From: Bacilli bacterium
GTDB lineage: Bacteria; Bacillota_I; Bacilli_A; RFN20; CAG-826
Length of the DNA: 49,108 bases
Reading direction: 5' to 3'
Assembly (NCBI GenBank): GCA_024683495.1
Contig: JAIKYF010000056.1
Coordinates: 1-49,108, forward strand
Under the pieces are notes generated by a model, which saw nothing but the letters and a program-made list of their open reading frames with translations, had not been told where the DNA came from and did not search any database. How positions within the stretch are numbered: position 1 is the stretch's first letter; the number at the start of each line of letters is the position of its first letter. Both the position numbers and the translations under genes were made by a program. This document shows positions 1-49,108 of this stretch, piece by piece.

Positions 1-1
1 G

Positions 2-1003
2 GTCCTTCTTATCACCGGCGGGACGGGCTCCTTTGGCCATGCCGTCGTCGATAGATTCCTTGATACCGACATCAAGGAGATCCGCATCCTCTCTAGAGAC
101 GAGAAGAAGCAGGACGATATGAGAAAGGCCTACAATAACGAGAAACTCAAGTTCTATATCGGCGATGTCCGGAACTTAGAATCGATCATCGATGCCTTCA
201 AAGGGGTCGACTATGTCTTCTCGGCCGCCGCGCTTAAGCAAGTCCCATCTTGCGAATTCTATCCGATGGAAGCGGTCAGAACCAACGTCATCGGCAGCGA
301 TAACGTCATCACCGCCTGCGTGAGAATCCACGTCAAAAAGGCTATATTCTTATCTACTGACAAGGCTGCTTACCCCATCAATGCGATGGGTATCTCCAAG
401 GCTTTGATGGAGAAAAACGTCGTCGCGAGATCTAGGCAACTATTAAAAGGCGACACCGTTTTATGCCTCACTAGATATGGTAACGTCATGGCCTCCCGTG
501 GCTCGGTCATCCCTCTATTCCTCAATCAGATCCACGCTGGTAAGCCCATCACCATCACCAATCCCGACATGACCCGTTTCATGATGACCCTCGATGATGC
601 GGTCGACCTCGTCTTATATGCTTTCGAACATGGTGAGCAGGGCGATTTATTCGTCCAGAAGGCTCCTGCCGCGACCATTGAGACCTTGGCCAAAGCCGTC
701 ATCTCCCTCACCGGGAGTGAGACCGGCATCGAATATATCGGCACTAGACATGGCGAGAAACTCTATGAAACCTTGGTCACCCAAGAAGAGATGCTCAGAG
801 CCGTCGACTGCGGCAATTTCTTCCGCGTCGTCGCCGATAACCGTGACCTCAACTACGATAAATATTTCTCCAAGGGCAACAAGAAGCTAAACTTAGGTGA
901 ATCATATACTTCCCATAACACCGGAAGGCTCGACGTCGAGGGGATGAAGGCTCTTTTGAAGAAGCTCGAACTCTTCGGCGGACCCGTCAAGCAACACGAA
1001 TAG
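2..1003 (+). CDS. capE: UDP-N-acetylglucosamine 4,6-dehydratase, CapE/FnlA family (5' end cut by window edge)
   Basis: The frame is open from nt 2 (VLLITGGTGSFGHAVVDRFLDTDIKEIRILSRDEKKQDDM...). The Rossmann GGTGSFG motif therefore lies upstream of the Met at 119 used by the track. Extended-SDR polysaccharide dehydratase look; followed by CapG- and CapF-like genes. Confidence 0.8.
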   Translation, partial: VLLITGGTGSFGHAVVDRFLDTDIKEIRILSRDEKKQDDMRKAYNNEKLKFYIGDVRNLESIIDAFKGVDYVFSAAALKQVPSCEFYPMEAVRTNVIGSDNVITACVRIHVKKAIFLSTDKAAYPINAMGISKALMEKNVVARSRQLLKGDTVLCLTRYGNVMASRGSVIPLFLNQIHAGKPITITNPDMTRFMMTLDDAVDLVLYAFEHGEQGDLFVQKAPAATIETLAKAVISLTGSETGIEYIGTRHGEKLYETLVTQEEMLRAVDCGNFFRVVADNRDLNYDKYFSKGNKKLNLGESYTSHNTGRLDVEGMKALLKKLELFGGPVKQHE

Positions 1004-1012
1004 GAGGCTCCT

Positions 1013-2170
1013 ATGACTTTCCAAAATAACGGCAAAACCAAACTCCTCATCATCGCCGGGACGAGGCCCGAGATCATCCGCCTCGCCGCGGTCATGAAAA
1101 GAAGCCGGGAATATCTAGACACCCTGATCTGCTACACCAACCAGAACTACGATAAGAATCTCTCGACCGTCTTCTGGGAGGATTTTGGCTTGGGCGGACC
1201 GGATATCTTGCTTCATGTCGCCGGCAAAAACCTCGGCGAAACCTGCGCGAACATCATCTCTCAGACCTATGATCTCATGGTGGAAGTCAAACCCGACGCC
1301 GTCTTGGTCTTGGGGGATACCAACTCTTGCCTATCCGCCATCAACGCCAAACGCCTCCACATCCCCTTATTCCATATGGAAGCGGGGAACCGCTGCAAGG
1401 ACGAATGCCTTCCCGAAGAGACCAATAGGAGAATCGTCGACATCATCTCCGATGTCAATCTCCCCTATAGCGAGGCCGCGAGAAGATATCTCATCGAATG
1501 CGGCATGCCCAAAGAAAGAACCTATGTCACCGGCTCCCCGATGGCCGAGGTCCTCACGATGAACCTTGAGCAAATCAAATCCAGCGACGTCCTTAAGCGC
1601 CTAGGCTTAGAAAAAGACCATTACATCCTCCTTTCCGCCCACCGCGAGGAGAATCTCGATAGCGAGAAGAATTTCACCAGCCTCTTCACCGCGATCAACG
1701 CCTTGGCCGAGAAATACGATATGCCAATCCTTTATTCTTGCCATCCTAGAAGCAAGAAGAAACTCGAGGCCTCGGGTTTCAAGCTCGACCCCCGCGTCCG
1801 CGTCAATGAGCCCTTAGGCTTCAACGATTACAATAACCTTCAGATGAATGCCCTCGCGGTCGTCTCCGATTCGGGGACTCTGCCCGAAGAAAGCAGCTTC
1901 TATCTATCCATCGGCCATCCGATCGCCGCGGTCTGCATCAGGACCTCGACCGAGCGCCCGGAAGCCATTGAAGCGGGGGACTTCCTCATCGCCGGCATCA
2001 CCACCGATGAGCTTCTCCAATCCACCGAGATGGCCATTGAGATGAAGCGTAACGGCGTCTTAGGAAAACCCTGCCCCGATTATATCGATACCAGTGTCTC
2101 GATGAAGGTGATCCGCATCATCCAAAGCTACACCAACATCGTCAACCGCATGGTTTGGAGAAAAGACTAA
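1013..2170 (+). CDS. capG: UDP-N-acetylglucosamine 2-epimerase family (non-hydrolysing, CapG/FnlC type)
   Basis: 385 aa. N-terminal LLIIAGTRPEIIRL and HMEAGNR motifs typical of the WecB/epimerase_2 family. SD AGGAGG lies 6 nt upstream of the ATG. Confidence 0.8.
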   Translation: MTFQNNGKTKLLIIAGTRPEIIRLAAVMKRSREYLDTLICYTNQNYDKNLSTVFWEDFGLGGPDILLHVAGKNLGETCANIISQTYDLMVEVKPDAVLVLGDTNSCLSAINAKRLHIPLFHMEAGNRCKDECLPEETNRRIVDIISDVNLPYSEAARRYLIECGMPKERTYVTGSPMAEVLTMNLEQIKSSDVLKRLGLEKDHYILLSAHREENLDSEKNFTSLFTAINALAEKYDMPILYSCHPRSKKKLEASGFKLDPRVRVNEPLGFNDYNNLQMNALAVVSDSGTLPEESSFYLSIGHPIAAVCIRTSTERPEAIEAGDFLIAGITTDELLQSTEMAIEMKRNGVLGKPCPDYIDTSVSMKVIRIIQSYTNIVNRMVWRKD

Positions 2171-2171
2171 G

Positions 2172-3368
2172 ATGAAGATCCTGGTCACCGGCGCCAAAGG
2201 GATGGTCGGAACCTCCCTTTGCCATAACCTAAGAAACATTCTCGAAGGCAAGAATAGGACTCGCCCGAATATCAAAATCGACGAGATCTATGAGTATGAC
2301 ATCGATTCTTCCAAGGAAGATTTAGATAAGTATTGCCAAGACTGCGACTTCGTCTTCAATCTCGCCGGAGTCAACCGCCCGAAGACCCCCGAAGAATTCA
2401 TGGAAGGCAATTTCGGTTTCGCGTCTTTGCTTTTGAATACGTTAAAAAAGCATAACAACAAATGCCCGATCATGCTCTCAAGCTCCATCCAAGCCACCCT
2501 CATCGGCCGTTATGATGGAGAATATGGCAGAAGCAAATTAGCAGGCGAGAAGCTATTCTTCGATTATGCAAAAGAAGTGGGATCTGCCGTGTATATTTAC
2601 CGTTTCCCTAATCTTATGGGCCACTCGAGGCCTAACTATAATTCGGCGGTTTCGACTTTCTGCAACGCCATCGCCAACGACCTTGAATACCACATCTCCG
2701 ATCCTAATGCCGAAGTGGAGCTCCTCTATATCGATGACTTAGTCGAGGGGATGTTTGACCTATTGGAAGGGAAGGAGAATAGATGCGAATTCGAGGGCTT
2801 GACTCCCGTCGAGAAAGAAGATGGCCGTTATTGCTATATCCCCATCACCCATAAGGTGACTCTCGGGAGAATCATCGAATTATTGCTCTCCTTCAAAGAC
2901 CAGCCTCTCAGCCTAATGATGCCGAAGATGCCCAAAGGCTCCTTCGAGAAGAAGCTTTTCTCCTTATATCTAAGCTATCTCCCAAAAGAGAAATTCATCT
3001 ACGCCTTCAAAAGCAACGTCGATGAAAGGGGATCTTTCACGGAACTAGTCCACACCTTGGATTGCGGGCAGATTTCCGTCAATATCTCTAAGCCTGGGAT
3101 AACCAAAGGCAACCATTGGCATAATTCCAAATGGGAACAATTCATTGTCGTCAGCGGGCATGCTCTCATCCAAGAAAGGAACATCACGACCGGCGAATTC
3201 GTCGAATTCGAAGTCTCTGGCGGAAAAATCGAGGCCGTCTATATGATTCCTGGCTGGAGTCACAATATCATCAATCTTTCCAAAACCGAGAATCTTGTGA
3301 CGATCATGACCTGCAACGAAATTTTCGATAAGGATCATCCCGACACCTTCTTTGAAGTGGTGAAATAA
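2172..3368 (+). CDS. capF: CapF/FnlB-like bifunctional reductase/epimerase (N-terminal SDR plus C-terminal cupin)
   Basis: 398 aa. N-terminal KILVTGAKGMVG Rossmann motif; C-terminal cupin-like segment (GSFTEL...KGNHWH...). The start follows the capG stop by 1 nt. Confidence 0.7.
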   Translation: MKILVTGAKGMVGTSLCHNLRNILEGKNRTRPNIKIDEIYEYDIDSSKEDLDKYCQDCDFVFNLAGVNRPKTPEEFMEGNFGFASLLLNTLKKHNNKCPIMLSSSIQATLIGRYDGEYGRSKLAGEKLFFDYAKEVGSAVYIYRFPNLMGHSRPNYNSAVSTFCNAIANDLEYHISDPNAEVELLYIDDLVEGMFDLLEGKENRCEFEGLTPVEKEDGRYCYIPITHKVTLGRIIELLLSFKDQPLSLMMPKMPKGSFEKKLFSLYLSYLPKEKFIYAFKSNVDERGSFTELVHTLDCGQISVNISKPGITKGNHWHNSKWEQFIVVSGHALIQERNITTGEFVEFEVSGGKIEAVYMIPGWSHNIINLSKTENLVTIMTCNEIFDKDHPDTFFEVVK

Positions 3369-3381
3369 CCTTCAATATCGC

Positions 3382-3408
3382 GCCCTCCTTGCTGGAGGGC
3401 TTTTTTGT
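3382..3408 (+). terminator. Rho-independent terminator of the sugar operon
   Basis: GCCCTCC-ttgct-GGAGGGC followed by TTTTTTGTTTTTTT. Confidence 0.8.
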
Positions 3409-3443
3409 TTTTTTATGGCCTTTAAAAGAAATTTCTAGGCAAG

Positions 3444-3475
3444 AAAAACAAAAAATTCCCGTGCAAAACGGGAAT
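3444..3475 (-). terminator. Rho-independent terminator downstream of tRNA-Ser(CGA)
   Basis: The minus strand reads ATTCCCGT-tttgc-ACGGGAAT followed by TTTTTGTTTTT. Confidence 0.7.
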
Positions 3476-3488
3476 ATTTTCTCTATTT

Positions 3489-3579
3489 TGGCGGAGAAGA
3501 AGGGATTTGAACCCTTGCTAGGCCTGAACCTACTAGCAGTTTTCGAGACTGCCCCCTTCGACCACTTGGGTACTTCTCC
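3489..3579 (-). tRNA. tRNA-Ser (anticodon CGA), CCA encoded
   Basis: Hand-folded cloverleaf. Acceptor GGAGAAG/CTTCTCC; anticodon stem GCAGT/ACTGC with loop CTCGAAA; long variable arm GCTAG..CTAGC; T arm AAGGG-TTCAAAT-CCCTT; 3' GCCA. Confidence 0.9.
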
Positions 3580-3617
3580 AGCGGGCTCTATTCTAATGCT
3601 TTTTCTTTCTTCTTACA

Positions 3618-5477
3618 ATGAAAACGTTATGTCATTATTTGTGCGCGCGTGATATGATTACGCGTGTAAAGATTATGCAGTGGTTCTACGATTTCATTTC
3701 CAAATTCTTCGTTTGGCTCAGAAGCGTCCCTTGGGATCGCGTTTTATTCATCGTCATCATGGCCGGATCTTTGATCGCGATCGGCTTATTCATCCTGACT
3801 TTTGTTCGGGGGACGAATAAGAAAGCCAAGGCCGAAGAGAGGATCGCCCTTGAATCTTCCTCAGTCAGGCTTTATCGCCTCAACGTCGCCCAAAACGAGG
3901 TCGAATACCGCGACTTGAAGGATTTCTCCAAGATCACCCACGATTCCCTTGATAATTTCTATCAGTATTTCCCAACTAGAGAGCAACCTAAAGTCCGCAA
4001 CTGGGTCTCGTTGATCTCCGAGGGGGAGAAAAGCGATGAATATCTTGAGACCATCGTCTATCTTGAAGGAAGAAAAGAGATGGCGGCGTTTTTCCGCATC
4101 GTCAAAGTCGACCGCACTTTAGGGGTCATCCAACTAGAGAGATATCTCATTCATTATGAGCCTTTGACCTATACTAGGAAGGTCCATAATTTCTCCTCCA
4201 CCGATGACTTCACCCAAGCCATCAACACCAATGGGGCTGGGACGGGGATGACTTTCTGCTTCTCGCTTCTTCCCAAAAGAAATGAGAACGGCATCGAATT
4301 GACGCAATCCAACCATCAGCCAAAAGAACTCATCCAAGCCTTCCAGGAATCCATCGCCGCTTTCGTAAGAAACAAAGAGCTCCTCATTCAGATGTCCGAT
4401 CGGGAGATGATCATCGCCAATCTCCGCATGACCTCCCGGGCCGAAGCCATCGAATTCGCCCTCAAAGTCAATAACTACGCCAACCGGATGGTCGTTGATA
4501 AGAGCAAGAAGAAGCAGCATAAGAATTATTCTCTCCGCCGTCCTTCGGCGATGGAAGTCCGCTGTGGAGTCGTCTCCAATAAGGATTTGATCGGCGATAC
4601 CGATGCCATCCTCACCGAAGCCAGGAGAACCGCCTCCTCCTCATCTTCCCTCGGCTCCTTAAGTTTCTACGTCAAAGGGCAAAACGCCGTCTCCCAAGAA
4701 GAAATCTCCTCCTACCGCGACGAACTCAAGAAGTTCCTCGATGGCAAGCAAATCGCCTATAGCTATCGGCCAGTCTATTGGGTCAGAGGCAAGGAAGTGG
4801 TGGGGTATCTTGGCCGCGCTGAGCCATTGAACTCAGCCTTCAAATCCATCGAGGAATTGAAGAACTATGCCGTCAGGGCTCAGTTAGAGAGCAATCTCTT
4901 CTCAGCCATCGCCAAAGGCTTAATCCCCCGTTTCGCCAACGAGAACAGCGATCCCAATAGCAAACTCTTCTTCCAGGTCCGGGCCTCGGAGATGAAGATG
5001 TGCCTCACTCAGATTCCAAGAATCAAAGATGCCCAAGAGGTCAAGCTGGTCTTCTTATTCAGGGAAGATGACCTCTCTGTCAATGTCGACACCTCTCAGA
5101 TCGACGATTTCATCGAGGACATCGATACCCTCAAGAGCAGAGGCTATGGCTGCTCCTTATTGATGAAGGGCAAATATCTCCTCCTCGATTCCCGTTACTA
5201 TGATGCCTTCGATGATTTCTTCGTCGGATTCAATGATGAAGTGGACGAAGGCAACATCGACACCCAGATCCGTTCGGAACTCCACGCCCTCGTGGAAAAA
5301 CTCCTCAAATATCACCGGCCCATCATCGCGACGGGCTTAAGGAACTGGGGGTCGTTGGAGCTCATCATCCGTTCAGGGATCAATTACATCAGCTCCGATG
5401 TCTTCGCTCCCTATGACACGATGCTGACCCCCATCACCGAAAGAAACATCGAACGTATCAGCGATATGATTCGCTAA
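3618..5477 (+). CDS. membrane-anchored protein with degenerate GGDEF-like and EAL-like domains (predicted catalytically inactive)
   Basis: One N-terminal TM helix (VLFIVIMAGSLIAIGLFILTF). The C-terminal ~250 aa follow the EAL-domain layout but lack the signature residues: YRPVY..VVGYLGRAEP where EALxR is expected, LSVNV, LLMKG where DDFG is expected, IIATGLR where AEGVE is expected. The middle region follows the GGDEF layout, with MSDREMII where GGDEF is expected. The true start may be 3654 or 3675; an extended -10, TGaTATGAT, sits at 3650-3658. Confidence 0.55.
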   Translation: MKTLCHYLCARDMITRVKIMQWFYDFISKFFVWLRSVPWDRVLFIVIMAGSLIAIGLFILTFVRGTNKKAKAEERIALESSSVRLYRLNVAQNEVEYRDLKDFSKITHDSLDNFYQYFPTREQPKVRNWVSLISEGEKSDEYLETIVYLEGRKEMAAFFRIVKVDRTLGVIQLERYLIHYEPLTYTRKVHNFSSTDDFTQAINTNGAGTGMTFCFSLLPKRNENGIELTQSNHQPKELIQAFQESIAAFVRNKELLIQMSDREMIIANLRMTSRAEAIEFALKVNNYANRMVVDKSKKKQHKNYSLRRPSAMEVRCGVVSNKDLIGDTDAILTEARRTASSSSSLGSLSFYVKGQNAVSQEEISSYRDELKKFLDGKQIAYSYRPVYWVRGKEVVGYLGRAEPLNSAFKSIEELKNYAVRAQLESNLFSAIAKGLIPRFANENSDPNSKLFFQVRASEMKMCLTQIPRIKDAQEVKLVFLFREDDLSVNVDTSQIDDFIEDIDTLKSRGYGCSLLMKGKYLLLDSRYYDAFDDFFVGFNDEVDEGNIDTQIRSELHALVEKLLKYHRPIIATGLRNWGSLELIIRSGINYISSDVFAPYDTMLTPITERNIERISDMIR

Positions 5478-5489
5478 GAAGGTAAAAAT

Positions 5490-6929
5490 ATGTCTAAACA
5501 AATCAAAAACCAAGAAATCACCTCTCGCGACCAGGACTTTGCCCAATGGTATACCGACGTCTGCAAGAAGGCGGAATTGATGAACTATTCCTCCGTCAAA
5601 GGCTTCATCAATTATCTCCCCTATGGCTATGCCATCTGGGAAGAGATCCAAGCCTATCTTAATGGAAGATTCAAGGCGAATGGGGCCTCTAACGTCTATC
5701 TCCCCTTAGTCATCCCTTCTTCCTTATTCAATAAGGAGAAGGAGCACGTCGAAGGTTTCGCCCCCGAAACCTTGGTCGCCACATATGGAGGTGGCAACCA
5801 ATTGAATGATCCTCTCATCATCCGTCCGACTTCCGAGATTCTTTTCTCCGATTTATATAAGAACATCGTCTCTTCCTACCGCGACCTCCCCAAGATGTAC
5901 AATCAGTGGTGTTCCGTCGTCAGATGGGAAAAGACCACCCGTCCTTTCTTGAGGGGATCCGAATTCCTCTGGCAAGAAGGGCATTGCTTATTCGAAACCG
6001 CCGAACAAGCCCACGAAAACGTCATCAAATTCCTCGAGATCTATGATGATTTAGGGAAAGATGTCTTGGCGATCCCCTTCGTCAAAGGCAGAAAGACCGA
6101 GCATGAGAAATTCGCCGGGGCCATCGCGACCTATTCCATCGAAGCCCTCATGCATGATGGCAAGGCCCTCCAAAGCGGGACCTCCCATGATTTAGGCCAA
6201 GGCTTCGCCAAAGCCTTCGGCATCTCTTACTTAGGAAGAAAGAACGTCTTGGAGAATCCTTATCAGACCTCTTGGGGTGTCTCCACCCGCTTAATCGGCG
6301 CGACCATCATGGTCCATGGCGATGACAATGGCTTAGTCCTCCCACCCCGCGTCGCCCCGATCCAAGTCGTCATCATTCCTATCCGCCAGCAGACTCCCGG
6401 AGTCTTAGAGGCCTGCCACGAAATCGAGCAAGTCATCGCTAAGCAAGGAATCCGCGTCAAAGTCGATGACGATGACAATAAATCCCCTGGCTGGAAGTTC
6501 GCCGAATATGAGATGAAAGGCATCCCTCTCCGCATCGAGGTGGGACCTCGCGATCTCGAGAACGGACAAGCCGTCCTCTGCAAACGCTATAACGGCGAGA
6601 AAGATCTTCTCCCCATCACCGAAATCGAAGGCAATATCGCCAAAGTCCTTGATGACATCCATACAAAGATGTATCAAAAAGCCCTTGAGCATCTCAATAG
6701 CCACATCAGTGACGTTGAGGATCATGAAGGCCTCAAAGCCGTCTTGGAGAAAGGCGGCTACGCCCGCATGAAATTCTGCGGCGAAGAAGAGTGTGAGCTG
6801 AAGATCAAAGAGCTCACCAATGGCGGAACGGCCCGCTGCATCGCCAGCGAGAACCTCCCTGAAGGAGAGGTCTGCCCAATCTGCGGCAAGCCCGCCAAGA
6901 TGGTCGTCTATTTCGCCAAAGCCTATTAA
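5490..6929 (+). CDS. proS: prolyl-tRNA synthetase (archaeal/eukaryote-like short form)
   Basis: 479 aa class II aaRS. N-terminal DFAQWYTDV...KG motif, C-terminal zinc-binding CPICGKPA...YFAKAY ending in Tyr. SD GAAGG lies upstream. Confidence 0.9.
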   Translation: MSKQIKNQEITSRDQDFAQWYTDVCKKAELMNYSSVKGFINYLPYGYAIWEEIQAYLNGRFKANGASNVYLPLVIPSSLFNKEKEHVEGFAPETLVATYGGGNQLNDPLIIRPTSEILFSDLYKNIVSSYRDLPKMYNQWCSVVRWEKTTRPFLRGSEFLWQEGHCLFETAEQAHENVIKFLEIYDDLGKDVLAIPFVKGRKTEHEKFAGAIATYSIEALMHDGKALQSGTSHDLGQGFAKAFGISYLGRKNVLENPYQTSWGVSTRLIGATIMVHGDDNGLVLPPRVAPIQVVIIPIRQQTPGVLEACHEIEQVIAKQGIRVKVDDDDNKSPGWKFAEYEMKGIPLRIEVGPRDLENGQAVLCKRYNGEKDLLPITEIEGNIAKVLDDIHTKMYQKALEHLNSHISDVEDHEGLKAVLEKGGYARMKFCGEEECELKIKELTNGGTARCIASENLPEGEVCPICGKPAKMVVYFAKAY

Positions 6930-7050
6930 TAACGGCAAAATATTAGGGATTTGCAGGGGATAATGGTATTTAAAGATCCTCTGCGAAAACTTCTGCTAGT
7001 TATTAGATGACGCCTAAACAACAAAAACAATTGCGACAAAGGAGTACACT

Positions 7051-8322
7051 ATGGCCAAATTCCAGAAGAAAACCCCTCAGCCGGTCATTGAGGAAGATCC
7101 GATTGGAGATCAATCCGCGGAAGCTTTCGACATGCAGATGTCAGAAGAAGTCGAAGAGCCGAAAGTTCCGGAAGAAACCGCTCCTAGCGAGGAAAAAGCT
7201 CTTGTTCAAGCCCTTGATGAAGCCGATAAGAAAAGCGAGCAAACTCCTCCTGAGCCTAATCCGGTAGACACCAAAGACGATAAGGAGGGGCAACCAACAG
7301 AGCCGGTGAAGATCCCTGTCTTCAAGAAGTCCTCTCTTAATCAGCCTAAAGAAAATCCCGTGCAAAACACGGACGTTTTGTCTTGCCCACAATGTGGGGC
7401 AACCTTAGCTAAGGATGCGGAATTTTGCCCACATTGCGGGAAACAGATCCAAACCCTGCCCAAAAAGAATGACTCCGAAGAGATTACCAAAGAATGCCCG
7501 GTCTGCCATACCCATCTTCCTGACAAGGCAAATTATTGCTTAGAGTGCGGCCATCCTTTCATCTCCGTTCAAGCACCGGATGACGAGAAGATCATCCTTA
7601 GCGAAAACGTCATGGAATTAAGCGACCAGAAATGCCCTGAATGTGGGGCCAGGCGCTTAAAGGATACCCAATATTGCTATAAGTGCGGCCATCATTATCT
7701 CCCCACCAAAGAAGAGAAGAAGCTCACCTATAGCGAAGAAAAGAAAAGAAAGGGCTTGGTGGGAGCTTTCGTCACCTGCTTAGTCCTTGGCATCTTGGCC
7801 TTAGGCTTCTCCTTCGTCCTTTATGAGGTCTTCGTCACTCAGGTCGATTCCGATTATAAATTGATTATCTTGGGAAATCCGGCGAACTTAGCCGCCTATC
7901 CGGGATTCTTGCCCATTTATGCTTTCACGAGCGTCGATTTCGAAGTCCGTCATTATTATTGGATCCTTGGTTTCTTAGGACTATCCATCGTCGGAATCGT
8001 CGTCGCGGCCTTGAAATTAAAGAAACCCGCTGTCAAGAATGTCCTCACTTTCGTCTTGATGACTATCTGCTTTGCCTATGTCGCCTACGCTTTATATAAC
8101 CAGTCTATGGCGACTATCGAGTTCATTAAATATGACGCAGGAAGCAGGGGAACCCAATTCTATCAATCTCTCTTATCCCTTCCTTTAGGGGCGATGCTCT
8201 CCGTAGTGTTATTCGTCATCCTCTTTATCGTCCTCTTTGTCAATTTCATTGTCTCCCTCTCTGTCATGATCCGTGACTTCATCGTCGCCGGAAGAAGAAA
8301 GAAAGCCCGAGAAAATAAATAA
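7051..8322 (+). CDS. membrane protein with three N-terminal double zinc-ribbon motifs
   Basis: Three CPxCG...CxxCG repeats (CPQCGA..CPHCGK; CPVCHT..CLECGH; CPECGA..CYKCGH). An acidic/Pro-rich N-terminus and about 5-6 C-terminal TM helices. SD AAAGGAG upstream. Confidence 0.7.
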   Translation: MAKFQKKTPQPVIEEDPIGDQSAEAFDMQMSEEVEEPKVPEETAPSEEKALVQALDEADKKSEQTPPEPNPVDTKDDKEGQPTEPVKIPVFKKSSLNQPKENPVQNTDVLSCPQCGATLAKDAEFCPHCGKQIQTLPKKNDSEEITKECPVCHTHLPDKANYCLECGHPFISVQAPDDEKIILSENVMELSDQKCPECGARRLKDTQYCYKCGHHYLPTKEEKKLTYSEEKKRKGLVGAFVTCLVLGILALGFSFVLYEVFVTQVDSDYKLIILGNPANLAAYPGFLPIYAFTSVDFEVRHYYWILGFLGLSIVGIVVAALKLKKPAVKNVLTFVLMTICFAYVAYALYNQSMATIEFIKYDAGSRGTQFYQSLLSLPLGAMLSVVLFVILFIVLFVNFIVSLSVMIRDFIVAGRRKKARENK

Positions 8323-8346
8323 AATATAGTGTTTTTGCACGGAAAA

Positions 8347-8667
8347 ATGGAAGAAGAGTCGAATGATAAAATCCTTGAGTCAATCGAAAAATTGACTGAG
8401 GAAAGAATCGAAAAACACAAGGAAGAATACGCTATAGAAAAACGTCACTTCATTTTGTTTTTGGTTTTTGCCATTGTCATTATTCCGATTGGCTTATTTT
8501 GTTTTACCATATCTGGAACATGGGAGTGGCTGGATTTACGTGTGGCAGGGGTCATTACCGGAATCGTCTTATTGGTGACTTCAGTGATTTTGTTTATTAA
8601 AGCCTACCATGCCCGAAAGACCATGGATATTCTAGCTGAGGCGATTGAGAAACTAGGGAAAGGTTAA
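8347..8667 (+). CDS. small two-TM membrane protein, unknown function
   Basis: The track ORF starts at GTG 8329; ATG 8347 (MEEESNDK...) is the more likely start. Two hydrophobic helices. Confidence 0.5.
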   Translation: MEEESNDKILESIEKLTEERIEKHKEEYAIEKRHFILFLVFAIVIIPIGLFCFTISGTWEWLDLRVAGVITGIVLLVTSVILFIKAYHARKTMDILAEAIEKLGKG

Positions 8668-9158
8668 TAATAGCGGAGCTTTTCGGGGCAGTTGGTGAGT
8701 CCGTCATCTAAGATTTGGACGCATTTGCGGACGAAGCGGGCGAAAGTGATGACATCCTTATCCGGGAAAATCCGATAACGTTGGATGTAAGCTTCATCGC
8801 TGGGATCTAATAAGAAATCATTGATGAGGAATTCCAAATCATAGAAACGGCCGATGGCCTGTTTTCTTTTTCCGCCTTCGGCGGTGTAGCGATGCTCTTT
8901 GATATAGTTTTTAAGGAAAGGATAATTTTCGTCGATTAAGGAGAGTAATTCCCGGTTCTTGGCTTGCTCTAATCCCCAGGCGCCTTCATCATATGGGGTG
9001 CCTAGTTTTCTATTGGAGGGATCATATTTTTGATAGAAGTAGGTGATCTCCCCGTCGGTATAGACATTGACCGTGATGAAATCCTTATACTCAAGGTATA
9101 AATCGCGGTTTTCTTCTAACTTATAGGGAACGGTGAATGAAAAATAAATTGTTTTCAT
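8664..9158 (-). CDS. hypothetical cytoplasmic protein
   Basis: 164-aa ORF with no recognisable motif. Its stop overlaps the stop of the convergent 8347-8667 gene. Confidence 0.55.
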   Translation of the reverse strand: MKTIYFSFTVPYKLEENRDLYLEYKDFITVNVYTDGEITYFYQKYDPSNRKLGTPYDEGAWGLEQAKNRELLSLIDENYPFLKNYIKEHRYTAEGGKRKQAIGRFYDLEFLINDFLLDPSDEAYIQRYRIFPDKDVITFARFVRKCVQILDDGLTNCPEKLRYY

Positions 9159-9276
9159 GCGATTATTCTATCCCAAAAGAAAACAAATTAAACATAATCA
9201 ATAAATATCGGGAATAAAACCCCAATATTTTAAATAAAATCTTGCGATATTTGTCTTAGGGTGTATTATCAAACGC

Positions 9277-9298
9277 AATTGATATATTGATATCAATT
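9277..9298. promoter_or_regulatory. operator-like inverted repeat AATTGATAT-attg-ATATCAATT
   Basis: 9-bp perfect arms located between a -10-like TATTAT (9264-9269) and the ATG at 9307. No SD is present. Confidence 0.4.
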
Positions 9299-9306
9299 AC
9301 CTGCGT

Positions 9307-10062
9307 ATGAAGAAAGCCCTTTTGAGAACCCTAATTTTATCCGCTTCCACAATCGGTCTTTTTGGCTGCGGAAAACCTCTCACCAGAACCGAAGTCCAAG
9401 AGATGCTCGTCACCATGCGCAATGAGGTCAATTCGGCCTCTTTTGAGCTTCCTGCTAATTATGGCTTGAATATCACCTTATCCAATAAGGAGAACGCCAA
9501 GATTTTCTCCGGCTATTCCTCAAGCGAGCATTATTATCACTATAAAAAGGAATCGACCTCCACGGATAATTCTGGCATTTACGAATACTACGAATACATT
9601 GACAACAATCGTTTGATCAAAGCCACGAATAACAACGGAACCAAAACCAAGAGCGTCTCCACCCCCTATGAGGATGAGGAGCTTGCCATCGCGGACTGGA
9701 ATACCGATATGGAGTCGTTAACCACCCCACACACCGGCTTGGACTATGGGATCACGACTATCTTCAAATACATCAAAGACGGGCCGCGTTTGGCCGGTTT
9801 AGCCTTAAATAAGTACACTAACACCAATGAGGGATATGAAGTCTTAAGCGAATCCTATTCCTCGATGGGCGAAAAGCAGCTCGATTTCTCCGTAAACTTC
9901 AAATATCAGGGAAATGAAGGGAAAATCGCTTATTCCTTCGTTGAATCCAAACTTACTTCTTTCACCGCTCCGCTTGATGATGGAACCCAAAGAAAAGTCG
10001 TATTTTCCTGGAATAATCCTAAAACTACCAAGCCTAATTTAACCGAATACGCCGACCAATAA
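9307..10062 (+). CDS. lipoprotein, unknown function
   Basis: Signal peptide with lipobox LFGC (MKKALLRTLILSASTIGLFGCG). Confidence 0.7.
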   Translation: MKKALLRTLILSASTIGLFGCGKPLTRTEVQEMLVTMRNEVNSASFELPANYGLNITLSNKENAKIFSGYSSSEHYYHYKKESTSTDNSGIYEYYEYIDNNRLIKATNNNGTKTKSVSTPYEDEELAIADWNTDMESLTTPHTGLDYGITTIFKYIKDGPRLAGLALNKYTNTNEGYEVLSESYSSMGEKQLDFSVNFKYQGNEGKIAYSFVESKLTSFTAPLDDGTQRKVVFSWNNPKTTKPNLTEYADQ

Positions 10063-10119
10063 AAATCGTTAAAATTTTTAATGCGAGAGTCGTGCATTTG
10101 GTGTATCATAGCAAAGCAC

Positions 10120-10211
10120 GGAGACGTACCCAAGAGGCCGAAGGGGGCAGGTTGCTAACCTGTTAGTAGGGCTCTGCCCTAGCAAGGGTTCAAATCCCTT
10201 CGTCTCCGCCA
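10120..10211 (+). tRNA. tRNA-Ser (anticodon GCU), CCA encoded
   Basis: Acceptor GGAGACG/CGTCTCC; anticodon loop TTGCTAA; long variable arm; T arm AAGGG-TTCAAAT-CCCTT; 3' GCCA. Confidence 0.9.
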
Positions 10212-10391
10212 CGATTGATTGTCAAGACACGTACGATAAAGTGCGTGTTTTTTCTTATTTTTAAGCATTTTGCTATATTTGGTCTAGTGAATACAACTTT
10301 AATCATTTTGTAACTGGACACATAAAAACCCCGTGAAAAATCTAGACGGACACAAGGTTTAAATCATATGGCCAGTTTGAATGATGGGACA

Positions 10392-11642
10392 CTAACTAAG
10401 TAAAAACTTTTTTAGTGGAATAACTTTGATTAAAAATCCATCGATTTCAATTATTTTTTCCTCTTCGTAAGTTATAATTATCAAATTGGATTTTGACTGA
10501 TTAGCTTTCGCAAAAGCGATTAAATTATTAACTTCACGATCATAAGCATCTTTTTCATCGATTGAATACGCTACTTGAATTGCGGTATTAAGTTCGGAAA
10601 GATAAAAATCAATATCAGCTTTGTTGCCTTTGAAGTAGTAAAGACAATCTTTGTGAGTTCTATATAAGTGTAGAGCTACTATATTTTCTAATAACGAACT
10701 TCTTTTATTATCTAAGAAAAGGTTTAAAATTCCGTTGTCCATAAAATAATATTTTGGATTGCTATTCTTATCTAAAAAATAAGCACAATAATTTTCTAGT
10801 GTAAACAAGAGAAAAGCATCCTTACAATATCCACAATAATCAATAACTATATCTTTAGATATCTTATATCCTATGCCAGTAATAATATTTTGAATTTTAG
10901 TAAAAGAAAGGTCTTGCTTTACCGATTCAGCAATTTTTTTAATCATCAGTTTGACGCCATTCTCATTTCTTATATTGTTATGAACAATAATATCGTTATA
11001 AAGAACCTTCTGATAAACGTTCGAAACATACTCTCTTTTGTTTTTAAAGCTAACAGATTCGGGGAAACCACCATTAACAAAATAATTATTTAATAAACTA
11101 TTTATTTGTCCAATCTCTTTAACAGAATATCCTTCTTTGTTTGCTTTATTGGCTCTTAAAAACTCATCAAAAGAATACGTCATGATTTCCTTAGAAATGT
11201 ATCTTCCGCCTAGTTTTGCTTCCACTTCTTTTGAGAGCATTTTTGCGTTGCTTCCGGTAATGTCAACTTTATATCCTTGATTTACAATGCGAATGGCAAA
11301 CTTTTCCCAATCATCGATATTTTGAATCTCATCGAAATAGAAATAATGTTTTTTGTTTGATAATTCTTCTGCAACTAAAAGAATGTCATCAAAATCGTTA
11401 GCCGTGAATCCAAGCAATCTTTCGTCATCGAAATTTATATAAATAATTTGATTCCAATCAACACCTTCGTTAATTAATTCTAGCGCTCTTTTATAAAGTA
11501 ATGTTGTTTTGCCTGCTCTTCTTAATCCAACCAAAACATAATTAATATCTTTTTCTAAAACAATATTCCTGTCAATTATCACAGCATCTTTAATAACTTG
11601 ATGTTGATCAAAGATAATTCTTTTTAAAGTTTCACGATTCAT
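10392..11642 (-). CDS. AAA-family ATPase (AAA_14 plus DUF4143-like architecture)
   Basis: 416 aa with Walker A GLRRAGKTT and Walker B-like YFYFDEIQ. Very AT-rich coding sequence, unlike the neighbouring genes. Confidence 0.7.
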   Translation of the reverse strand: MNRETLKRIIFDQHQVIKDAVIIDRNIVLEKDINYVLVGLRRAGKTTLLYKRALELINEGVDWNQIIYINFDDERLLGFTANDFDDILLVAEELSNKKHYFYFDEIQNIDDWEKFAIRIVNQGYKVDITGSNAKMLSKEVEAKLGGRYISKEIMTYSFDEFLRANKANKEGYSVKEIGQINSLLNNYFVNGGFPESVSFKNKREYVSNVYQKVLYNDIIVHNNIRNENGVKLMIKKIAESVKQDLSFTKIQNIITGIGYKISKDIVIDYCGYCKDAFLLFTLENYCAYFLDKNSNPKYYFMDNGILNLFLDNKRSSLLENIVALHLYRTHKDCLYYFKGNKADIDFYLSELNTAIQVAYSIDEKDAYDREVNNLIAFAKANQSKSNLIIITYEEEKIIEIDGFLIKVIPLKKFLLS

Positions 11643-11804
11643 AAATATTCCATCTGTCGAGTATATTCTACAATAAATATAAATATTTGTCGAGTATGAT
11701 GTTTAGTTATTAAAATTTACAATTAAATAAAACTAGCAAGCGAACAATTAATGACAATAGGTTTTGTAATTTTTGGAATTCAACTCCTTTTTTTCATATA
11801 TACC

Positions 11805-11825
11805 GTATGTGTATCGACAATTGGA
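11805..11825 (+). repeat. 21-nt repeat unit copy 1 (GTATGTGTATCGACAATTGGA)
   Basis: Identical to 12082-12102. It runs into the 12-bp palindrome GAGACATGTCTC (11824-11835). Confidence 0.8.
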
Positions 11826-12081
11826 GACATGTCTCATTTTAATAGTCATTATTCTCCCAGAGCCAGCATGATAAATATTGTCTTTTCAGCCGGAGTAGAG
11901 CTATCTGTAAAAATGAATTGTTCAAACTTGTTATCTCGATGGTCAATATTTTTTCCCAGTTTTATTTTAAATATTTTCCCCCACTTTCTTTTACAATGAA
12001 ACAGGCTATTTCTTTTAAACAAAAATAGGTTTTTATAAAAAACGATCAAAACAACAGTGCAATGCGATTTTAGTCGAAGAA

Positions 12082-12134
12082 GTATGTGTATCGACAATTG
12101 GACTTAAACACCTGCATGTGTGTGGACAATTGGA
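12082..12134 (+). repeat. 21-nt repeat unit copies 2 and 3, separated by 11 nt
   Basis: 12082-12102 is identical to copy 1. 12114-12134 (GCATGTGTGTGGACAATTGGA) matches at 18/21 positions. Confidence 0.8.
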
Positions 12135-12147
12135 GACATCTAAAATG

Positions 12148-12171
12148 AAAGCGCACCAGCCGGTGCGCTTT
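12148..12171 (-). terminator. Rho-independent terminator at the end of the surface-protein operon
   Basis: The minus strand reads AAAGCGCACC-ggct-GGTGCGCTTT followed by CATTTTAG, immediately after the TGA of the 1686-aa gene. Confidence 0.75.
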
Positions 12172-12175
12172 TCTA

Positions 12176-15100
12176 TCATGGAGCGGTTATTGTTCCGTTT
12201 TGATCCATCGTGTAGCCAGAACTGAAGGTAACGATGTTATTGGTTGTGTCAAGTGAATCGGAAGTTCCTAGATCAATGATATTTCCGCTATCATCCAATG
12301 TCCAATAGTAAACCGAGCTGGTGCTTAACAATGCAGCCGGGGAAACATTTGTGTTTACCACGTGGCTCCAATCGTTAACGTAGAACCTGACGTAGCTATT
12401 GAGGTATTGACCGCTCTGCCATTCGAAGACATTCTCATCGATGGTGGTGCTCAAGGTGTAATTTTGATAGGAATAGATTGTTAAACCCAAACCTTGCGTG
12501 CAGCCATCAATAACGCTTTCTTGCCAGTTGTAACTTAATGTGAATCCACTTGGCAGAACTAATGTTGTTAATGACGTGCAATTATCCCAGAATGACCCTT
12601 TCGAATAGTTCTCATTCTTGACGATGTTGCAATTGCCGTTTGAGAAGGTGAAGGATGTTAGGGAGGAATTGTCTCTGAAACAACCGGTGAATAAAGTTAC
12701 ATTACTTCCCTGATACACCACCGAAGTTATAGCGGTGTTTTTGAATGATTCAGTTCCGATCGTAGTCACACTCGCCGGGATAACGATATCCCCGCCTAAC
12801 GATCCGGCTTGCTCAAAAGCATGGGCGTAGATTGTCTGCAATCTGGTGAGGTGCGCAAAATCGAAATTATTGAGGCTGCTGCACTTATAGAAGGCGTTAT
12901 CGTTAATGCCTGTGATCAAGGTGTTGTCTGCATTGTTCTTGGCGGTGAAGGAAGCTAGGCTTGTATCCTCGCTAAAGGCGTATCTGCCTATAGATTTTAC
13001 GTGAGAAGTATATTCGACATTAGTCAAAGATGTGCAATATGCAAAGCAATAATTGGCGAGGTTAATATTTCCTTTACCGTCCTCTGAAGGGAAAACGATG
13101 CTAGTAATCGGATTATTAGCAAAGGAAGATTCCCCTAACTGAATCTCGCTAGTGGTGATATTTGATAAATCAACCGTCTCCAAAGAGTCACAAGAACGGA
13201 AACTTTCCTTGGCAATAACACTGGTTCCGGCCGGGAAGGTAACGCTAGTCAAAGAATCGCAATTATAGAAGGCGGCATCATTAATGGTAACGGTTGCCGA
13301 GGTTGGCCAAGTAATCGAAGATAAGGAAGTGCAGTTCTTGAAGGCACTTGCGTTAATCGTAATCGAGCCGGTTACATTGCTTAAATCGATGCTTGTGAGG
13401 CCTGTACAATCTTGGAATGCTCCAGAACCGATTGTGAAGTTGGCGACATTTGGCGCAGTAAAATTCCTTAAAACCGTATTGTTTTTGAAACAATCACTAC
13501 CGATAGAGGAGTATCCTGTGTAAGTCAAATCGAGAACCCCGGGTTCGGCTATTCTTTCAGATGAAGTGGCGCCTGGAGTAGAATAAGTCATACCTGCAGT
13601 CGTGATGTCGGCAAACAAACCATCGGGAATAGATGCACCCTCATTGTAAGGAAGATTGACATAAGAAAGGATTTCGCAGCCGCTGAAAGCATATTCTGGA
13701 ACGATAAAATTCGTTAGCGATTCAGAACGAAGGTTGCATAAATTGTTCTCATATTGCCTAACCGGCACGTAAAGATAGACGTATGAATCGCTATCTGTGA
13801 CTGCCGTAGAGGTATAAGACTTTCTTGTGGCAATCGCGGAGAATAATGCTTGTGGAATGGTGTTATTGTTCGAATCCTTTGGGAAGGCTCCAAGCGACAA
13901 TTCATCAATCCAATAGCCCATCTTAAAGGCTCCAAACAAAGAAGCGGCTTCTCTATTGTTGGCATTATATGAAGTATATTCGCCGTTAGACCCCCAGACC
14001 GTAACTTCATTAGGAACTGTCCTCCTGAAATCGGCATAGTCCCTATTTAAAACTAACTGTAAGCCAGAAGCGTTCTTGGCAACGGCATCAGTGGAATAAA
14101 GACTGCTCGTGCATGTCTCGCTTGAAGCGTTCGTATAAGTGGAAGTGGTGTAGTATTGGCTTGTGCCATTCGCGAACGTAATCAAACGCAAGTCGATGCA
14201 GTTAGAGAAAACCGAGCCGATCTTGTTTGTGGTATTGGCGCTTGTGTTCTCGTAGAAGATGCAGTTCGAAGGAATGTTGCAAGCCTTTTGCAAACCGCTG
14301 AAAAGGAAAGCGTATTTCCCTATTTCGGTCAATCCGGAAGGGAAGGACCACTCCGACGGAGTATCGTTTCTGGAGTAGGAAGAGATTTTTCTTACACCAT
14401 ATGCCCTAATGAAAGCATATTCACCGATTCTGGTGATAGAGTTCGGCAATATTACTTCTTGTAACTCAGGGTGATTGGCGGCAATCGTTTTGTGATTGTT
14501 GGAATCCCACCCATCAGAAGAGAAGGCGGCTGAGAAAGCTGAGTCTCCGACTTCAGTGACGGTGTAAGTCGTGCCATCTTTAGTGACTGTCTCTGGAATT
14601 TTTGCTGATCCATTGAATGGCAAAGGGGTATTTTCTTCAACTCCGCCATAATCATCTGAATCATAGGAATTTGCCCTATCTCTATCATAAAGATATTTTG
14701 AAAGAATAGCGGTGGCATTGTTTCCAGTTCCTGAGCACACATAGGCACATTGTTCCTCGCGAATTCCATCACGTATAACTAATCTATTTGAATTGCCAGA
14801 ACCAAGAGAAACCGTGACGTTATTGATGCCCTTTGTAGGTTCGTTTATGGTTTCTTCATAATAAATGTTCTCATAGGTCGGCATTATCTGAGAAATGTTG
14901 TAACTGCTGATAAAGCCATTATTTTTCGATGTCGCGCTGCTATTAAAACAATAGCCGATATAGCCCTTGGTAGAAAAGCTCTCGTCGCCGATTGTCCTCC
15001 ATCTATAATTGTCGTTGATAGAAGAGGTGGACATTTCATTTCCATTTTTCCATGTATTGATGACGTTCATTACGTTGGCCTCGCCATTGTAATAGATATT

Positions 15101-17236
15101 GGTTGTTTCGGTGCTCGTTAAATAGAGGGCAGCCCTAGAGTTACCTTGCATAGAATCATATTGGAAGATCAATTTCGTCGATTGATTTGGCAAAATGAGG
15201 TTCTGCAATGCTGGGCCTGGTGCGAAATCGTTATGGTAACGCCCGGCATTAGAACCAACCGCAGGTTCTGACCACTTACCGTTTTCGCAATGGAAGAAGA
15301 TGGATCTCCCGCTTCTTTCCTCACAAATGAGGGTATGAAGATTTTCGCAGAAAGCAAAAGTTTGAATTGGAATGACAAGATTAGCGGTTTCGCTCGTTAC
15401 GTTAGAACCCTTGAAAATGACGGTACCGAGCAATGGGCAATTAGCGAAGAAATGGGCGGCGTATTGCGTGTAGTTAATGCCATCGAATTGGTTGCATATG
15501 CTGCTTGGAATACCGAAATGTGAGAATGTTCTTGGGAAAATGATAGTGGATAATTTATATTTTTCTGTCCCGTCGGTGTTGAAACGACTGTAATGGACTT
15601 TTCTATCAGCAAAGCCGGAGGATCCTCTTCCGTTGCCATAATAGCCCAATCTGTAGAATTGGTCGTGGCCCATAAAGACTAATTGGGATTTCTCGTCGTC
15701 ATAATCCCACCGGAAATCGGTAACGCCGATCATTTCGTTCGTACCTTCATTGCAGAATGCTTGATTACCGATGTATTTTAGGCCATAAGGCAAATGCAAG
15801 TATTTGAAATTTTGCCGATGCGGCGCTTTAGAGAAGGCGAAATCGCAAACTATTTCCAAATCGGTTAAGTCGGAAAGATCCACGCGGCTAAGGACTTCCA
15901 TCGATCCGGTTTCATCCGTTTTGCAGTCATTTATCGTTGGTACATCAACGACCACATTAGAATCGATGACTGTACAGTTGTTGAATCCGTCAAAGAAGCT
16001 GTTTTCTATCCGCCTTAAAGTGGTTGGCAGATATATGCGCCGAATGCTGCCTTTTATATCATTTAAGGCAGTTTGTGCGATTACTCTGACCTTGTTCTTT
16101 GGCTCGGTGATAGGTAGGTTATCAGGTATGGCCAAAAAGGTTACATTGCTAGTGGACCCAACGTATTTAGTGATGGTGACGTCATTAAATTCCCCGTTGG
16201 CGGTAACGGTGTATTCCCAGTCTTCATTACGATAGGAACCGCCGCTAATTAGCGTGTAATTACCATTCACATAATAGTTATTGGCGGCATTAGAGGGGTT
16301 ATCGCGGTCCTTATGCCATCCCCAGAGTGAATTATTGCCTGTTCCGTACCAAGTCGAGAAGTCGCTGCTTGAAGCGGAGAAGTAGAATTGAAGGCTGCTG
16401 CTGCAATAGTTAAAGGCATGTGGCTCAATCACGCCGTCGGAATCGAAGAAAATCTTTGGAATGAAGATTTTGGTAAGGCTTGTGCATCCTTGGAATGCTC
16501 TAGCGCGAATCGTCGTGATGGATTGGAAAGAAAGCATTGTTGAGAAACTAGAGCACCCATTGAAGGCTTCATAATCAATGATCTCAACCGCGGTTGGAAG
16601 ATACACGTTCTGCAAGGCCTTGCAGTTAAGGAAACAGAAAGCCGGAATCTTTCTAAGCGTCGAAGAAATGATGTCTTCGGTGCTTGGAGCGGAAACGGTA
16701 CAGGTATTTAAGGCGGACGTGCTTGTCGCGGATTTGTTGCTATTTTGGATATTGACGGTGGTCAGGCTCGTGCAGGAATAGAAAGCTGCCTCCCCGATTG
16801 ATTCGACGGTATAGGGGATGGTGATAGTTCTGATTCTGCTATAGATAAAAGCTTCATAGTCTATAACGCAAATTTTGGTGCTGAGAGTAATCGTGCTGAC
16901 ATAGAGATCTTGGAATCCGTTTCTCCAGATGCAAGTTACATCCTTTCCGTTATAGGTCGAAGGAACGGTCAAATTATTGCCGAAGTTAAATCCTCTTTTA
17001 TCTTCAGCCAAAGCGACAGCATATGTATTGGCATAAGTGCCAGATGAAATTAGATAATAAGAGAAATTCCCAGAAGTATCTTCATAATTACCTTCGATAA
17101 GATAATGTGGTTCGTTCTTTATCGGATCAAAAGCCCTATAAGTCGAGGCTCCTGTATCCGAACAGGAATAGTTAAGAGGAAGCATAACAAAAAGCAACGC
17201 TAGCATCTTAAGTTTTTCAAATAGTGCTTTTTTCAT
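12176..17236 (-). CDS. giant BspA-type leucine-rich-repeat surface protein (operon gene 4)
   Basis: 1686 aa. N-terminal signal peptide with a possible, non-canonical lipobox (LPLNYSC). Many LRR_5-like units (e.g. IPYTVESIGEAAFYSCTSLTTVNI, ...IGSGAFQDCTGLTSIDL, ...INASAFKNCTSLSSITW). No LPXTG. SD GGAGGAAAAAGA directly precedes the ATG. Confidence 0.8.
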   Translation of the reverse strand: MKKALFEKLKMLALLFVMLPLNYSCSDTGASTYRAFDPIKNEPHYLIEGNYEDTSGNFSYYLISSGTYANTYAVALAEDKRGFNFGNNLTVPSTYNGKDVTCIWRNGFQDLYVSTITLSTKICVIDYEAFIYSRIRTITIPYTVESIGEAAFYSCTSLTTVNIQNSNKSATSTSALNTCTVSAPSTEDIISSTLRKIPAFCFLNCKALQNVYLPTAVEIIDYEAFNGCSSFSTMLSFQSITTIRARAFQGCTSLTKIFIPKIFFDSDGVIEPHAFNYCSSSLQFYFSASSSDFSTWYGTGNNSLWGWHKDRDNPSNAANNYYVNGNYTLISGGSYRNEDWEYTVTANGEFNDVTITKYVGSTSNVTFLAIPDNLPITEPKNKVRVIAQTALNDIKGSIRRIYLPTTLRRIENSFFDGFNNCTVIDSNVVVDVPTINDCKTDETGSMEVLSRVDLSDLTDLEIVCDFAFSKAPHRQNFKYLHLPYGLKYIGNQAFCNEGTNEMIGVTDFRWDYDDEKSQLVFMGHDQFYRLGYYGNGRGSSGFADRKVHYSRFNTDGTEKYKLSTIIFPRTFSHFGIPSSICNQFDGINYTQYAAHFFANCPLLGTVIFKGSNVTSETANLVIPIQTFAFCENLHTLICEERSGRSIFFHCENGKWSEPAVGSNAGRYHNDFAPGPALQNLILPNQSTKLIFQYDSMQGNSRAALYLTSTETTNIYYNGEANVMNVINTWKNGNEMSTSSINDNYRWRTIGDESFSTKGYIGYCFNSSATSKNNGFISSYNISQIMPTYENIYYEETINEPTKGINNVTVSLGSGNSNRLVIRDGIREEQCAYVCSGTGNNATAILSKYLYDRDRANSYDSDDYGGVEENTPLPFNGSAKIPETVTKDGTTYTVTEVGDSAFSAAFSSDGWDSNNHKTIAANHPELQEVILPNSITRIGEYAFIRAYGVRKISSYSRNDTPSEWSFPSGLTEIGKYAFLFSGLQKACNIPSNCIFYENTSANTTNKIGSVFSNCIDLRLITFANGTSQYYTTSTYTNASSETCTSSLYSTDAVAKNASGLQLVLNRDYADFRRTVPNEVTVWGSNGEYTSYNANNREAASLFGAFKMGYWIDELSLGAFPKDSNNNTIPQALFSAIATRKSYTSTAVTDSDSYVYLYVPVRQYENNLCNLRSESLTNFIVPEYAFSGCEILSYVNLPYNEGASIPDGLFADITTAGMTYSTPGATSSERIAEPGVLDLTYTGYSSIGSDCFKNNTVLRNFTAPNVANFTIGSGAFQDCTGLTSIDLSNVTGSITINASAFKNCTSLSSITWPTSATVTINDAAFYNCDSLTSVTFPAGTSVIAKESFRSCDSLETVDLSNITTSEIQLGESSFANNPITSIVFPSEDGKGNINLANYCFAYCTSLTNVEYTSHVKSIGRYAFSEDTSLASFTAKNNADNTLITGINDNAFYKCSSLNNFDFAHLTRLQTIYAHAFEQAGSLGGDIVIPASVTTIGTESFKNTAITSVVYQGSNVTLFTGCFRDNSSLTSFTFSNGNCNIVKNENYSKGSFWDNCTSLTTLVLPSGFTLSYNWQESVIDGCTQGLGLTIYSYQNYTLSTTIDENVFEWQSGQYLNSYVRFYVNDWSHVVNTNVSPAALLSTSSVYYWTLDDSGNIIDLGTSDSLDTTNNIVTFSSGYTMDQNGTITAP

Positions 17237-17247
17237 TCTTTTTCCTC

Positions 17248-20200
17248 CTAATAAGTATAAGTTATGACGTCATCGGTACTACTGGCAGCCCCGAATAATG
17301 ATATTGATGTATTAACCAATCCTGGCAATGTCTCACTATGCGTTCGGCCATAGTTATTGACTGAGATGTGAGTCATCTTGGAGAGGTCTGTGGTAGTTAT
17401 CTTGAAGATATTGTCCTCGTATTTGAAACTGATATCTGATGTATCTGCCGCAAAGAGCGAACGATCTGAGTTAGTGAGCATGACATAGCAGCGTTGATTA
17501 TCCAAACGTGGATCATCGGCATCATACGTGGAGGCGTCACCTAAGGTGATGTTTGTCGTGGTGGTGCCAGTTCCGGAATCGTATGTGAAGCGCTCTTGCT
17601 TCGTAAAGTCGACGTTTCGGACCACGTCGTTGCTGGCATAGGTGTTATCGATGAACTCCAATTGACCATCATTTTGGCCCTGAGCGCAAACATAGAAGAT
17701 TTTCGCAATGCCCAATGATCCTGACGCGCCATTTCCCGGACCGGTTGCCGAACCAAGGCAATAGCGTCCTTGCGGAAGTTTGAATGTATGGGCGAATAAG
17801 CGGGTTTTGCCCGAGGTATATCCATATTCGCTGCCATAAGAGTATGTCTTCGGCATCGTCGCATCGATGGTGTTATTGGAACTGGTGATTTCCGTGAAAG
17901 TGGATCCGTCGTTATTGTAAACGCCAACATGTCCTGTTGATAATGAGCCATAGTAGGTGGTCTTGTAGTCAAAATAAGCTAAGTGATCATCTGTAGGCAT
18001 GAAGAATGCGTAATCTGGAGATTCGAAATCCTTATCGATATATCTCGCGGGCGCAGTCCCTTTGTATAAGGAATCATCATCGATTTTATAGACGCCTAGT
18101 GCCGCCGGTTTAGAGGTGTCAACCAGTCCTGCGACGACGGTGACATTGGCATAGGCGGTTTTAATCTCAAAATTGACCATGTTCGCGGCAGGGTTATTAT
18201 GTTCCTCGCTTTCCACGCAATACATATAGGTTCGGCTTTGATCGCCATAATGAGATAAGTTAGGAGTGGCGAAACTCGCGGAAAGAGAAGTGATTTCTTT
18301 GCCGTAGACGTTTCTTAACATGACACCGGATTTGGCGTTATTCTTTGGAATCGGATCGCCATTCTGGTCGATTAATTTGTAATAGAAATAGTTAGATAAG
18401 AACGATCCGCCGGGAGTGCTGGTGTCAACATCCGAGAAATAGAAAGACTTTGCCGCCCTTTGGGCATCTAATGGGAATCTAAAGAAGTAGTTTTGCCTCC
18501 ATTCACGGTAGGCGAAGACATCTGAGGATATCTCATCATATGATGGCAAATGGTGGCCCAAATAGAAATCGCTTGGGCTGTCGGAATTGAAAGAATCGCG
18601 ATATTTGGAGAAGGCGATGCCTGAATTGGCATCATATTCGCCAGTCGCATAATATAGATAGTAGCGGTCGTTATCATCGACGTCTTTAGCGGTGACATCT
18701 TCAGTGGAAACCAACGATTTGTCGATAGCGGAATAGACGTCGGCTTCGACGTGGTTGCCAGAAGAGTCGGTGGCGATGGTGAAAACGCCTAGGTCTTTAT
18801 TGGAGATAACCTTGTTTCCCCTGAAAGAAACCGTATCTTCCTCTTTAGTTACGTATTGCTTGACCTGGGATCCTCCGCTTTCGATATATCTATAACGGAG
18901 ATATTCAAGATATTTGCTTGTAGAAATCGGGGTATAGGAAATGGCGCTTCCATTATTCAAGGATTCCGAATTCGAGAAGGAGGAGGAGTTGATGACGTCA
19001 TTATAGACGGTCGTAAAGTCCAAAACGCCGATATCCTTACCGGTTTTAGTAGCGGCATCGGCTTCAAGGGCGGCAAGGTTATTAACGGTGTTGCCAGTTA
19101 AACCGATTAGGCCTAAGCTCGAGGCATTCTCTAGTGCATTATATGTATCGGCTAAGCCGGTGATATTCTCGCCATCATTCATTTTGAACGAGCCTTTATA
19201 AACATAGCAATCATGCAAAGATCCGTCGCAATGGCCAATCACTAAACCGATGTTGTTGGAATGACCCAACCCTAACGTCGTTTCCATGGAAATGGCGGTG
19301 CTGTTGATAGATTCTAAAGTGAAAAGGAAACTGAGGGTCAGCAATACTTTGGTATGCTCCAAACCATGGGAATCGGTTACGGAAGCGATTAGAGAGACGC
19401 TTGTCGAGGATTGAAGCGGGAATTCAACCCCTTCAAGATCCCTTTTGTCACCGAAAAGGGAGAAAATGTTGTCGGTATTTGGAGTTATGACCCCGTTGCT
19501 TTCGCTGATGAGGTTCCCGGAAATTAGGGTTTTATACTTATATCCATCGTTGTTTGGGTAGGAATAAGTGACTTGAGGAATCGTGGCTTCTCCATCATAT
19601 GTAAAATTTTCGGTGGAAACCGCGTTGAAAATCATATAGCCATAATTGTCGACGCTTTTACTGAAGGTGATTTCGTTGTCGCTGACTGAGGTATCGGGGT
19701 CGTAGGTGTAAGAAACGCCATTGGCTAAAGTGCTTGACGGACCATATAGACCAACATAGTCATCGGTATAGCCTAAGGTATTTATCGTCACATTGCTTAA
19801 GAATAGGTCGTGAACGAGCGAGCCATGCGCGGTATAGCCGAATAAGCCGGCATCTTCTGGGTCGGCATAGACGTTTAGGTTCTTGATTTCCAAACTCTGC
19901 CCGTCGAATTCCCCATAGAATGGCAATGATTCAGAGCCAATCGCGTTGATTGGGTTATTCGTATATGTCGAAGTCGACATGTCGAGGAATGGAACGGTCG
20001 TCATGGATGAGTCATTGAGGTAGCATAACGGCCCGGCTGAAGGATCGGCCCCATTTAGTTCCTCTAAACCGAGTTGGAAATAGGTTTTCGCGCCGAAAAC
20101 GCCTAAACCTTGAAGTCTAGACAAGTTATACATGTGGCGGGGTCTAGTGATGACGTATGGATTCTCTTCCGTTCCGGCGCCGGTCTCAAAATATGAACGC

Positions 20201-20337
20201 AAGGCAACTTGGCCATATGAGCCATTGCTGGAGGCGTATTTCACATAAACCGATAAAGTGGTGGTAATCGCGATCGCCCCGGCCGATATGGCGACCAACG
20301 CGGCTTCTATCCAGAGGAATGCTTTCAATTTCTTCAT
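17248..20337 (-). CDS. large secreted or N-terminally anchored surface protein, possible beta-helix (operon gene 3)
   Basis: 1029 aa with one N-terminal TM/signal segment. GTEENPYVITRPRHMYNL and DAGLFGY..GSLVHDLFLSNVTI resemble the entry and a GLUG-like turn of beta-helical adhesins; this reading is weak. No LPXTG. Confidence 0.6.
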   Translation of the reverse strand: MKKLKAFLWIEAALVAISAGAIAITTTLSVYVKYASSNGSYGQVALRSYFETGAGTEENPYVITRPRHMYNLSRLQGLGVFGAKTYFQLGLEELNGADPSAGPLCYLNDSSMTTVPFLDMSTSTYTNNPINAIGSESLPFYGEFDGQSLEIKNLNVYADPEDAGLFGYTAHGSLVHDLFLSNVTINTLGYTDDYVGLYGPSSTLANGVSYTYDPDTSVSDNEITFSKSVDNYGYMIFNAVSTENFTYDGEATIPQVTYSYPNNDGYKYKTLISGNLISESNGVITPNTDNIFSLFGDKRDLEGVEFPLQSSTSVSLIASVTDSHGLEHTKVLLTLSFLFTLESINSTAISMETTLGLGHSNNIGLVIGHCDGSLHDCYVYKGSFKMNDGENITGLADTYNALENASSLGLIGLTGNTVNNLAALEADAATKTGKDIGVLDFTTVYNDVINSSSFSNSESLNNGSAISYTPISTSKYLEYLRYRYIESGGSQVKQYVTKEEDTVSFRGNKVISNKDLGVFTIATDSSGNHVEADVYSAIDKSLVSTEDVTAKDVDDNDRYYLYYATGEYDANSGIAFSKYRDSFNSDSPSDFYLGHHLPSYDEISSDVFAYREWRQNYFFRFPLDAQRAAKSFYFSDVDTSTPGGSFLSNYFYYKLIDQNGDPIPKNNAKSGVMLRNVYGKEITSLSASFATPNLSHYGDQSRTYMYCVESEEHNNPAANMVNFEIKTAYANVTVVAGLVDTSKPAALGVYKIDDDSLYKGTAPARYIDKDFESPDYAFFMPTDDHLAYFDYKTTYYGSLSTGHVGVYNNDGSTFTEITSSNNTIDATMPKTYSYGSEYGYTSGKTRLFAHTFKLPQGRYCLGSATGPGNGASGSLGIAKIFYVCAQGQNDGQLEFIDNTYASNDVVRNVDFTKQERFTYDSGTGTTTTNITLGDASTYDADDPRLDNQRCYVMLTNSDRSLFAADTSDISFKYEDNIFKITTTDLSKMTHISVNNYGRTHSETLPGLVNTSISLFGAASSTDDVITYTY

Positions 20338-20348
20338 ATCTTCATTCC

Positions 20349-21812
20349 TCAGCTTTCTAACACCTGCGTGCCAGTGAAATATAAACCGAAATCACGATCG
20401 ATCATGTAAGTTTTTCCCAATCGGCCGGCGTGGAGGAAATAATTCGCATGGGTGTGATCGTAATCAATCGCGACATAGCAATGATAGACTCTGGTGTCAT
20501 TTAAGGGATTATAGGTTGATAAATCCGCGGTCATCGGCGGGATGATCAAAGAATCGCCATCTTCTTTGGTCCTCAGATTGCAGGTTGTGGTATAGCCTTC
20601 TCCGCTGAATTTATCGAAATAGGCGACGCTTTCGTCATCGACGGCGTTGGTTTTCTTATGGAGGGCCGTCCAAGCGGCCGAAGCGCTGTCAAATGGCGTG
20701 GCGGTGAATAAGGAATGATAGGCGTAGAAATCAGATGCTCTTAATGCGTTTCTATGAGCCTCATCGACATAGCCGGTGAGATTGGCGGTGCCGTCATTAT
20801 AATCGACGCCAGCGGTGTTGTATAAGCGCATGATGTTTAGTCCGGCGCGGATTTCGCTGACGTTTTTATAAGCGAGCTCAACATCGAGGATGACCATGGT
20901 GTTCTGAGATTGGACCGCGGTTGGGACGTAATCGACGATGGTGGGATATAAGGTTTTATCGGCTTGGCCATAATATTCGAGGTTGATCATGGTCGGGTCG
21001 AGAATATTACTGCCGATGATAGCTTCGTCATTTCTGCTATAGAGGTTGATTTCAATCCTATCGCTATAATAGCTGATCGTGTAAATGCCGGTCTTTAGGC
21101 ACTTTATCGTATTATTCTCGGTGATTTCGAAACGGCTGGTCTCAGAATCCAAAGAAGAATAGGTAAGGTAATTCGCGTGGGAACTGTCAGTGATTTTGTT
21201 GGTATCGAATAAGGAAAATTCCGCGCCGACGGGGATGACGACGTTGCTGACTGAGGAGCAAACTGTGGTGCTGACGGCATTGGTGTTAGACATGGCGATG
21301 GCATGGTCGCAAGACCAGACCGTCGAAGCGTCTTCGCCAGTGAAAACGGCATCGCCGATCAAATAATATTTGAAGGTCTCTTCGGCGCTATAGACGATAT
21401 TGTTCACTGTCCCGGTGCCGGAGGATTGATAGGTGTGGGAGACCTCTTCCCCAAGAGTGATGACCACATTATCGGTGGAGGTATTCCTATCAGAATAGTT
21501 GGCGTCTTCGGTCACGATCTTCTTAACGACCCCAGCCCCATCGTAATTGATGAATTCCGTGGTGTTCTTGTAATAGGGGTAGACATATTTAAGAGCTGAG
21601 ACTTTCTTGACAAAAACGTTCAAATCGCCGGCGACGGCGTTGATCTTCGGGCTCTTGGTGGTCACGGTGATCCAAGCGAAGGTGGCAAAACCGGCGGTGG
21701 AGATGGCTCCAACCGCGACAATGGACAAAATGGCGATCTTCTTCATGCCGCCCTTGCCTTCTTTACTCTCACGCTTAACGACGCGCTTCAACGTTTCAAA
21801 GAATCTGCCCAT
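20349..21812 (-). CDS. secreted protein with TasA/camelysin-type (SipW-cognate-like) signal peptide (operon gene 2)
   Basis: Likely start is ATG 21812 (MGRFFETLK...), with GGAG 9 nt upstream; the track starts at TTG 21827. Basic N-terminus, then a TM helix, then GFATFAWITVTTKSPKINAVAGDLNV. This parallels the GT(F/Y)A(Y/W)F..T....N.f.aGtLdl motif of TasA-family signal peptides. Confidence 0.6.
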   Translation of the reverse strand: MGRFFETLKRVVKRESKEGKGGMKKIAILSIVAVGAISTAGFATFAWITVTTKSPKINAVAGDLNVFVKKVSALKYVYPYYKNTTEFINYDGAGVVKKIVTEDANYSDRNTSTDNVVITLGEEVSHTYQSSGTGTVNNIVYSAEETFKYYLIGDAVFTGEDASTVWSCDHAIAMSNTNAVSTTVCSSVSNVVIPVGAEFSLFDTNKITDSSHANYLTYSSLDSETSRFEITENNTIKCLKTGIYTISYYSDRIEINLYSRNDEAIIGSNILDPTMINLEYYGQADKTLYPTIVDYVPTAVQSQNTMVILDVELAYKNVSEIRAGLNIMRLYNTAGVDYNDGTANLTGYVDEAHRNALRASDFYAYHSLFTATPFDSASAAWTALHKKTNAVDDESVAYFDKFSGEGYTTTCNLRTKEDGDSLIIPPMTADLSTYNPLNDTRVYHCYVAIDYDHTHANYFLHAGRLGKTYMIDRDFGLYFTGTQVLES

Positions 21813-21816
21813 CGTT

Positions 21817-22647
21817 TTATGCTCCAACCGTGAATGCCAGGCTGCTTAAGGAAAGGGTTTCATAGCAATTGCTATTGCCGGAGATATCTTTCTCATAGTA
21901 GCCGGTCGACTCGTTATATGTATAGAAAGTACCGCTATCGTTAGAGAATTCGATAGTGAGGAAAAGAACGCAGCGCTGCAAAGAAGGATTGAAAGAGGGG
22001 AAGCTATTGAAAATAGTTGCCGTTTGGGCAGGAACTGCCGGAGCGGTGGACGTAAAAGCATCGGTTAAGCCCTCTTGGATCCGATATGATTGATAAGCGG
22101 TGGCGATGTCGGTGAGGACATTCTCGGTGCTGGTGACGGCATAGGCATAGCCGTACATATTGATGGCCCACGATAATTTGACCGTTGTCGAAGAGTTGAT
22201 CTTAATATCTTCATCCGCGTTTTCCGACCAAGAATCCAAAGTGAACTTGGTGGGAGTGCCTTCGGTGATGACCATGGCATAAGTCAATTTATGGGCTGGC
22301 CAGAGTTGATCGATGGCTAATGGGTTGTCCGCTCCATCGACGGTCCCGCTTTCGTTGAGGGTGACCGCTTGGAAAGTGGCGGAAGCATAGGATTTCTCGT
22401 ATCCGGAATACTTGGAGACGTAGCTATTGTAATTGCCATCTTTAGTGGTTTCGTTGTCGGTGAATTTCCTGAGGTAGTAGAAATCGAATCCCACGCCATT
22501 GGCGCCGGCGAGTTCGATGGTATTGACGGTGACTCTGGAAGTGCGGGTGGTGGCGAACCAAGCGAAAGTGGCCATGCCTAAAGAAGCGAAGGTCACACTG
22601 GAACCTGCGATGAAGAAGAAAATTCTTTTTAACAGTTTCTTGTTCAT
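21817..22647 (-). CDS. secreted protein with TasA/camelysin-type (SipW-cognate-like) signal peptide (operon gene 1)
   Basis: 276 aa. The N-terminus MNKKLLKRIFFFIAGSSVTFASLGMATFAWFATTRTSRVTVNTIELAG matches the same motif. Its C-terminal beta-strand pattern resembles gene 2, so the two may be paralogues. Confidence 0.6.
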   Translation of the reverse strand: MNKKLLKRIFFFIAGSSVTFASLGMATFAWFATTRTSRVTVNTIELAGANGVGFDFYYLRKFTDNETTKDGNYNSYVSKYSGYEKSYASATFQAVTLNESGTVDGADNPLAIDQLWPAHKLTYAMVITEGTPTKFTLDSWSENADEDIKINSSTTVKLSWAINMYGYAYAVTSTENVLTDIATAYQSYRIQEGLTDAFTSTAPAVPAQTATIFNSFPSFNPSLQRCVLFLTIEFSNDSGTFYTYNESTGYYEKDISGNSNCYETLSLSSLAFTVGA

Positions 22648-22708
22648 AGCGTTCAGCTAAATAAAATAGCCCGTCCTCCTTACCAAGTTAACTTCCAGAA
22701 AGTCTATT

Positions 22709-22786
22709 CTGTTGGTAACTGGCTATCCGAGGCCCGGACCCTTTAGCTTTGCGTCACTCAGTTGCCCGAGTTTTGCTTTTCACACT
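22709..22786 (-). promoter_or_regulatory. c-di-GMP-I (GEMM-I)-like riboswitch aptamer
   Basis: Minus-strand RNA: GUGUGAAAAGCAAAACUCGGGCAACUGAGUGACGCAAAGCUAAAGGGUCCGGGCCUCGGAUAGCCAGUUACCAACAG. It has a GCAAA element, a hairpin ACUCGG-[GCAA]-CUGAGU with a GNRA loop, the hallmark ACGCAAAGC, and a second hairpin GCUA-AAGGG-UCCG[GGCCU]CGGA-UAGC. The 3' GCCAGUUACC resembles the Vc2-type GGGGUUACC. Confidence 0.75.
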
Positions 22787-22789
22787 GGT

Positions 22790-22795
22790 ATTATA
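22790..22795 (-). promoter_or_regulatory. -10 box TATAAT upstream of the riboswitch
   Basis: The minus strand reads GCGTATATAATACCAGTGTG, placing TATAAT about 4-10 nt upstream of the aptamer 5' end. No clear -35. Confidence 0.4.
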
Positions 22796-23100
22796 TACGC
22801 GTGTATGTGGGGAGGAAAGAGTTTTTTTCTTCTCGCCTCTCCCGCCTGACTTCTTTATCGCTGGTATATTTTTAAATAAAACGCCAAAGCAAAAGCCTAT
22901 ATAAAATAAATGTAAGGTTAATAAAGCGAGAAATATATCGATGAAATCTTGCCTTTTATTTAAATATAAAGGTAAATAATCGTGATGAGAATTAGCTCTA
23001 TACGATGAAAAACAACATGAAATCATATTCAAAAAACTTTAAACGAACGAAACAAATTTGTCCTAAATTGATGCGCTCTAGAATGGCGTATTTTAGCTTA

Positions 23101-24084
23101 TTAAATTGACAGATTGGTGGCCAATTGTCTCAAATTCTCATTTGATAAGAGTCTATCGATATCTTTAAGGGATTCGATGGTTTCTTTTTTATAATGGTCA
23201 TGAAGAGAATTGATTAATCGGTCTTCGAATTCTTTTCCCTTCCTTTTTTCGAATGTGGAAGTCAGTTCCTCATAGATCAAAATCAATAAGGCCCGACGGA
23301 GCATGATGAGGATGCTTTCCTCGATCCAATAAGCGAATTTAGTGTGAGGGAGATTCTTTTCCAAAGGCTTCATTTTTAGATAGAGCGGCAAGGCATCTAA
23401 AGGCTGGCGGTAGATATCGACAAAAGCAAAATCCGCGGCAAATCCCCCTTCTTTTAATAAATCGAAGGCGTCTTTCTCTATGATTTTGATTTTTTCTTTA
23501 TGAGGGAAATGGGGCAATAGATGCTCCTTGAATAGGCCAATGATCTCTTTTTCCTTTTCGATGATTATGACTTCTTTAACCTCGGGCTTATTGGAAATCA
23601 TGAATTGGTAATAACCCATCCCCAAGCCAAAGACCAAGACTACGCCTTTCGCCTCTCTGATGGGGTTTTCCATCGTATTGATCTCATGTGGGGTGACGCT
23701 CATCCAGATGAAATCACTTTCCATGAGGCAGGGGTAGGGGAATTCGTTCTCAAAATACCCTAAGTCCGTCACCTCTTTGTAGTTTTCTTCTTTTACGACT
23801 TTGAATTCATCCTTCAAGAAGACTTGTCTTGGGGCATAATATCTTTCGCAAAGCTGATATTTCCCCATCTTCCCTTTTATCTTATCACACAAAAGATAAT
23901 AGGGATTTGCGCGGAATTTTTCTTCTTTTAGAGGTGTTGCATATTCTTGGATGATCTCTAAAGGGAGCTCTTCTTCATAATGAATCAGCTCATTAAGATA
24001 GTCAGCGAAGCCGATATTGTCATCGAGCTGATTGATGTATCCTTCTAAAGCATCTAGGGTCTTTTTGTTACATTTGTTTTCCAT
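23101..24084 (-). CDS. spermidine-synthase-fold / class I SAM-dependent methyltransferase-like protein
   Basis: 327 aa. VVLVFGLGMGYY...VKEVIIIEKEKEII...IEKDAFDLL...FAFVDIY follows the aminopropyltransferase/MTase fold pattern. Confidence 0.4.
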   Translation of the reverse strand: MENKCNKKTLDALEGYINQLDDNIGFADYLNELIHYEEELPLEIIQEYATPLKEEKFRANPYYLLCDKIKGKMGKYQLCERYYAPRQVFLKDEFKVVKEENYKEVTDLGYFENEFPYPCLMESDFIWMSVTPHEINTMENPIREAKGVVLVFGLGMGYYQFMISNKPEVKEVIIIEKEKEIIGLFKEHLLPHFPHKEKIKIIEKDAFDLLKEGGFAADFAFVDIYRQPLDALPLYLKMKPLEKNLPHTKFAYWIEESILIMLRRALLILIYEELTSTFEKRKGKEFEDRLINSLHDHYKKETIESLKDIDRLLSNENLRQLATNLSI

Positions 24085-24146
24085 CTTGGATTAATTTTAT
24101 CTTTGAGATTTACTTAAGTAAACCTCATCGGTAAAATCATAACGTT

Positions 24147-24941
24147 ATGAATCGTTTGTTTGCCTTCGATATCGATGGGACCCTTCTACCTGACTATGAG
24201 GTCCCTCTCTCAGAGAATCTGGTCCGATCCCTTAATACCTTATTAAAAGAAGGCGACTTTATCTGTATCTCCACCGGCCGTCCTTATCTTGGGGCCGAAG
24301 GCATCCTCGATTCCTTAATCGACGGGAAGAAATACGTCCTAGGGGTCAATGGGTCCATCGTCTATGATAAAGAAGGCAAAGTCCTTATCACCAACACCTT
24401 CGATGATGAGTATTTCTATGAGCTTCTTCATCGTTTCGAGGATCGGGACGACATTTCGGTCTATTCCTATCATCCAGATGGGAGAATCACCTATTTTAAG
24501 ACTTCCATCGCCACCGAATTAGAGGTAAGAGTCAACCACGTCAAAGAGGAATACGCCCCCAAAACCTGCCAACATAATCAGATCCTCAAAATCATCGTCG
24601 CCGCATCTAAGGAAGTCGCCGCGACCATCAGTTTCCCCAAAAACGAGACCGATACCTATGAATTCACCAAATCCATCCCTGAATTCATCGAAATCATGAG
24701 AAAAGACGTCTCTAAGGGCAATGCCATCGAAGGATTAAGAAAGCAATTAGGCGTCAAAAAGGAGGACGTCTATTGCTTTGGCGATGGATTAAATGACGTC
24801 TCGATGTTTGAGCGATTCACCGGAATCGCCATGGGCAATGCCTCGAAAGAAGTCCAAAAGGCCGCTAAATACGTCACCACCCCCTGCGCGGAAGATGGGG
24901 TCTATTATGCCCTTAAGAATATTCTTAAAGTCGTCGATTAA
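24147..24941 (+). CDS. Cof-type HAD-IIB family hydrolase
   Basis: FAFDIDGTLL motif I; STGR; GDGLNDVSMF motif IV. Confidence 0.8.
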   Translation: MNRLFAFDIDGTLLPDYEVPLSENLVRSLNTLLKEGDFICISTGRPYLGAEGILDSLIDGKKYVLGVNGSIVYDKEGKVLITNTFDDEYFYELLHRFEDRDDISVYSYHPDGRITYFKTSIATELEVRVNHVKEEYAPKTCQHNQILKIIVAASKEVAATISFPKNETDTYEFTKSIPEFIEIMRKDVSKGNAIEGLRKQLGVKKEDVYCFGDGLNDVSMFERFTGIAMGNASKEVQKAAKYVTTPCAEDGVYYALKNILKVVD

Positions 24942-25047
24942 CTAAAAATAACTTAAATTTCCATCTCATTCCCAATAAACGAGTTTTCTCTATGCTTAAT
25001 TAGGTGAATCAAGAGATAAAAATCTCGATAGGCAAGGAGGAAAACTT

Positions 25048-26082
25048 ATGGGAAAAACGAAAATCATCATCCTCTCGCTGGCCGCCGTCTACGGATTGGC
25101 CTTAGGTGGTGGAGTCGTCTATAACCTTTTGGACACCCTATACATTGAGCATACCGTGACCACCAGCAAGGTCTATACGCCTTCGACCCCTTATGTCGAT
25201 AGCGAAGAGAATTCATCCACAGAAGAGCAAGAAGAGACTTCATCCGTCTCATCGACCTCTCAAACTAGTCAAAGCGAAGCGGAAGAATCTTCCTCCGAAA
25301 GCGCGTCTCAGGGTGGAGGAATCTTAGGCTCATCCAACAAAACCACCGTCAATTACGTGACGGATACCATCAAAAACGAAAATGGGGTCTCGACCACTTA
25401 TCATCTTTTGGATATCAAATTGAAGTCCATCACCGACTTACGGACCAACGTCGTCACCGATTCTAACGGGAACGCCGTCAGCGGCTCGAAATCTCTGAAG
25501 ACGACCTCCACTCAGGTCAATGAGAGAATCAACGCCGGAGAAAACGTCGTCGCGGCCATCAATGGCGATTCGGCTTTCTATTACGCCACAAATAAAGGCT
25601 ATGTCATCAGAAACGGCAACGTCTACCGCGACTCGACTAGAAGCGGAAACAAAGACTTCCGGATCAAATATGACGGGACGGTGGAATCCTACTATGAATC
25701 CGACACCGATATGCAGACTCTCGTCGATGAATATACCTATCAGAATTGGTGCTTCGGGCCGAGTTTGATCGAGGACTCTTGCATCGTTGTCGACTCTAGC
25801 TCAGAAGTCTCCAAATCCAAGGGATCCAACGAGAGAACCGCGATTGGATATCTAGAGAATAACCACTTCGTCTTCTTCGTCTCAGAGGGAAGACTCAAAA
25901 CTAACGATGGCCTCTCCTTATATGAAATGGCGACCATCCTTAAAAACTATGGCTGCACCTTCGCCTATAACTTCGATGGTGGCGGAACCTCGATCATGTG
26001 GTATGGCGGAGAAGTCATCAATGAGCGTGATGAATCAAGCGAAAGGAAAACAAGCGATATAGTTTATGTTGTTAGCGATTAA
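25048..26082 (+). CDS. phosphodiester glycosidase family protein (DUF2233/NAGPA-like), membrane-anchored
   Basis: N-terminal TM helix and a Ser/Glu-rich linker. C-terminal domain has ERTAIGY and NFDGGGTS motifs. SD AAGGAGG upstream. Confidence 0.65.
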   Translation: MGKTKIIILSLAAVYGLALGGGVVYNLLDTLYIEHTVTTSKVYTPSTPYVDSEENSSTEEQEETSSVSSTSQTSQSEAEESSSESASQGGGILGSSNKTTVNYVTDTIKNENGVSTTYHLLDIKLKSITDLRTNVVTDSNGNAVSGSKSLKTTSTQVNERINAGENVVAAINGDSAFYYATNKGYVIRNGNVYRDSTRSGNKDFRIKYDGTVESYYESDTDMQTLVDEYTYQNWCFGPSLIEDSCIVVDSSSEVSKSKGSNERTAIGYLENNHFVFFVSEGRLKTNDGLSLYEMATILKNYGCTFAYNFDGGGTSIMWYGGEVINERDESSERKTSDIVYVVSD

Positions 26083-26500
26083 TAAGAAAAGCTTCCGTTC
26101 CGCCTGCATCTGGTTAGGCGCTACCGCCTTCGCCTACCTAGTGAGGAACGTCTATTACCTCAACGCTCATAATCTGACATCCGTCTACTTCGATTATCTT
26201 TGCCTCATCCCAGGAATAGCCTTCGTCATCTATTTCGTCCTCATGGCCTTGAAGCTCGAGGCTGGGACCTTGGCCTCAGCCTTGATCGCCACAGGCTTCC
26301 CGACATTGACTTGCTATCTCCTCTTATCGGGCATCTATGATATGGCGGATACCTACCATAATCTAGTTCCCCTCTTCTTGGTGATAGGCATCATCGTCTC
26401 TTCCTTAGGATTAGTCGTCCTGACTATCAACATCATCCTCCAAGTGAAGAAAAAAGATGATCTCTTCTATAAGATCAACGGGATGCCAAAAGCAAAATAA
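26066..26500 (+). CDS. small polytopic membrane protein, unknown function
   Basis: 144 aa with about 4 TM helices. Overlaps the upstream gene by 17 nt. Confidence 0.55.
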   Translation: MLLAINKKSFRSACIWLGATAFAYLVRNVYYLNAHNLTSVYFDYLCLIPGIAFVIYFVLMALKLEAGTLASALIATGFPTLTCYLLLSGIYDMADTYHNLVPLFLVIGIIVSSLGLVVLTINIILQVKKKDDLFYKINGMPKAK

Positions 26501-26514
26501 GCGGGATTTGCCGC
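26501..26514 (+). other. stop-codon-abutting motif GCGGGATTTGCCGC (copy 1)
   Basis: Begins at the nucleotide after the TAA at 26498-26500. Can form a GCGG/CCGC mini-hairpin. The 17-mer TAAGCGGGATTTGCCGC is identical to the one after trxA. Confidence 0.6.
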
Positions 26515-26527
26515 TAAAAACGAGAAA

Positions 26528-26553
26528 GCCGAGGAGTTTATTCCTCGGCTTTT
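26528..26553 (+). terminator. Rho-independent terminator
   Basis: GCCGAGG-agtttatt-CCTCGGC followed by TTTT. The loop overlaps the stop of the convergent acyl-AMP ligase gene. Confidence 0.7.
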
Positions 26554-28151
26554 GGTTCGCCTGCGAGATCTCTTAACTTCGAGTCATCGATCTTGCATAA
26601 GGGGGTCTTCGGGAGCTTATCCAAGAAGACGATTTTCTCTGGCATATAGGCAGGTGGAAGCTTTCTTTCGATATCTTCCTTGACGGCCTTTTCGACTTCC
26701 GCTTTATCGGCTGGGTGGTCGCCTCTTCTAATGACCAGGGCCAAATGGAAGACGTGGCCCTTACGGACATGGGGGACCCCATAGCAATAGGCCTCATAGA
26801 TATCAGGTATGGCCGTTGCGACTTGCTCGACATCGGAAGGGCAGAGGGTCTCGCCATTGATCTTGACGATCCTTCTCATTCTCTGACGGAAGATGAGGTA
26901 GCCGTCTTCGTCCATCATCCCAAAGTCTTTGGTGGAAAGATACTTCTTTCCATTGATGTTGACGAAGACCTCTTTATTGAGCTCGTCGCTATTGAGATAG
27001 CCACTCATGATATTCCCGCCGGAGATAAGGATTTCCCCTTCGGTATTGGGAGGGAGGATTTCTCTAGTCTCAGGGTCGACGATCAATTCATCGACATCGG
27101 GGAGGGGTTTGCCAATCGTTCCTCTCTTATGGTTGAATTTGGTGTTGATGTTAACCGCGGACATGGTCTCGGTTAAGCCATATCCTTCGTAGAGTCTAGC
27201 ATCGGAATCCCATTCTTTCATCGCGTTGTTCCATCTATCTAGAAGGGATTGGGCGATGCTATCGCCACCGACGAAGGAAACATTCTGTTTCTTTAGCCAT
27301 GGGCCATAGAAGGAGTCTCTAGAAAGTAAGGCGTTGAAGATAGCAGGAACCGCGACGATGCAGGTGCTATGGGCTTTCTTAATGTGATTAATGGCCTCTT
27401 TGGTGTTGAATTTGATCTGCAAAACCGTGGCCATTCCACCGACTAATAAAGTATGGACGCCCATCTCTAAGCCAAAGGTGTGGAATAGAGGGATGGCGGT
27501 GAGCATTCTGATTTCTTCTCTAGGACCTTTGATAAGGTCATAGCCTCTTAAAGCCACGAAGTTCGTCGTGTCATTGGAGATGACGACGATCTTGGGCTCT
27601 CCATTGGTTCCGCCGGTATTCAAATAGACGCAGGGGTCGCTGCCCTTGACATCGGCTTCGACGATTTCCTTGGAAGGCTTGATCTTCCAATAATTCTCAA
27701 TGCCATGGGCCCTTTTGGTTTTGGCCCAGACGGCCAGGTATTTAATTAGGTTGATTCTCTTATAGGGGTTGATGGATAAGACGCGGATATCGCTTGGCAA
27801 AGCCTTCCGATAATTGGCGGCCGATAAGGAAAGGGACATCAAGACTTTGGACCCGGATTTCCTCATCATTTCCTGCATCATCGGAGGAGGGGTCATGGGG
27901 TGGATGTTATAGGAGATGGCCCCGATTTTATTTAAGCCATATAGAAGGAAGACGGCTTCGGAGCAGTTGGGCATCGACATGGCGACGACGTCGCCTTTCT
28001 TGATGCCGATGGCCGACATCTTTCTGGCGGCCAAGTCGATTTCTCTTTTCAGCTGGACATAATTCCAAGTCCGATTCTCAAACCTCATCGCGAGGTTCTT
28101 CGGCCACGTTTTAGCGGCAAATGCAAATTGCGCGTATATTGAGTTTTCCAT
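26538..28151 (-). CDS. AMP-dependent synthetase/ligase (acyl-CoA synthetase-like adenylate-forming enzyme)
   Basis: 537 aa. YLNTGGTNGEPK (AMP-binding core), EGYGLTET, DEDGYLIFRQR motifs. Confidence 0.8.
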   Translation of the reverse strand: MENSIYAQFAFAAKTWPKNLAMRFENRTWNYVQLKREIDLAARKMSAIGIKKGDVVAMSMPNCSEAVFLLYGLNKIGAISYNIHPMTPPPMMQEMMRKSGSKVLMSLSLSAANYRKALPSDIRVLSINPYKRINLIKYLAVWAKTKRAHGIENYWKIKPSKEIVEADVKGSDPCVYLNTGGTNGEPKIVVISNDTTNFVALRGYDLIKGPREEIRMLTAIPLFHTFGLEMGVHTLLVGGMATVLQIKFNTKEAINHIKKAHSTCIVAVPAIFNALLSRDSFYGPWLKKQNVSFVGGDSIAQSLLDRWNNAMKEWDSDARLYEGYGLTETMSAVNINTKFNHKRGTIGKPLPDVDELIVDPETREILPPNTEGEILISGGNIMSGYLNSDELNKEVFVNINGKKYLSTKDFGMMDEDGYLIFRQRMRRIVKINGETLCPSDVEQVATAIPDIYEAYCYGVPHVRKGHVFHLALVIRRGDHPADKAEVEKAVKEDIERKLPPAYMPEKIVFLDKLPKTPLCKIDDSKLRDLAGEPKAEE

Positions 28152-28163
28152 AGCAAATCCCCC

Positions 28164-29063
28164 TTAGAATTTAAATCTATAGCCAAAAGGCAGACATATT
28201 AGGAACAAAATTAGGTAAATCACCGGAGTGTGTAACACATAGATGAGTAAGGAATTGTTGCTCATCCAGACAAGCGGGGCCGCCCACTTCTTTGGCAATG
28301 AGGCCGGCAGCAAAGATCTTTTCTTCGCGTAGATGGTCTTTCCGACCGTCGCCCCGAAGAAGACCATGAGGCAAGTGAGGAGCGGGGAGAAATAGTCATC
28401 TCCTAAATGATTGAGGCCTAAGACGAGCCTCCATAGATTTAACGGCATTGGATATTTAGTCGTGTTAAGCGAGGTGAGCCAGCCCCAGTTGAGGGTCTCC
28501 CCGAATTTGGCGACGGATAATAGATAGAGAACGGAGAAGACGATTCCGATTCCGAAATCCACCCAATAGGATTTGAAGAAGGTATCCACCAAAGCATAGA
28601 GCAATAAGGCGATGGACATCGATTGGAGGATGCCGACATAGATATGGAAGCCGAGATTGAAGATATTGCTCACTATTTCGATGCTGACCACCATAACCGT
28701 AGAGAACAAGGCCAGTTTCAAGGAACGGTCCCAGTTATTTCGGCTGAAGGAAGTCGAAACGCCCGCTAAGAACATGAACATCGAGGAGAAGAAGAACTCC
28801 AAGAAGAAGCATTGGCCATAGTCGATTAACGCGAAGACGGTATAGCCGAAAAGGGCAGCGTTTTCAATCCAGGGGACCGGCTGATCGGGCGGGACGAAAA
28901 AGCCCATCTTATTGATCTCTCCTAAGCAAAAGCAAGCATGGAGGGCAATCATAAGGAAAACGGCGAGCCCTCTAACTAAGTCAATCTCAAAAATCCTCTC
29001 CTTCTTCTTATAGAAGCGGGAGGGGAGATATCCATAAGGTTTTTTCGCTTTTCCTAAGGCCAT
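28164..29063 (-). CDS. DUF1624 / heparan-alpha-glucosaminide N-acetyltransferase-like membrane acyltransferase
   Basis: 299 aa, polytopic. The N-terminal RIFEIDLVRGLAVFLMIALH motif is typical of the family. Confidence 0.55.
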   Translation of the reverse strand: MALGKAKKPYGYLPSRFYKKKERIFEIDLVRGLAVFLMIALHACFCLGEINKMGFFVPPDQPVPWIENAALFGYTVFALIDYGQCFFLEFFFSSMFMFLAGVSTSFSRNNWDRSLKLALFSTVMVVSIEIVSNIFNLGFHIYVGILQSMSIALLLYALVDTFFKSYWVDFGIGIVFSVLYLLSVAKFGETLNWGWLTSLNTTKYPMPLNLWRLVLGLNHLGDDYFSPLLTCLMVFFGATVGKTIYAKKRSLLPASLPKKWAAPLVWMSNNSLLIYVLHTPVIYLILFLICLPFGYRFKF

Positions 29064-29064
29064 A

Positions 29065-30171
29065 TTAGTACTTTCTGTTCTGATAATACGCCTTGGTTTT
29101 CTCTGTCTTCGTCTTCCTCTCGATCGTCTTAAATGGCGATTTCCTTAATTTCGGTTTGCTGGATTTATGACTTTCGTAGACGATCACCTGATGCTCTAAA
29201 TCGGGCATTGGGGTGAGTTTGCTTCTCTCTTCGATCTCTTCGGCGGTTCTCTCCTTGATCTTGGGAAGCTCAAATAGATAGATGACTAAATAGACTAGGA
29301 TGCAGGAATATAAGGCCCCGAAAGCGACGTCGCTTAAGTAGTGGTGCCCATCGAAGATTCGCCCAAAGGCCACGACCATCGTGAAGATGTAGGTTATATA
29401 GACGAAATAGTAGGATTTATCTTTGGTCTTCTCATTTAATCTAGCGATTAAGCAGAACATGATACCTAACGTAGAGAAGGCTGTGTGGTTGGAGGGCCAG
29501 CTATGGAATAAATCTTCATCTGGGGCTTTTTCCAAGGACATGAAGGTTTCCTTGACAGAAGTGTCGAAAGTCCACCAATCGCGGTAGAGGCTATAATCGT
29601 TGTTGTTTTCGAGGATGAGGAGATATCTAGGACGGTAGCCGGTTCTCTTTAACATAAAGGAGAGCCCAAGGATGAGGACGGAGGCGACCAATAAGGCTAA
29701 GCCAGTCCGATAAGCTTCTTCCTTATCGCCGTTTCTAGTCCAGAAATAGATGCCGACGCAGATGGCCCCGACGATGAGGACGCCAACTAGTAAGGCAAGA
29801 ATCTGATTATCGATGCCTTGCTTATAGAAGCAATCGTATCCATATAAGGCTCCGGCTAGGACCGGGAAGACTATCGCGCATAAAATAGAGAGGATTTTTG
29901 AGTCCTTCTTGCTCTTAGGGTTATAATTGACGAAGAACATGATTCCAACCGCCCCCAGAAGAGCATAGCCTGGCAAAGAGCCGAGATAATTGATGATTAT
30001 AGAAAAAGCATTGCCTGGCTGAACGACGTTTTTCGATAAGGATAAATCGACGTTGGAGCCAATGATAACGAATAATAAGGCGATGACGACCCCAGCCAAA
30101 GCCTCATAGATTTTTATGTTGGCGAATCCTTGGTTGAGGAACCCTCCAACGCTCTTCAATACTTTTTTCAT
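29065..30171 (-). CDS. PAP2-superfamily membrane phosphatase
   Basis: KRTGYRPR, SWPSNH and GRIFDGHHYLSD match the three PAP2 motifs. The track ORF extends to 30324 and would overlap the divergent gene. The start at ATG 30171 (MKKVLKSVGG...) is preferred. Confidence 0.65.
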   Translation of the reverse strand: MKKVLKSVGGFLNQGFANIKIYEALAGVVIALLFVIIGSNVDLSLSKNVVQPGNAFSIIINYLGSLPGYALLGAVGIMFFVNYNPKSKKDSKILSILCAIVFPVLAGALYGYDCFYKQGIDNQILALLVGVLIVGAICVGIYFWTRNGDKEEAYRTGLALLVASVLILGLSFMLKRTGYRPRYLLILENNNDYSLYRDWWTFDTSVKETFMSLEKAPDEDLFHSWPSNHTAFSTLGIMFCLIARLNEKTKDKSYYFVYITYIFTMVVAFGRIFDGHHYLSDVAFGALYSCILVYLVIYLFELPKIKERTAEEIEERSKLTPMPDLEHQVIVYESHKSSKPKLRKSPFKTIERKTKTEKTKAYYQNRKY

Positions 30172-30178
30172 ACACCAA

Positions 30179-30207
30179 AGTATATATTCCTTTTGGAATA
30201 TTGACAA
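30179..30207 (-). promoter_or_regulatory. candidate promoter TTGTCA-17-TATACT giving a leaderless mRNA
   Basis: The -10 ends 7 nt upstream of the ATG at 30171. No SD. Confidence 0.4.
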
Positions 30208-30273
30208 AACTTTCTCACCATTTTCGATGCTTTTGTGAATAAAAGGCCACTTTTGTGTTAATATAAGCGGGCT

Positions 30274-31677
30274 ATGGGCGAAAAACAATACAAAAGAATC
30301 TACGACGCAACTAAAGATAACCAACTCTCGGTCCTCAAATCGAGCGAGTGTCTTTGTTTGTTCTGCGATTCCCGACTTTCATCTAGAGACATAAAGGATT
30401 GGGTCGATACCCCAGAAGGTGTTTCGGCCGTCTGCCCCATTTGCCAAGCCGACGCGATTCTCCCCGATCCAGAAGGTTCTGGATTCACAAAAGATGAAAT
30501 TTCCCGTGCAAAAGCGCAATATTTTAATCTAAATTACGCTTTGGAACATTCTTTCGCCGCTAGTATGTACGTTGCTAAATTCCTCACTGGAACATTGGAA
30601 AGAAACCCGCAAAATGAGCAATTCTTCATCCAGATCGCAAGACATATGGCCGATAATGGAGATCCTTTCTGCGCCTTTAACCTCGCCGAATTTTATGAAA
30701 ACGGCTCGGAATGGACCGAGCTCAATCTCAATGAGGCAGTGAAGTACTATGGCTTGCCATGTCTGAAAAACGATCCTGTCGCCTTATATAAATTAGGGAG
30801 GATCTATCTTTATAGTGGGCCTAAAGAACCTTTCATGCTCGATATAGCCTACGATTATTTCCTTAAAGGCATGGCCCTCAACTCGGTCGAGTGCCGCTTA
30901 GGTTTCGCCGAGGTTATCCTCAATAATAGATCACATCACTATAACCCAGATTTAGGAAGAGTGATTCTCATTGATATCTTTAATAAGGGATTAAGCAAAT
31001 TCATTGAAAGCCACGGTCAAGATAATGATGATATTTACCATACTTCCTATCTATTCGGCAAAATCTTGATGGACACCAAGATCTTTGCTTTTACCGCTGA
31101 TGCCCAATATGACAAAATGGTCGCTCTCCGCCCGTTGCTCCTCGCCGATTTAGCCTATAACTATGTCGAAAAAGAAGGCGATGCCGACTGCATCGACCTG
31201 GATGAGCACAAAGACATCAAACGGCGAATCAAACGTTTGGCCAAGAAGATGGGCCTCCATAAAGAAGAGCCGAGCTTTGATAATGATACTTTCTTCGATT
31301 CGATCGAATTCATCAATGCCTTCGGCAGCCTCAGCCATGGGGTTATGAAAATCTCTTCCTTAGTCTATGACGAGTATTCGAGAAGCCTATCTTTTAATAT
31401 CGAGTATGAAAAATCCCCATTGATTGTCGATTCAATGAATCTATATTGCGATTTCGGCCCAAGCGAGATTCATTGGTCCTTTTCCGATGTCATATCCTAT
31501 ACAAGAGGCAATATCAGCGAATTCAATTCCATCAATGCCTTCAATCCTCTTAAGTGGATTTTAAAATATAGGGAAAATAACGAGACCGAAAACACCATGA
31601 CTATCGTATTCTTGCCCGTGAACGAAGAAGATGGCGATGTGGTGGAAGAGAATATCGATGAAGAGGAGAAGGCCTAA
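30274..31677 (+). CDS. hypothetical protein with N-terminal CxxC...CxxC zinc-ribbon and Sel1-like repeats
   Basis: 467 aa. CLCLFC...CPIC; repeats such as FNLAEFYENG...AVKYY and ALYKLGRIYLYSG. The stop overlaps the ATG of the ABC gene (TAATG). Confidence 0.5.
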   Translation: MGEKQYKRIYDATKDNQLSVLKSSECLCLFCDSRLSSRDIKDWVDTPEGVSAVCPICQADAILPDPEGSGFTKDEISRAKAQYFNLNYALEHSFAASMYVAKFLTGTLERNPQNEQFFIQIARHMADNGDPFCAFNLAEFYENGSEWTELNLNEAVKYYGLPCLKNDPVALYKLGRIYLYSGPKEPFMLDIAYDYFLKGMALNSVECRLGFAEVILNNRSHHYNPDLGRVILIDIFNKGLSKFIESHGQDNDDIYHTSYLFGKILMDTKIFAFTADAQYDKMVALRPLLLADLAYNYVEKEGDADCIDLDEHKDIKRRIKRLAKKMGLHKEEPSFDNDTFFDSIEFINAFGSLSHGVMKISSLVYDEYSRSLSFNIEYEKSPLIVDSMNLYCDFGPSEIHWSFSDVISYTRGNISEFNSINAFNPLKWILKYRENNETENTMTIVFLPVNEEDGDVVEENIDEEEKA

Positions 31678-33407
31678 TGGAAAAGACTAGATCCTTGACC
31701 CCCTTAAAAAAATACGCCTTCTTTGTCGTCTTAGCCCCCTTGGTCAAACTCTTTGAGGTTGGCTGCGAGCTCATGATGCCCTTCCTTACCCGTTACATCA
31801 TCGACCAAGGCATCAGCAATTCCGATTGGGAATTCACGCTGAAAATGGGATTGTTGCTCATCGGAATCGCCATCTTTGGCTTCTGCATGACGATGATCGC
31901 CCAATATCTTGCGGCCCGGGTCTCCGCCGATTATGGCTACGATTTAAGAAAAGCCATCTATGCCCAAATCAATCGTTTAAGCGAAAAGCAGCTCAATAAA
32001 TATGGGAAGCAAAAGGTTTTGACCCTCGTCAATAACGATTCTTTCTCCCTTCAAAACGGAGTCATGATGTTCATGAGGTTAATCGTGAGACCCCCTTTCC
32101 TTCATTTAGGTGCCACGATAATCTCCTTCACCATTTCCTGGAAGGCCGGTTTAGTCTTCGTCGCCTCGATTCTTTTGTCGGCGGTCATCATCGGCATCGT
32201 CATGTTCGCCTCGCCGAAAAGATATGCCGCCATCCAAAAGAATCTTGATGAAATCTCGACGATTTCCTCCGATTCCTTAAAAGGCGCCAGACAAGTCCGG
32301 GCCTTCAATAAGCAAGGGTACGAGCAAGATAAATTATCTAAATCCGTCGATTCCTATGAGAAGAAAAACATCTCATTAGGCAAGCTCAATTCCTTGATCA
32401 ACCCCTTCACATTCCTTTTCACTAACTTAGCCATTCTCTTCGTCTTATATTTCTGCCGCGACTCCATCGTCACGACTGGGGAAATCACCACTGGCCAAGT
32501 GGTCTCTTTGATCCAATATCTTGTCACCTCTTTAGCGGCCCTTATCATGTGGTCGAGAATGATTGTCTCCATCAATAAGGCAAGAGCCTCCAAAAAGAGA
32601 GCAGACGCCTTCCTTGAGTTAGAGCCCGAAATTGAAAATAATGGGGATTTGCAAGGGAAATCGCTTGATGAGAATGAAGTTTTCCGTTTCGAGGACGTCT
32701 CTTTATCATATGGCGATAATTCCGATAAATATGCCGTGAAGGGCCTATCTACCTCTATTAAGAAAGGAACGTGGGTTGGCATCATCGGCGGGACTGGTTC
32801 AGGCAAATCGACGATGATTGCCTTGATGGAAAGACTCTATGAGCCCACCAAAGGAGAGATCTTCTATCATGGGGTTCCTCTTGATGAATATGATTTGGAA
32901 TCCTTAAGAAAAGAAATCTCTTTGGTCAGCCAAAAGCCTTCAATCTTCAAGGGGACGATCAGAAGCAATCTCCTTTTAGTGAAGCCCGAGGCTACTTCTG
33001 AAGAAATTGACCGGGCTCTATCGATGTCTTTGGCTAAAGAATACGTCGAAAAATTCCCTGATGGCTTAGACCATCCGGTCGAGGAGGCGGGGGCCAATTT
33101 AAGCGGTGGTCAGAAGCAGCGTCTATTGATCGCCAGAGCCATCCTCAAAGGAGGGGATATTCTGATCCTTGATGATTCGACCTCGGCCCTTGATTACCTC
33201 TCCGACCAAAAAGTCCGCCATAACATCTCCTCGATTGAGGGATTGACGAAGATTTTAGTCTCCCAAAGAGCCGCTTCCCTCAAAGACTGCGATCTTATCC
33301 TCGTCTTTGAAAACGGGGAAATCGTCGCTCAAGGAAAATTCGATGATCTTCTTCAAAATTGCGGGCAATTCCGCGATATTTATGAAATGCAGAGGGCCCA
33401 AGCATGA
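31677..33407 (+). CDS. ABC exporter, fused permease/ATPase, subunit 1 (non-canonical Walker B)
   Basis: Six-TM domain, Walker A GGTGSGKST, signature LSGGQKQR. Walker B is ILILDD, with D in place of the catalytic E. Confidence 0.85.
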   Translation: MEKTRSLTPLKKYAFFVVLAPLVKLFEVGCELMMPFLTRYIIDQGISNSDWEFTLKMGLLLIGIAIFGFCMTMIAQYLAARVSADYGYDLRKAIYAQINRLSEKQLNKYGKQKVLTLVNNDSFSLQNGVMMFMRLIVRPPFLHLGATIISFTISWKAGLVFVASILLSAVIIGIVMFASPKRYAAIQKNLDEISTISSDSLKGARQVRAFNKQGYEQDKLSKSVDSYEKKNISLGKLNSLINPFTFLFTNLAILFVLYFCRDSIVTTGEITTGQVVSLIQYLVTSLAALIMWSRMIVSINKARASKKRADAFLELEPEIENNGDLQGKSLDENEVFRFEDVSLSYGDNSDKYAVKGLSTSIKKGTWVGIIGGTGSGKSTMIALMERLYEPTKGEIFYHGVPLDEYDLESLRKEISLVSQKPSIFKGTIRSNLLLVKPEATSEEIDRALSMSLAKEYVEKFPDGLDHPVEEAGANLSGGQKQRLLIARAILKGGDILILDDSTSALDYLSDQKVRHNISSIEGLTKILVSQRAASLKDCDLILVFENGEIVAQGKFDDLLQNCGQFRDIYEMQRAQA

Positions 33408-35140
33408 AGAACATCAAGAAATTCTGGCCATATCTAAAAGGATCGAAAGGCTTGGCCCTCATCTCCTTAATCTGCGCTTCGATCTCCACCTTGGCGAAAT
33501 TAGCCATCCCTTATGTCGCGGGCTTAGCCATCAATGTTTTGACTGAGGCCCTCGCTAAGGGAGTGACTTCCGTCGACATCAGCGCCTATCTTATCATCAT
33601 CGCCTGCTGTTGCGTTGTGGGTGCCCTTTTCCGTTACCTCTTCGATTTCTCGACTGCCGTCTTAGGCCAAAGAGTCATCAAGAATATGCGAAAGATGGTC
33701 TTCGCCTCCTATAATGACGCGCCTATCTCCTATATAGATAAGAATCAGCAAGGCAACCTCGTCTTACGCTTAGTCAATGACGTCGAGAATGTCCAAAATG
33801 GCTTAGTCTCGGGCTTTGCCGCCTTCTATGATGGGGCCATAGCCATCGTCATCACCATCATCTTCATGTTCATGATCAACTGGGTTTTGGGATTGATCGT
33901 CATCGGCTTGACTCCGGTCAGCATCTTCACTAGCCGGGCCATCTCCAAATTCAACGCCAAACACTTCAAATCCCAAGCCAAAGCCGCCGGGGAGATGACG
34001 GGATTTGCTTTGGAAAGCCTCAATAACTCCGAGACCGTCCAAACTCTTGGCATCAAAGAAGGAAGAGAAAAGGAATTCGACGAATTCAATAAGAGGTATC
34101 GCGACAATATCTTCAAGGCCAACATGGGGGCCAGCACGATCAATCCATCCACCCGCTTAGTCAACGCCATAATCAATGCCTGCTTAGTCACCGTCGGCTC
34201 CATCCTCATCATCAAGCATGCCAATATCGGCATCTATTTCGCCGTCGGCAATCTGAGCGCCTTCTTGACCTATGCCGCTAACTATATGCAGCCCTTCAAC
34301 GAGATCAGCGACGTCATCGCCGAGATCGATTATGCCTTCGCTTCCTTCCATAGAATCGATGAGGCCATCAATGCCCCGAAAGATATCAATGAAGGGGAGA
34401 AAATCATCTGTAATGAAATCGATGATTTATCTGCCAAAAACATCACTTTCTCCTATGATGGCAAGCGCGACATCATCAAGGATTTCTCCCTTGATATCTA
34501 TAAAGGCCACCGAATTGCCTTAGTGGGCCCGACCGGCTGCGGCAAGACCACCCTCATCAATCTCTTATTACGCTTCTATGACCCTCAGAAAGGCGCTTTC
34601 TACGCCAATCAGGTTTCCACTCAGGACCTAGAGAAAATCGCCTTCAGAAGCCATATTGGGATGGTTCTCCAAGAGACTTGGATTTTCGATGGGACCATCT
34701 ATGAGAATATCGCTTACGCAAAGCCAGACGCCACTCTTGAAGAAGTCCGCAAGGCCGCCGAGAAAGCCCAAGCCTTGGGCTTCATTGAGCGTCTTCCCGA
34801 TGGCTTTGAGACTAGAGTCAGCGATTCCAGCGGGCTCTCCATCGGTGAGAAGCAGCTTCTCTGCGTGGCCCGAGTGATGCTTCTAGAGCCGGAGATCGTC
34901 ATCCTTGATGAGGCGACCTCCAATATCGATATCAGAACCGAGGCTCTTCTCTCGAAATCCTTCGCGGCCTTGATGGAAGGAAAGACCTCCTTAGTGGTCG
35001 CCCATCGTATCTCCACGATCGTCAATAGCGATCTCATCGTCGTCTTGAAAGACGGGGAGATCATCGAGCAAGGCAATCATCAAGAGCTGATGGAGAAGAA
35101 GGGATTCTATTATTCCTTATTCAACGCGCAATTTAATTAA
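33404..35140 (+). CDS. ABC exporter, fused permease/ATPase, subunit 2 (non-canonical signature)
   Basis: Walker A GPTGCGKTT and Walker B IVILDEATS. The signature motif LSIGEKQ is degenerate. ATGA overlap with subunit 1. Confidence 0.85.
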   Translation: MKNIKKFWPYLKGSKGLALISLICASISTLAKLAIPYVAGLAINVLTEALAKGVTSVDISAYLIIIACCCVVGALFRYLFDFSTAVLGQRVIKNMRKMVFASYNDAPISYIDKNQQGNLVLRLVNDVENVQNGLVSGFAAFYDGAIAIVITIIFMFMINWVLGLIVIGLTPVSIFTSRAISKFNAKHFKSQAKAAGEMTGFALESLNNSETVQTLGIKEGREKEFDEFNKRYRDNIFKANMGASTINPSTRLVNAIINACLVTVGSILIIKHANIGIYFAVGNLSAFLTYAANYMQPFNEISDVIAEIDYAFASFHRIDEAINAPKDINEGEKIICNEIDDLSAKNITFSYDGKRDIIKDFSLDIYKGHRIALVGPTGCGKTTLINLLLRFYDPQKGAFYANQVSTQDLEKIAFRSHIGMVLQETWIFDGTIYENIAYAKPDATLEEVRKAAEKAQALGFIERLPDGFETRVSDSSGLSIGEKQLLCVARVMLLEPEIVILDEATSNIDIRTEALLSKSFAALMEGKTSLVVAHRISTIVNSDLIVVLKDGEIIEQGNHQELMEKKGFYYSLFNAQFN

Positions 35141-35176
35141 GGAATAAATCCTTAAAAACGATTAAGATAATATTGT

Positions 35177-35956
35177 ATGAAGAAGTTTGTGAGAAATTGC
35201 TTCTTAATTGGATTGATCCCTCTATTAGGAGGATGCAAGATCCTCTCTAACGGCCTAGTCGACATCGACACGGCCAAAGGAAGGCTCAAATCCATCATGG
35301 CCTCCGCCAGCGAGGATCCTTTCCTCACCGCCCGTTCCATCACTTTGAAGACCGAAGTCATCGATTATGATGGCTATAAGGAGACAAGCTACAATCTCGA
35401 TGAGCATATCTTCGATTATCAGGCCGCCCCTTATGAGATCATCCATCTCCATAACGTAAGCGATGATAAGGAGGCCGATTCCTATAAGCAAGTGGAGAGC
35501 AATCTCATCACCAAAGACGAGAATGATGCCTATTTAATCGATGGGGCCGCCTATGACCCGGCTCTCCATAGCTATCTTTCCAATTTCTTCTCCTTTGTCG
35601 ATTACACCAAGAGCTCCAATCTCTATTATCTGAACCCGACCTCCGAATACCTCAATTCGGTCCCGACCGCGACCGCGGTCGACCCCAATAAGGTCTATAA
35701 CAATCTGACCGGCTATTCCCTCTCTTCGAGCGGAGGCGACCAGTTAGACGTCTATCTTGAATCCAACGATCTTTCCCTCTATTACGATCTATTTGCCGAA
35801 TTCGAGGTCACTCCCGACTGCACTTTGATCTCCACTAGAGGCAATATCTCCGCCAACCGCCTCAATTATTCGATTGGGGAATTCCTCCATAAGAAAAACG
35901 GAGATAGCAAAACCATCTACCGTGTCACCTTGGTTTTCGGTTACAACCAACAATGA
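35177..35956 (+). CDS. lipoprotein, unknown function
   Basis: Lipobox LLGGC (MKKFVRNCFLIGLIPLLGGC). GATAAT ends 5 nt upstream of the ATG and there is no SD. Confidence 0.65.
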   Translation: MKKFVRNCFLIGLIPLLGGCKILSNGLVDIDTAKGRLKSIMASASEDPFLTARSITLKTEVIDYDGYKETSYNLDEHIFDYQAAPYEIIHLHNVSDDKEADSYKQVESNLITKDENDAYLIDGAAYDPALHSYLSNFFSFVDYTKSSNLYYLNPTSEYLNSVPTATAVDPNKVYNNLTGYSLSSSGGDQLDVYLESNDLSLYYDLFAEFEVTPDCTLISTRGNISANRLNYSIGEFLHKKNGDSKTIYRVTLVFGYNQQ

Positions 35957-36381
35957 AGCCCCGTAGCCAAGAGACTATCTCCTATACGATGTCCCGCATC
36001 AAAGGCAAGGACACCACGATCGAAGTCAAACTCCGCAAAGTCCTCTATCAGAAGGGCTATCGCTATCGCTGCAACAGCAAATACATTTTCGGCCACCCCG
36101 ATATATCCTTCAAAGGCTATAAAGTGGTGGTCTTCTGCGATTCGGAATTCTGGCATGGCTATAATTTCGAGGAGAATAAGGAGAAGATCCATTCCCACAC
36201 CGACTATTGGATTCCGAAGATCGAAAGAAACATCGCTAGAGACAAAGAGGTCAATGAGCGTCTTACTAAAGAAGGTTATACGATCATCCGTTTCTGGGGC
36301 AATGAGATCAATAAGAATCTCGATGAATGCGTGAAGAAAGTGGAAGAAGCCTTGAAAGAGAAAGGCTATCCAAACATATAA
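35953..36381 (+). CDS. vsr: very-short-patch repair endonuclease
   Basis: 142 aa. SRIKGKDTTIE, GHPDISFKGYKVVVFCDSEFWHG, WIPKIERNIARD and IIRFWGNEI match Vsr. ATGA overlap with the upstream lipoprotein gene. Confidence 0.85.
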   Translation: MKPRSQETISYTMSRIKGKDTTIEVKLRKVLYQKGYRYRCNSKYIFGHPDISFKGYKVVVFCDSEFWHGYNFEENKEKIHSHTDYWIPKIERNIARDKEVNERLTKEGYTIIRFWGNEINKNLDECVKKVEEALKEKGYPNI

Positions 36382-36385
36382 AAAT

Positions 36386-36416
36386 GGGAACCGCGAGGTT
36401 CCCAATTTTCTTTTTT
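36386..36416. terminator. bidirectional Rho-independent terminator
   Basis: GGGAACC-gcga-GGTTCCC flanked by AAAAAT and AATTTTCTTTTTT, between convergent genes. Confidence 0.8.
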
Positions 36417-36421
36417 ATTCG

Positions 36422-36919
36422 TTATCTCTTTCTAGGAGCGGGGGCTGGAGCGTTTTTGTTCTTTCCTTCAAGAGCGAGACCGAGGAGATTGATGGCCGCG
36501 GCCAAGTAGGAGAAGATGATGACGCAGATGGTGCCAGCGCCTAAGCCGGTTTCATCGATGAGATCGAGGTCGACGTGGTTGGTGGCGGAGAAGATGGGTC
36601 TGATGAAGAAGAAGACGGTGCCGACGGCCAAGAAGATGATGGCTTCGGAAGCGAGGACGATTTTTCTATTCTTGCCTTCAAGGAAGAATTCGCTTAAGGC
36701 CACAAGGGCGCCGATGACGGCGAAGATGAAGGCGACGATCAATAAGGGGAGTGGGGCGTATTTGGCGCTTTCGTTCCCGAACATGACGTGGAAGACGCTT
36801 CCAAGAGTGGTGCCATAATTGTTGCTATGGAAAGCAGGGGCAAACATGACGAAGACCGCAACAACCGCAAAGATAATGGTGAAGACGGCGATAACATTTC
36901 TAGATGATGAGTTTTTCAT
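36422..36919 (-). CDS. polytopic membrane protein, unknown function
   Basis: 165 aa, about 4 TM helices, basic C-terminus. Confidence 0.55.
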   Translation of the reverse strand: MKNSSSRNVIAVFTIIFAVVAVFVMFAPAFHSNNYGTTLGSVFHVMFGNESAKYAPLPLLIVAFIFAVIGALVALSEFFLEGKNRKIVLASEAIIFLAVGTVFFFIRPIFSATNHVDLDLIDETGLGAGTICVIIFSYLAAAINLLGLALEGKNKNAPAPAPRKR

Positions 36920-37086
36920 AATTGACTTAAATCCTATTCACGCTTTTAAACTATACCCTTACGCACGCATTAGGGCAACAAATAAAATTTAAAAATTTTA
37001 CCTAACAGCCACGCTTTTTATCAAGAAAAGTGAATTTTTCGGAAAAATAACTATTTTTAATAATCTCTTTGCCCCATAATATAGCC

Positions 37087-38157
37087 ATGAAAAAGAAATC
37101 ATTCATTTTTCTATGTTCAGCCTTAGGGGCCTTGACGTTAGTCGGCTGCAATAACTCCGCAGCGACCAGCGACAGCTATCAAAGTTCCTACACCGTCGAA
37201 TATTTTGACGACGCCGCGACTCCCACTAGAGTCGGCTACGCCTATGTGGCCATCAATGGGGAAGCCCCCATCCGTCCTTTGAATGCCTCTAACTACGATT
37301 ATCTCTCCCGTCAGGCGGAAACCCCGCTCGATGAGAATAACCGCCCCTTAAGATTATCTTTCGAGAAATTCGTCGGCTATTACGATGAAGAAAAGACCCA
37401 ACCAGTCGATTTCTCCCATATCACCGCCGATTGCAAAGTCTATGCCGCCTTCAAATCCGAGAAGATGATGTGGACCCCGACTTTCTATAATGGCTCCGAT
37501 GTCATTGAAGGATTCGCCAACCGGATCGCTTATGATAACGCGACCGTCCCAACCTTCCCGACCGATGTCCATTCCTTATCCACCCATTGGTATGAGAAAG
37601 ATAACTTGGATGGCTTCTATTTCACTCTCGATAACAGCAAAGCCCTCTTCCATCAAGATGACATTTCCTTCGCTTATGGAAACGCCGCTCCAGAAACTCC
37701 CACTAAAGGCACTATCTTCTGCGATTATTCCATCGATAGCGATCTCCATCATAAATTCCCCGTCAAAGTCTATAACGGAACCTCGTGGATCGACCTCGGC
37801 AATCTCTATGATGGCTTCACCCCCTTCCTAAAAGCCTCTTTCTCCTATCAAAGAAAAGACTTTGTGGCGACCTTCTATGATTCCTCTGCTGGAAAAATCG
37901 ATGTCAATTCCCCATTAAATGCCTCGATTCCTGTCACTTGGGGCAATGCCTTGACCTATGTTATCGGCGATACGGCCAATGCCGATGGGAAGTTCGAAAC
38001 CGTCTTCTCGACCAGCGGCAAAGCCGATGTCACGGTCGTGACGAACAATAAACCCACTTCTTGGGCGGGCGTCTATACCGAAGGCGATAATTATAAAGGC
38101 GAAGCGGTGGACCTCTCCAGCGTCAAGCAAACCTCTGGAATTTATCCCCTCTATTAA
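37087..38157 (+). CDS. lipoprotein, unknown function
   Basis: ATG 37087 gives MKKKSFIFLCSALGALTLVGC (lipobox LVGC); the track starts at TTG 37069. CATAAT ends 6 nt upstream of the ATG and there is no SD. Confidence 0.7.
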   Translation: MKKKSFIFLCSALGALTLVGCNNSAATSDSYQSSYTVEYFDDAATPTRVGYAYVAINGEAPIRPLNASNYDYLSRQAETPLDENNRPLRLSFEKFVGYYDEEKTQPVDFSHITADCKVYAAFKSEKMMWTPTFYNGSDVIEGFANRIAYDNATVPTFPTDVHSLSTHWYEKDNLDGFYFTLDNSKALFHQDDISFAYGNAAPETPTKGTIFCDYSIDSDLHHKFPVKVYNGTSWIDLGNLYDGFTPFLKASFSYQRKDFVATFYDSSAGKIDVNSPLNASIPVTWGNALTYVIGDTANADGKFETVFSTSGKADVTVVTNNKPTSWAGVYTEGDNYKGEAVDLSSVKQTSGIYPLY

Positions 38158-38175
38158 GAAAATCCAAAAATGAAA

Positions 38176-38205
38176 ACTGTTGTGAATGACCACAACAGTT
38201 TTTTG
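38176..38205. terminator. bidirectional Rho-independent terminator
   Basis: ACTGTTGTG-aatgac-CACAACAGT with flanking A and T runs, between convergent genes. Confidence 0.8.
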
Positions 38206-38213
38206 ATTTCTAT

Positions 38214-38225
38214 GGCAAATCCCGC
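38214..38225 (-). other. stop-codon-abutting motif GCGGGATTTGCC (copy 3)
   Basis: The minus strand reads TAG-GCGGGATTTGCC-ATAGAAATC directly after the MFS gene stop. Confidence 0.55.
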
Positions 38226-39602
38226 CTATTTTTGAATTTTCTTCTCTTTCCACTTAAGTCTGAGGAAGAAGATGGTGGGGATGATGGCGAGCAATAAGAA
38301 GCCAGCGGAGACTAAGAACATCTCTTTAGTCGGGGCGTTGGTGGTGACGCCGGTATTGATGTCGGTGACCGAGGTTCCGAAGATATTGAAGATGGCTTGG
38401 GAAGTGTAGGAGCCGATGATCATCGGAAGCATGACGGCGAAGATCATTCTCACGCCTTGGAATAAGCCGACTTTGTCTTTTGGGGTCTCATCTCTAATCT
38501 GGGCCCCGATGACGGCGGTTCCGATCAGATATCCGCTCATCATGATGACGCCGAAGACGATGACTAGAGGCTTCATTTTGGAGAAATACATCCCAATGAA
38601 GCCGATCAAAGATAAGGCTAAGGCTGGGATAAGCAGCTTCAATTTCCCGATTTTATCCATGAATAAGCCAATGACGATGACAAGAGCCGAGGCTATGATA
38701 AGGATTATTCCCATCGCAATATAGAAATCCATGGATTCTAAGCCTAAGCCTTGGACTTTCGGAGCGTTTGTGAAATAGACCATGTAGTAGGGGATGAAGG
38801 CATCGATTGCGCAGTTGAAAGCCATGAAAGTGAGTAAGCCAAGATAGAAGCTCTTATTCTCTTTGATGACGCTAGGTCTAAAGCCATAAAAGAGATTTGA
38901 CCAGTATTTCTCGTTCGCTTTCTTTTCAAGATGCTCTTTTGGAAGCAAGAAGATGGAGATGACGCCGACGATGGTGACGATGATGCCGAAGATAAGGAAG
39001 AAGAAGAACCAAGGCTTTTCGGATTTGGTGGCGAAAGTGGCGACATCACTGGTCCCATCATAGTTGATTGGTAGCCCTAAGGCGGCCAATCCACCAAGCA
39101 TCGCGATATTGGCGAATAAAGGAAGGACGGCGAGGACGGATTCGACTTTTCCTCGATTGCCTTCATTGGTGATATCGGTGACGTAGGCATTGAAGCAGGC
39201 GTCATTGGCGCTGGAGCCAAAGAAGGTCATCACGCAGTCGACGACGGTCATCGTGATGCCGACCATCATGACGGCGCCGAACTGGTTTTTGACCATCGCG
39301 AAGGCATTGTTGTAGTTGACTATGCCAAAGGCGAAGACCGAGATACCCCAGATGATGTAGCCGACGGAGATGAAAATCTTTCTCTTCCCGACTTTATCTG
39401 ACCACGCTCCCACCAAGAAAGTGGTGACGGTGGCGGCGACGGCTGAAGCGACCGTCATGGCCGTGATGAAGTTGGAGTTGAGGGTTTGAGAATAGACCCA
39501 AAGATTGATTTCGTTGTTTTCGATGGCCCAGGCCAATTGTCCAACGAAACCAATCAAAATAAGGGCAATCCATTCCCGGGCGGTGAGTTTTTTGTTTTCC
39601 AT
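38226..39602 (-). CDS. MFS transporter
   Basis: About 12 TM helices. ATG 39602 (MENKKLTAREW...) is preferred over the track's TTG at 39638. Confidence 0.75.
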   Translation of the reverse strand: MENKKLTAREWIALILIGFVGQLAWAIENNEINLWVYSQTLNSNFITAMTVASAVAATVTTFLVGAWSDKVGKRKIFISVGYIIWGISVFAFGIVNYNNAFAMVKNQFGAVMMVGITMTVVDCVMTFFGSSANDACFNAYVTDITNEGNRGKVESVLAVLPLFANIAMLGGLAALGLPINYDGTSDVATFATKSEKPWFFFFLIFGIIVTIVGVISIFLLPKEHLEKKANEKYWSNLFYGFRPSVIKENKSFYLGLLTFMAFNCAIDAFIPYYMVYFTNAPKVQGLGLESMDFYIAMGIILIIASALVIVIGLFMDKIGKLKLLIPALALSLIGFIGMYFSKMKPLVIVFGVIMMSGYLIGTAVIGAQIRDETPKDKVGLFQGVRMIFAVMLPMIIGSYTSQAIFNIFGTSVTDINTGVTTNAPTKEMFLVSAGFLLLAIIPTIFFLRLKWKEKKIQK

Positions 39603-39608
39603 GCTTAA

Positions 39609-39637
39609 ATTATATCTCTCTAAAAGAGAAATAAACA
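39609..39637 (-). promoter_or_regulatory. candidate promoter TTGTTT-18-TATAAT giving a leaderless MFS mRNA
   Basis: TATAAT ends 6 nt upstream of ATG 39602. No SD. Confidence 0.4.
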
Positions 39638-39659
39638 AAAAATATATGGCAAATCACAA

Positions 39660-40253
39660 CTAAATTGTGAGATAGAGCATTAATCTTTGTAAGGCTTTGG
39701 CCCGATGGGAGACTTTGTTTTTCTCTTCTTCGGTGCATAAACCGAAATCTAAGTTGGCCTCATCGCAATGGAAGATGGGGTCAAAGCCAAATCCGCTTTC
39801 GCCCTTTCTTTCCTCTAAGATATGGCCTTTGCAGATGCCCTCAAAATATAAAGGCTTTGAATCTTCCTCTTCTAAAAGACAAATGCAGCAATGATATTCG
39901 GCTGAACGGTCTTCGGCGTCTTTGAGCAATCCGATCACATGACGTCCGACGACAGCATATTCATCGGAGATCGATTTGGCGTAGCGGCTGGAATGGACTC
40001 CAGGGAAATGCTCGCCTAAAGCTTTGATTTCGATGCCGGAGTCATCGGCGATGACGGGCCACTTGACCATTTTCCGAAGGGCTTTGGCTTTGATGTAGGC
40101 ATTTTCCCTATAGGTGGTGCCGACTTCTTCTGGCTCCTCATCGATATTTAAGTCGCTGGCGGAATAGATGACATATCCTAAAGGCGCCAAAATCTCGCGG
40201 TATTCGCGGAGTTTATGTTTATTATGCGTGGCTAAAACTATCTGTTTATTCAT
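39660..40253 (-). CDS. rdgB: non-canonical purine NTP pyrophosphatase (XTP/dITP diphosphatase, RdgB/HAM1 family)
   Basis: 197 aa. VLATHNKHKLREY, SGIEI and FGFDPIF motifs. The start overlaps the upstream stop (TAATG). Confidence 0.85.
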   Translation of the reverse strand: MNKQIVLATHNKHKLREYREILAPLGYVIYSASDLNIDEEPEEVGTTYRENAYIKAKALRKMVKWPVIADDSGIEIKALGEHFPGVHSSRYAKSISDEYAVVGRHVIGLLKDAEDRSAEYHCCICLLEEEDSKPLYFEGICKGHILEERKGESGFGFDPIFHCDEANLDFGLCTEEEKNKVSHRAKALQRLMLYLTI

Positions 40254-41221
40254 TATGCTAACCCACAGGCTGCCTCACAAGCCGCATTATAATGACCCCA
40301 AATCGTCGTGGCTAAAGTGGGATCGAGGATAAAGGGATTGCAGTTCCATTTATATTTATTCACCAAGACAGAGTTTCTGGTGATCTCAGTTTCATCGACT
40401 GGGTATTTGATATTCCATTCGAGGAGTTTGGAGAGTTTTCCCATCGTTGGCCTTTGATTGTCGTTAGTGCTGCTAGGGTTGTTTTCATCGTCCAAATAGA
40501 GGCCGGAATCTTGATATCTGACCGCGCAATAGAAGATGATTCTTGCGGCAATTCCGCGATATTTTGGATTATTGAAGCTTGCTGGATCCCAGCCCGTGCT
40601 CTCGCCGAAATAGTTATTCCCCCTCGCGCTATTTTCGCTAGTGAGAGTGGGGCGGATGACATGAGGGTCTTTTTCGGTGGCCTCTCCTTTTCTTGAGTTA
40701 GGCCAGACATGCTCTCTGTTGCAGCTGGCGAATGTGGTGCTCTTCCCAGAGTAGAAAGAAAGGATCTTCGAGCTGTCGTTTGGATCAACATCGGTATATG
40801 GGAAGATATTCTTTAAGCCTTTGTAACTAAAAACCGTCACGCATTTGCTGGCGACTGAATCTAAATCCTTATCGATTTGCTCAATTAAATAAGTATCGGT
40901 GTAGTAGCGGGTGCTATAGGAACCGATCTTATAGCCATTCTCTTGGATATATGGGCCAATAGGAACATTGACGGAGGAGGATTCGCTGCTGGATTCCTCT
41001 TCACTTGACTCTATGGAAGATGATTCCTCGCTGGATTCTTCTTTTCTTTCGCTTAATGAAGTCTCCTCGCTGGATTCTTCTTTACTTTCGCTTAATGAAG
41101 TCTCCTCGCTGGAGGCCACGATAGACGCTTCTTCGCTAGAAGAAGTAGCACCAGGAGTGGTGCAAGCAGAGATGAGGGCTAAGAGAGGTAGGGCCAGTAA
41201 AACGGATCTTTTTGATTTCAT
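40253..41221 (-). CDS. endonuclease I family lipoprotein with Ser/Glu-rich repeat linker
   Basis: Lipobox LISAC. Linker has SLSESKEESSEET/SLSERKEESSEES repeats. The C-terminal domain has NREHVWPNS and IRPTLTSENSARGNNYF motifs. Confidence 0.6.
   Translation of the reverse strand: MKSKRSVLLALPLLALISACTTPGATSSSEEASIVASSEETSLSESKEESSEETSLSERKEESSEESSSIESSEEESSSESSSVNVPIGPYIQENGYKIGSYSTRYYTDTYLIEQIDKDLDSVASKCVTVFSYKGLKNIFPYTDVDPNDSSKILSFYSGKSTTFASCNREHVWPNSRKGEATEKDPHVIRPTLTSENSARGNNYFGESTGWDPASFNNPKYRGIAARIIFYCAVRYQDSGLYLDDENNPSSTNDNQRPTMGKLSKLLEWNIKYPVDETEITRNSVLVNKYKWNCNPFILDPTLATTIWGHYNAACEAACGLA
41036..41123. repeat. 39-bp tandem repeat, 2.3 copies, inside the endonuclease lipoprotein gene
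   Basis: 41036-41074 and 41075-41113 differ at one position. A partial third copy covers 41114-41123. The repeat is in frame (13 aa). Confidence 0.85.
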
Positions 41222-41282
41222 AGCCTCTTATTCTAGACCAATTATGGGTAAATTGAAAGCCAAGGAGCCTATTTGGGAAAAT

Positions 41283-41306
41283 AAAAAACTCGATGTCGCC
41301 ATCGAG
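41283..41306 (-). terminator. Rho-independent terminator after mgtC
   Basis: The minus strand reads CTCGATG-gcga-CATCGAG followed by TTTTTTATTTT. Confidence 0.75.
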
Positions 41307-41312
41307 TTAAGA

Positions 41313-42068
41313 TTAGAATTTGTGTCCGTTGAGGACTCCGACATCCCTGACGCCTTCGACCAGTTCGATTTTGCTGATGAATTTTTCAACCTCGAACGCC
41401 TCGTTATTGGTCATGACCATGAAGGTTATCTCTAGAAAACCATCATCTCCGATCTCGGTCCTTAATTCGGATATCGAGGAATCGAAGTCATTGGCGATAT
41501 TGAGGATCGGGCCGATAATCGCATTGCCTTGGGCGGTATGGACGATAATCATTGGGTTCTTTCTCGATAATTTGTTTTCGGCTCTCTTGAATAAAGTGAG
41601 GAAGACAAGGATGATGACCGTTCCGCCGATGGCGAGAATGAAATTGAAGGATCCGCAGGCTAAGCCGATCGCCATGACGATCCAGATGGTGGCAGCGGTG
41701 GTCAAGCCTCTGGCTCCGGAATTGCGGTGGATGATGGCTCCAGCGCCCAAGAAACCGACGCCAGCGACGACTTGCGCGGCAAGTCTTGCGATATCTTGAT
41801 GGAAGAGAACGTTACCTTGCTCATCCTTGAAGATGGGGAAACCATAAATTGAGATGATCATCAGCATGCAAGAGCCGATGCCGACCAATAAATGGGTTCT
41901 TAATCCGGCGGTTCTGCCGCGTTTTTCTCTTTCTAGACCGATAGATCCACAAAGAACAAAGCAAAGCGCGAGGGCGATGGCGCACAAAATCAAATTGCCG
42001 ATTGGCCACTTGCCATCGATGTACCAAGTGGATAATTCGGCAGCGATTACTTGATCTATTGTCGTCAT
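41313..42068 (-). CDS. mgtC: MgtC/SapB family membrane protein
   Basis: The GSIGLEREKRGRTAGLRTHLLV motif is typical of MgtC. ATG 42068 (MTTIDQV...) has GGAGGGG 8 nt upstream. Confidence 0.8.
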   Translation of the reverse strand: MTTIDQVIAAELSTWYIDGKWPIGNLILCAIALALCFVLCGSIGLEREKRGRTAGLRTHLLVGIGSCMLMIISIYGFPIFKDEQGNVLFHQDIARLAAQVVAGVGFLGAGAIIHRNSGARGLTTAATIWIVMAIGLACGSFNFILAIGGTVIILVFLTLFKRAENKLSRKNPMIIVHTAQGNAIIGPILNIANDFDSSISELRTEIGDDGFLEITFMVMTNNEAFEVEKFISKIELVEGVRDVGVLNGHKF

Positions 42069-42263
42069 AGCCTTATCCCCTCCATTTAACAAACTATATC
42101 ATAACCCGAAAATTATAGAAAGATATGATAACCCATAACTCTATGTTATCTAGGGAAAATTAGTTTAAACCTAACGGATGAAAAATACACTAAAGAAAAA
42201 ACTAAACTCGATATTTCTTCTCTTAAGAGCATTCTTTTTTCCTTTTGGAAATAAATAGTCATT

Positions 42264-42297
42264 CACAAAAAGTGCACGAGGAAAAATAAAAGCCTCG
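42264..42297 (-). terminator. possible terminator after the tRNA pair
   Basis: The minus strand reads CGAGG-cttttattttt-CCTCG followed by TGCACTTTTTG. The stem is short. Confidence 0.4.
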
Positions 42298-42321
42298 ATA
42301 CAATCAAGGCATTAAATCAAG

Positions 42322-42395
42322 TGGAGCAGGTGGCGGGAATCGAACCCGTGTAACCAGCTTGGAAGGCTGGTGTTCTACCATTGAACTACACCTGC
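42322..42395 (-). tRNA. tRNA-Gly (anticodon UCC), CCA encoded
   Basis: Acceptor GCAGGTG/CACCTGC, anticodon loop CTTCCAA, T loop TTCGATT, discriminator U. Confidence 0.85.
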
Positions 42396-42401
42396 AGCAA
42401 G

Positions 42402-42478
42402 TGGCGGACAATACGGGATTCGAACCCGTGATCTTCTCCGTGACAGGGAGACATGTTAGGCCACTACACCAATTGTCC
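42402..42478 (-). tRNA. tRNA-Asp (anticodon GUC), CCA encoded
   Basis: Acceptor GGACAAT/ATTGTCC, anticodon stem TCTCC/GGAGA with loop CTGTCAC, T arm ACGGG-TTCGAAT-CCCGT. Confidence 0.9.
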
Positions 42479-42496
42479 AGTGCTTGCGCGAGAAAA

Positions 42497-42525
42497 AATA
42501 TAGCACAAGGACGCTGATAGAGCAA
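42497..42525 (-). promoter_or_regulatory. candidate promoter TTGCTC-17-TATATT for the tRNA-Asp/Gly pair
   Basis: The -10 ends 18 nt upstream of the tRNA-Asp 5' end. Confidence 0.45.
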
Positions 42526-42610
42526 AGAAATTTTTCATAAATATCATTTTATTTATACATACACGCGTGCGCGAGAATGAATAATGAAAAATTGTTTTAG
42601 GGAATAAACA

Positions 42611-42640
42611 GAAAAATCCCCAGCCAAAAAGCGGTGGGGA
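42611..42640 (-). terminator. Rho-independent terminator after trxA
   Basis: The minus strand reads TCCCCAcc-gctttttggc-TGGGGA followed by TTTTTC. Confidence 0.65.
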
Positions 42641-42653
42641 TTATCTAAATTCA

Positions 42654-42667
42654 GCGGCAAATCCCGC
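42654..42667 (-). other. stop-codon-abutting motif GCGGGATTTGCCGC (copy 2)
   Basis: The minus strand reads TAA-GCGGGATTTGCCGC-TGAATTT directly after the trxA stop. Confidence 0.6.
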
Positions 42668-42976
42668 TTAGTTTACTTTGACGAAAGCCTTTAAACGGGG
42701 TTCGGGGATGAAGCCGATGGATTGATCGACTGGCTTTCCGCCTTCGAAGTAGATCAAAGAAGGGATGGAGTTGATTCTATAGCGTGCGGCTAATTCCCCC
42801 GCCTCATCGACATTGACTTCGATGACTTTGATTTCGGGATGTTCCTCGGCAAGTTTCTCAACGCTGGGCTTGAGCATCTTGCAAGGTCCGCACCAGTCGG
42901 CATAGAAATCGACAAGGACTCTTCCTTCCGCGGTTTCCTTATTGAATTCGGCAACGTCAGTAATTTTTAAGATCAT
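42668..42976 (-). CDS. trxA: thioredoxin
   Basis: WCGPCK active site. ATG 42976 (MILKITDV...) has AGGAGG 8 nt upstream; the track's longer start is unlikely. Confidence 0.9.
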   Translation of the reverse strand: MILKITDVAEFNKETAEGRVLVDFYADWCGPCKMLKPSVEKLAEEHPEIKVIEVNVDEAGELAARYRINSIPSLIYFEGGKPVDQSIGFIPEPRLKAFVKVN

Positions 42977-42989
42977 GGTTATAAACCTC

Positions 42990-43889
42990 CTAACCAAATA
43001 TTAAACCAAATATCAAACCAATTAAACCAAGATGCACCGGATAGAATAAATATGTGGTCCATCTGAACCATTTGGAGTCATATCCGCGCGCCCCATTATA
43101 GAAAAGAAGTAGGGGAACCGTGATGATCGCATAAGTCTGAAGAGGCATATTGAGATAATCGATCGCGATAGGGAGTTTCGATAGGGACCAGAAGATGATA
43201 TTCACCACCAAGAAGATGATGGACCCGAAGATATTGGAGACCCATCTAATCTGGTCTTTGGACATGAATTGCTCGCTATTTTCGATCGGAACGGTCTTGC
43301 TTAAAAAGAAAGTCATGACCTTCTCACTATAATAGAAGCCAAGCATGATGAACATTCCATATATCGAATAGGCGCATCTCATGAATTCGGGGAATCCCTG
43401 AGTCCAGACAGAGGTCATCCCGTTATTTTCGGCATAATGCTCGCTCACTGAGGCGGCGTAGGAGATAATCAAAAAGGCAACCGGCAATAAGGCCAAGAGC
43501 TTTTTCGGCCCTTTCATATCGAGGAAGACGACCATCAAAGCCAAAGCCAATAGATCGGTAAAAGCTTGCGATTTGGCATAGTATTTTAAGATGTTTCCGT
43601 AATACATCCCGGCTTCGATGATGAATATGGCCGTAAACATGATGGCGAGCTTAAGGATGTATTTCCATTTATTTTTGGTGTGTTTCAAGCCTTCCGAAAG
43701 CATGAAGACATATAAAGGGAAAGACAATCTTCCGATGATGCGGAAAACTAATCCCATCGAAATCACCCAAGAGCCAGAGGGGAAATATCCGCCATTCATC
43801 AAAACTAGGCCGACGTGGTCTAAAAGCATGGTTACCATGGCGATTATTTTGAAGATGAACGAATTAAAGATTAGACGAGGGTTACGCAT
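42990..43889 (-). CDS. TraX family membrane protein
   Basis: 299 aa, polytopic. The N-terminal FKIIAMVTMLLDHVG motif is typical of TraX. Overlaps the upstream gene by 8 nt. Confidence 0.6.
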   Translation of the reverse strand: MRNPRLIFNSFIFKIIAMVTMLLDHVGLVLMNGGYFPSGSWVISMGLVFRIIGRLSFPLYVFMLSEGLKHTKNKWKYILKLAIMFTAIFIIEAGMYYGNILKYYAKSQAFTDLLALALMVVFLDMKGPKKLLALLPVAFLIISYAASVSEHYAENNGMTSVWTQGFPEFMRCAYSIYGMFIMLGFYYSEKVMTFFLSKTVPIENSEQFMSKDQIRWVSNIFGSIIFLVVNIIFWSLSKLPIAIDYLNMPLQTYAIITVPLLLFYNGARGYDSKWFRWTTYLFYPVHLGLIGLIFGLIFG

Positions 43890-44781
43890 TGATGTTGTTG
43901 GCGATGATTGTGGCGATGACGTTATAGAGGTTATTGGTCATGTGGGCGAGCAAAGCAGCCCCGAATCCAAACTTATCGTAGGCGAGGGATAAGGAGATTC
44001 CTCCGACTAGATAAATCGGTAAAGTAATAAGGTTTTGCACGGAAAAATTGAAATAGATGCCATTAGAAGAGACGCCGATCAACTGCATGTGGATGAGTCC
44101 GAAAATCAAGGCAGAGACCCCATAGGCGAACCAGGTGTTGATTCTTTTGAGGAACCCAAATAAGCCAACGCGGTAGGCGACTTCCTCGCAGAAAGGCCCG
44201 ACTAAGCCAAAGATGATGACGCTAAGAAGCGGGGCTTCCTTGATGATTTTGTTCAAGGCGTCTTGGTTATCGTTGCTCGAGCCAAAGCCCCCTAAGCTGA
44301 TCAAACGGATGTAGAGGATGGCGAAGAGGATATTCCCAACCCCGATCGCTAAGCCTAATAAGACCCGCTTATCCTTGAATCTTCTCATCAGCCTCCAGAA
44401 ATCGGAATCCAGCAAGGCGATGATGATAAGGAAGCAAGTTAGATAGGCGAAGACTTCAACGATCGTGTAGTAGAGGCCGGAATTAGTGAATTCCTGCATG
44501 GCCGCGCTGAGGGATGCCCCGGTAAATCCGGCGATTATATAGCCTTCCTTAGCGATGGTCAAAGCGATGATTTGGACGATCGCGGCGATCAATTGGATGC
44601 CGAATAGCCCGATGGCGAAGAAAAGGATTTCCCTCTTATAGCCTAAAGGAGTCATGTTCTTGAAGGGGTCGGTTAATGGATCCCTTCCGCTCGGCGCGCC
44701 GCAATTAGGGCATTCGGTCAAGGCCGAGTCATGCTCTTTTCCGCATTTGTCGCATTGTTGTCTCTTGAAATACTCTTTCAT
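43882..44781 (-). CDS. CPBP family intramembrane glutamic endopeptidase with N-terminal zinc-ribbon
   Basis: CDKCG...CPNCG ribbon. EEVAYR, FGLIHM and HMTNN motifs (EExxxR / FxxxH / HxxxN). Confidence 0.7.
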   Translation of the reverse strand: MKEYFKRQQCDKCGKEHDSALTECPNCGAPSGRDPLTDPFKNMTPLGYKREILFFAIGLFGIQLIAAIVQIIALTIAKEGYIIAGFTGASLSAAMQEFTNSGLYYTIVEVFAYLTCFLIIIALLDSDFWRLMRRFKDKRVLLGLAIGVGNILFAILYIRLISLGGFGSSNDNQDALNKIIKEAPLLSVIIFGLVGPFCEEVAYRVGLFGFLKRINTWFAYGVSALIFGLIHMQLIGVSSNGIYFNFSVQNLITLPIYLVGGISLSLAYDKFGFGAALLAHMTNNLYNVIATIIANNINA

Positions 44782-44806
44782 AAAAAAATCTGAACATTTT
44801 TCAGAT

Positions 44807-44828
44807 ATATCAATAATATAATTGATAT
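44807..44828. promoter_or_regulatory. operator-like inverted repeat ATATCAAT-aatata-ATTGATAT
   Basis: 8-bp perfect arms about 55 nt upstream of the giant ORF start. The half-sites are the same as in the 9277-9298 repeat. Confidence 0.4.
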
Positions 44829-44883
44829 TTTTTAATTTTTCATCACATAATTAGTAAACATACCTTCTTGAGGAGGACTTTTT

Positions 44884-47800
44884 ATGGATGCAGCGCTTAT
44901 TACAAACATCACCAATTGGGTATTGCTTGGGTTATTCTTCTTAGTAATCATCATTCTCGCTTTATGCTTCTTACGCGGATATTTCAGAGGCTGGAAATAC
45001 GGCACTTACCGCATCATTGCCTTCGCCGTCGCTTTCGTCGTGGCCTTCGCCACTTTGAAGCTGGTCGGCAATGCCATCGGCAACCTCAATCTGCCCTTTT
45101 TAGGCACGGTCTCTTTCCAAATCACCTCCAGCGGGGAAACCTATAACATCGCTGCAACGTTCGGCTCCCTCAACTCCGTCATCTCCTCCATCGTCGAACA
45201 AGTCCTCAAAGCCTACCATGTCAATATGGCCCCCGAAGCCATCGCCGCCTACGCTTTGGCGGTGGCCAATTCGGCCGTCTTATTGATCACCATGATCATC
45301 GAAGGCATCCTCATCGCTACTATCTATAATTTATTAGTGATGATCCTTTGGCACGCGGCTTTCATCCGCATCATCCCAAAGGAAAAACGCGAAGCCTCCA
45401 AAAAGAAGCTCCGTTTCGTCTCCGCCGCCGAAGAATTGCTCATCGGGGCGTTATGCATGGTCATGATCATGGCCCCTCTCACCTCGATGGTCAACTCACT
45501 CGCCAATGGCTGGGACAATAACGAAAACACCTCCAACGCCACTAAATCCATCCAAGCCGACGATGAGACCTACCAAACCATCCAAGGCATCGTCGATACC
45601 TATAATAATTCGGCTTTCGCCAAAGCCTTCTTCTCCTGGACGAAGTTCGGAGGGGATTTCTCCTTCGACCAAGCCCTCACCAACTGGGCGACCGCCGGAA
45701 GCTACGATAATGCGACCGTCTCCTTGGTCAACGAATTGACCTATTTAACAAAGGTCGGCTCCATCGTCGTCGAAAACGGCTTCTTGTCCCAAGATGGCGA
45801 CATGGCCACCAAAGCCATCTTCTTCGCCGTCTCCGAAGGCGCCCCTGAACTCCTTAGAGCCTTAGCCAAATCTAGCTTAATCACCGGCATCATGCCTTTC
45901 GCCCTTGAAATCGTCACCAATCTCGACGGGGTCAAAGAATACCTGAAGACCAATGAAGGCATCGACTTCTCCGGTAACTACAGTCTCACCTTAGATAAAC
46001 TCGCCTCCATCTACTCTAACCTAATCAATAACAGCGATCTCACCTCGGCCGTCGTCAATGAAGACGGCTCCATCGGTGAGCCAAGCGACATCATCAACGC
46101 CGCCTTCACTTCCAACACCCAAACCCCGATGGAAGTCTTCTTCGATGAGCTCAATTCCTCCGAAGACCTCGCGGTCATCAACACCGTCCTCTCCTCGGCT
46201 TTCTATGTCATGGCCTGCAACGCCAAGAAAGCGGAAGCGGAAGATCCCGAAAAATACAAGAATCAATTCACCATCGCCGATTTCGTCCCCGATGTCGGAG
46301 AATACGATAGCGATGGGGATGGCATCCCCGACAAAGTCAGCGATGAATTCCTGAACTTTGGGTGGTTCAAGCAAATCGCCATCGCCTACGACGCCATCGT
46401 CCAGCTCGTGGGAGTCGATTCTCGCTTCTTATCCCTTCTCACCTCTGGCATCGGCCAAGAGACCTACACCATCGACTCCGATACGATGATCGATCTCTAT
46501 GTCGACCGCATCCGTGACGTCGCCCCAATCGTCTATGGCGATCTCAGCGACACCGCGGGCAAAAACCCCGACGTCAGCATCAATTCCTATTGCTTGCTCG
46601 ACTGCGACATGATCAAGTTCGCCGTCCCGAAAATCTTCAATGTCTTAGCCGATTCCGTCAATAACGCCTTCAATTTCACCGGCGAAAAGGCCATATCCTT
46701 GGAAAAAGTCGGCGAGGAATTGACCGACCCGACCGCCTTGAAGAACGAATTCAAGAATCTCTTCGAAGTCATCTACTGCATCACCGACACCGAAGAAGGA
46801 AAAGACTTCCTTAAGAACCTCGATCAGCTTAGAGGCATCTATACCCATAAAGAGGAGGCCGACTCCAACCCAGTCTTCTTAGGGGCCAACAAAAACCTCG
46901 TCAATTCTTTGGCCAACGCCTTAGATAAGCTCGACTCCTCGAAAGTCGCCAAAGCCTTGATGCCTCCTATTTTCACCAATTACCTCACGGGCGATGATTC
47001 CCCGCTTAAGCAAGCGGGCTTAGACCTCCAGTTCGATTTCGAAAACGTCGATATCGGCACGAACCTCGCCTCCTTGATCAGAGTCTACAATTCCTGCCAA
47101 GGCGTCGTCTCCTATGTCACTGGCTTAGGAAGCGCTGGCGACCTCTCCATCAAAGCCGCCAACTCCATGCTCTACACGATGGTCAATTACAAAGCGGATG
47201 ATGGCAATGGCAATTTGGTTCCCCAAATCCAGCTCTTGCTCAAAGAAATCGTCACCAATCCTCTCCTCAACCCGAGTGGCTCGAATAACGGCAACATCGC
47301 TTCCTTATTGAAGATGGTCCTTAAGAGCGCCCTCAATAACGAAGAGTATTCCACCCTCATCGACGAGACGGTCGCCGCGACCGACTTGACGAGCGGCGGC
47401 TCCACGGAAATCACCGCCATCGTCAACGCCTTCATCGCCATCTCCGAAAGCGATTTGCTTTCCGCGATGAATGGCTTAAGCGGCGGAAGCTTCAATCTCT
47501 CCTCCTTAGCCAACGTCTCCTTCGAAACTATCTTAGGGGCGGTAGGGCAATCGAAGATCATCTCCAAGATCATGGCCAAGTTCCTCAATGACACCCTTCT
47601 TCATATGAATATCAACGGCGTCGAGATCGACATCGAATCCGAAGGCGTTGACTTCACCGCGGTCACCGACTGGGCCGAAGAAGGAAAAGCCATCGATAAA
47701 TTAGTCAAAGCCGCCACCTCCATCGGCGACCTCAATAACATCGACTTCATCAATTCCTCGCCCGATGCCATCAGGGACATTCTCCTATGTCTCTCGCAAT

Positions 47801-49108
47801 CGGAAATCTTCCCAGCCACCAAAGAGGGGACGACCGGCTGCGCTTTCAGCTCGGTTTTAGCCAGCGCCCTCATCGCCTCGGTCAAGGACAATTCCGAGAT
47901 GGCCCCCTATTTCGCCGACATCGATTCGACGGCAGGCAATTACACTTTCGAGACCCTTAGAAACGATATCACAAGCCTTACTAGAGAAGATTGGCTCAGC
48001 GAATCCGACACCTTCTCCAGCGTCATCCGTTATCTCCAACTCTTCGGATTGGACATGACTTTCGCCGATCTCAGAGACATGAATGCCGATCTCTTTGAGA
48101 ACCTCATCAATAACATCTCCTTATCGAAGTCGGTTGGACGTCTACTTTCCTACCGCGTCTTCAAGATCGTCAACGACGCGATCGTCGGAAGCAATACCTC
48201 CTCGCCATTCGCCAAGGCCAACCTCGATTACATCTGGAACCTCGATGACATCAGCGAAAGGCAGAAAGAAGATGCCACCCTCTCATCATTGGTCCATACG
48301 GTCATCGACCCCTCTGGCTATGATGGAAGCAAATACACCTATGTCTTCTTGAACGAGGCCGGCGCCTTCAACGGAGCCAACCTCGACATCAAGAGCATCC
48401 CCGCCCAAACCGTCATTAAGCCAATGCTTAACGCTTTAGCCGAATCCAAGGTCTATAACACCCGCAAGACCGGCGAGACCATGACTTCCTTTGAGTTAGA
48501 AGTCGCCGATTTGCTCGTCAAATCCGGCCTCTATGGCGAAAATAACGAAGCCACCAAAGATAAAGTCCTCGCCGCTGTCTCAAAGATCGGCGACACCGAT
48601 ACCGCGACCCATATCGCCAATTGGAAGAATGAGATCGTCTCCTTGGTCAATATCATCGAGGCAGTCCAAAACTCCCCCATCAATCTCTTTGATTTCAAGG
48701 TCGAGGATTATTTCAGCAAGTCCCTCAGCGCCGATCAAAACGAAGCCAACCGCGTCGAACTCAATAACATCCTCAATCTCGTGAACGAAGATGAGCTCCT
48801 TTATGAAATCATTCCCACCCAAATCGAAAACGCCATCAACTCCATCGATGCCGGCAACTTTGATTTATCTAAGGCCAACGTCCACTATGCCGAGCGTTAC
48901 GATAGCGAGGAAATCTCCCATCTTACTTATATTATTAAGGACTCCTTCCTCCGTCCCGACACCACCAACGCCTCGGCCCTCACCGATCCTTACCTCCAGG
49001 ATTTACTTAGACACGCCTCCCAAAGCAAGGTCGTCAATAGCCTCAAGAGCGGCGAAACCAAGACCTGCTTAGAGAACGAAATCGTCAATATCCTTGCTAA
49101 ATCCGGCC
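44884..49108 (+). CDS. giant membrane-anchored protein of unknown function (3' end beyond window; more than 1408 codons)
   Basis: Not in the supplied track because it has no stop in the window. I read the frame from ATG 44884 codon by codon to 49107 and found no stop. SD GAGGAGG lies 6 nt upstream. The N-terminus MDAALITNITNWVLLGLFFLVIIILALCFLRGYFRGW... has CvpA-like TM helices (about 4 TM in the first ~200 aa). A long Asn/Asp/Ser/Leu-rich region follows. Codon usage matches the core genes. Confidence 0.85.
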   Translation, partial: MDAALITNITNWVLLGLFFLVIIILALCFLRGYFRGWKYGTYRIIAFAVAFVVAFATLKLVGNAIGNLNLPFLGTVSFQITSSGETYNIAATFGSLNSVISSIVEQVLKAYHVNMAPEAIAAYALAVANSAVLLITMIIEGILIATIYNLLVMILWHAAFIRIIPKEKREASKKKLRFVSAAEELLIGALCMVMIMAPLTSMVNSLANGWDNNENTSNATKSIQADDETYQTIQGIVDTYNNSAFAKAFFSWTKFGGDFSFDQALTNWATAGSYDNATVSLVNELTYLTKVGSIVVENGFLSQDGDMATKAIFFAVSEGAPELLRALAKSSLITGIMPFALEIVTNLDGVKEYLKTNEGIDFSGNYSLTLDKLASIYSNLINNSDLTSAVVNEDGSIGEPSDIINAAFTSNTQTPMEVFFDELNSSEDLAVINTVLSSAFYVMACNAKKAEAEDPEKYKNQFTIADFVPDVGEYDSDGDGIPDKVSDEFLNFGWFKQIAIAYDAIVQLVGVDSRFLSLLTSGIGQETYTIDSDTMIDLYVDRIRDVAPIVYGDLSDTAGKNPDVSINSYCLLDCDMIKFAVPKIFNVLADSVNNAFNFTGEKAISLEKVGEELTDPTALKNEFKNLFEVIYCITDTEEGKDFLKNLDQLRGIYTHKEEADSNPVFLGANKNLVNSLANALDKLDSSKVAKALMPPIFTNYLTGDDSPLKQAGLDLQFDFENVDIGTNLASLIRVYNSCQGVVSYVTGLGSAGDLSIKAANSMLYTMVNYKADDGNGNLVPQIQLLLKEIVTNPLLNPSGSNNGNIASLLKMVLKSALNNEEYSTLIDETVAATDLTSGGSTEITAIVNAFIAISESDLLSAMNGLSGGSFNLSSLANVSFETILGAVGQSKIISKIMAKFLNDTLLHMNINGVEIDIESEGVDFTAVTDWAEEGKAIDKLVKAATSIGDLNNIDFINSSPDAIRDILLCLSQSEIFPATKEGTTGCAFSSVLASALIASVKDNSEMAPYFADIDSTAGNYTFETLRNDITSLTREDWLSESDTFSSVIRYLQLFGLDMTFADLRDMNADLFENLINNISLSKSVGRLLSYRVFKIVNDAIVGSNTSSPFAKANLDYIWNLDDISERQKEDATLSSLVHTVIDPSGYDGSKYTYVFLNEAGAFNGANLDIKSIPAQTVIKPMLNALAESKVYNTRKTGETMTSFELEVADLLVKSGLYGENNEATKDKVLAAVSKIGDTDTATHIANWKNEIVSLVNIIEAVQNSPINLFDFKVEDYFSKSLSADQNEANRVELNNILNLVNEDELLYEIIPTQIENAINSIDAGNFDLSKANVHYAERYDSEEISHLTYIIKDSFLRPDTTNASALTDPYLQDLLRHASQSKVVNSLKSGETKTCLENEIVNILAKSG

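Follow-up and report, generated by a model that had tools for sequence, protein, structure and literature searches.

The 49,108 nt contig analysed here (the window) carries four tightly packed open reading frames behind a candidate riboswitch, and the question that this locus raises is whether these genes form a surface structure switched by a cyclic dinucleotide and, if so, of what kind. The riboswitch, the genes and the terminator of this cassette lie on the minus strand. Gene 1 (21817-22647, 276 aa), gene 2 (20349-21812, 487 aa), gene 3 (17248-20337, 1029 aa) and gene 4 (12176-17236, 1686 aa) run from the riboswitch to a single terminator. The gene 2 frame (20349-21827) opens with a TTG codon; the likely start is the ATG at 21812, giving a 487 aa product that matches the database protein P0038. 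The intergenic gaps are 4, 11 and 11 nt, and Shine-Dalgarno-like sequences lie in all three junctions (GGAG, GAGGAA and AGGAGG, respectively), the last two in agreement with the first-pass annotation and the first in addition to it. For gene 1 no clear Shine-Dalgarno sequence is apparent, and an AGGAGG within the leader terminator hairpin sits 28 nt from its ATG; both points weigh against the explanation preferred below. The operon ends in an intrinsic terminator (12148-12171) with a 10-pair stem containing six G-C pairs, followed by CATTTTAG, and a hairpin scan of the minus strand yielded besides this only a weak 5-pair terminator-like match inside gene 4. A TATAAT hexamer (22790-22795), 3 nt upstream of the aptamer, was picked out by eye as a tentative -10-like element; it is absent from the consensus promoter scan list and its -35 region is weak. 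Together with the riboswitch match described below, the reading frames, the short gaps and the terminal stem confirm the earlier proposal of one riboswitch-led operon with one terminator. The GC content of the cassette is that of the window, and just downstream of the cassette is a patch of 30.8% GC with an AAA_14/DUF4143 gene and a tRNA.

The same gene order was found in at least 23 further loci from metagenome-assembled genomes (MAGs) of rumen and human-gut Bacilli, with unrelated flanking genes, and the arrangement is therefore not due to chance. Product sizes in L001-L007, L010-L012, L014-L020, L026-L028 and L032 were 269-316, 396-651, 1008-1088 and 1584-3155 aa, the last being the LRR_5 protein. 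Of the 22 cassettes that could be tested, 21 (the window and 20 loci) have the aptamer ahead of gene 1, L019 being the exception; it also precedes variant two-gene cassettes (L015, L018 and L028) and paralogue clusters (L021 and L024). Searches with the three families that have no Pfam, NCBIfam or PDB relative returned 37, 63 and >230 database clusters, and a profile search with the gene 1 superfamily returned 377 cluster representatives. All homologues of the cassette proteins are unnamed and literature searches found no earlier description, so the impression that the arrangement was undescribed still holds. These data identify a real, conserved and uncharacterised four-gene surface module in uncultured rumen and gut Bacilli. 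The L028 cassette has a fragment of a phage-type integrase beside it.

It was considered very improbable that the cluster is cargo of a mobile element or phage (genes for tail fibres or receptor binding), or that unrelated surface genes have come together here by chance. The integrase fragment in L028, the low-GC patch with its AAA_14/DUF4143 gene and tRNA in the window, and matches of gene 4 to LRR-containing PHROG families of unknown function would fit such an origin. However, genes 1-3 have no PHROG match, no viral structural match was found, the cassette does not differ from the window in GC content, and order, gaps and riboswitch are repeated in over 20 loci with housekeeping genes as neighbours, among them secE, nusG, smpB, tRNAs and mreB.

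The aptamer (22711-22787) matches the GEMM-I (c-di-GMP-I) riboswitch model, Rfam RF01051, with 56 bits, above the gathering score of 35, over model positions 1-87. The ACGCAAA core and the C at Vc2 position 92, the partner of the second guanine, are present: GAUAGCC and GACGCAAAGC occur in the window and are conserved across related aptamers, the assignment of C92 being a reading of the consensus. Where Vc2 has the ligand contact G20, the window aptamer carries A and not G, both in the covariance-model alignment and in a MAFFT column of 28 related aptamers, in which A occurs 20 times and G eight times. An A at this position is the mark of c-GAMP or bispecific GEMM-I aptamers, while G makes them c-di-GMP-specific (PMC6140456). 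The ligand may therefore be c-di-GMP, 3',3'-cGAMP or both; control through a GEMM-I aptamer, as first annotated, stands, but the label c-di-GMP has to be qualified as to specificity.

That the switch senses 3',3'-cGAMP, or both dinucleotides equally, and places the operon in a cGAMP or mixed regulon was judged unlikely. The reading draws on the A found in the window and in most of the related aptamers, which defines c-GAMP riboswitches, on the Vc2 G20A variant, which binds c-GAMP (KD 120 nM) as well as c-di-GMP (KD 53 nM), and on the Clostridium beijerinckii Cbe 1-2 riboswitch, which is bispecific (PMC6140456). Yet A20 RNAs retain c-di-GMP binding (PMC6140456), and eight orthologous leaders with G20 precede the same operon, which speaks for c-di-GMP as the ligand that either variant can bind. 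Furthermore, EAL phosphodiesterase genes adjoin SipW-like genes in related loci, and no cGAMP synthase was seen within the ~20 kb visible per genome. The ligand is most probably c-di-GMP, and the A20 aptamer may accept 3',3'-cGAMP too. The mixture of A and G at position 20 before one operon offers a natural series for studying ligand specificity in GEMM-I RNAs.

RNA fold prediction places an expression platform at 22658-22740, in which AUUUUAUUUA comes after a long terminator-like hairpin. The unconstrained fold of this leader segment had a predicted energy of -43.7 kcal/mol, as against -32.5 kcal/mol with the aptamer enforced. The 5' arm of the hairpin is the P3 helix of the aptamer, so that the terminator and aptamer folds are mutually exclusive, and from this competition, which is demonstrated in silico, an ON switch is predicted. 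Without ligand the leader RNA would form the terminator hairpin from the 3' half of the aptamer; with ligand bound the aptamer would be locked and transcription would read through into genes 1-4. The hairpin in the window is long and irregular with G-U pairs beside the U-tract, which was counted against the preferred explanation, and cleaner terminators of like design were found in L003, L007, L013, L017, L015b, L018b, L021 and L024a.

Genes 1 and 2 had been noted to begin alike, in the pattern of the SipW-dependent signal peptides of TasA and CalY, and this likeness was upheld: both proteins open with a basic stretch (a long one in gene 2) and a hydrophobic helix, followed by ATFAWF or ATFAWI. 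When the gene 1 and gene 2 families were compared by hhalign, only 33 leader columns aligned (probability 95%, E 1.8e-8). A motif scan of the loci found T-x-A-W-F in 64 ORFs that carry the leader, besides two clear false positives. Within the motif, A and W are found without exception and T shows strong conservation, which leaves small residues at -3 and -1 and is consistent with a cleavage site. The motif, here (G/A)T(F/L/Y)A|WF, is in register with the cleavage sites of TasA (GGGTWA|AFND) and CalY (GGTFA|FFSD), and gene 2 has an invariant (S/A)GDL(N/D)V 16 residues beyond the putative cut, where TasA has ASGTLDL at 15. TIGR04088 (threshold 19 bits), which had been proposed as a check, did not match the window leaders of genes 1 and 2 even at E up to 10; it scored the controls TasA and CalY at 41.1 and 48.6 bits. 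Below threshold it was the only NCBIfam model to touch the leaders of an L024 paralogue (14.2 bits) and of the L017 gene 1 homologue (10.5 bits). A SipW-type leader on genes 1 and 2 is plausible from these sequence comparisons, and cleavage after T-x-A by a SipW-like enzyme would follow the TasA pattern.

The likeness did not extend to the bodies of the two proteins. Neither gene 1 nor gene 2 was matched by PF12389 (Peptidase_M73/TasA) or by the NCBIfam TasA/BsaA models at E up to 1, PF12389 matched none of 76 gene 1 superfamily members, and hhalign against Bacillus subtilis TasA was not significant (E 0.1-0.13). Gene 1 has no Pfam or NCBIfam match and represents a new family, as does gene 2. 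The AF2 model of gene 1 (pLDDT 75, pTM 0.74) has a beta-sandwich body, for which the top PDB match among 350,542 chains was the TasA fibre (8aur_A), although not significantly so (E 8.9e-3, probability 0.33, TM 0.19-0.22). The gene 2 model (pLDDT 80.8), in which the leader is one long helix, had no significant PDB or viral structural match. Of the suggested kinship with TasA, therefore, neither the family assignment nor the structural similarity was substantiated. TasA-like fibre formation by the cassette is unproven, any polymerisation of its proteins is conjectural, and the fibre scaffold displaying giant adhesins of the first-pass annotation is speculation.

Gene 3 is the most conserved of the four (~50% identity, with many invariant residues). 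It has a sole hydrophobic window, at residues 4-32, which forms a single N-terminal helix before a large conserved ectodomain. No Pfam (E up to 1), NCBIfam or PDB sequence match was found; PF07581 (GLUG), likewise proposed as a check, did not match, and GLUG-like motifs were visible by eye only (AGLFGYTAHGSLVHDLFLSNVTIN and IGLVIGHCDGSLHDCYVY). Gene 3-type giant proteins sometimes bear the T-x-A-W-F leader themselves (L015, L018 and L028). Gene 4 is, as proposed, a BspA-type leucine-rich-repeat protein by sequence, with six stretches of PF13306 (LRR_5; E 1.6e-77, 258 bits against a gathering score of 27.7). It also matched NF047961 (HupY/LrrG; E 1.4e-23), but its 83 bits fall far short of the equivalog cut-off of 1250, and it is therefore no HupY/LrrG orthologue. 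Its N-terminus, LPLNYS-C, is non-canonical compared with the lipobox [LVI][ASTVI][GAS]C, and most of its homologues have canonical lipoboxes (AGAAC, AVAC, GVSC, ATGC, LAAC or LISC); gene 4 is probably a lipoprotein. None of the four proteins has an LPXTG-like motif or a C-terminal hydrophobic segment, which agrees with the initial description. That description has to be amended in one respect, as the probable lipoprotein signal of gene 4 and the membrane helix of gene 3 provide anchors at the N-termini.

Sortase and SipW had been reported as missing nearby, and this proved correct: blastp and an SMxP motif scan found no SipW-like or S26-type protein in the window, and Pfam scans of 34 window ORFs detected neither a sortase nor an S26 peptidase, and no GGDEF or EAL domain either. 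SipW-like peptidase genes do occur together with T-x-A-W-F-leader genes in three related loci, within strings of such genes in L023 and L024 and 8.5 kb upstream of a canonical cassette in L007. The L023 and L024 proteins matched NF046067 (E 1e-13 to 1e-18), and that of L024 reached 51.9 bits with TIGR02228 (cut-off 51.85). An EAL gene follows each SipW-like gene: PF00563 identifies that of L023 (E 3.8e-71) and homology that of L007, while the L024 one, which runs off the end of the locus, is presumed.

The cassette is probably an adhesion or fibre module. The explanation preferred here, held to be modestly probable as a whole, is a self-contained surface module switched by a riboswitch, in which the products of genes 1 and 2 are exported with a TasA/CalY-like leader, the only part common to both, and an LRR lipoprotein serves as binder. 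The enzyme that cuts the leader after T-x-A would be a signal peptidase of the SipW type (archaeal/ER-type), with its gene in another part of the genome. The beta-sandwich protein of gene 1 is a candidate repeating subunit, and gene 2, which joins the N-terminal segment of gene 1 to an unrelated body, a candidate TapA-like partner or nucleator. Gene 3 would be kept in the membrane through its N-terminal helix and the giant gene 4 lipoprotein would do the binding, a division of labour that we infer. There is a parallel for genes 1 and 2 in TasA and TapA, which have only the N-terminal donor-strand region in common and are both cut by SipW (PMC9674648).

A membrane-tethered adhesin complex, and not a fibre, is possible but rather doubtful. 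Here T-x-A-W-F would be an uncleaved signal anchor or juxtamembrane motif, and genes 1-3, anchored by their helices, would make up with the gene 4 lipoprotein a cyclic-dinucleotide-induced coat or heteromeric adhesin. Genes 1-3 each have a single hydrophobic segment, at the N-terminus, and are otherwise without an anchor, the modelled gene 2 leader is one unbroken helix, homology to TasA is undetectable, a SipW gene is missing from the window and from beside most cassettes, and the most conserved protein is gene 3 and not gene 1, all of which such a complex would explain. It is at odds with the invariant A-W, the strongly conserved T and the small -3/-1 residues, which fit a cleavage site, with the register of the motif on the TasA and CalY cut sites, with the SipW-like genes inside T-x-A-W-F strings in L023 and L024, and with TIGR04088 as the sole, if sub-threshold, model match for two leaders of the family.

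The preferred module can be extended to a more ambitious reading, which was regarded as tentative and rather unlikely, in which the T-x-A-W-F proteins would be a new, Pfam-invisible branch of SipW-processed, donor-strand-assembled filaments. The subunit would come from gene 1 and a nucleator like TapA from gene 2, gene 3-type proteins would either form part of the filament or anchor it, and the LRR adhesins would be presented on it. Cyclic-dinucleotide wiring would then act at two levels, with ON riboswitches, many of them A20 and possibly bispecific, on the structural genes, and the SipW-like gene paired with an EAL gene.

The leader resembles those of B. subtilis tapA-sipW-tasA, B. cereus CalY/camelysin, Clostridium perfringens BsaA and archaeal bundling pili in its hydrophobic helix and in G-T-x-A before an aromatic residue and F. 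The tapA-sipW-tasA operon likewise encodes two proteins with only an N-terminal segment in common (PMC9674648), SipW-like genes accompany the family in related loci, TasA has ASGTLDL at the place of the (S/A)GDL(N/D)V motif of gene 2, and the TasA fibre is the best PDB match, though short of significance, of the beta-sandwich model of gene 1. In contrast, the mature proteins have no detectable sequence homology to TasA/Peptidase_M73 and the leader is below the TIGR04088 cut-off. The cassette also has no sipW in operon or window, has two extra giant proteins and is controlled by a riboswitch and not by SinR or a two-component system, and any fibre formation by it is putative. If the leader is truly SipW-type, the TasA/TapA assembly principle reaches well past the recognised families and would be tied to a cyclic-dinucleotide riboswitch, a connection for which no earlier report was found in the literature searched.

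Surface genes under c-di-GMP riboswitches include CD2831, CD3246 and pilA1 in C. difficile and the Bc2-cap riboswitch example in B. thuringiensis. As in the C. difficile regulon (PMC6200980), expression of surface adhesion proteins would here depend on a cyclic dinucleotide by way of a GEMM-type 5' leader and a terminator/antiterminator. The known adhesins under such control are LPXTG proteins anchored by sortase or else type IV pilins, whereas the cassette has no LPXTG motif, sortase or pilin, and combines new families with an A20 aptamer. The aptamer fold and the A at Vc2 G20 are those of the GEMM-Ib c-GAMP or bispecific riboswitches Gs1761 (Geobacter) and Cbe 1-2 (PMC6140456), from which the cassette differs in host lineage, in the genes controlled and in orthologous leaders that mix A and G.

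The Bacilli concerned are abundant, uncultured and known only from MAGs, and for their attachment to feed particles, host surfaces or other microbes the cassette offers a concrete candidate module under predicted second-messenger control, with three of its four proteins in families that lack a Pfam, NCBIfam or PDB relative. The fourth recalls BspA-type adhesins such as HupY/LrrG of group B Streptococcus in its six LRR_5 stretches and partial HupY/LrrG match, but is far larger, has a lipoprotein-type N-terminus and occupies a fixed fourth position in the cassette.

The four minus-strand genes of the surface-protein cassette were found to be packed between a riboswitch and a terminator, as the first-pass annotation had proposed. 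A c-di-GMP-I aptamer (22711–22787, minus strand; Rfam score 56 bits, gathering score 35) lies 63 nt upstream of the ATG of gene 1 (21817–22647, minus strand, 276 aa), which is followed on the same strand by gene 2 (20349–21827), gene 3 (17248–20337, 1029 aa) and gene 4 (12176–17236, 1686 aa). An ATG at 21812 gives a gene 2 product of 487 aa, in agreement with the database protein P0038. The intergenic gaps are 4, 11 and 11 nt, Shine–Dalgarno-like sequences (GGAG, GAGGAA and AGGAGG) occur across the three gene junctions, and a hairpin scan located a clear terminator at 12148–12171 on the minus strand. The only other minus-strand terminator-like hairpin detected in the region was a weak 5-pair match within gene 4. 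The promoter region of the riboswitch is immediately preceded by a 327-aa ORF (23101–24084, minus strand), which gave no Pfam match and a weak PHROG match to a methyltransferase (E 1.9e-9), and is probably a separate transcription unit.

The same gene order, with proteins of about 269–316, 396–651 and 1008–1088 aa followed by an LRR_5 protein of 1584–3155 aa, recurs in loci fetched from related genomes and metagenomes (L001–L007, L010–L012, L014–L020, L026–L028 and L032), while the flanks vary by locus and include secE/nusG, tRNAs, ABC transporters, mreB and others. The cassette is therefore a conserved module and not a chance cluster. The genome matches come from rumen MAGs recorded as Bacilli, Erysipelotrichaceae or Bacillales, and one further locus was obtained from a human-gut (Hadza) metagenome. 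Conservation is highest for gene 3 (∼50% identity), followed by genes 1 and 2 (∼40%), and gene 4 is variable in length. The gene 1 family amounted to 37 database clusters at first and to 377 representatives once a full profile search was run, the gene 2 family to 63 clusters and the gene 3 family to more than 230; all members are unnamed or 'hypothetical' and almost none carries a precomputed Pfam domain. A two-gene variant, with its own riboswitch, was found in L015 (5265–9696), L018 (4680–9196) and L028 (3117–6931, minus strand), and consists of a 251–265 aa protein with the T-x-A-W-F leader motif of genes 1 and 2 and a 1013–1251 aa protein in which such a leader is fused to a gene 3-like N-terminal domain. 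Four database entries of 1521–1568 aa (P0146, P0159, P0209 and P0216) appeared to join gene 2 to gene 3. Because the gene 2 stop codon is read through and the internal start and helix of gene 3 are retained (as in ...HRES-Q-GMKMNKQ..., against a stop in L006), these are probably artefacts of gene calling or variants at the stop codon, and not genuine fusions.

In the window and at 20 further loci, gene 1 or its homologue is immediately preceded by a c-di-GMP-I-family aptamer, which is absent only from L019; L008 is cut off. The riboswitch is part of the module, and a conserved, riboswitch-controlled surface operon is very strongly indicated. The two-gene variants are also aptamer-led, with tandem c-di-GMP-I aptamers in L028 (6957–7113, minus strand), and aptamers head the clusters of T-x-A-W-F paralogues in L021 and L024. 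The aptamer ahead of the L015 two-gene variant (5163–5237) scores as the c-di-GMP-I-GGC variant RF03167, with which the L026 aptamer (7187–7266) has in common a GGCACA...GGGUCGCAAA core.

The identity of the ligand was assessed from the position equivalent to G20 of the Vc2 reference aptamer, which contacts one guanine of c-di-GMP (PMC6140456). In the Rfam alignment the window aptamer has A at this position, and among 28 related aptamers from L001–L028, aligned with MAFFT, A occurs in 20 and G in eight. An A here is a feature of c-GAMP riboswitches, and both ligands are bound by Vc2 G20A and by the C. beijerinckii Cbe 1-2 aptamer (PMC6140456); the substitution is the signature of c-GAMP or bispecific GEMM-Ib riboswitches, and it is possible that the switch responds to cGAMP, or to cGAMP and c-di-GMP alike. 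However, all of the A20 and G20 aptamers compared stand before orthologous or paralogous operons, and that leaders of a single orthologous operon carry either A or G speaks for c-di-GMP as the common signal, as do EAL phosphodiesterase genes in the related loci. A motif scan found no GGDEF motif in any ORF of the fetched loci. Judged from these sequence comparisons, c-di-GMP is likely to be a ligand.

Folding of the window leader without constraint predicted a structure of −43.7 kcal/mol containing a long hairpin (22668–22740) followed by AUUUUAUUUA, the 5′ arm of which is built from the two strands of aptamer helix P3. When the aptamer was enforced, the optimal structure had an energy of −32.5 kcal/mol and left the U-tract without an abutting hairpin. 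The leader of L017 exhibits the same design more cleanly, with AGCCAGCUGCC...GGCGACUGGCU and then UUUUU, and is resembled by those of L003, L007, L013, L015b, L018b, L021 and L024a. As terminator and aptamer are mutually exclusive, ligand binding should block termination, and on these models the switch is rather more probably ON than OFF. Translational control through sequestration of the Shine–Dalgarno sequence was also considered; the leader AGGAGG is situated 28 nt from the ATG, and a transcriptional mechanism is therefore preferred. Eleven loci (L004, L005, L006, L009, L010, L011, L012, L014, L015, L018 and L027) have long leaders, with ∼100 nt between aptamer and gene 1, in which the aptamer 3′ strand (GAUAGCCAGCAACC) continues into a strong hairpin and U-tract and is followed by a second copy of the 3′ strand (GACAGCCAGUUGCC) with a second hairpin and U-tract. 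In L009 and L014 both copies are covered by Rfam as one 126-nt aptamer with an insertion. The long leaders may represent a two-terminator platform, or a platform with two alternative 3′ halves.

The N-termini of genes 1 and 2 consist of a basic stretch and a hydrophobic helix, then ATFAWF or ATFAWI. By hhalign (probability 95%, E 1.8e-8), the two families have only 33 N-terminal columns in common. Across the loci, (G/A)-T-x-A-W-F comes after the hydrophobic helix in 64 ORFs that bear the leader; A and W are invariant. This motif falls in line with the cleavage regions of TasA (GGGTWA|AFND) and CalY (GGTFA|FFSD), with small residues at −3 and −1, and gene 2 has an invariant (S/A)GDL(N/D)V 16 residues past the putative cut after T-x-A, where TasA has ASGTLDL at 15. 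In gene 1 a cut there would leave W30 as the first residue of the mature protein. In an NCBIfam run with controls, the TasA and CalY leaders scored 41.1 and 48.6 bits on TIGR04088 (cut-off 19); two leaders of the families gave 14.2 and 10.5 bits, below the cut-off, with no other model reported, and those of window genes 1 and 2 gave no score. The first-pass description of genes 1 and 2 as TasA-signal proteins largely holds at the level of the leader, by motif, register and common columns, but fails in the TIGR04088, PF12389 and PDB comparisons.

No match to PF12389 was obtained for either protein or for any of the 76 diverse relatives of gene 1 that were compared, genes 1, 2 and 3 gave no Pfam, NCBIfam or PHROG match, and PDB sequence-profile searches with gene 1, broad gene 1, gene 2 and gene 3 alignments returned nothing meaningful. 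Comparison by hhalign with a TasA query (its N-terminal 70 residues being recognised as TasA) gave colinear, non-significant matches only, at the leader (E 0.13) and at an L-x-P-G..T motif (E 0.1). The gene 1 model is a beta-sandwich with a disordered leader (pLDDT 75, pTM 0.74), and its best match among 350 542 PDB chains was the TasA fibre 8aur_A, a weak match (E 8.9e-3, probability 0.33, TM ∼0.2); the gene 2 model (pLDDT 80.8) had no Foldseek match in PDB or BFVD. Two proteins with only an N-terminal segment in common also recall TasA and TapA of B. subtilis, both of which are cut by SipW and of which TapA is the proposed donor of the first strand (PMC9674648). A TasA-like fibre is nevertheless a tentative reading and rather unlikely. 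Residues 257–263 of gene 1 (GNSNCYE) are invariant or nearly so and hold the single conserved cysteine of the family; conserved lone cysteines in exported proteins could serve in metal binding or covalent cross-links.

The window contains no SipW-like gene, as had been stated previously; such genes were found in three related loci. In L024 a riboswitch (13048–13132) heads one tight string of genes, with gaps of 10–21 nt, coding in order for a membrane protein of 284 aa, two T-x-A-W-F proteins, an AAA_5-like membrane protein, a protein of 468 aa, a SipW-like peptidase (NF046067, E 1.4e-18; TIGR02228, 51.9 bits against a cut-off of 51.85) and a further membrane protein; the last gene extends beyond the locus and is presumed, by analogy with L023, to be the EAL gene. 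In L023 two SipW-like genes stand amid T-x-A-W-(F/Y) genes, and an EAL protein (PF00563, E 3.8e-71) is encoded after the second of them. L007 carries the canonical cassette and, 3–9.4 kb upstream of its riboswitch, a divergent SipW-like gene with EAL genes, one 36% identical to the L023 EAL gene and the other encoding a 1046 aa EAL-containing protein. This gene association points to a SipW-type partner for the leader and suggests a connection of that partner itself with c-di-GMP turnover; SipW-type processing of genes 1 and 2 is marginally favoured. The larger clusters of these distant relatives (L024, 13048–20816; L023, 811–9785) each contain several T-x-A-W-F paralogues, the AAA_5-like protein (59% identical between loci), a 468–709 aa partner, one or two SipW-like peptidases, an EAL phosphodiesterase and a nucleosidase-like gene, and may be dedicated assembly and regulation loci.

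Neither an LPXTG motif nor a C-terminal hydrophobic segment was present in any of the four proteins, confirming the reported lack of a C-terminal anchor. Because gene 3 has one N-terminal hydrophobic helix and most gene 4 homologues have canonical lipoboxes, where the window protein has LPLNYS-C, the cassette proteins are anchored, or anchorable, at their N-termini, a point absent from the first-pass annotation. Gene 4 is a BspA-type LRR protein as predicted (LRR_5, E 1.6e-77). The pattern of gene 3 (GTEENPYVITRPRH..., FDGQSLEIKNLNV, AGLFGYTAHGSLVHDLFLSNVTIN, IGLVIGHCDGSLHDCYVY) is by eye typical of GLUG-type beta-helix proteins; PF07581 gave no match. Its residues 368–372 (GHCDG) and 884–888 (CAQGQ) are invariant or nearly so. 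The gene 3 N-terminus can be set in register with those of genes 1 and 2 (S-x-a-l-y against T-x-A-W-F), but the hhalign probability was only ∼2% and a common leader is therefore not claimed.

In the proposed mechanism, a high level of cyclic dinucleotide would stabilise the aptamer and permit read-through of the terminator, so that all four proteins would be made together. Export of the gene 1 and gene 2 products would be followed by cleavage after T-x-A, carried out by a SipW-type peptidase whose gene lies elsewhere; the N-terminal segment so released in gene 1 might mediate assembly in the manner of TasA or merely mark the mature end, and gene 2, with the same segment, would act with gene 1. 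Gene 3 would remain in the membrane and gene 4, probably a lipoprotein, would supply LRR binding surfaces. Control of adhesins and pili by c-di-GMP riboswitches is already known in Clostridioides and Bacillus (PMC6200980), as are SipW-dependent fibres (PMC9674648, PMC7395162, PMC9245690). What appears to be new is the combination of these two features, together with three protein families that lack annotation, the constant presence beside them of a giant LRR protein that is probably a lipoprotein, the occurrence of SipW-like genes paired with EAL genes and the polymorphism at aptamer position 20; literature searches returned no description of the arrangement, which the first reading had likewise not recognised.

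Several other genes of the window were recorded. Just downstream of the operon terminator is a patch of 30.8% GC (10120–11642; ∼46% elsewhere), which comprises an AAA_14/DUF4143 ATPase gene (10392–11642, minus strand) adjoining a tRNA (10120–10208, plus strand) and could represent a small inserted element. The window end cuts off an ORF of 1408 aa or more (44884–49107, plus strand) that has N-terminal membrane helices; it had no significant domain, the sole match being a faint one to Colicin_V. At 35177–36381 (plus strand) an ORF of 259 aa, for which Pfam gave no match, is overlapped at its end by a Vsr-type very-short-patch mismatch endonuclease (35953–36381); the two may be what is left of a cytosine methyltransferase or restriction system, or may be partners of one. 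The left end (119–3368, plus strand) carries capsule/polysaccharide-type genes, encoding a CapD-like Polysacc_synt_2 protein, a UDP-GlcNAc 2-epimerase and an epimerase with Polysacc_synt_C.

What the first reader, a model, noticed from the sequence alone, without database searches (positions are those of the whole stretch)
22648..22795. c-di-GMP-I (GEMM-I)-like riboswitch in the leader of a 10.5-kb surface-protein operon
The minus-strand leader of gene 21817-22647 reads TATAAT-N-GUGUGAAAAGCAAAACUCGGGCAACUGAGUGACGCAAAGCUAAAGGGUCCGGGCCUCGGAUAGCCAGUUACCAACAG. It contains the elements I associate with class I c-di-GMP aptamers. These are a GCAAA element, a 6-bp hairpin capped by a GNRA tetraloop (ACUCGG[GCAA]CUGAGU), the near-invariant ACGCAAAGC junction, and a second hairpin. 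That hairpin (GCUA/UAGC plus UCCG/CGGA) carries an asymmetric AAGGG bulge where a tetraloop receptor would sit. The 3' strand GCCAGUUACC resembles the V. cholerae Vc2 3' strand. The expression platform is unusual. The aptamer 3' segment UUACCAA is complementary to UUGGUAA, which runs directly into the only strong SD (UAAGGAGG). That SD lies 26 nt upstream of the annotated AUG. It is instead correctly spaced for a 4-codon mini-ORF (AUU UUA UUU AGC UGA) whose stop lies 6 nt before the AUG. No obvious intrinsic terminator follows the aptamer. Control may therefore be translational, by SD sequestration or re-initiation.
Basis: partly seen in the sequence, partly recalled or inferred. Interest (0 to 1): 0.8.

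Follow-up and report, generated by a model that had tools for sequence, protein, structure and literature searches.

The report
c-di-GMP-I riboswitch, A20 variant
The leader of this 10.6-kb operon for exported proteins carries a genuine class I cyclic-di-GMP riboswitch, an ordinary member of a well-known family, with one ligand-contacting base changed from G to A and a predicted "ligand turns the genes on" design.

Summary
Rfam RF01051 (c-di-GMP-I) matches window 22711-22787 (-) over the full model at 56.0 bits (gathering 35, E 2e-8). No c-di-GMP-II match was reported.

The same aptamer precedes the orthologous, syntenic four-gene operon in about 20 uncultured rumen Bacilli/Erysipelotrichaceae contigs. 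Its helices covary (0 of 500 shuffles reach the observed score).

- The P2 base pairs as AGCU/AGUU plus GG/CC, not GCUA/UAGC.
- There is no tetraloop receptor, which is the described pattern for GYRA-loop GEMM RNAs.
- The ligand-contacting position 20 (window 22777) is A, not G. This is the GEMM-Ib signature. Orthologous leaders switch between A and G, and relatives encode canonical GGDEF and EAL proteins, so c-di-GMP remains the likeliest ligand.

Folding predicts an ON switch. A long anti-aptamer helix (22748-22715 with 22692-22655) replaces P2 and buries the GGAGG. It is followed by AUUUUAUUU, as in the orthologs' terminators. Whether the output is translational, transcriptional or both is unresolved. 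The 4-codon mini-ORF is not conserved.

Verdict: a new member of a known kind, of modest interest.

The parts
22790..22795 (-). -10 box TATAAT; predicted transcription start about 22786-22783, so the aptamer begins at the 5' end of the mRNA
   Evidence: Read from the sequence. The -35 is poor (TTTCCT), so the scan tool did not list the site. Orthologs have TTGACA plus a -10-like box at the same distance from the aptamer.
22711..22787 (-). GEMM-I (c-di-GMP-I, RF01051) aptamer
   Evidence: 56.0 bits against gathering 35, full model. 79.9 bits with clade model R1.
22777..22777 (-). A at the position equivalent to Vc2 G20, which contacts the first base of the ligand
   Evidence: Model position 11 (consensus G) aligns to A. 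Among 21 related leaders with a letter at this column, 14 have A and 7 have G.
22756..22771 (-). P1a hairpin ACUCGG-GCAA-CUGAGU with a GYRA tetraloop
   Evidence: Rfam alignment. All 6 pairs show compensatory changes across relatives.
22748..22755 (-). Junction GACGCAAA, including the A47 equivalent at 22750
   Evidence: Invariant in the 22 aligned leaders.
22717..22748 (-). P2 hairpin: AGCU/AGUU and GG/CC at the base, GUCCG/CGGAU at the apex, loop GGCCU; no 11-nt receptor
22715..22715 (-). C92 equivalent, the Watson-Crick partner of the ligand's second G
   Evidence: The CC is invariant in the alignment.
22655..22692 (-). 3' arm of the anti-aptamer helix. It pairs with 22748-22715 (all of P2 plus C92) through four segments: GCCAGUUAC/G-UAAC-UGGU, CCUC/GAGG, GGUCCG/CGGGCU and AGCUAAA/UUUAGCU.
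   Evidence: MFE folds. Only 14 of 500 dinucleotide shuffles of the downstream segment fold as well.
22675..22682 (-). UAAGGAGG, a Shine-Dalgarno-like sequence 27 nt upstream of AUG. GAGG is paired with CCUC of the aptamer P2 in the ligand-free fold.
   Evidence: Unpaired probability 0.00 in the free fold and 0.31-0.62 with the aptamer enforced.
22659..22667 (-). U-rich tract AUUUUAUUU directly after the GC-rich base of the 73-nt hairpin 22740-22668 (-26.1 kcal/mol); possible extended terminator
   Evidence: Orthologs have UUUUAAAUUU-type tails after their anti-aptamer stems.
22653..22667 (-).
   Evidence: Present in the sequence. It coincides with the U-tract, and no equivalent is visible in the ortholog leaders printed.
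21817..22647 (-). Gene 1, 276 aa, N-terminal hydrophobic segment, no Pfam or NCBIfam family; first gene of the regulated operon
   Evidence: 37 homologs, all unnamed. AF2 beta-rich model with no significant PDB match.
20349..21746 (-). Gene 2, probable ATG start at 21746 (MKKIAIL...), with an N-terminal motif ATFAW like gene 1
17248..20337 (-). Gene 3, 1029 aa, N-terminal hydrophobic segment, no family
12176..17236 (-). Gene 4, 1686 aa, signal-peptide-like N-terminus, BspA-type leucine-rich repeats
   Evidence: PF13306 at E 1.6e-77. Termini inspected.
12148..12171 (-). Intrinsic terminator closing the operon (10-bp stem AAAGCGCACC/GGUGCGCUUU followed by CAUUUUAG)

Best explanation
Window 22711-22787 (-) is a functional class I cyclic-di-GMP (GEMM-I) riboswitch aptamer at the very 5' end of the mRNA of a four-gene operon for exported proteins (22647 to 12176), which is closed by a terminator at 12171-12148. 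It belongs to the receptor-less GYRA-tetraloop subtype and carries A instead of G at ligand-contacting position 20. I infer that its physiological ligand is c-di-GMP and that it is a genetic ON switch. While the first roughly 100 nt are transcribed, the aptamer is the most stable fold. If ligand binds, P1, P2 and C92 stay engaged and the downstream region, including GGAGG and AUG, stays open. If no ligand binds, the segment 22692-22655 invades and replaces the whole P2 helix with a long anti-aptamer helix. That helix buries GGAGG and ends in AUUUUAUUU, blocking translation initiation, terminating transcription, or both. Shown: aptamer identity, its conservation and covariation, and the competing complementarity. 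Inferred: ligand identity, ON direction, and the level of control.
For: Aptamer identity: RF01051 56.0 bits against gathering 35, full length.

Conservation: the same aptamer precedes the syntenic g1-g4 operon in 15 of the 22 genome loci (L005 holds a truncated copy at its contig end) and in all 4 closest metagenomic relatives.

Covariation: 92% of cells paired, 10 of 19 pairs with double changes, 0 of 500 shuffles reaching the score, and slid controls at 20-37% paired. The short P1 also covaries.

Conserved pocket bases: A47 and C92 are invariant.

Ligand: position 20 is A in 14 and G in 7 related leaders, and differs between the near-identical leaders L001 (G) and L002 (A). G20 aptamers discriminate against cGAMP, while A20 aptamers still bind c-di-GMP; the Clostridium beijerinckii A20 aptamer binds c-di-GMP at 30 nM and cGAMP at 463 nM (PMC6140456). 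Relatives encode a canonical GGDEF domain (GHAAGD...GGDEF) and EAL domains within a few kb of the operon.

ON logic: the aptamer equals the MFE up to nt 100, and the anti-aptamer then wins by 4.8 to 13.3 kcal/mol. GAGG is 0% unpaired in the free fold and 31-62% unpaired with the aptamer enforced. Only 14 of 500 shuffles match the complementarity. In orthologs the same 3' strand forms a terminator (L004 and L010; others) or pairs with the RBS/AUG region (L001, L002, L006, L008, L011). All of these designs predict ON switches.

Precedent: terminators competing with the 3' part of P2 are a described GEMM feature (PMC1950547).
Against: - No binding or expression data exist.
- The A20 pocket is the GEMM-Ib (cGAMP) signature, and no GGDEF or EAL gene lies in this 49-kb window.
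- GGAGG sits 27 nt from AUG, too far for a normal Shine-Dalgarno sequence. Other genes here have it at -12 to -8, and orthologs of gene 1 mostly have no Shine-Dalgarno sequence. The SD-sequestration output is therefore uncertain.
- The hairpin before the U-tract is 73 nt and interrupted, so it is not a canonical terminator, and the scan tool found none.
- The window-specific platform has no close relative to test it by covariation.
- At least one intact GEMM-I element (Bc1) does not respond in vivo (PMC11218506).
Confidence: 0.75

Rival explanations
1. It is a GEMM-Ib-type riboswitch whose physiological ligand is 3'3'-cGAMP, or one that integrates both dinucleotides, rather than c-di-GMP alone.
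For: Position 20 is A with C92 retained, which is the pocket of the Geobacter cGAMP riboswitches. A20G flips the selectivity of Gmet_0970 (PMC6456294). A-variants show improved c-AMP-GMP binding (PMC9481103). A20 predominates in this clade: 14 of 21 leaders plus all 4 closest relatives.
Against: Orthologous leaders of the same operon carry G20 in 7 cases, including near-identical pairs that differ only at this position. The only dinucleotide bound well by both pocket types is c-di-GMP (PMC6140456). The one Firmicute A20 aptamer measured prefers c-di-GMP about 15-fold (PMC6140456). The GGDEF domain beside the A20 leader in L010 has the canonical GHxxGD Asp, not the Hypr Ser (the residue rule is from my own knowledge of Hallberg et al. 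2016). No cGAMP synthase was seen, although only about 270 kb of the clade was held.
Confidence: 0.12
2. Control is purely transcriptional. The long anti-aptamer hairpin 22740-22668 plus AUUUUAUUU is an extended intrinsic terminator homologous to the orthologs' terminators. GGAGG is simply part of the stem, not a ribosome-binding site.
For: The hairpin is -26.1 kcal/mol, has a GC-rich base, and is followed by 7 U in 9 nt. Orthologs have the order anti-aptamer stem, U-rich tail, AUG, without a Shine-Dalgarno sequence. GGAGG is 27 nt from AUG.
Against: The stem is interrupted and encloses an inner hairpin, and no terminator was called by the scan. The helix can extend over the U-tract itself (AGCUAAA/UUUAGCU), which fits sequestration better than termination. 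Several orthologs clearly sequester the RBS/AUG instead.
Confidence: 0.3
3. The strong Shine-Dalgarno sequence drives a 4-codon leader ORF (AUU UUA UUU AGC UGA), and gene 1 is expressed by re-initiation.
For: AUU lies 7 nt after GGAGG and the UGA stop lies 5 nt before AUG.
Against: AUU is a very rare initiator (own knowledge). No ortholog leader has an equivalent ORF or a distant Shine-Dalgarno sequence. The 'ORF' coincides with the U-rich tract that is shared, as a terminator tail, with orthologs. A local hairpin GGCUA-UUUUAUU-UAGCU (-4.3 kcal/mol) could instead shorten the SD-AUG distance to about 10 nt.
Confidence: 0.05
4. The aptamer is intact but does not respond to its ligand in vivo, as reported for Bc1 in the Bacillus cereus group.
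For: Precedent: PMC11218506. The window's platform is atypical compared with the orthologs.
Against: All conserved pocket and junction nucleotides are kept. The aptamer-operon linkage is maintained across proteins diverged to 25-49% identity. A significant competing helix exists.
Confidence: 0.08

Closest known systems
Vibrio cholerae Vc2 c-di-GMP-I riboswitch (the RF01051 reference structure)
   Same: Three-helix architecture, GC/GC clamp, ACGCAAA junction with A47, C92, and the GUUACC 3' strand (numbering as in PMC6140456).
   Different: Vc2 has G20, a GAAA tetraloop and the 11-nt receptor. The window has A20, a GCAA tetraloop, no receptor, and a much shorter P2.
Clostridium beijerinckii Cbe 1-2 (natural A20 GEMM-I aptamer)
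   Same: An A20 pocket in a Firmicute. It binds both dinucleotides and prefers c-di-GMP (30 nM against 463 nM, PMC6140456). This is the behaviour I predict for the window.
   Different: A different gene context.
Geobacter GEMM-Ib cGAMP riboswitches (Gs1761/pgcA, Gmet_0970)
   Same: A20 plus C92, and ON switches in which a terminator competes with the aptamer (PMC6456294).
   Different: Those are deltaproteobacterial, linked to the Hypr-GGDEF GacA and to exoelectrogenesis genes, and more than 1000-fold cGAMP-selective. Here orthologs alternate between G20 and A20, and a canonical GGDEF domain is nearby in a relative.
c-di-GMP riboswitch-controlled adhesin and pilus genes of Firmicutes (for example Bacillus thuringiensis Bc2/cap; Clostridioides difficile CD2831 and pilA1)
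   Same: A second-messenger ON switch in front of surface or adhesion proteins. This is from my own knowledge; tandem c-di-GMP-II before surface-anchor genes is mentioned in PMC9481103.
   Different: The regulated proteins here (g1-g3) belong to no described family. Several of the named examples use class II aptamers.
GEMM instances lacking the receptor, described by Weinberg et al. 2007 (PMC1950547)
   Same: GYRA loop, no receptor-like sequence, bulged A residues near the P2 base, and an expression platform competing with the 3' part of P2.
   Different: None of substance. The window fits this description.

Membership tests
c-di-GMP-I riboswitch (Rfam RF01051, GEMM-I) | Covariance-model score at or above the gathering score, over the full model | tested here: met
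   56.0 bits against 35, model positions 1-87 of 87, E 2.3e-8.
c-di-GMP-I riboswitch (Rfam RF01051, GEMM-I) | P1a hairpin capped by a GNRA tetraloop, supported by covariation | tested here: met
   ACUCGG-GCAA-CUGAGU. All 6 pairs show changes on both sides across 22 leaders.
c-di-GMP-I riboswitch (Rfam RF01051, GEMM-I) | Conserved junction ACGCAAA with the intercalating A47, and C92 pairing with the ligand | tested here: met
   Both are present (22750 and 22715) and invariant in relatives.
c-di-GMP-I riboswitch (Rfam RF01051, GEMM-I) | G at position 20, which recognises the ligand's first guanine | tested here: not met
   A at 22777. This is a known natural variant that still binds c-di-GMP through a protonated adenine (PMC6140456), so it modifies the pocket rather than excluding membership of the fold family.
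c-di-GMP-I riboswitch (Rfam RF01051, GEMM-I) | P2 hairpin; a tetraloop receptor only when the loop is GAAA | tested here: met
   P2 is present and covaries. The receptor positions are deleted, as is usual for GYRA loops (PMC1950547).
c-di-GMP-I riboswitch (Rfam RF01051, GEMM-I) | Location in a 5' leader on the coding strand, with an expression platform overlapping the aptamer's 3' part | tested here: met
   The aptamer ends 63 nt before AUG. The competing helix was predicted, and only 14 of 500 shuffles fold as well.
c-di-GMP-I riboswitch (Rfam RF01051, GEMM-I) | Selective, high-affinity binding of c-di-GMP and a ligand-dependent change in expression | not testable with these tools
   Needs in-line probing or ITC and reporter assays.
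GEMM-Ib (3'3'-cGAMP riboswitch) | A at position 20 with C92 | tested here: met
GEMM-Ib (3'3'-cGAMP riboswitch) | Selectivity for cGAMP over c-di-GMP | not testable with these tools
   Indirect evidence argues against it: G20/A20 interchange among orthologs, and the c-di-GMP preference of the Clostridium A20 aptamer (PMC6140456).
GEMM-Ib (3'3'-cGAMP riboswitch) | Host encodes a cGAMP synthase (Hypr GGDEF or DncV-like) | tested here: inconclusive
   None was found in the window or in about 270 kb of relatives' loci. The one GGDEF domain found is canonical. Whole genomes were not available.
c-di-GMP-II riboswitch (RF01786) | Match to the class II covariance model | tested here: not met
   No RF01786 match appeared, even at E up to 10, in 22550-22950.
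c-di-GMP-I-GGC / c-di-GMP-I-UAU variants (RF03167, RF03168) | Best clan match at or above that family's gathering score | tested here: not met
   RF01051 is the best-scoring clan member in the window, and the overlapping lower-scoring clan matches were dropped.

The most novel reading that the evidence does not exclude
The A20 pocket that predominates in this uncultured rumen Bacilli clade (the window, 14 of 21 related leaders, and all four closest relatives) reflects real sensing of 3'3'-cGAMP, or dual c-di-GMP/cGAMP sensing. This would extend GEMM-Ib-type signalling beyond Deltaproteobacteria to control a conserved operon of uncharacterised exported proteins plus a giant BspA-type LRR protein.
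Probability: 0.1. Interest if true: 0.6.

Novelty: new member of a known kind. Interest (0 to 1): 0.3.

Why it matters
The finding gives a regulatory handle on a conserved but wholly uncharacterised four-gene module: three family-less exported proteins plus a 1686-aa BspA-type LRR protein. The module occurs in uncultured rumen Bacilli/Erysipelotrichaceae. Placing it under cyclic-dinucleotide control predicts a role in surface attachment or biofilm-type behaviour.

The set of about 25 orthologous leaders is also a natural experiment. It shows G20/A20 interchange in the ligand pocket and several different expression platforms (terminator, RBS sequestration, and a doubled 3' half).

The riboswitch itself is an ordinary, automatically annotatable member of RF01051.

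Tried and rejected
- **SipW/TasA idea for genes 1 and 2.** I suspected from memory that the N-termini (ATFAWF...) are SipW-type signals and that gene 1 is TasA or camelysin-like. NCBIfam gave no hit even at E up to 10. Foldseek against PDB gave no hit at E of 0.001 or below, and the TasA fibre 8aur reached only E 0.068 with TM 0.21. Rejected as unsupported.
- **Source of the window.** The exact-sequence look-up of gene 1's product to find the sample found nothing on record.
- **Close relatives of the window-specific platform.** I scanned metagenome contigs with AGCCAGTTACC-N25-45-GGTAAGGAGG. All six hits were chance matches with no GEMM-I aptamer, so the platform could not be tested by covariation.
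- **Primary papers.** The two PNAS 2015 papers on GEMM-Ib are not held in the library. I relied on PMC6140456, PMC6456294 and PMC9481103, which summarise them.
- **Promoter and terminator scans.** The scan did not list the TATAAT promoter because the -35 is poor, and it found no canonical terminator in the leader.
- **Cyclic-dinucleotide enzymes.** No GGDEF, EAL or HD-GYP gene is in the window (Pfam of 28 ORFs).
- **Other copies.** The clade model R1 found no second GEMM-I copy in the window.
- **Chance match or spurious ORF.** ORF 22754-23032 (-), which overlaps the aptamer, was considered and rejected because of the E-value and the conservation of the aptamer.

Full report
**Observation.** A scan of the whole window against all 4227 Rfam families gives one riboswitch hit: RF01051 (c-di-GMP-I) at 22711-22787 (-). 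It scores 56.0 bits against a gathering score of 35, with E 2.3e-8, over model positions 1-87 of 87. A permissive local scan (E up to 10) adds only a meaningless snoRNA fragment. It gives no class II c-di-GMP match. The feature is real and far beyond chance.

**Anatomy.**
- The -10 box TATAAT (22795-22790) places the transcription start at about 22786-22783, so the aptamer starts at the mRNA 5' end.
- The alignment to the family model shows the GC/GC clamp and the P1a hairpin ACUCGG-GCAA-CUGAGU (22771-22756).
- It also shows the GACGCAAA junction with the A47 equivalent at 22750.
- P2 spans 22748-22717. Its base is AGCU/AGUU plus GG/CC with AG bulged, and its apex is GUCCG/CGGAU with loop GGCCU.
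- The 3' tail ACCAAC contains the C92 equivalent at 22715.
Rfam, RNAfold and covariation all favour AGCU/AGUU.
- The seven model positions of the 11-nt tetraloop receptor are deleted. This is the described pattern for GEMM RNAs with a GYRA loop such as GCAA: they almost never have a receptor and often carry bulged A residues near the P2 base (PMC1950547).

**Position 20.** The unpaired consensus G just before the clamp (model position 11, Vc2 G20) is an A here (22777). G20 contacts one guanine of c-di-GMP. In the Geobacter cGAMP riboswitches (GEMM-Ib) it is replaced by A (PMC6140456, PMC6456294, PMC9481103).

**Relatives.** The product of gene 1 (21817-22647) has only 37 homologs, all unnamed and metagenomic. 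A genome-collection scan found 22 loci, mostly in rumen 'Bacilli' or Erysipelotrichaceae MAGs. In L001-L017 (with exceptions such as L010) the four genes g1-g4 are syntenic.
- Fifteen of the 22 loci carry a GEMM-I-clan match about 40-170 nt upstream of the g1 homolog; L005 holds a truncated copy at its contig end.
- So do the four closest metagenomic relatives, at 46-49% identity.
- On a model-based alignment of 22 aptamers, 92% of cells are paired.
- In that alignment, 10 of 19 pairs show changes on both sides, including all 6 pairs of P1a.
- None of 500 shuffles reaches the observed covariation, and partners slid by 1-3 columns are only 20-37% paired.
- A short closing P1 (the 5' GUG-type strand with the 3' tail after C92) also covaries.

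**Ligand.** In the 21 related leaders with a letter at this column, position 20 is A in 14 and G in 7. A47 and C92 never vary. The four closest relatives are all A20. The near-identical leaders L001 and L002 differ at this position. G20 aptamers discriminate against cGAMP. A20 aptamers still bind c-di-GMP through a protonated adenine, and the one measured Firmicute A20 aptamer (C. beijerinckii Cbe 1-2) binds c-di-GMP at 30 nM and cGAMP at 463 nM (PMC6140456). Because orthologous operons use either pocket, the ligand common to both, c-di-GMP, is the most economical assignment.

Supporting this, relatives' loci encode EAL domains (L004, L020, L021) and a GGDEF domain (L010, whose own leader is A20). 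That GGDEF domain has the canonical GHAAGD and GGDEF motifs. The window itself holds no cyclic-dinucleotide enzyme, and whole genomes were not available. A cGAMP or dual-ligand reading therefore keeps about 10-12% probability.

**Expression platform.**
- Truncated folds show that the aptamer is the minimum-energy structure up to nt 100 of the transcript.
- From nt 105 onward an alternative fold wins, by 4.8 kcal/mol at nt 105, 11.1 at nt 119 and 13.3 at nt 132.
- In that alternative, the whole of P2 plus C92 (22748-22715) pairs with 22692-22655.
- The pairing has four segments: GCCAGUUAC/G-UAAC-UGGU, CCUC/GAGG, GGUCCG/CGGGCU and AGCUAAA/UUUAGCU.
- GAGG of the Shine-Dalgarno-like UAAGGAGG is 0% unpaired in the free ensemble and 31-62% unpaired when the aptamer is enforced.
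- Only 14 of 500 dinucleotide shuffles of the downstream segment fold as well with P2.
- Ligand binding should therefore keep the message open, which makes this an ON switch.

**Orthologs agree on the ON logic.** The same 3' strand (AGCCAGUUGCC) forms the 5' arm of a terminator in L004 and L010 (confirmed by the scan tool), and in L007, L009, L012, L014 and L015. In L001, L002, L006, L008 and L011 it pairs with the AGG...AUG region instead.

**Level of control.** This is unresolved.
- GGAGG lies 27 nt from AUG, whereas other genes in the window have it at -12 to -8. Most orthologs of gene 1 have no Shine-Dalgarno sequence.
- The 73-nt hairpin 22740-22668 (-26.1 kcal/mol) has a GC-rich base followed directly by AUUUUAUUU. 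This resembles the stem-plus-UUUUAAAUUU arrangement of the orthologs, so an extended terminator is possible. However, the stem is interrupted and the scan called none.
- A weak local hairpin GGCUA-UUUUAUU-UAGCU (-4.3 kcal/mol) could bring GGAGG to about 10 nt from AUG in the ligand-bound state.
I give it about 5%.

**The regulated genes.** Genes g1-g4 (22647-12176) are tightly spaced and end at a strong terminator (12171-12148), giving a transcript of about 10.6 kb. Genes g1-g3 have N-terminal hydrophobic segments and no Pfam or NCBIfam family. An AlphaFold model of g1 (pLDDT 75) is beta-rich with no significant PDB match. Gene g4 is a 1686-aa protein with a signal-peptide-like N-terminus and BspA-type LRRs. 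'Surface/exported protein operon' is a fair description, but no function can be named.

**Comparison and verdict.** This is a bona fide member of the GEMM-I fold family, of the receptor-less, A20 subtype. It is predicted to be a c-di-GMP-responsive ON switch. It is a new member of a known kind and would be found by routine Rfam annotation. Interest is modest (0.3). What lifts it slightly is the predominance of A20 in an uncultured clade and the uncharacterised operon it controls.

Noticed in passing
L001-L003, L006-L009, L011, L012, L015, L023-L026 (e.g. L007:5803-6010): In 13 orthologous leaders one aptamer 5' half is followed by two alternative 3' halves. The proximal half (GAUAGCCAGYAACCUCA) lacks one or both base pairs at the base of P2. 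It runs straight into a strong terminator (AACCUCAAUUG...CAGUUGAGGUU-UUAUAUU). The distal half (GACAGCCAGUUGCC) restores both pairs in 13 of 13 cases. It is followed by a second terminator or an RBS-sequestering helix. Rfam picks the long version (126-133 nt) in L006, L011 and L015. This looks like a 'one-and-a-half aptamer' two-checkpoint design that I have not seen described.
   Followed up: partly
L012:1163-1237, L015:614-688 and 5825-5957, L014:5811-5892: Some relatives' GEMM-I-clan aptamers score best as the variant families. RF03167 c-di-GMP-I-GGC scores 60.5 bits (gathering 59) in L012, and 54.4 and 45 bits in L015. RF03168 c-di-GMP-I-UAU scores 52.9 bits (gathering 65.9) in L014. In the alignment these sequences still have A47 and C92.
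   Followed up: partly
window 24108-24129: There is a perfect 14-bp palindrome TTTACTTAAGTAAA (24112-24125), extended by GAG/CTC. It is centred in the 62-nt gap between the divergent genes 23101-24084 (-) and 24147-24941 (+, Cof-type HAD phosphatase). It looks like an operator.
   Followed up: no
window 10001-12000: A low-GC island (31% against about 46%) downstream of the operon terminator holds an AAA_14/DUF4143 ATPase gene (10392-11642, -). It is flanked by a tRNA at 10120-10208 and is possibly a mobile or foreign insertion.
   Followed up: no
L021:1888-2762 and L021:9048-9132; L018:138-215: More distant relatives have GEMM-I aptamers in other positions. One lies immediately downstream of an EAL-domain gene in L021. 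This suggests several c-di-GMP-riboswitch-controlled units around the g1/g3-like genes.
   Followed up: no
window 22647 and ortholog start sites: About half of the genes in the window, and most g1 orthologs, have no recognisable Shine-Dalgarno sequence; the AUG follows an A/U-rich stretch. This lineage may rely largely on SD-independent initiation, which bears on how translational riboswitch platforms work here.
   Followed up: partly
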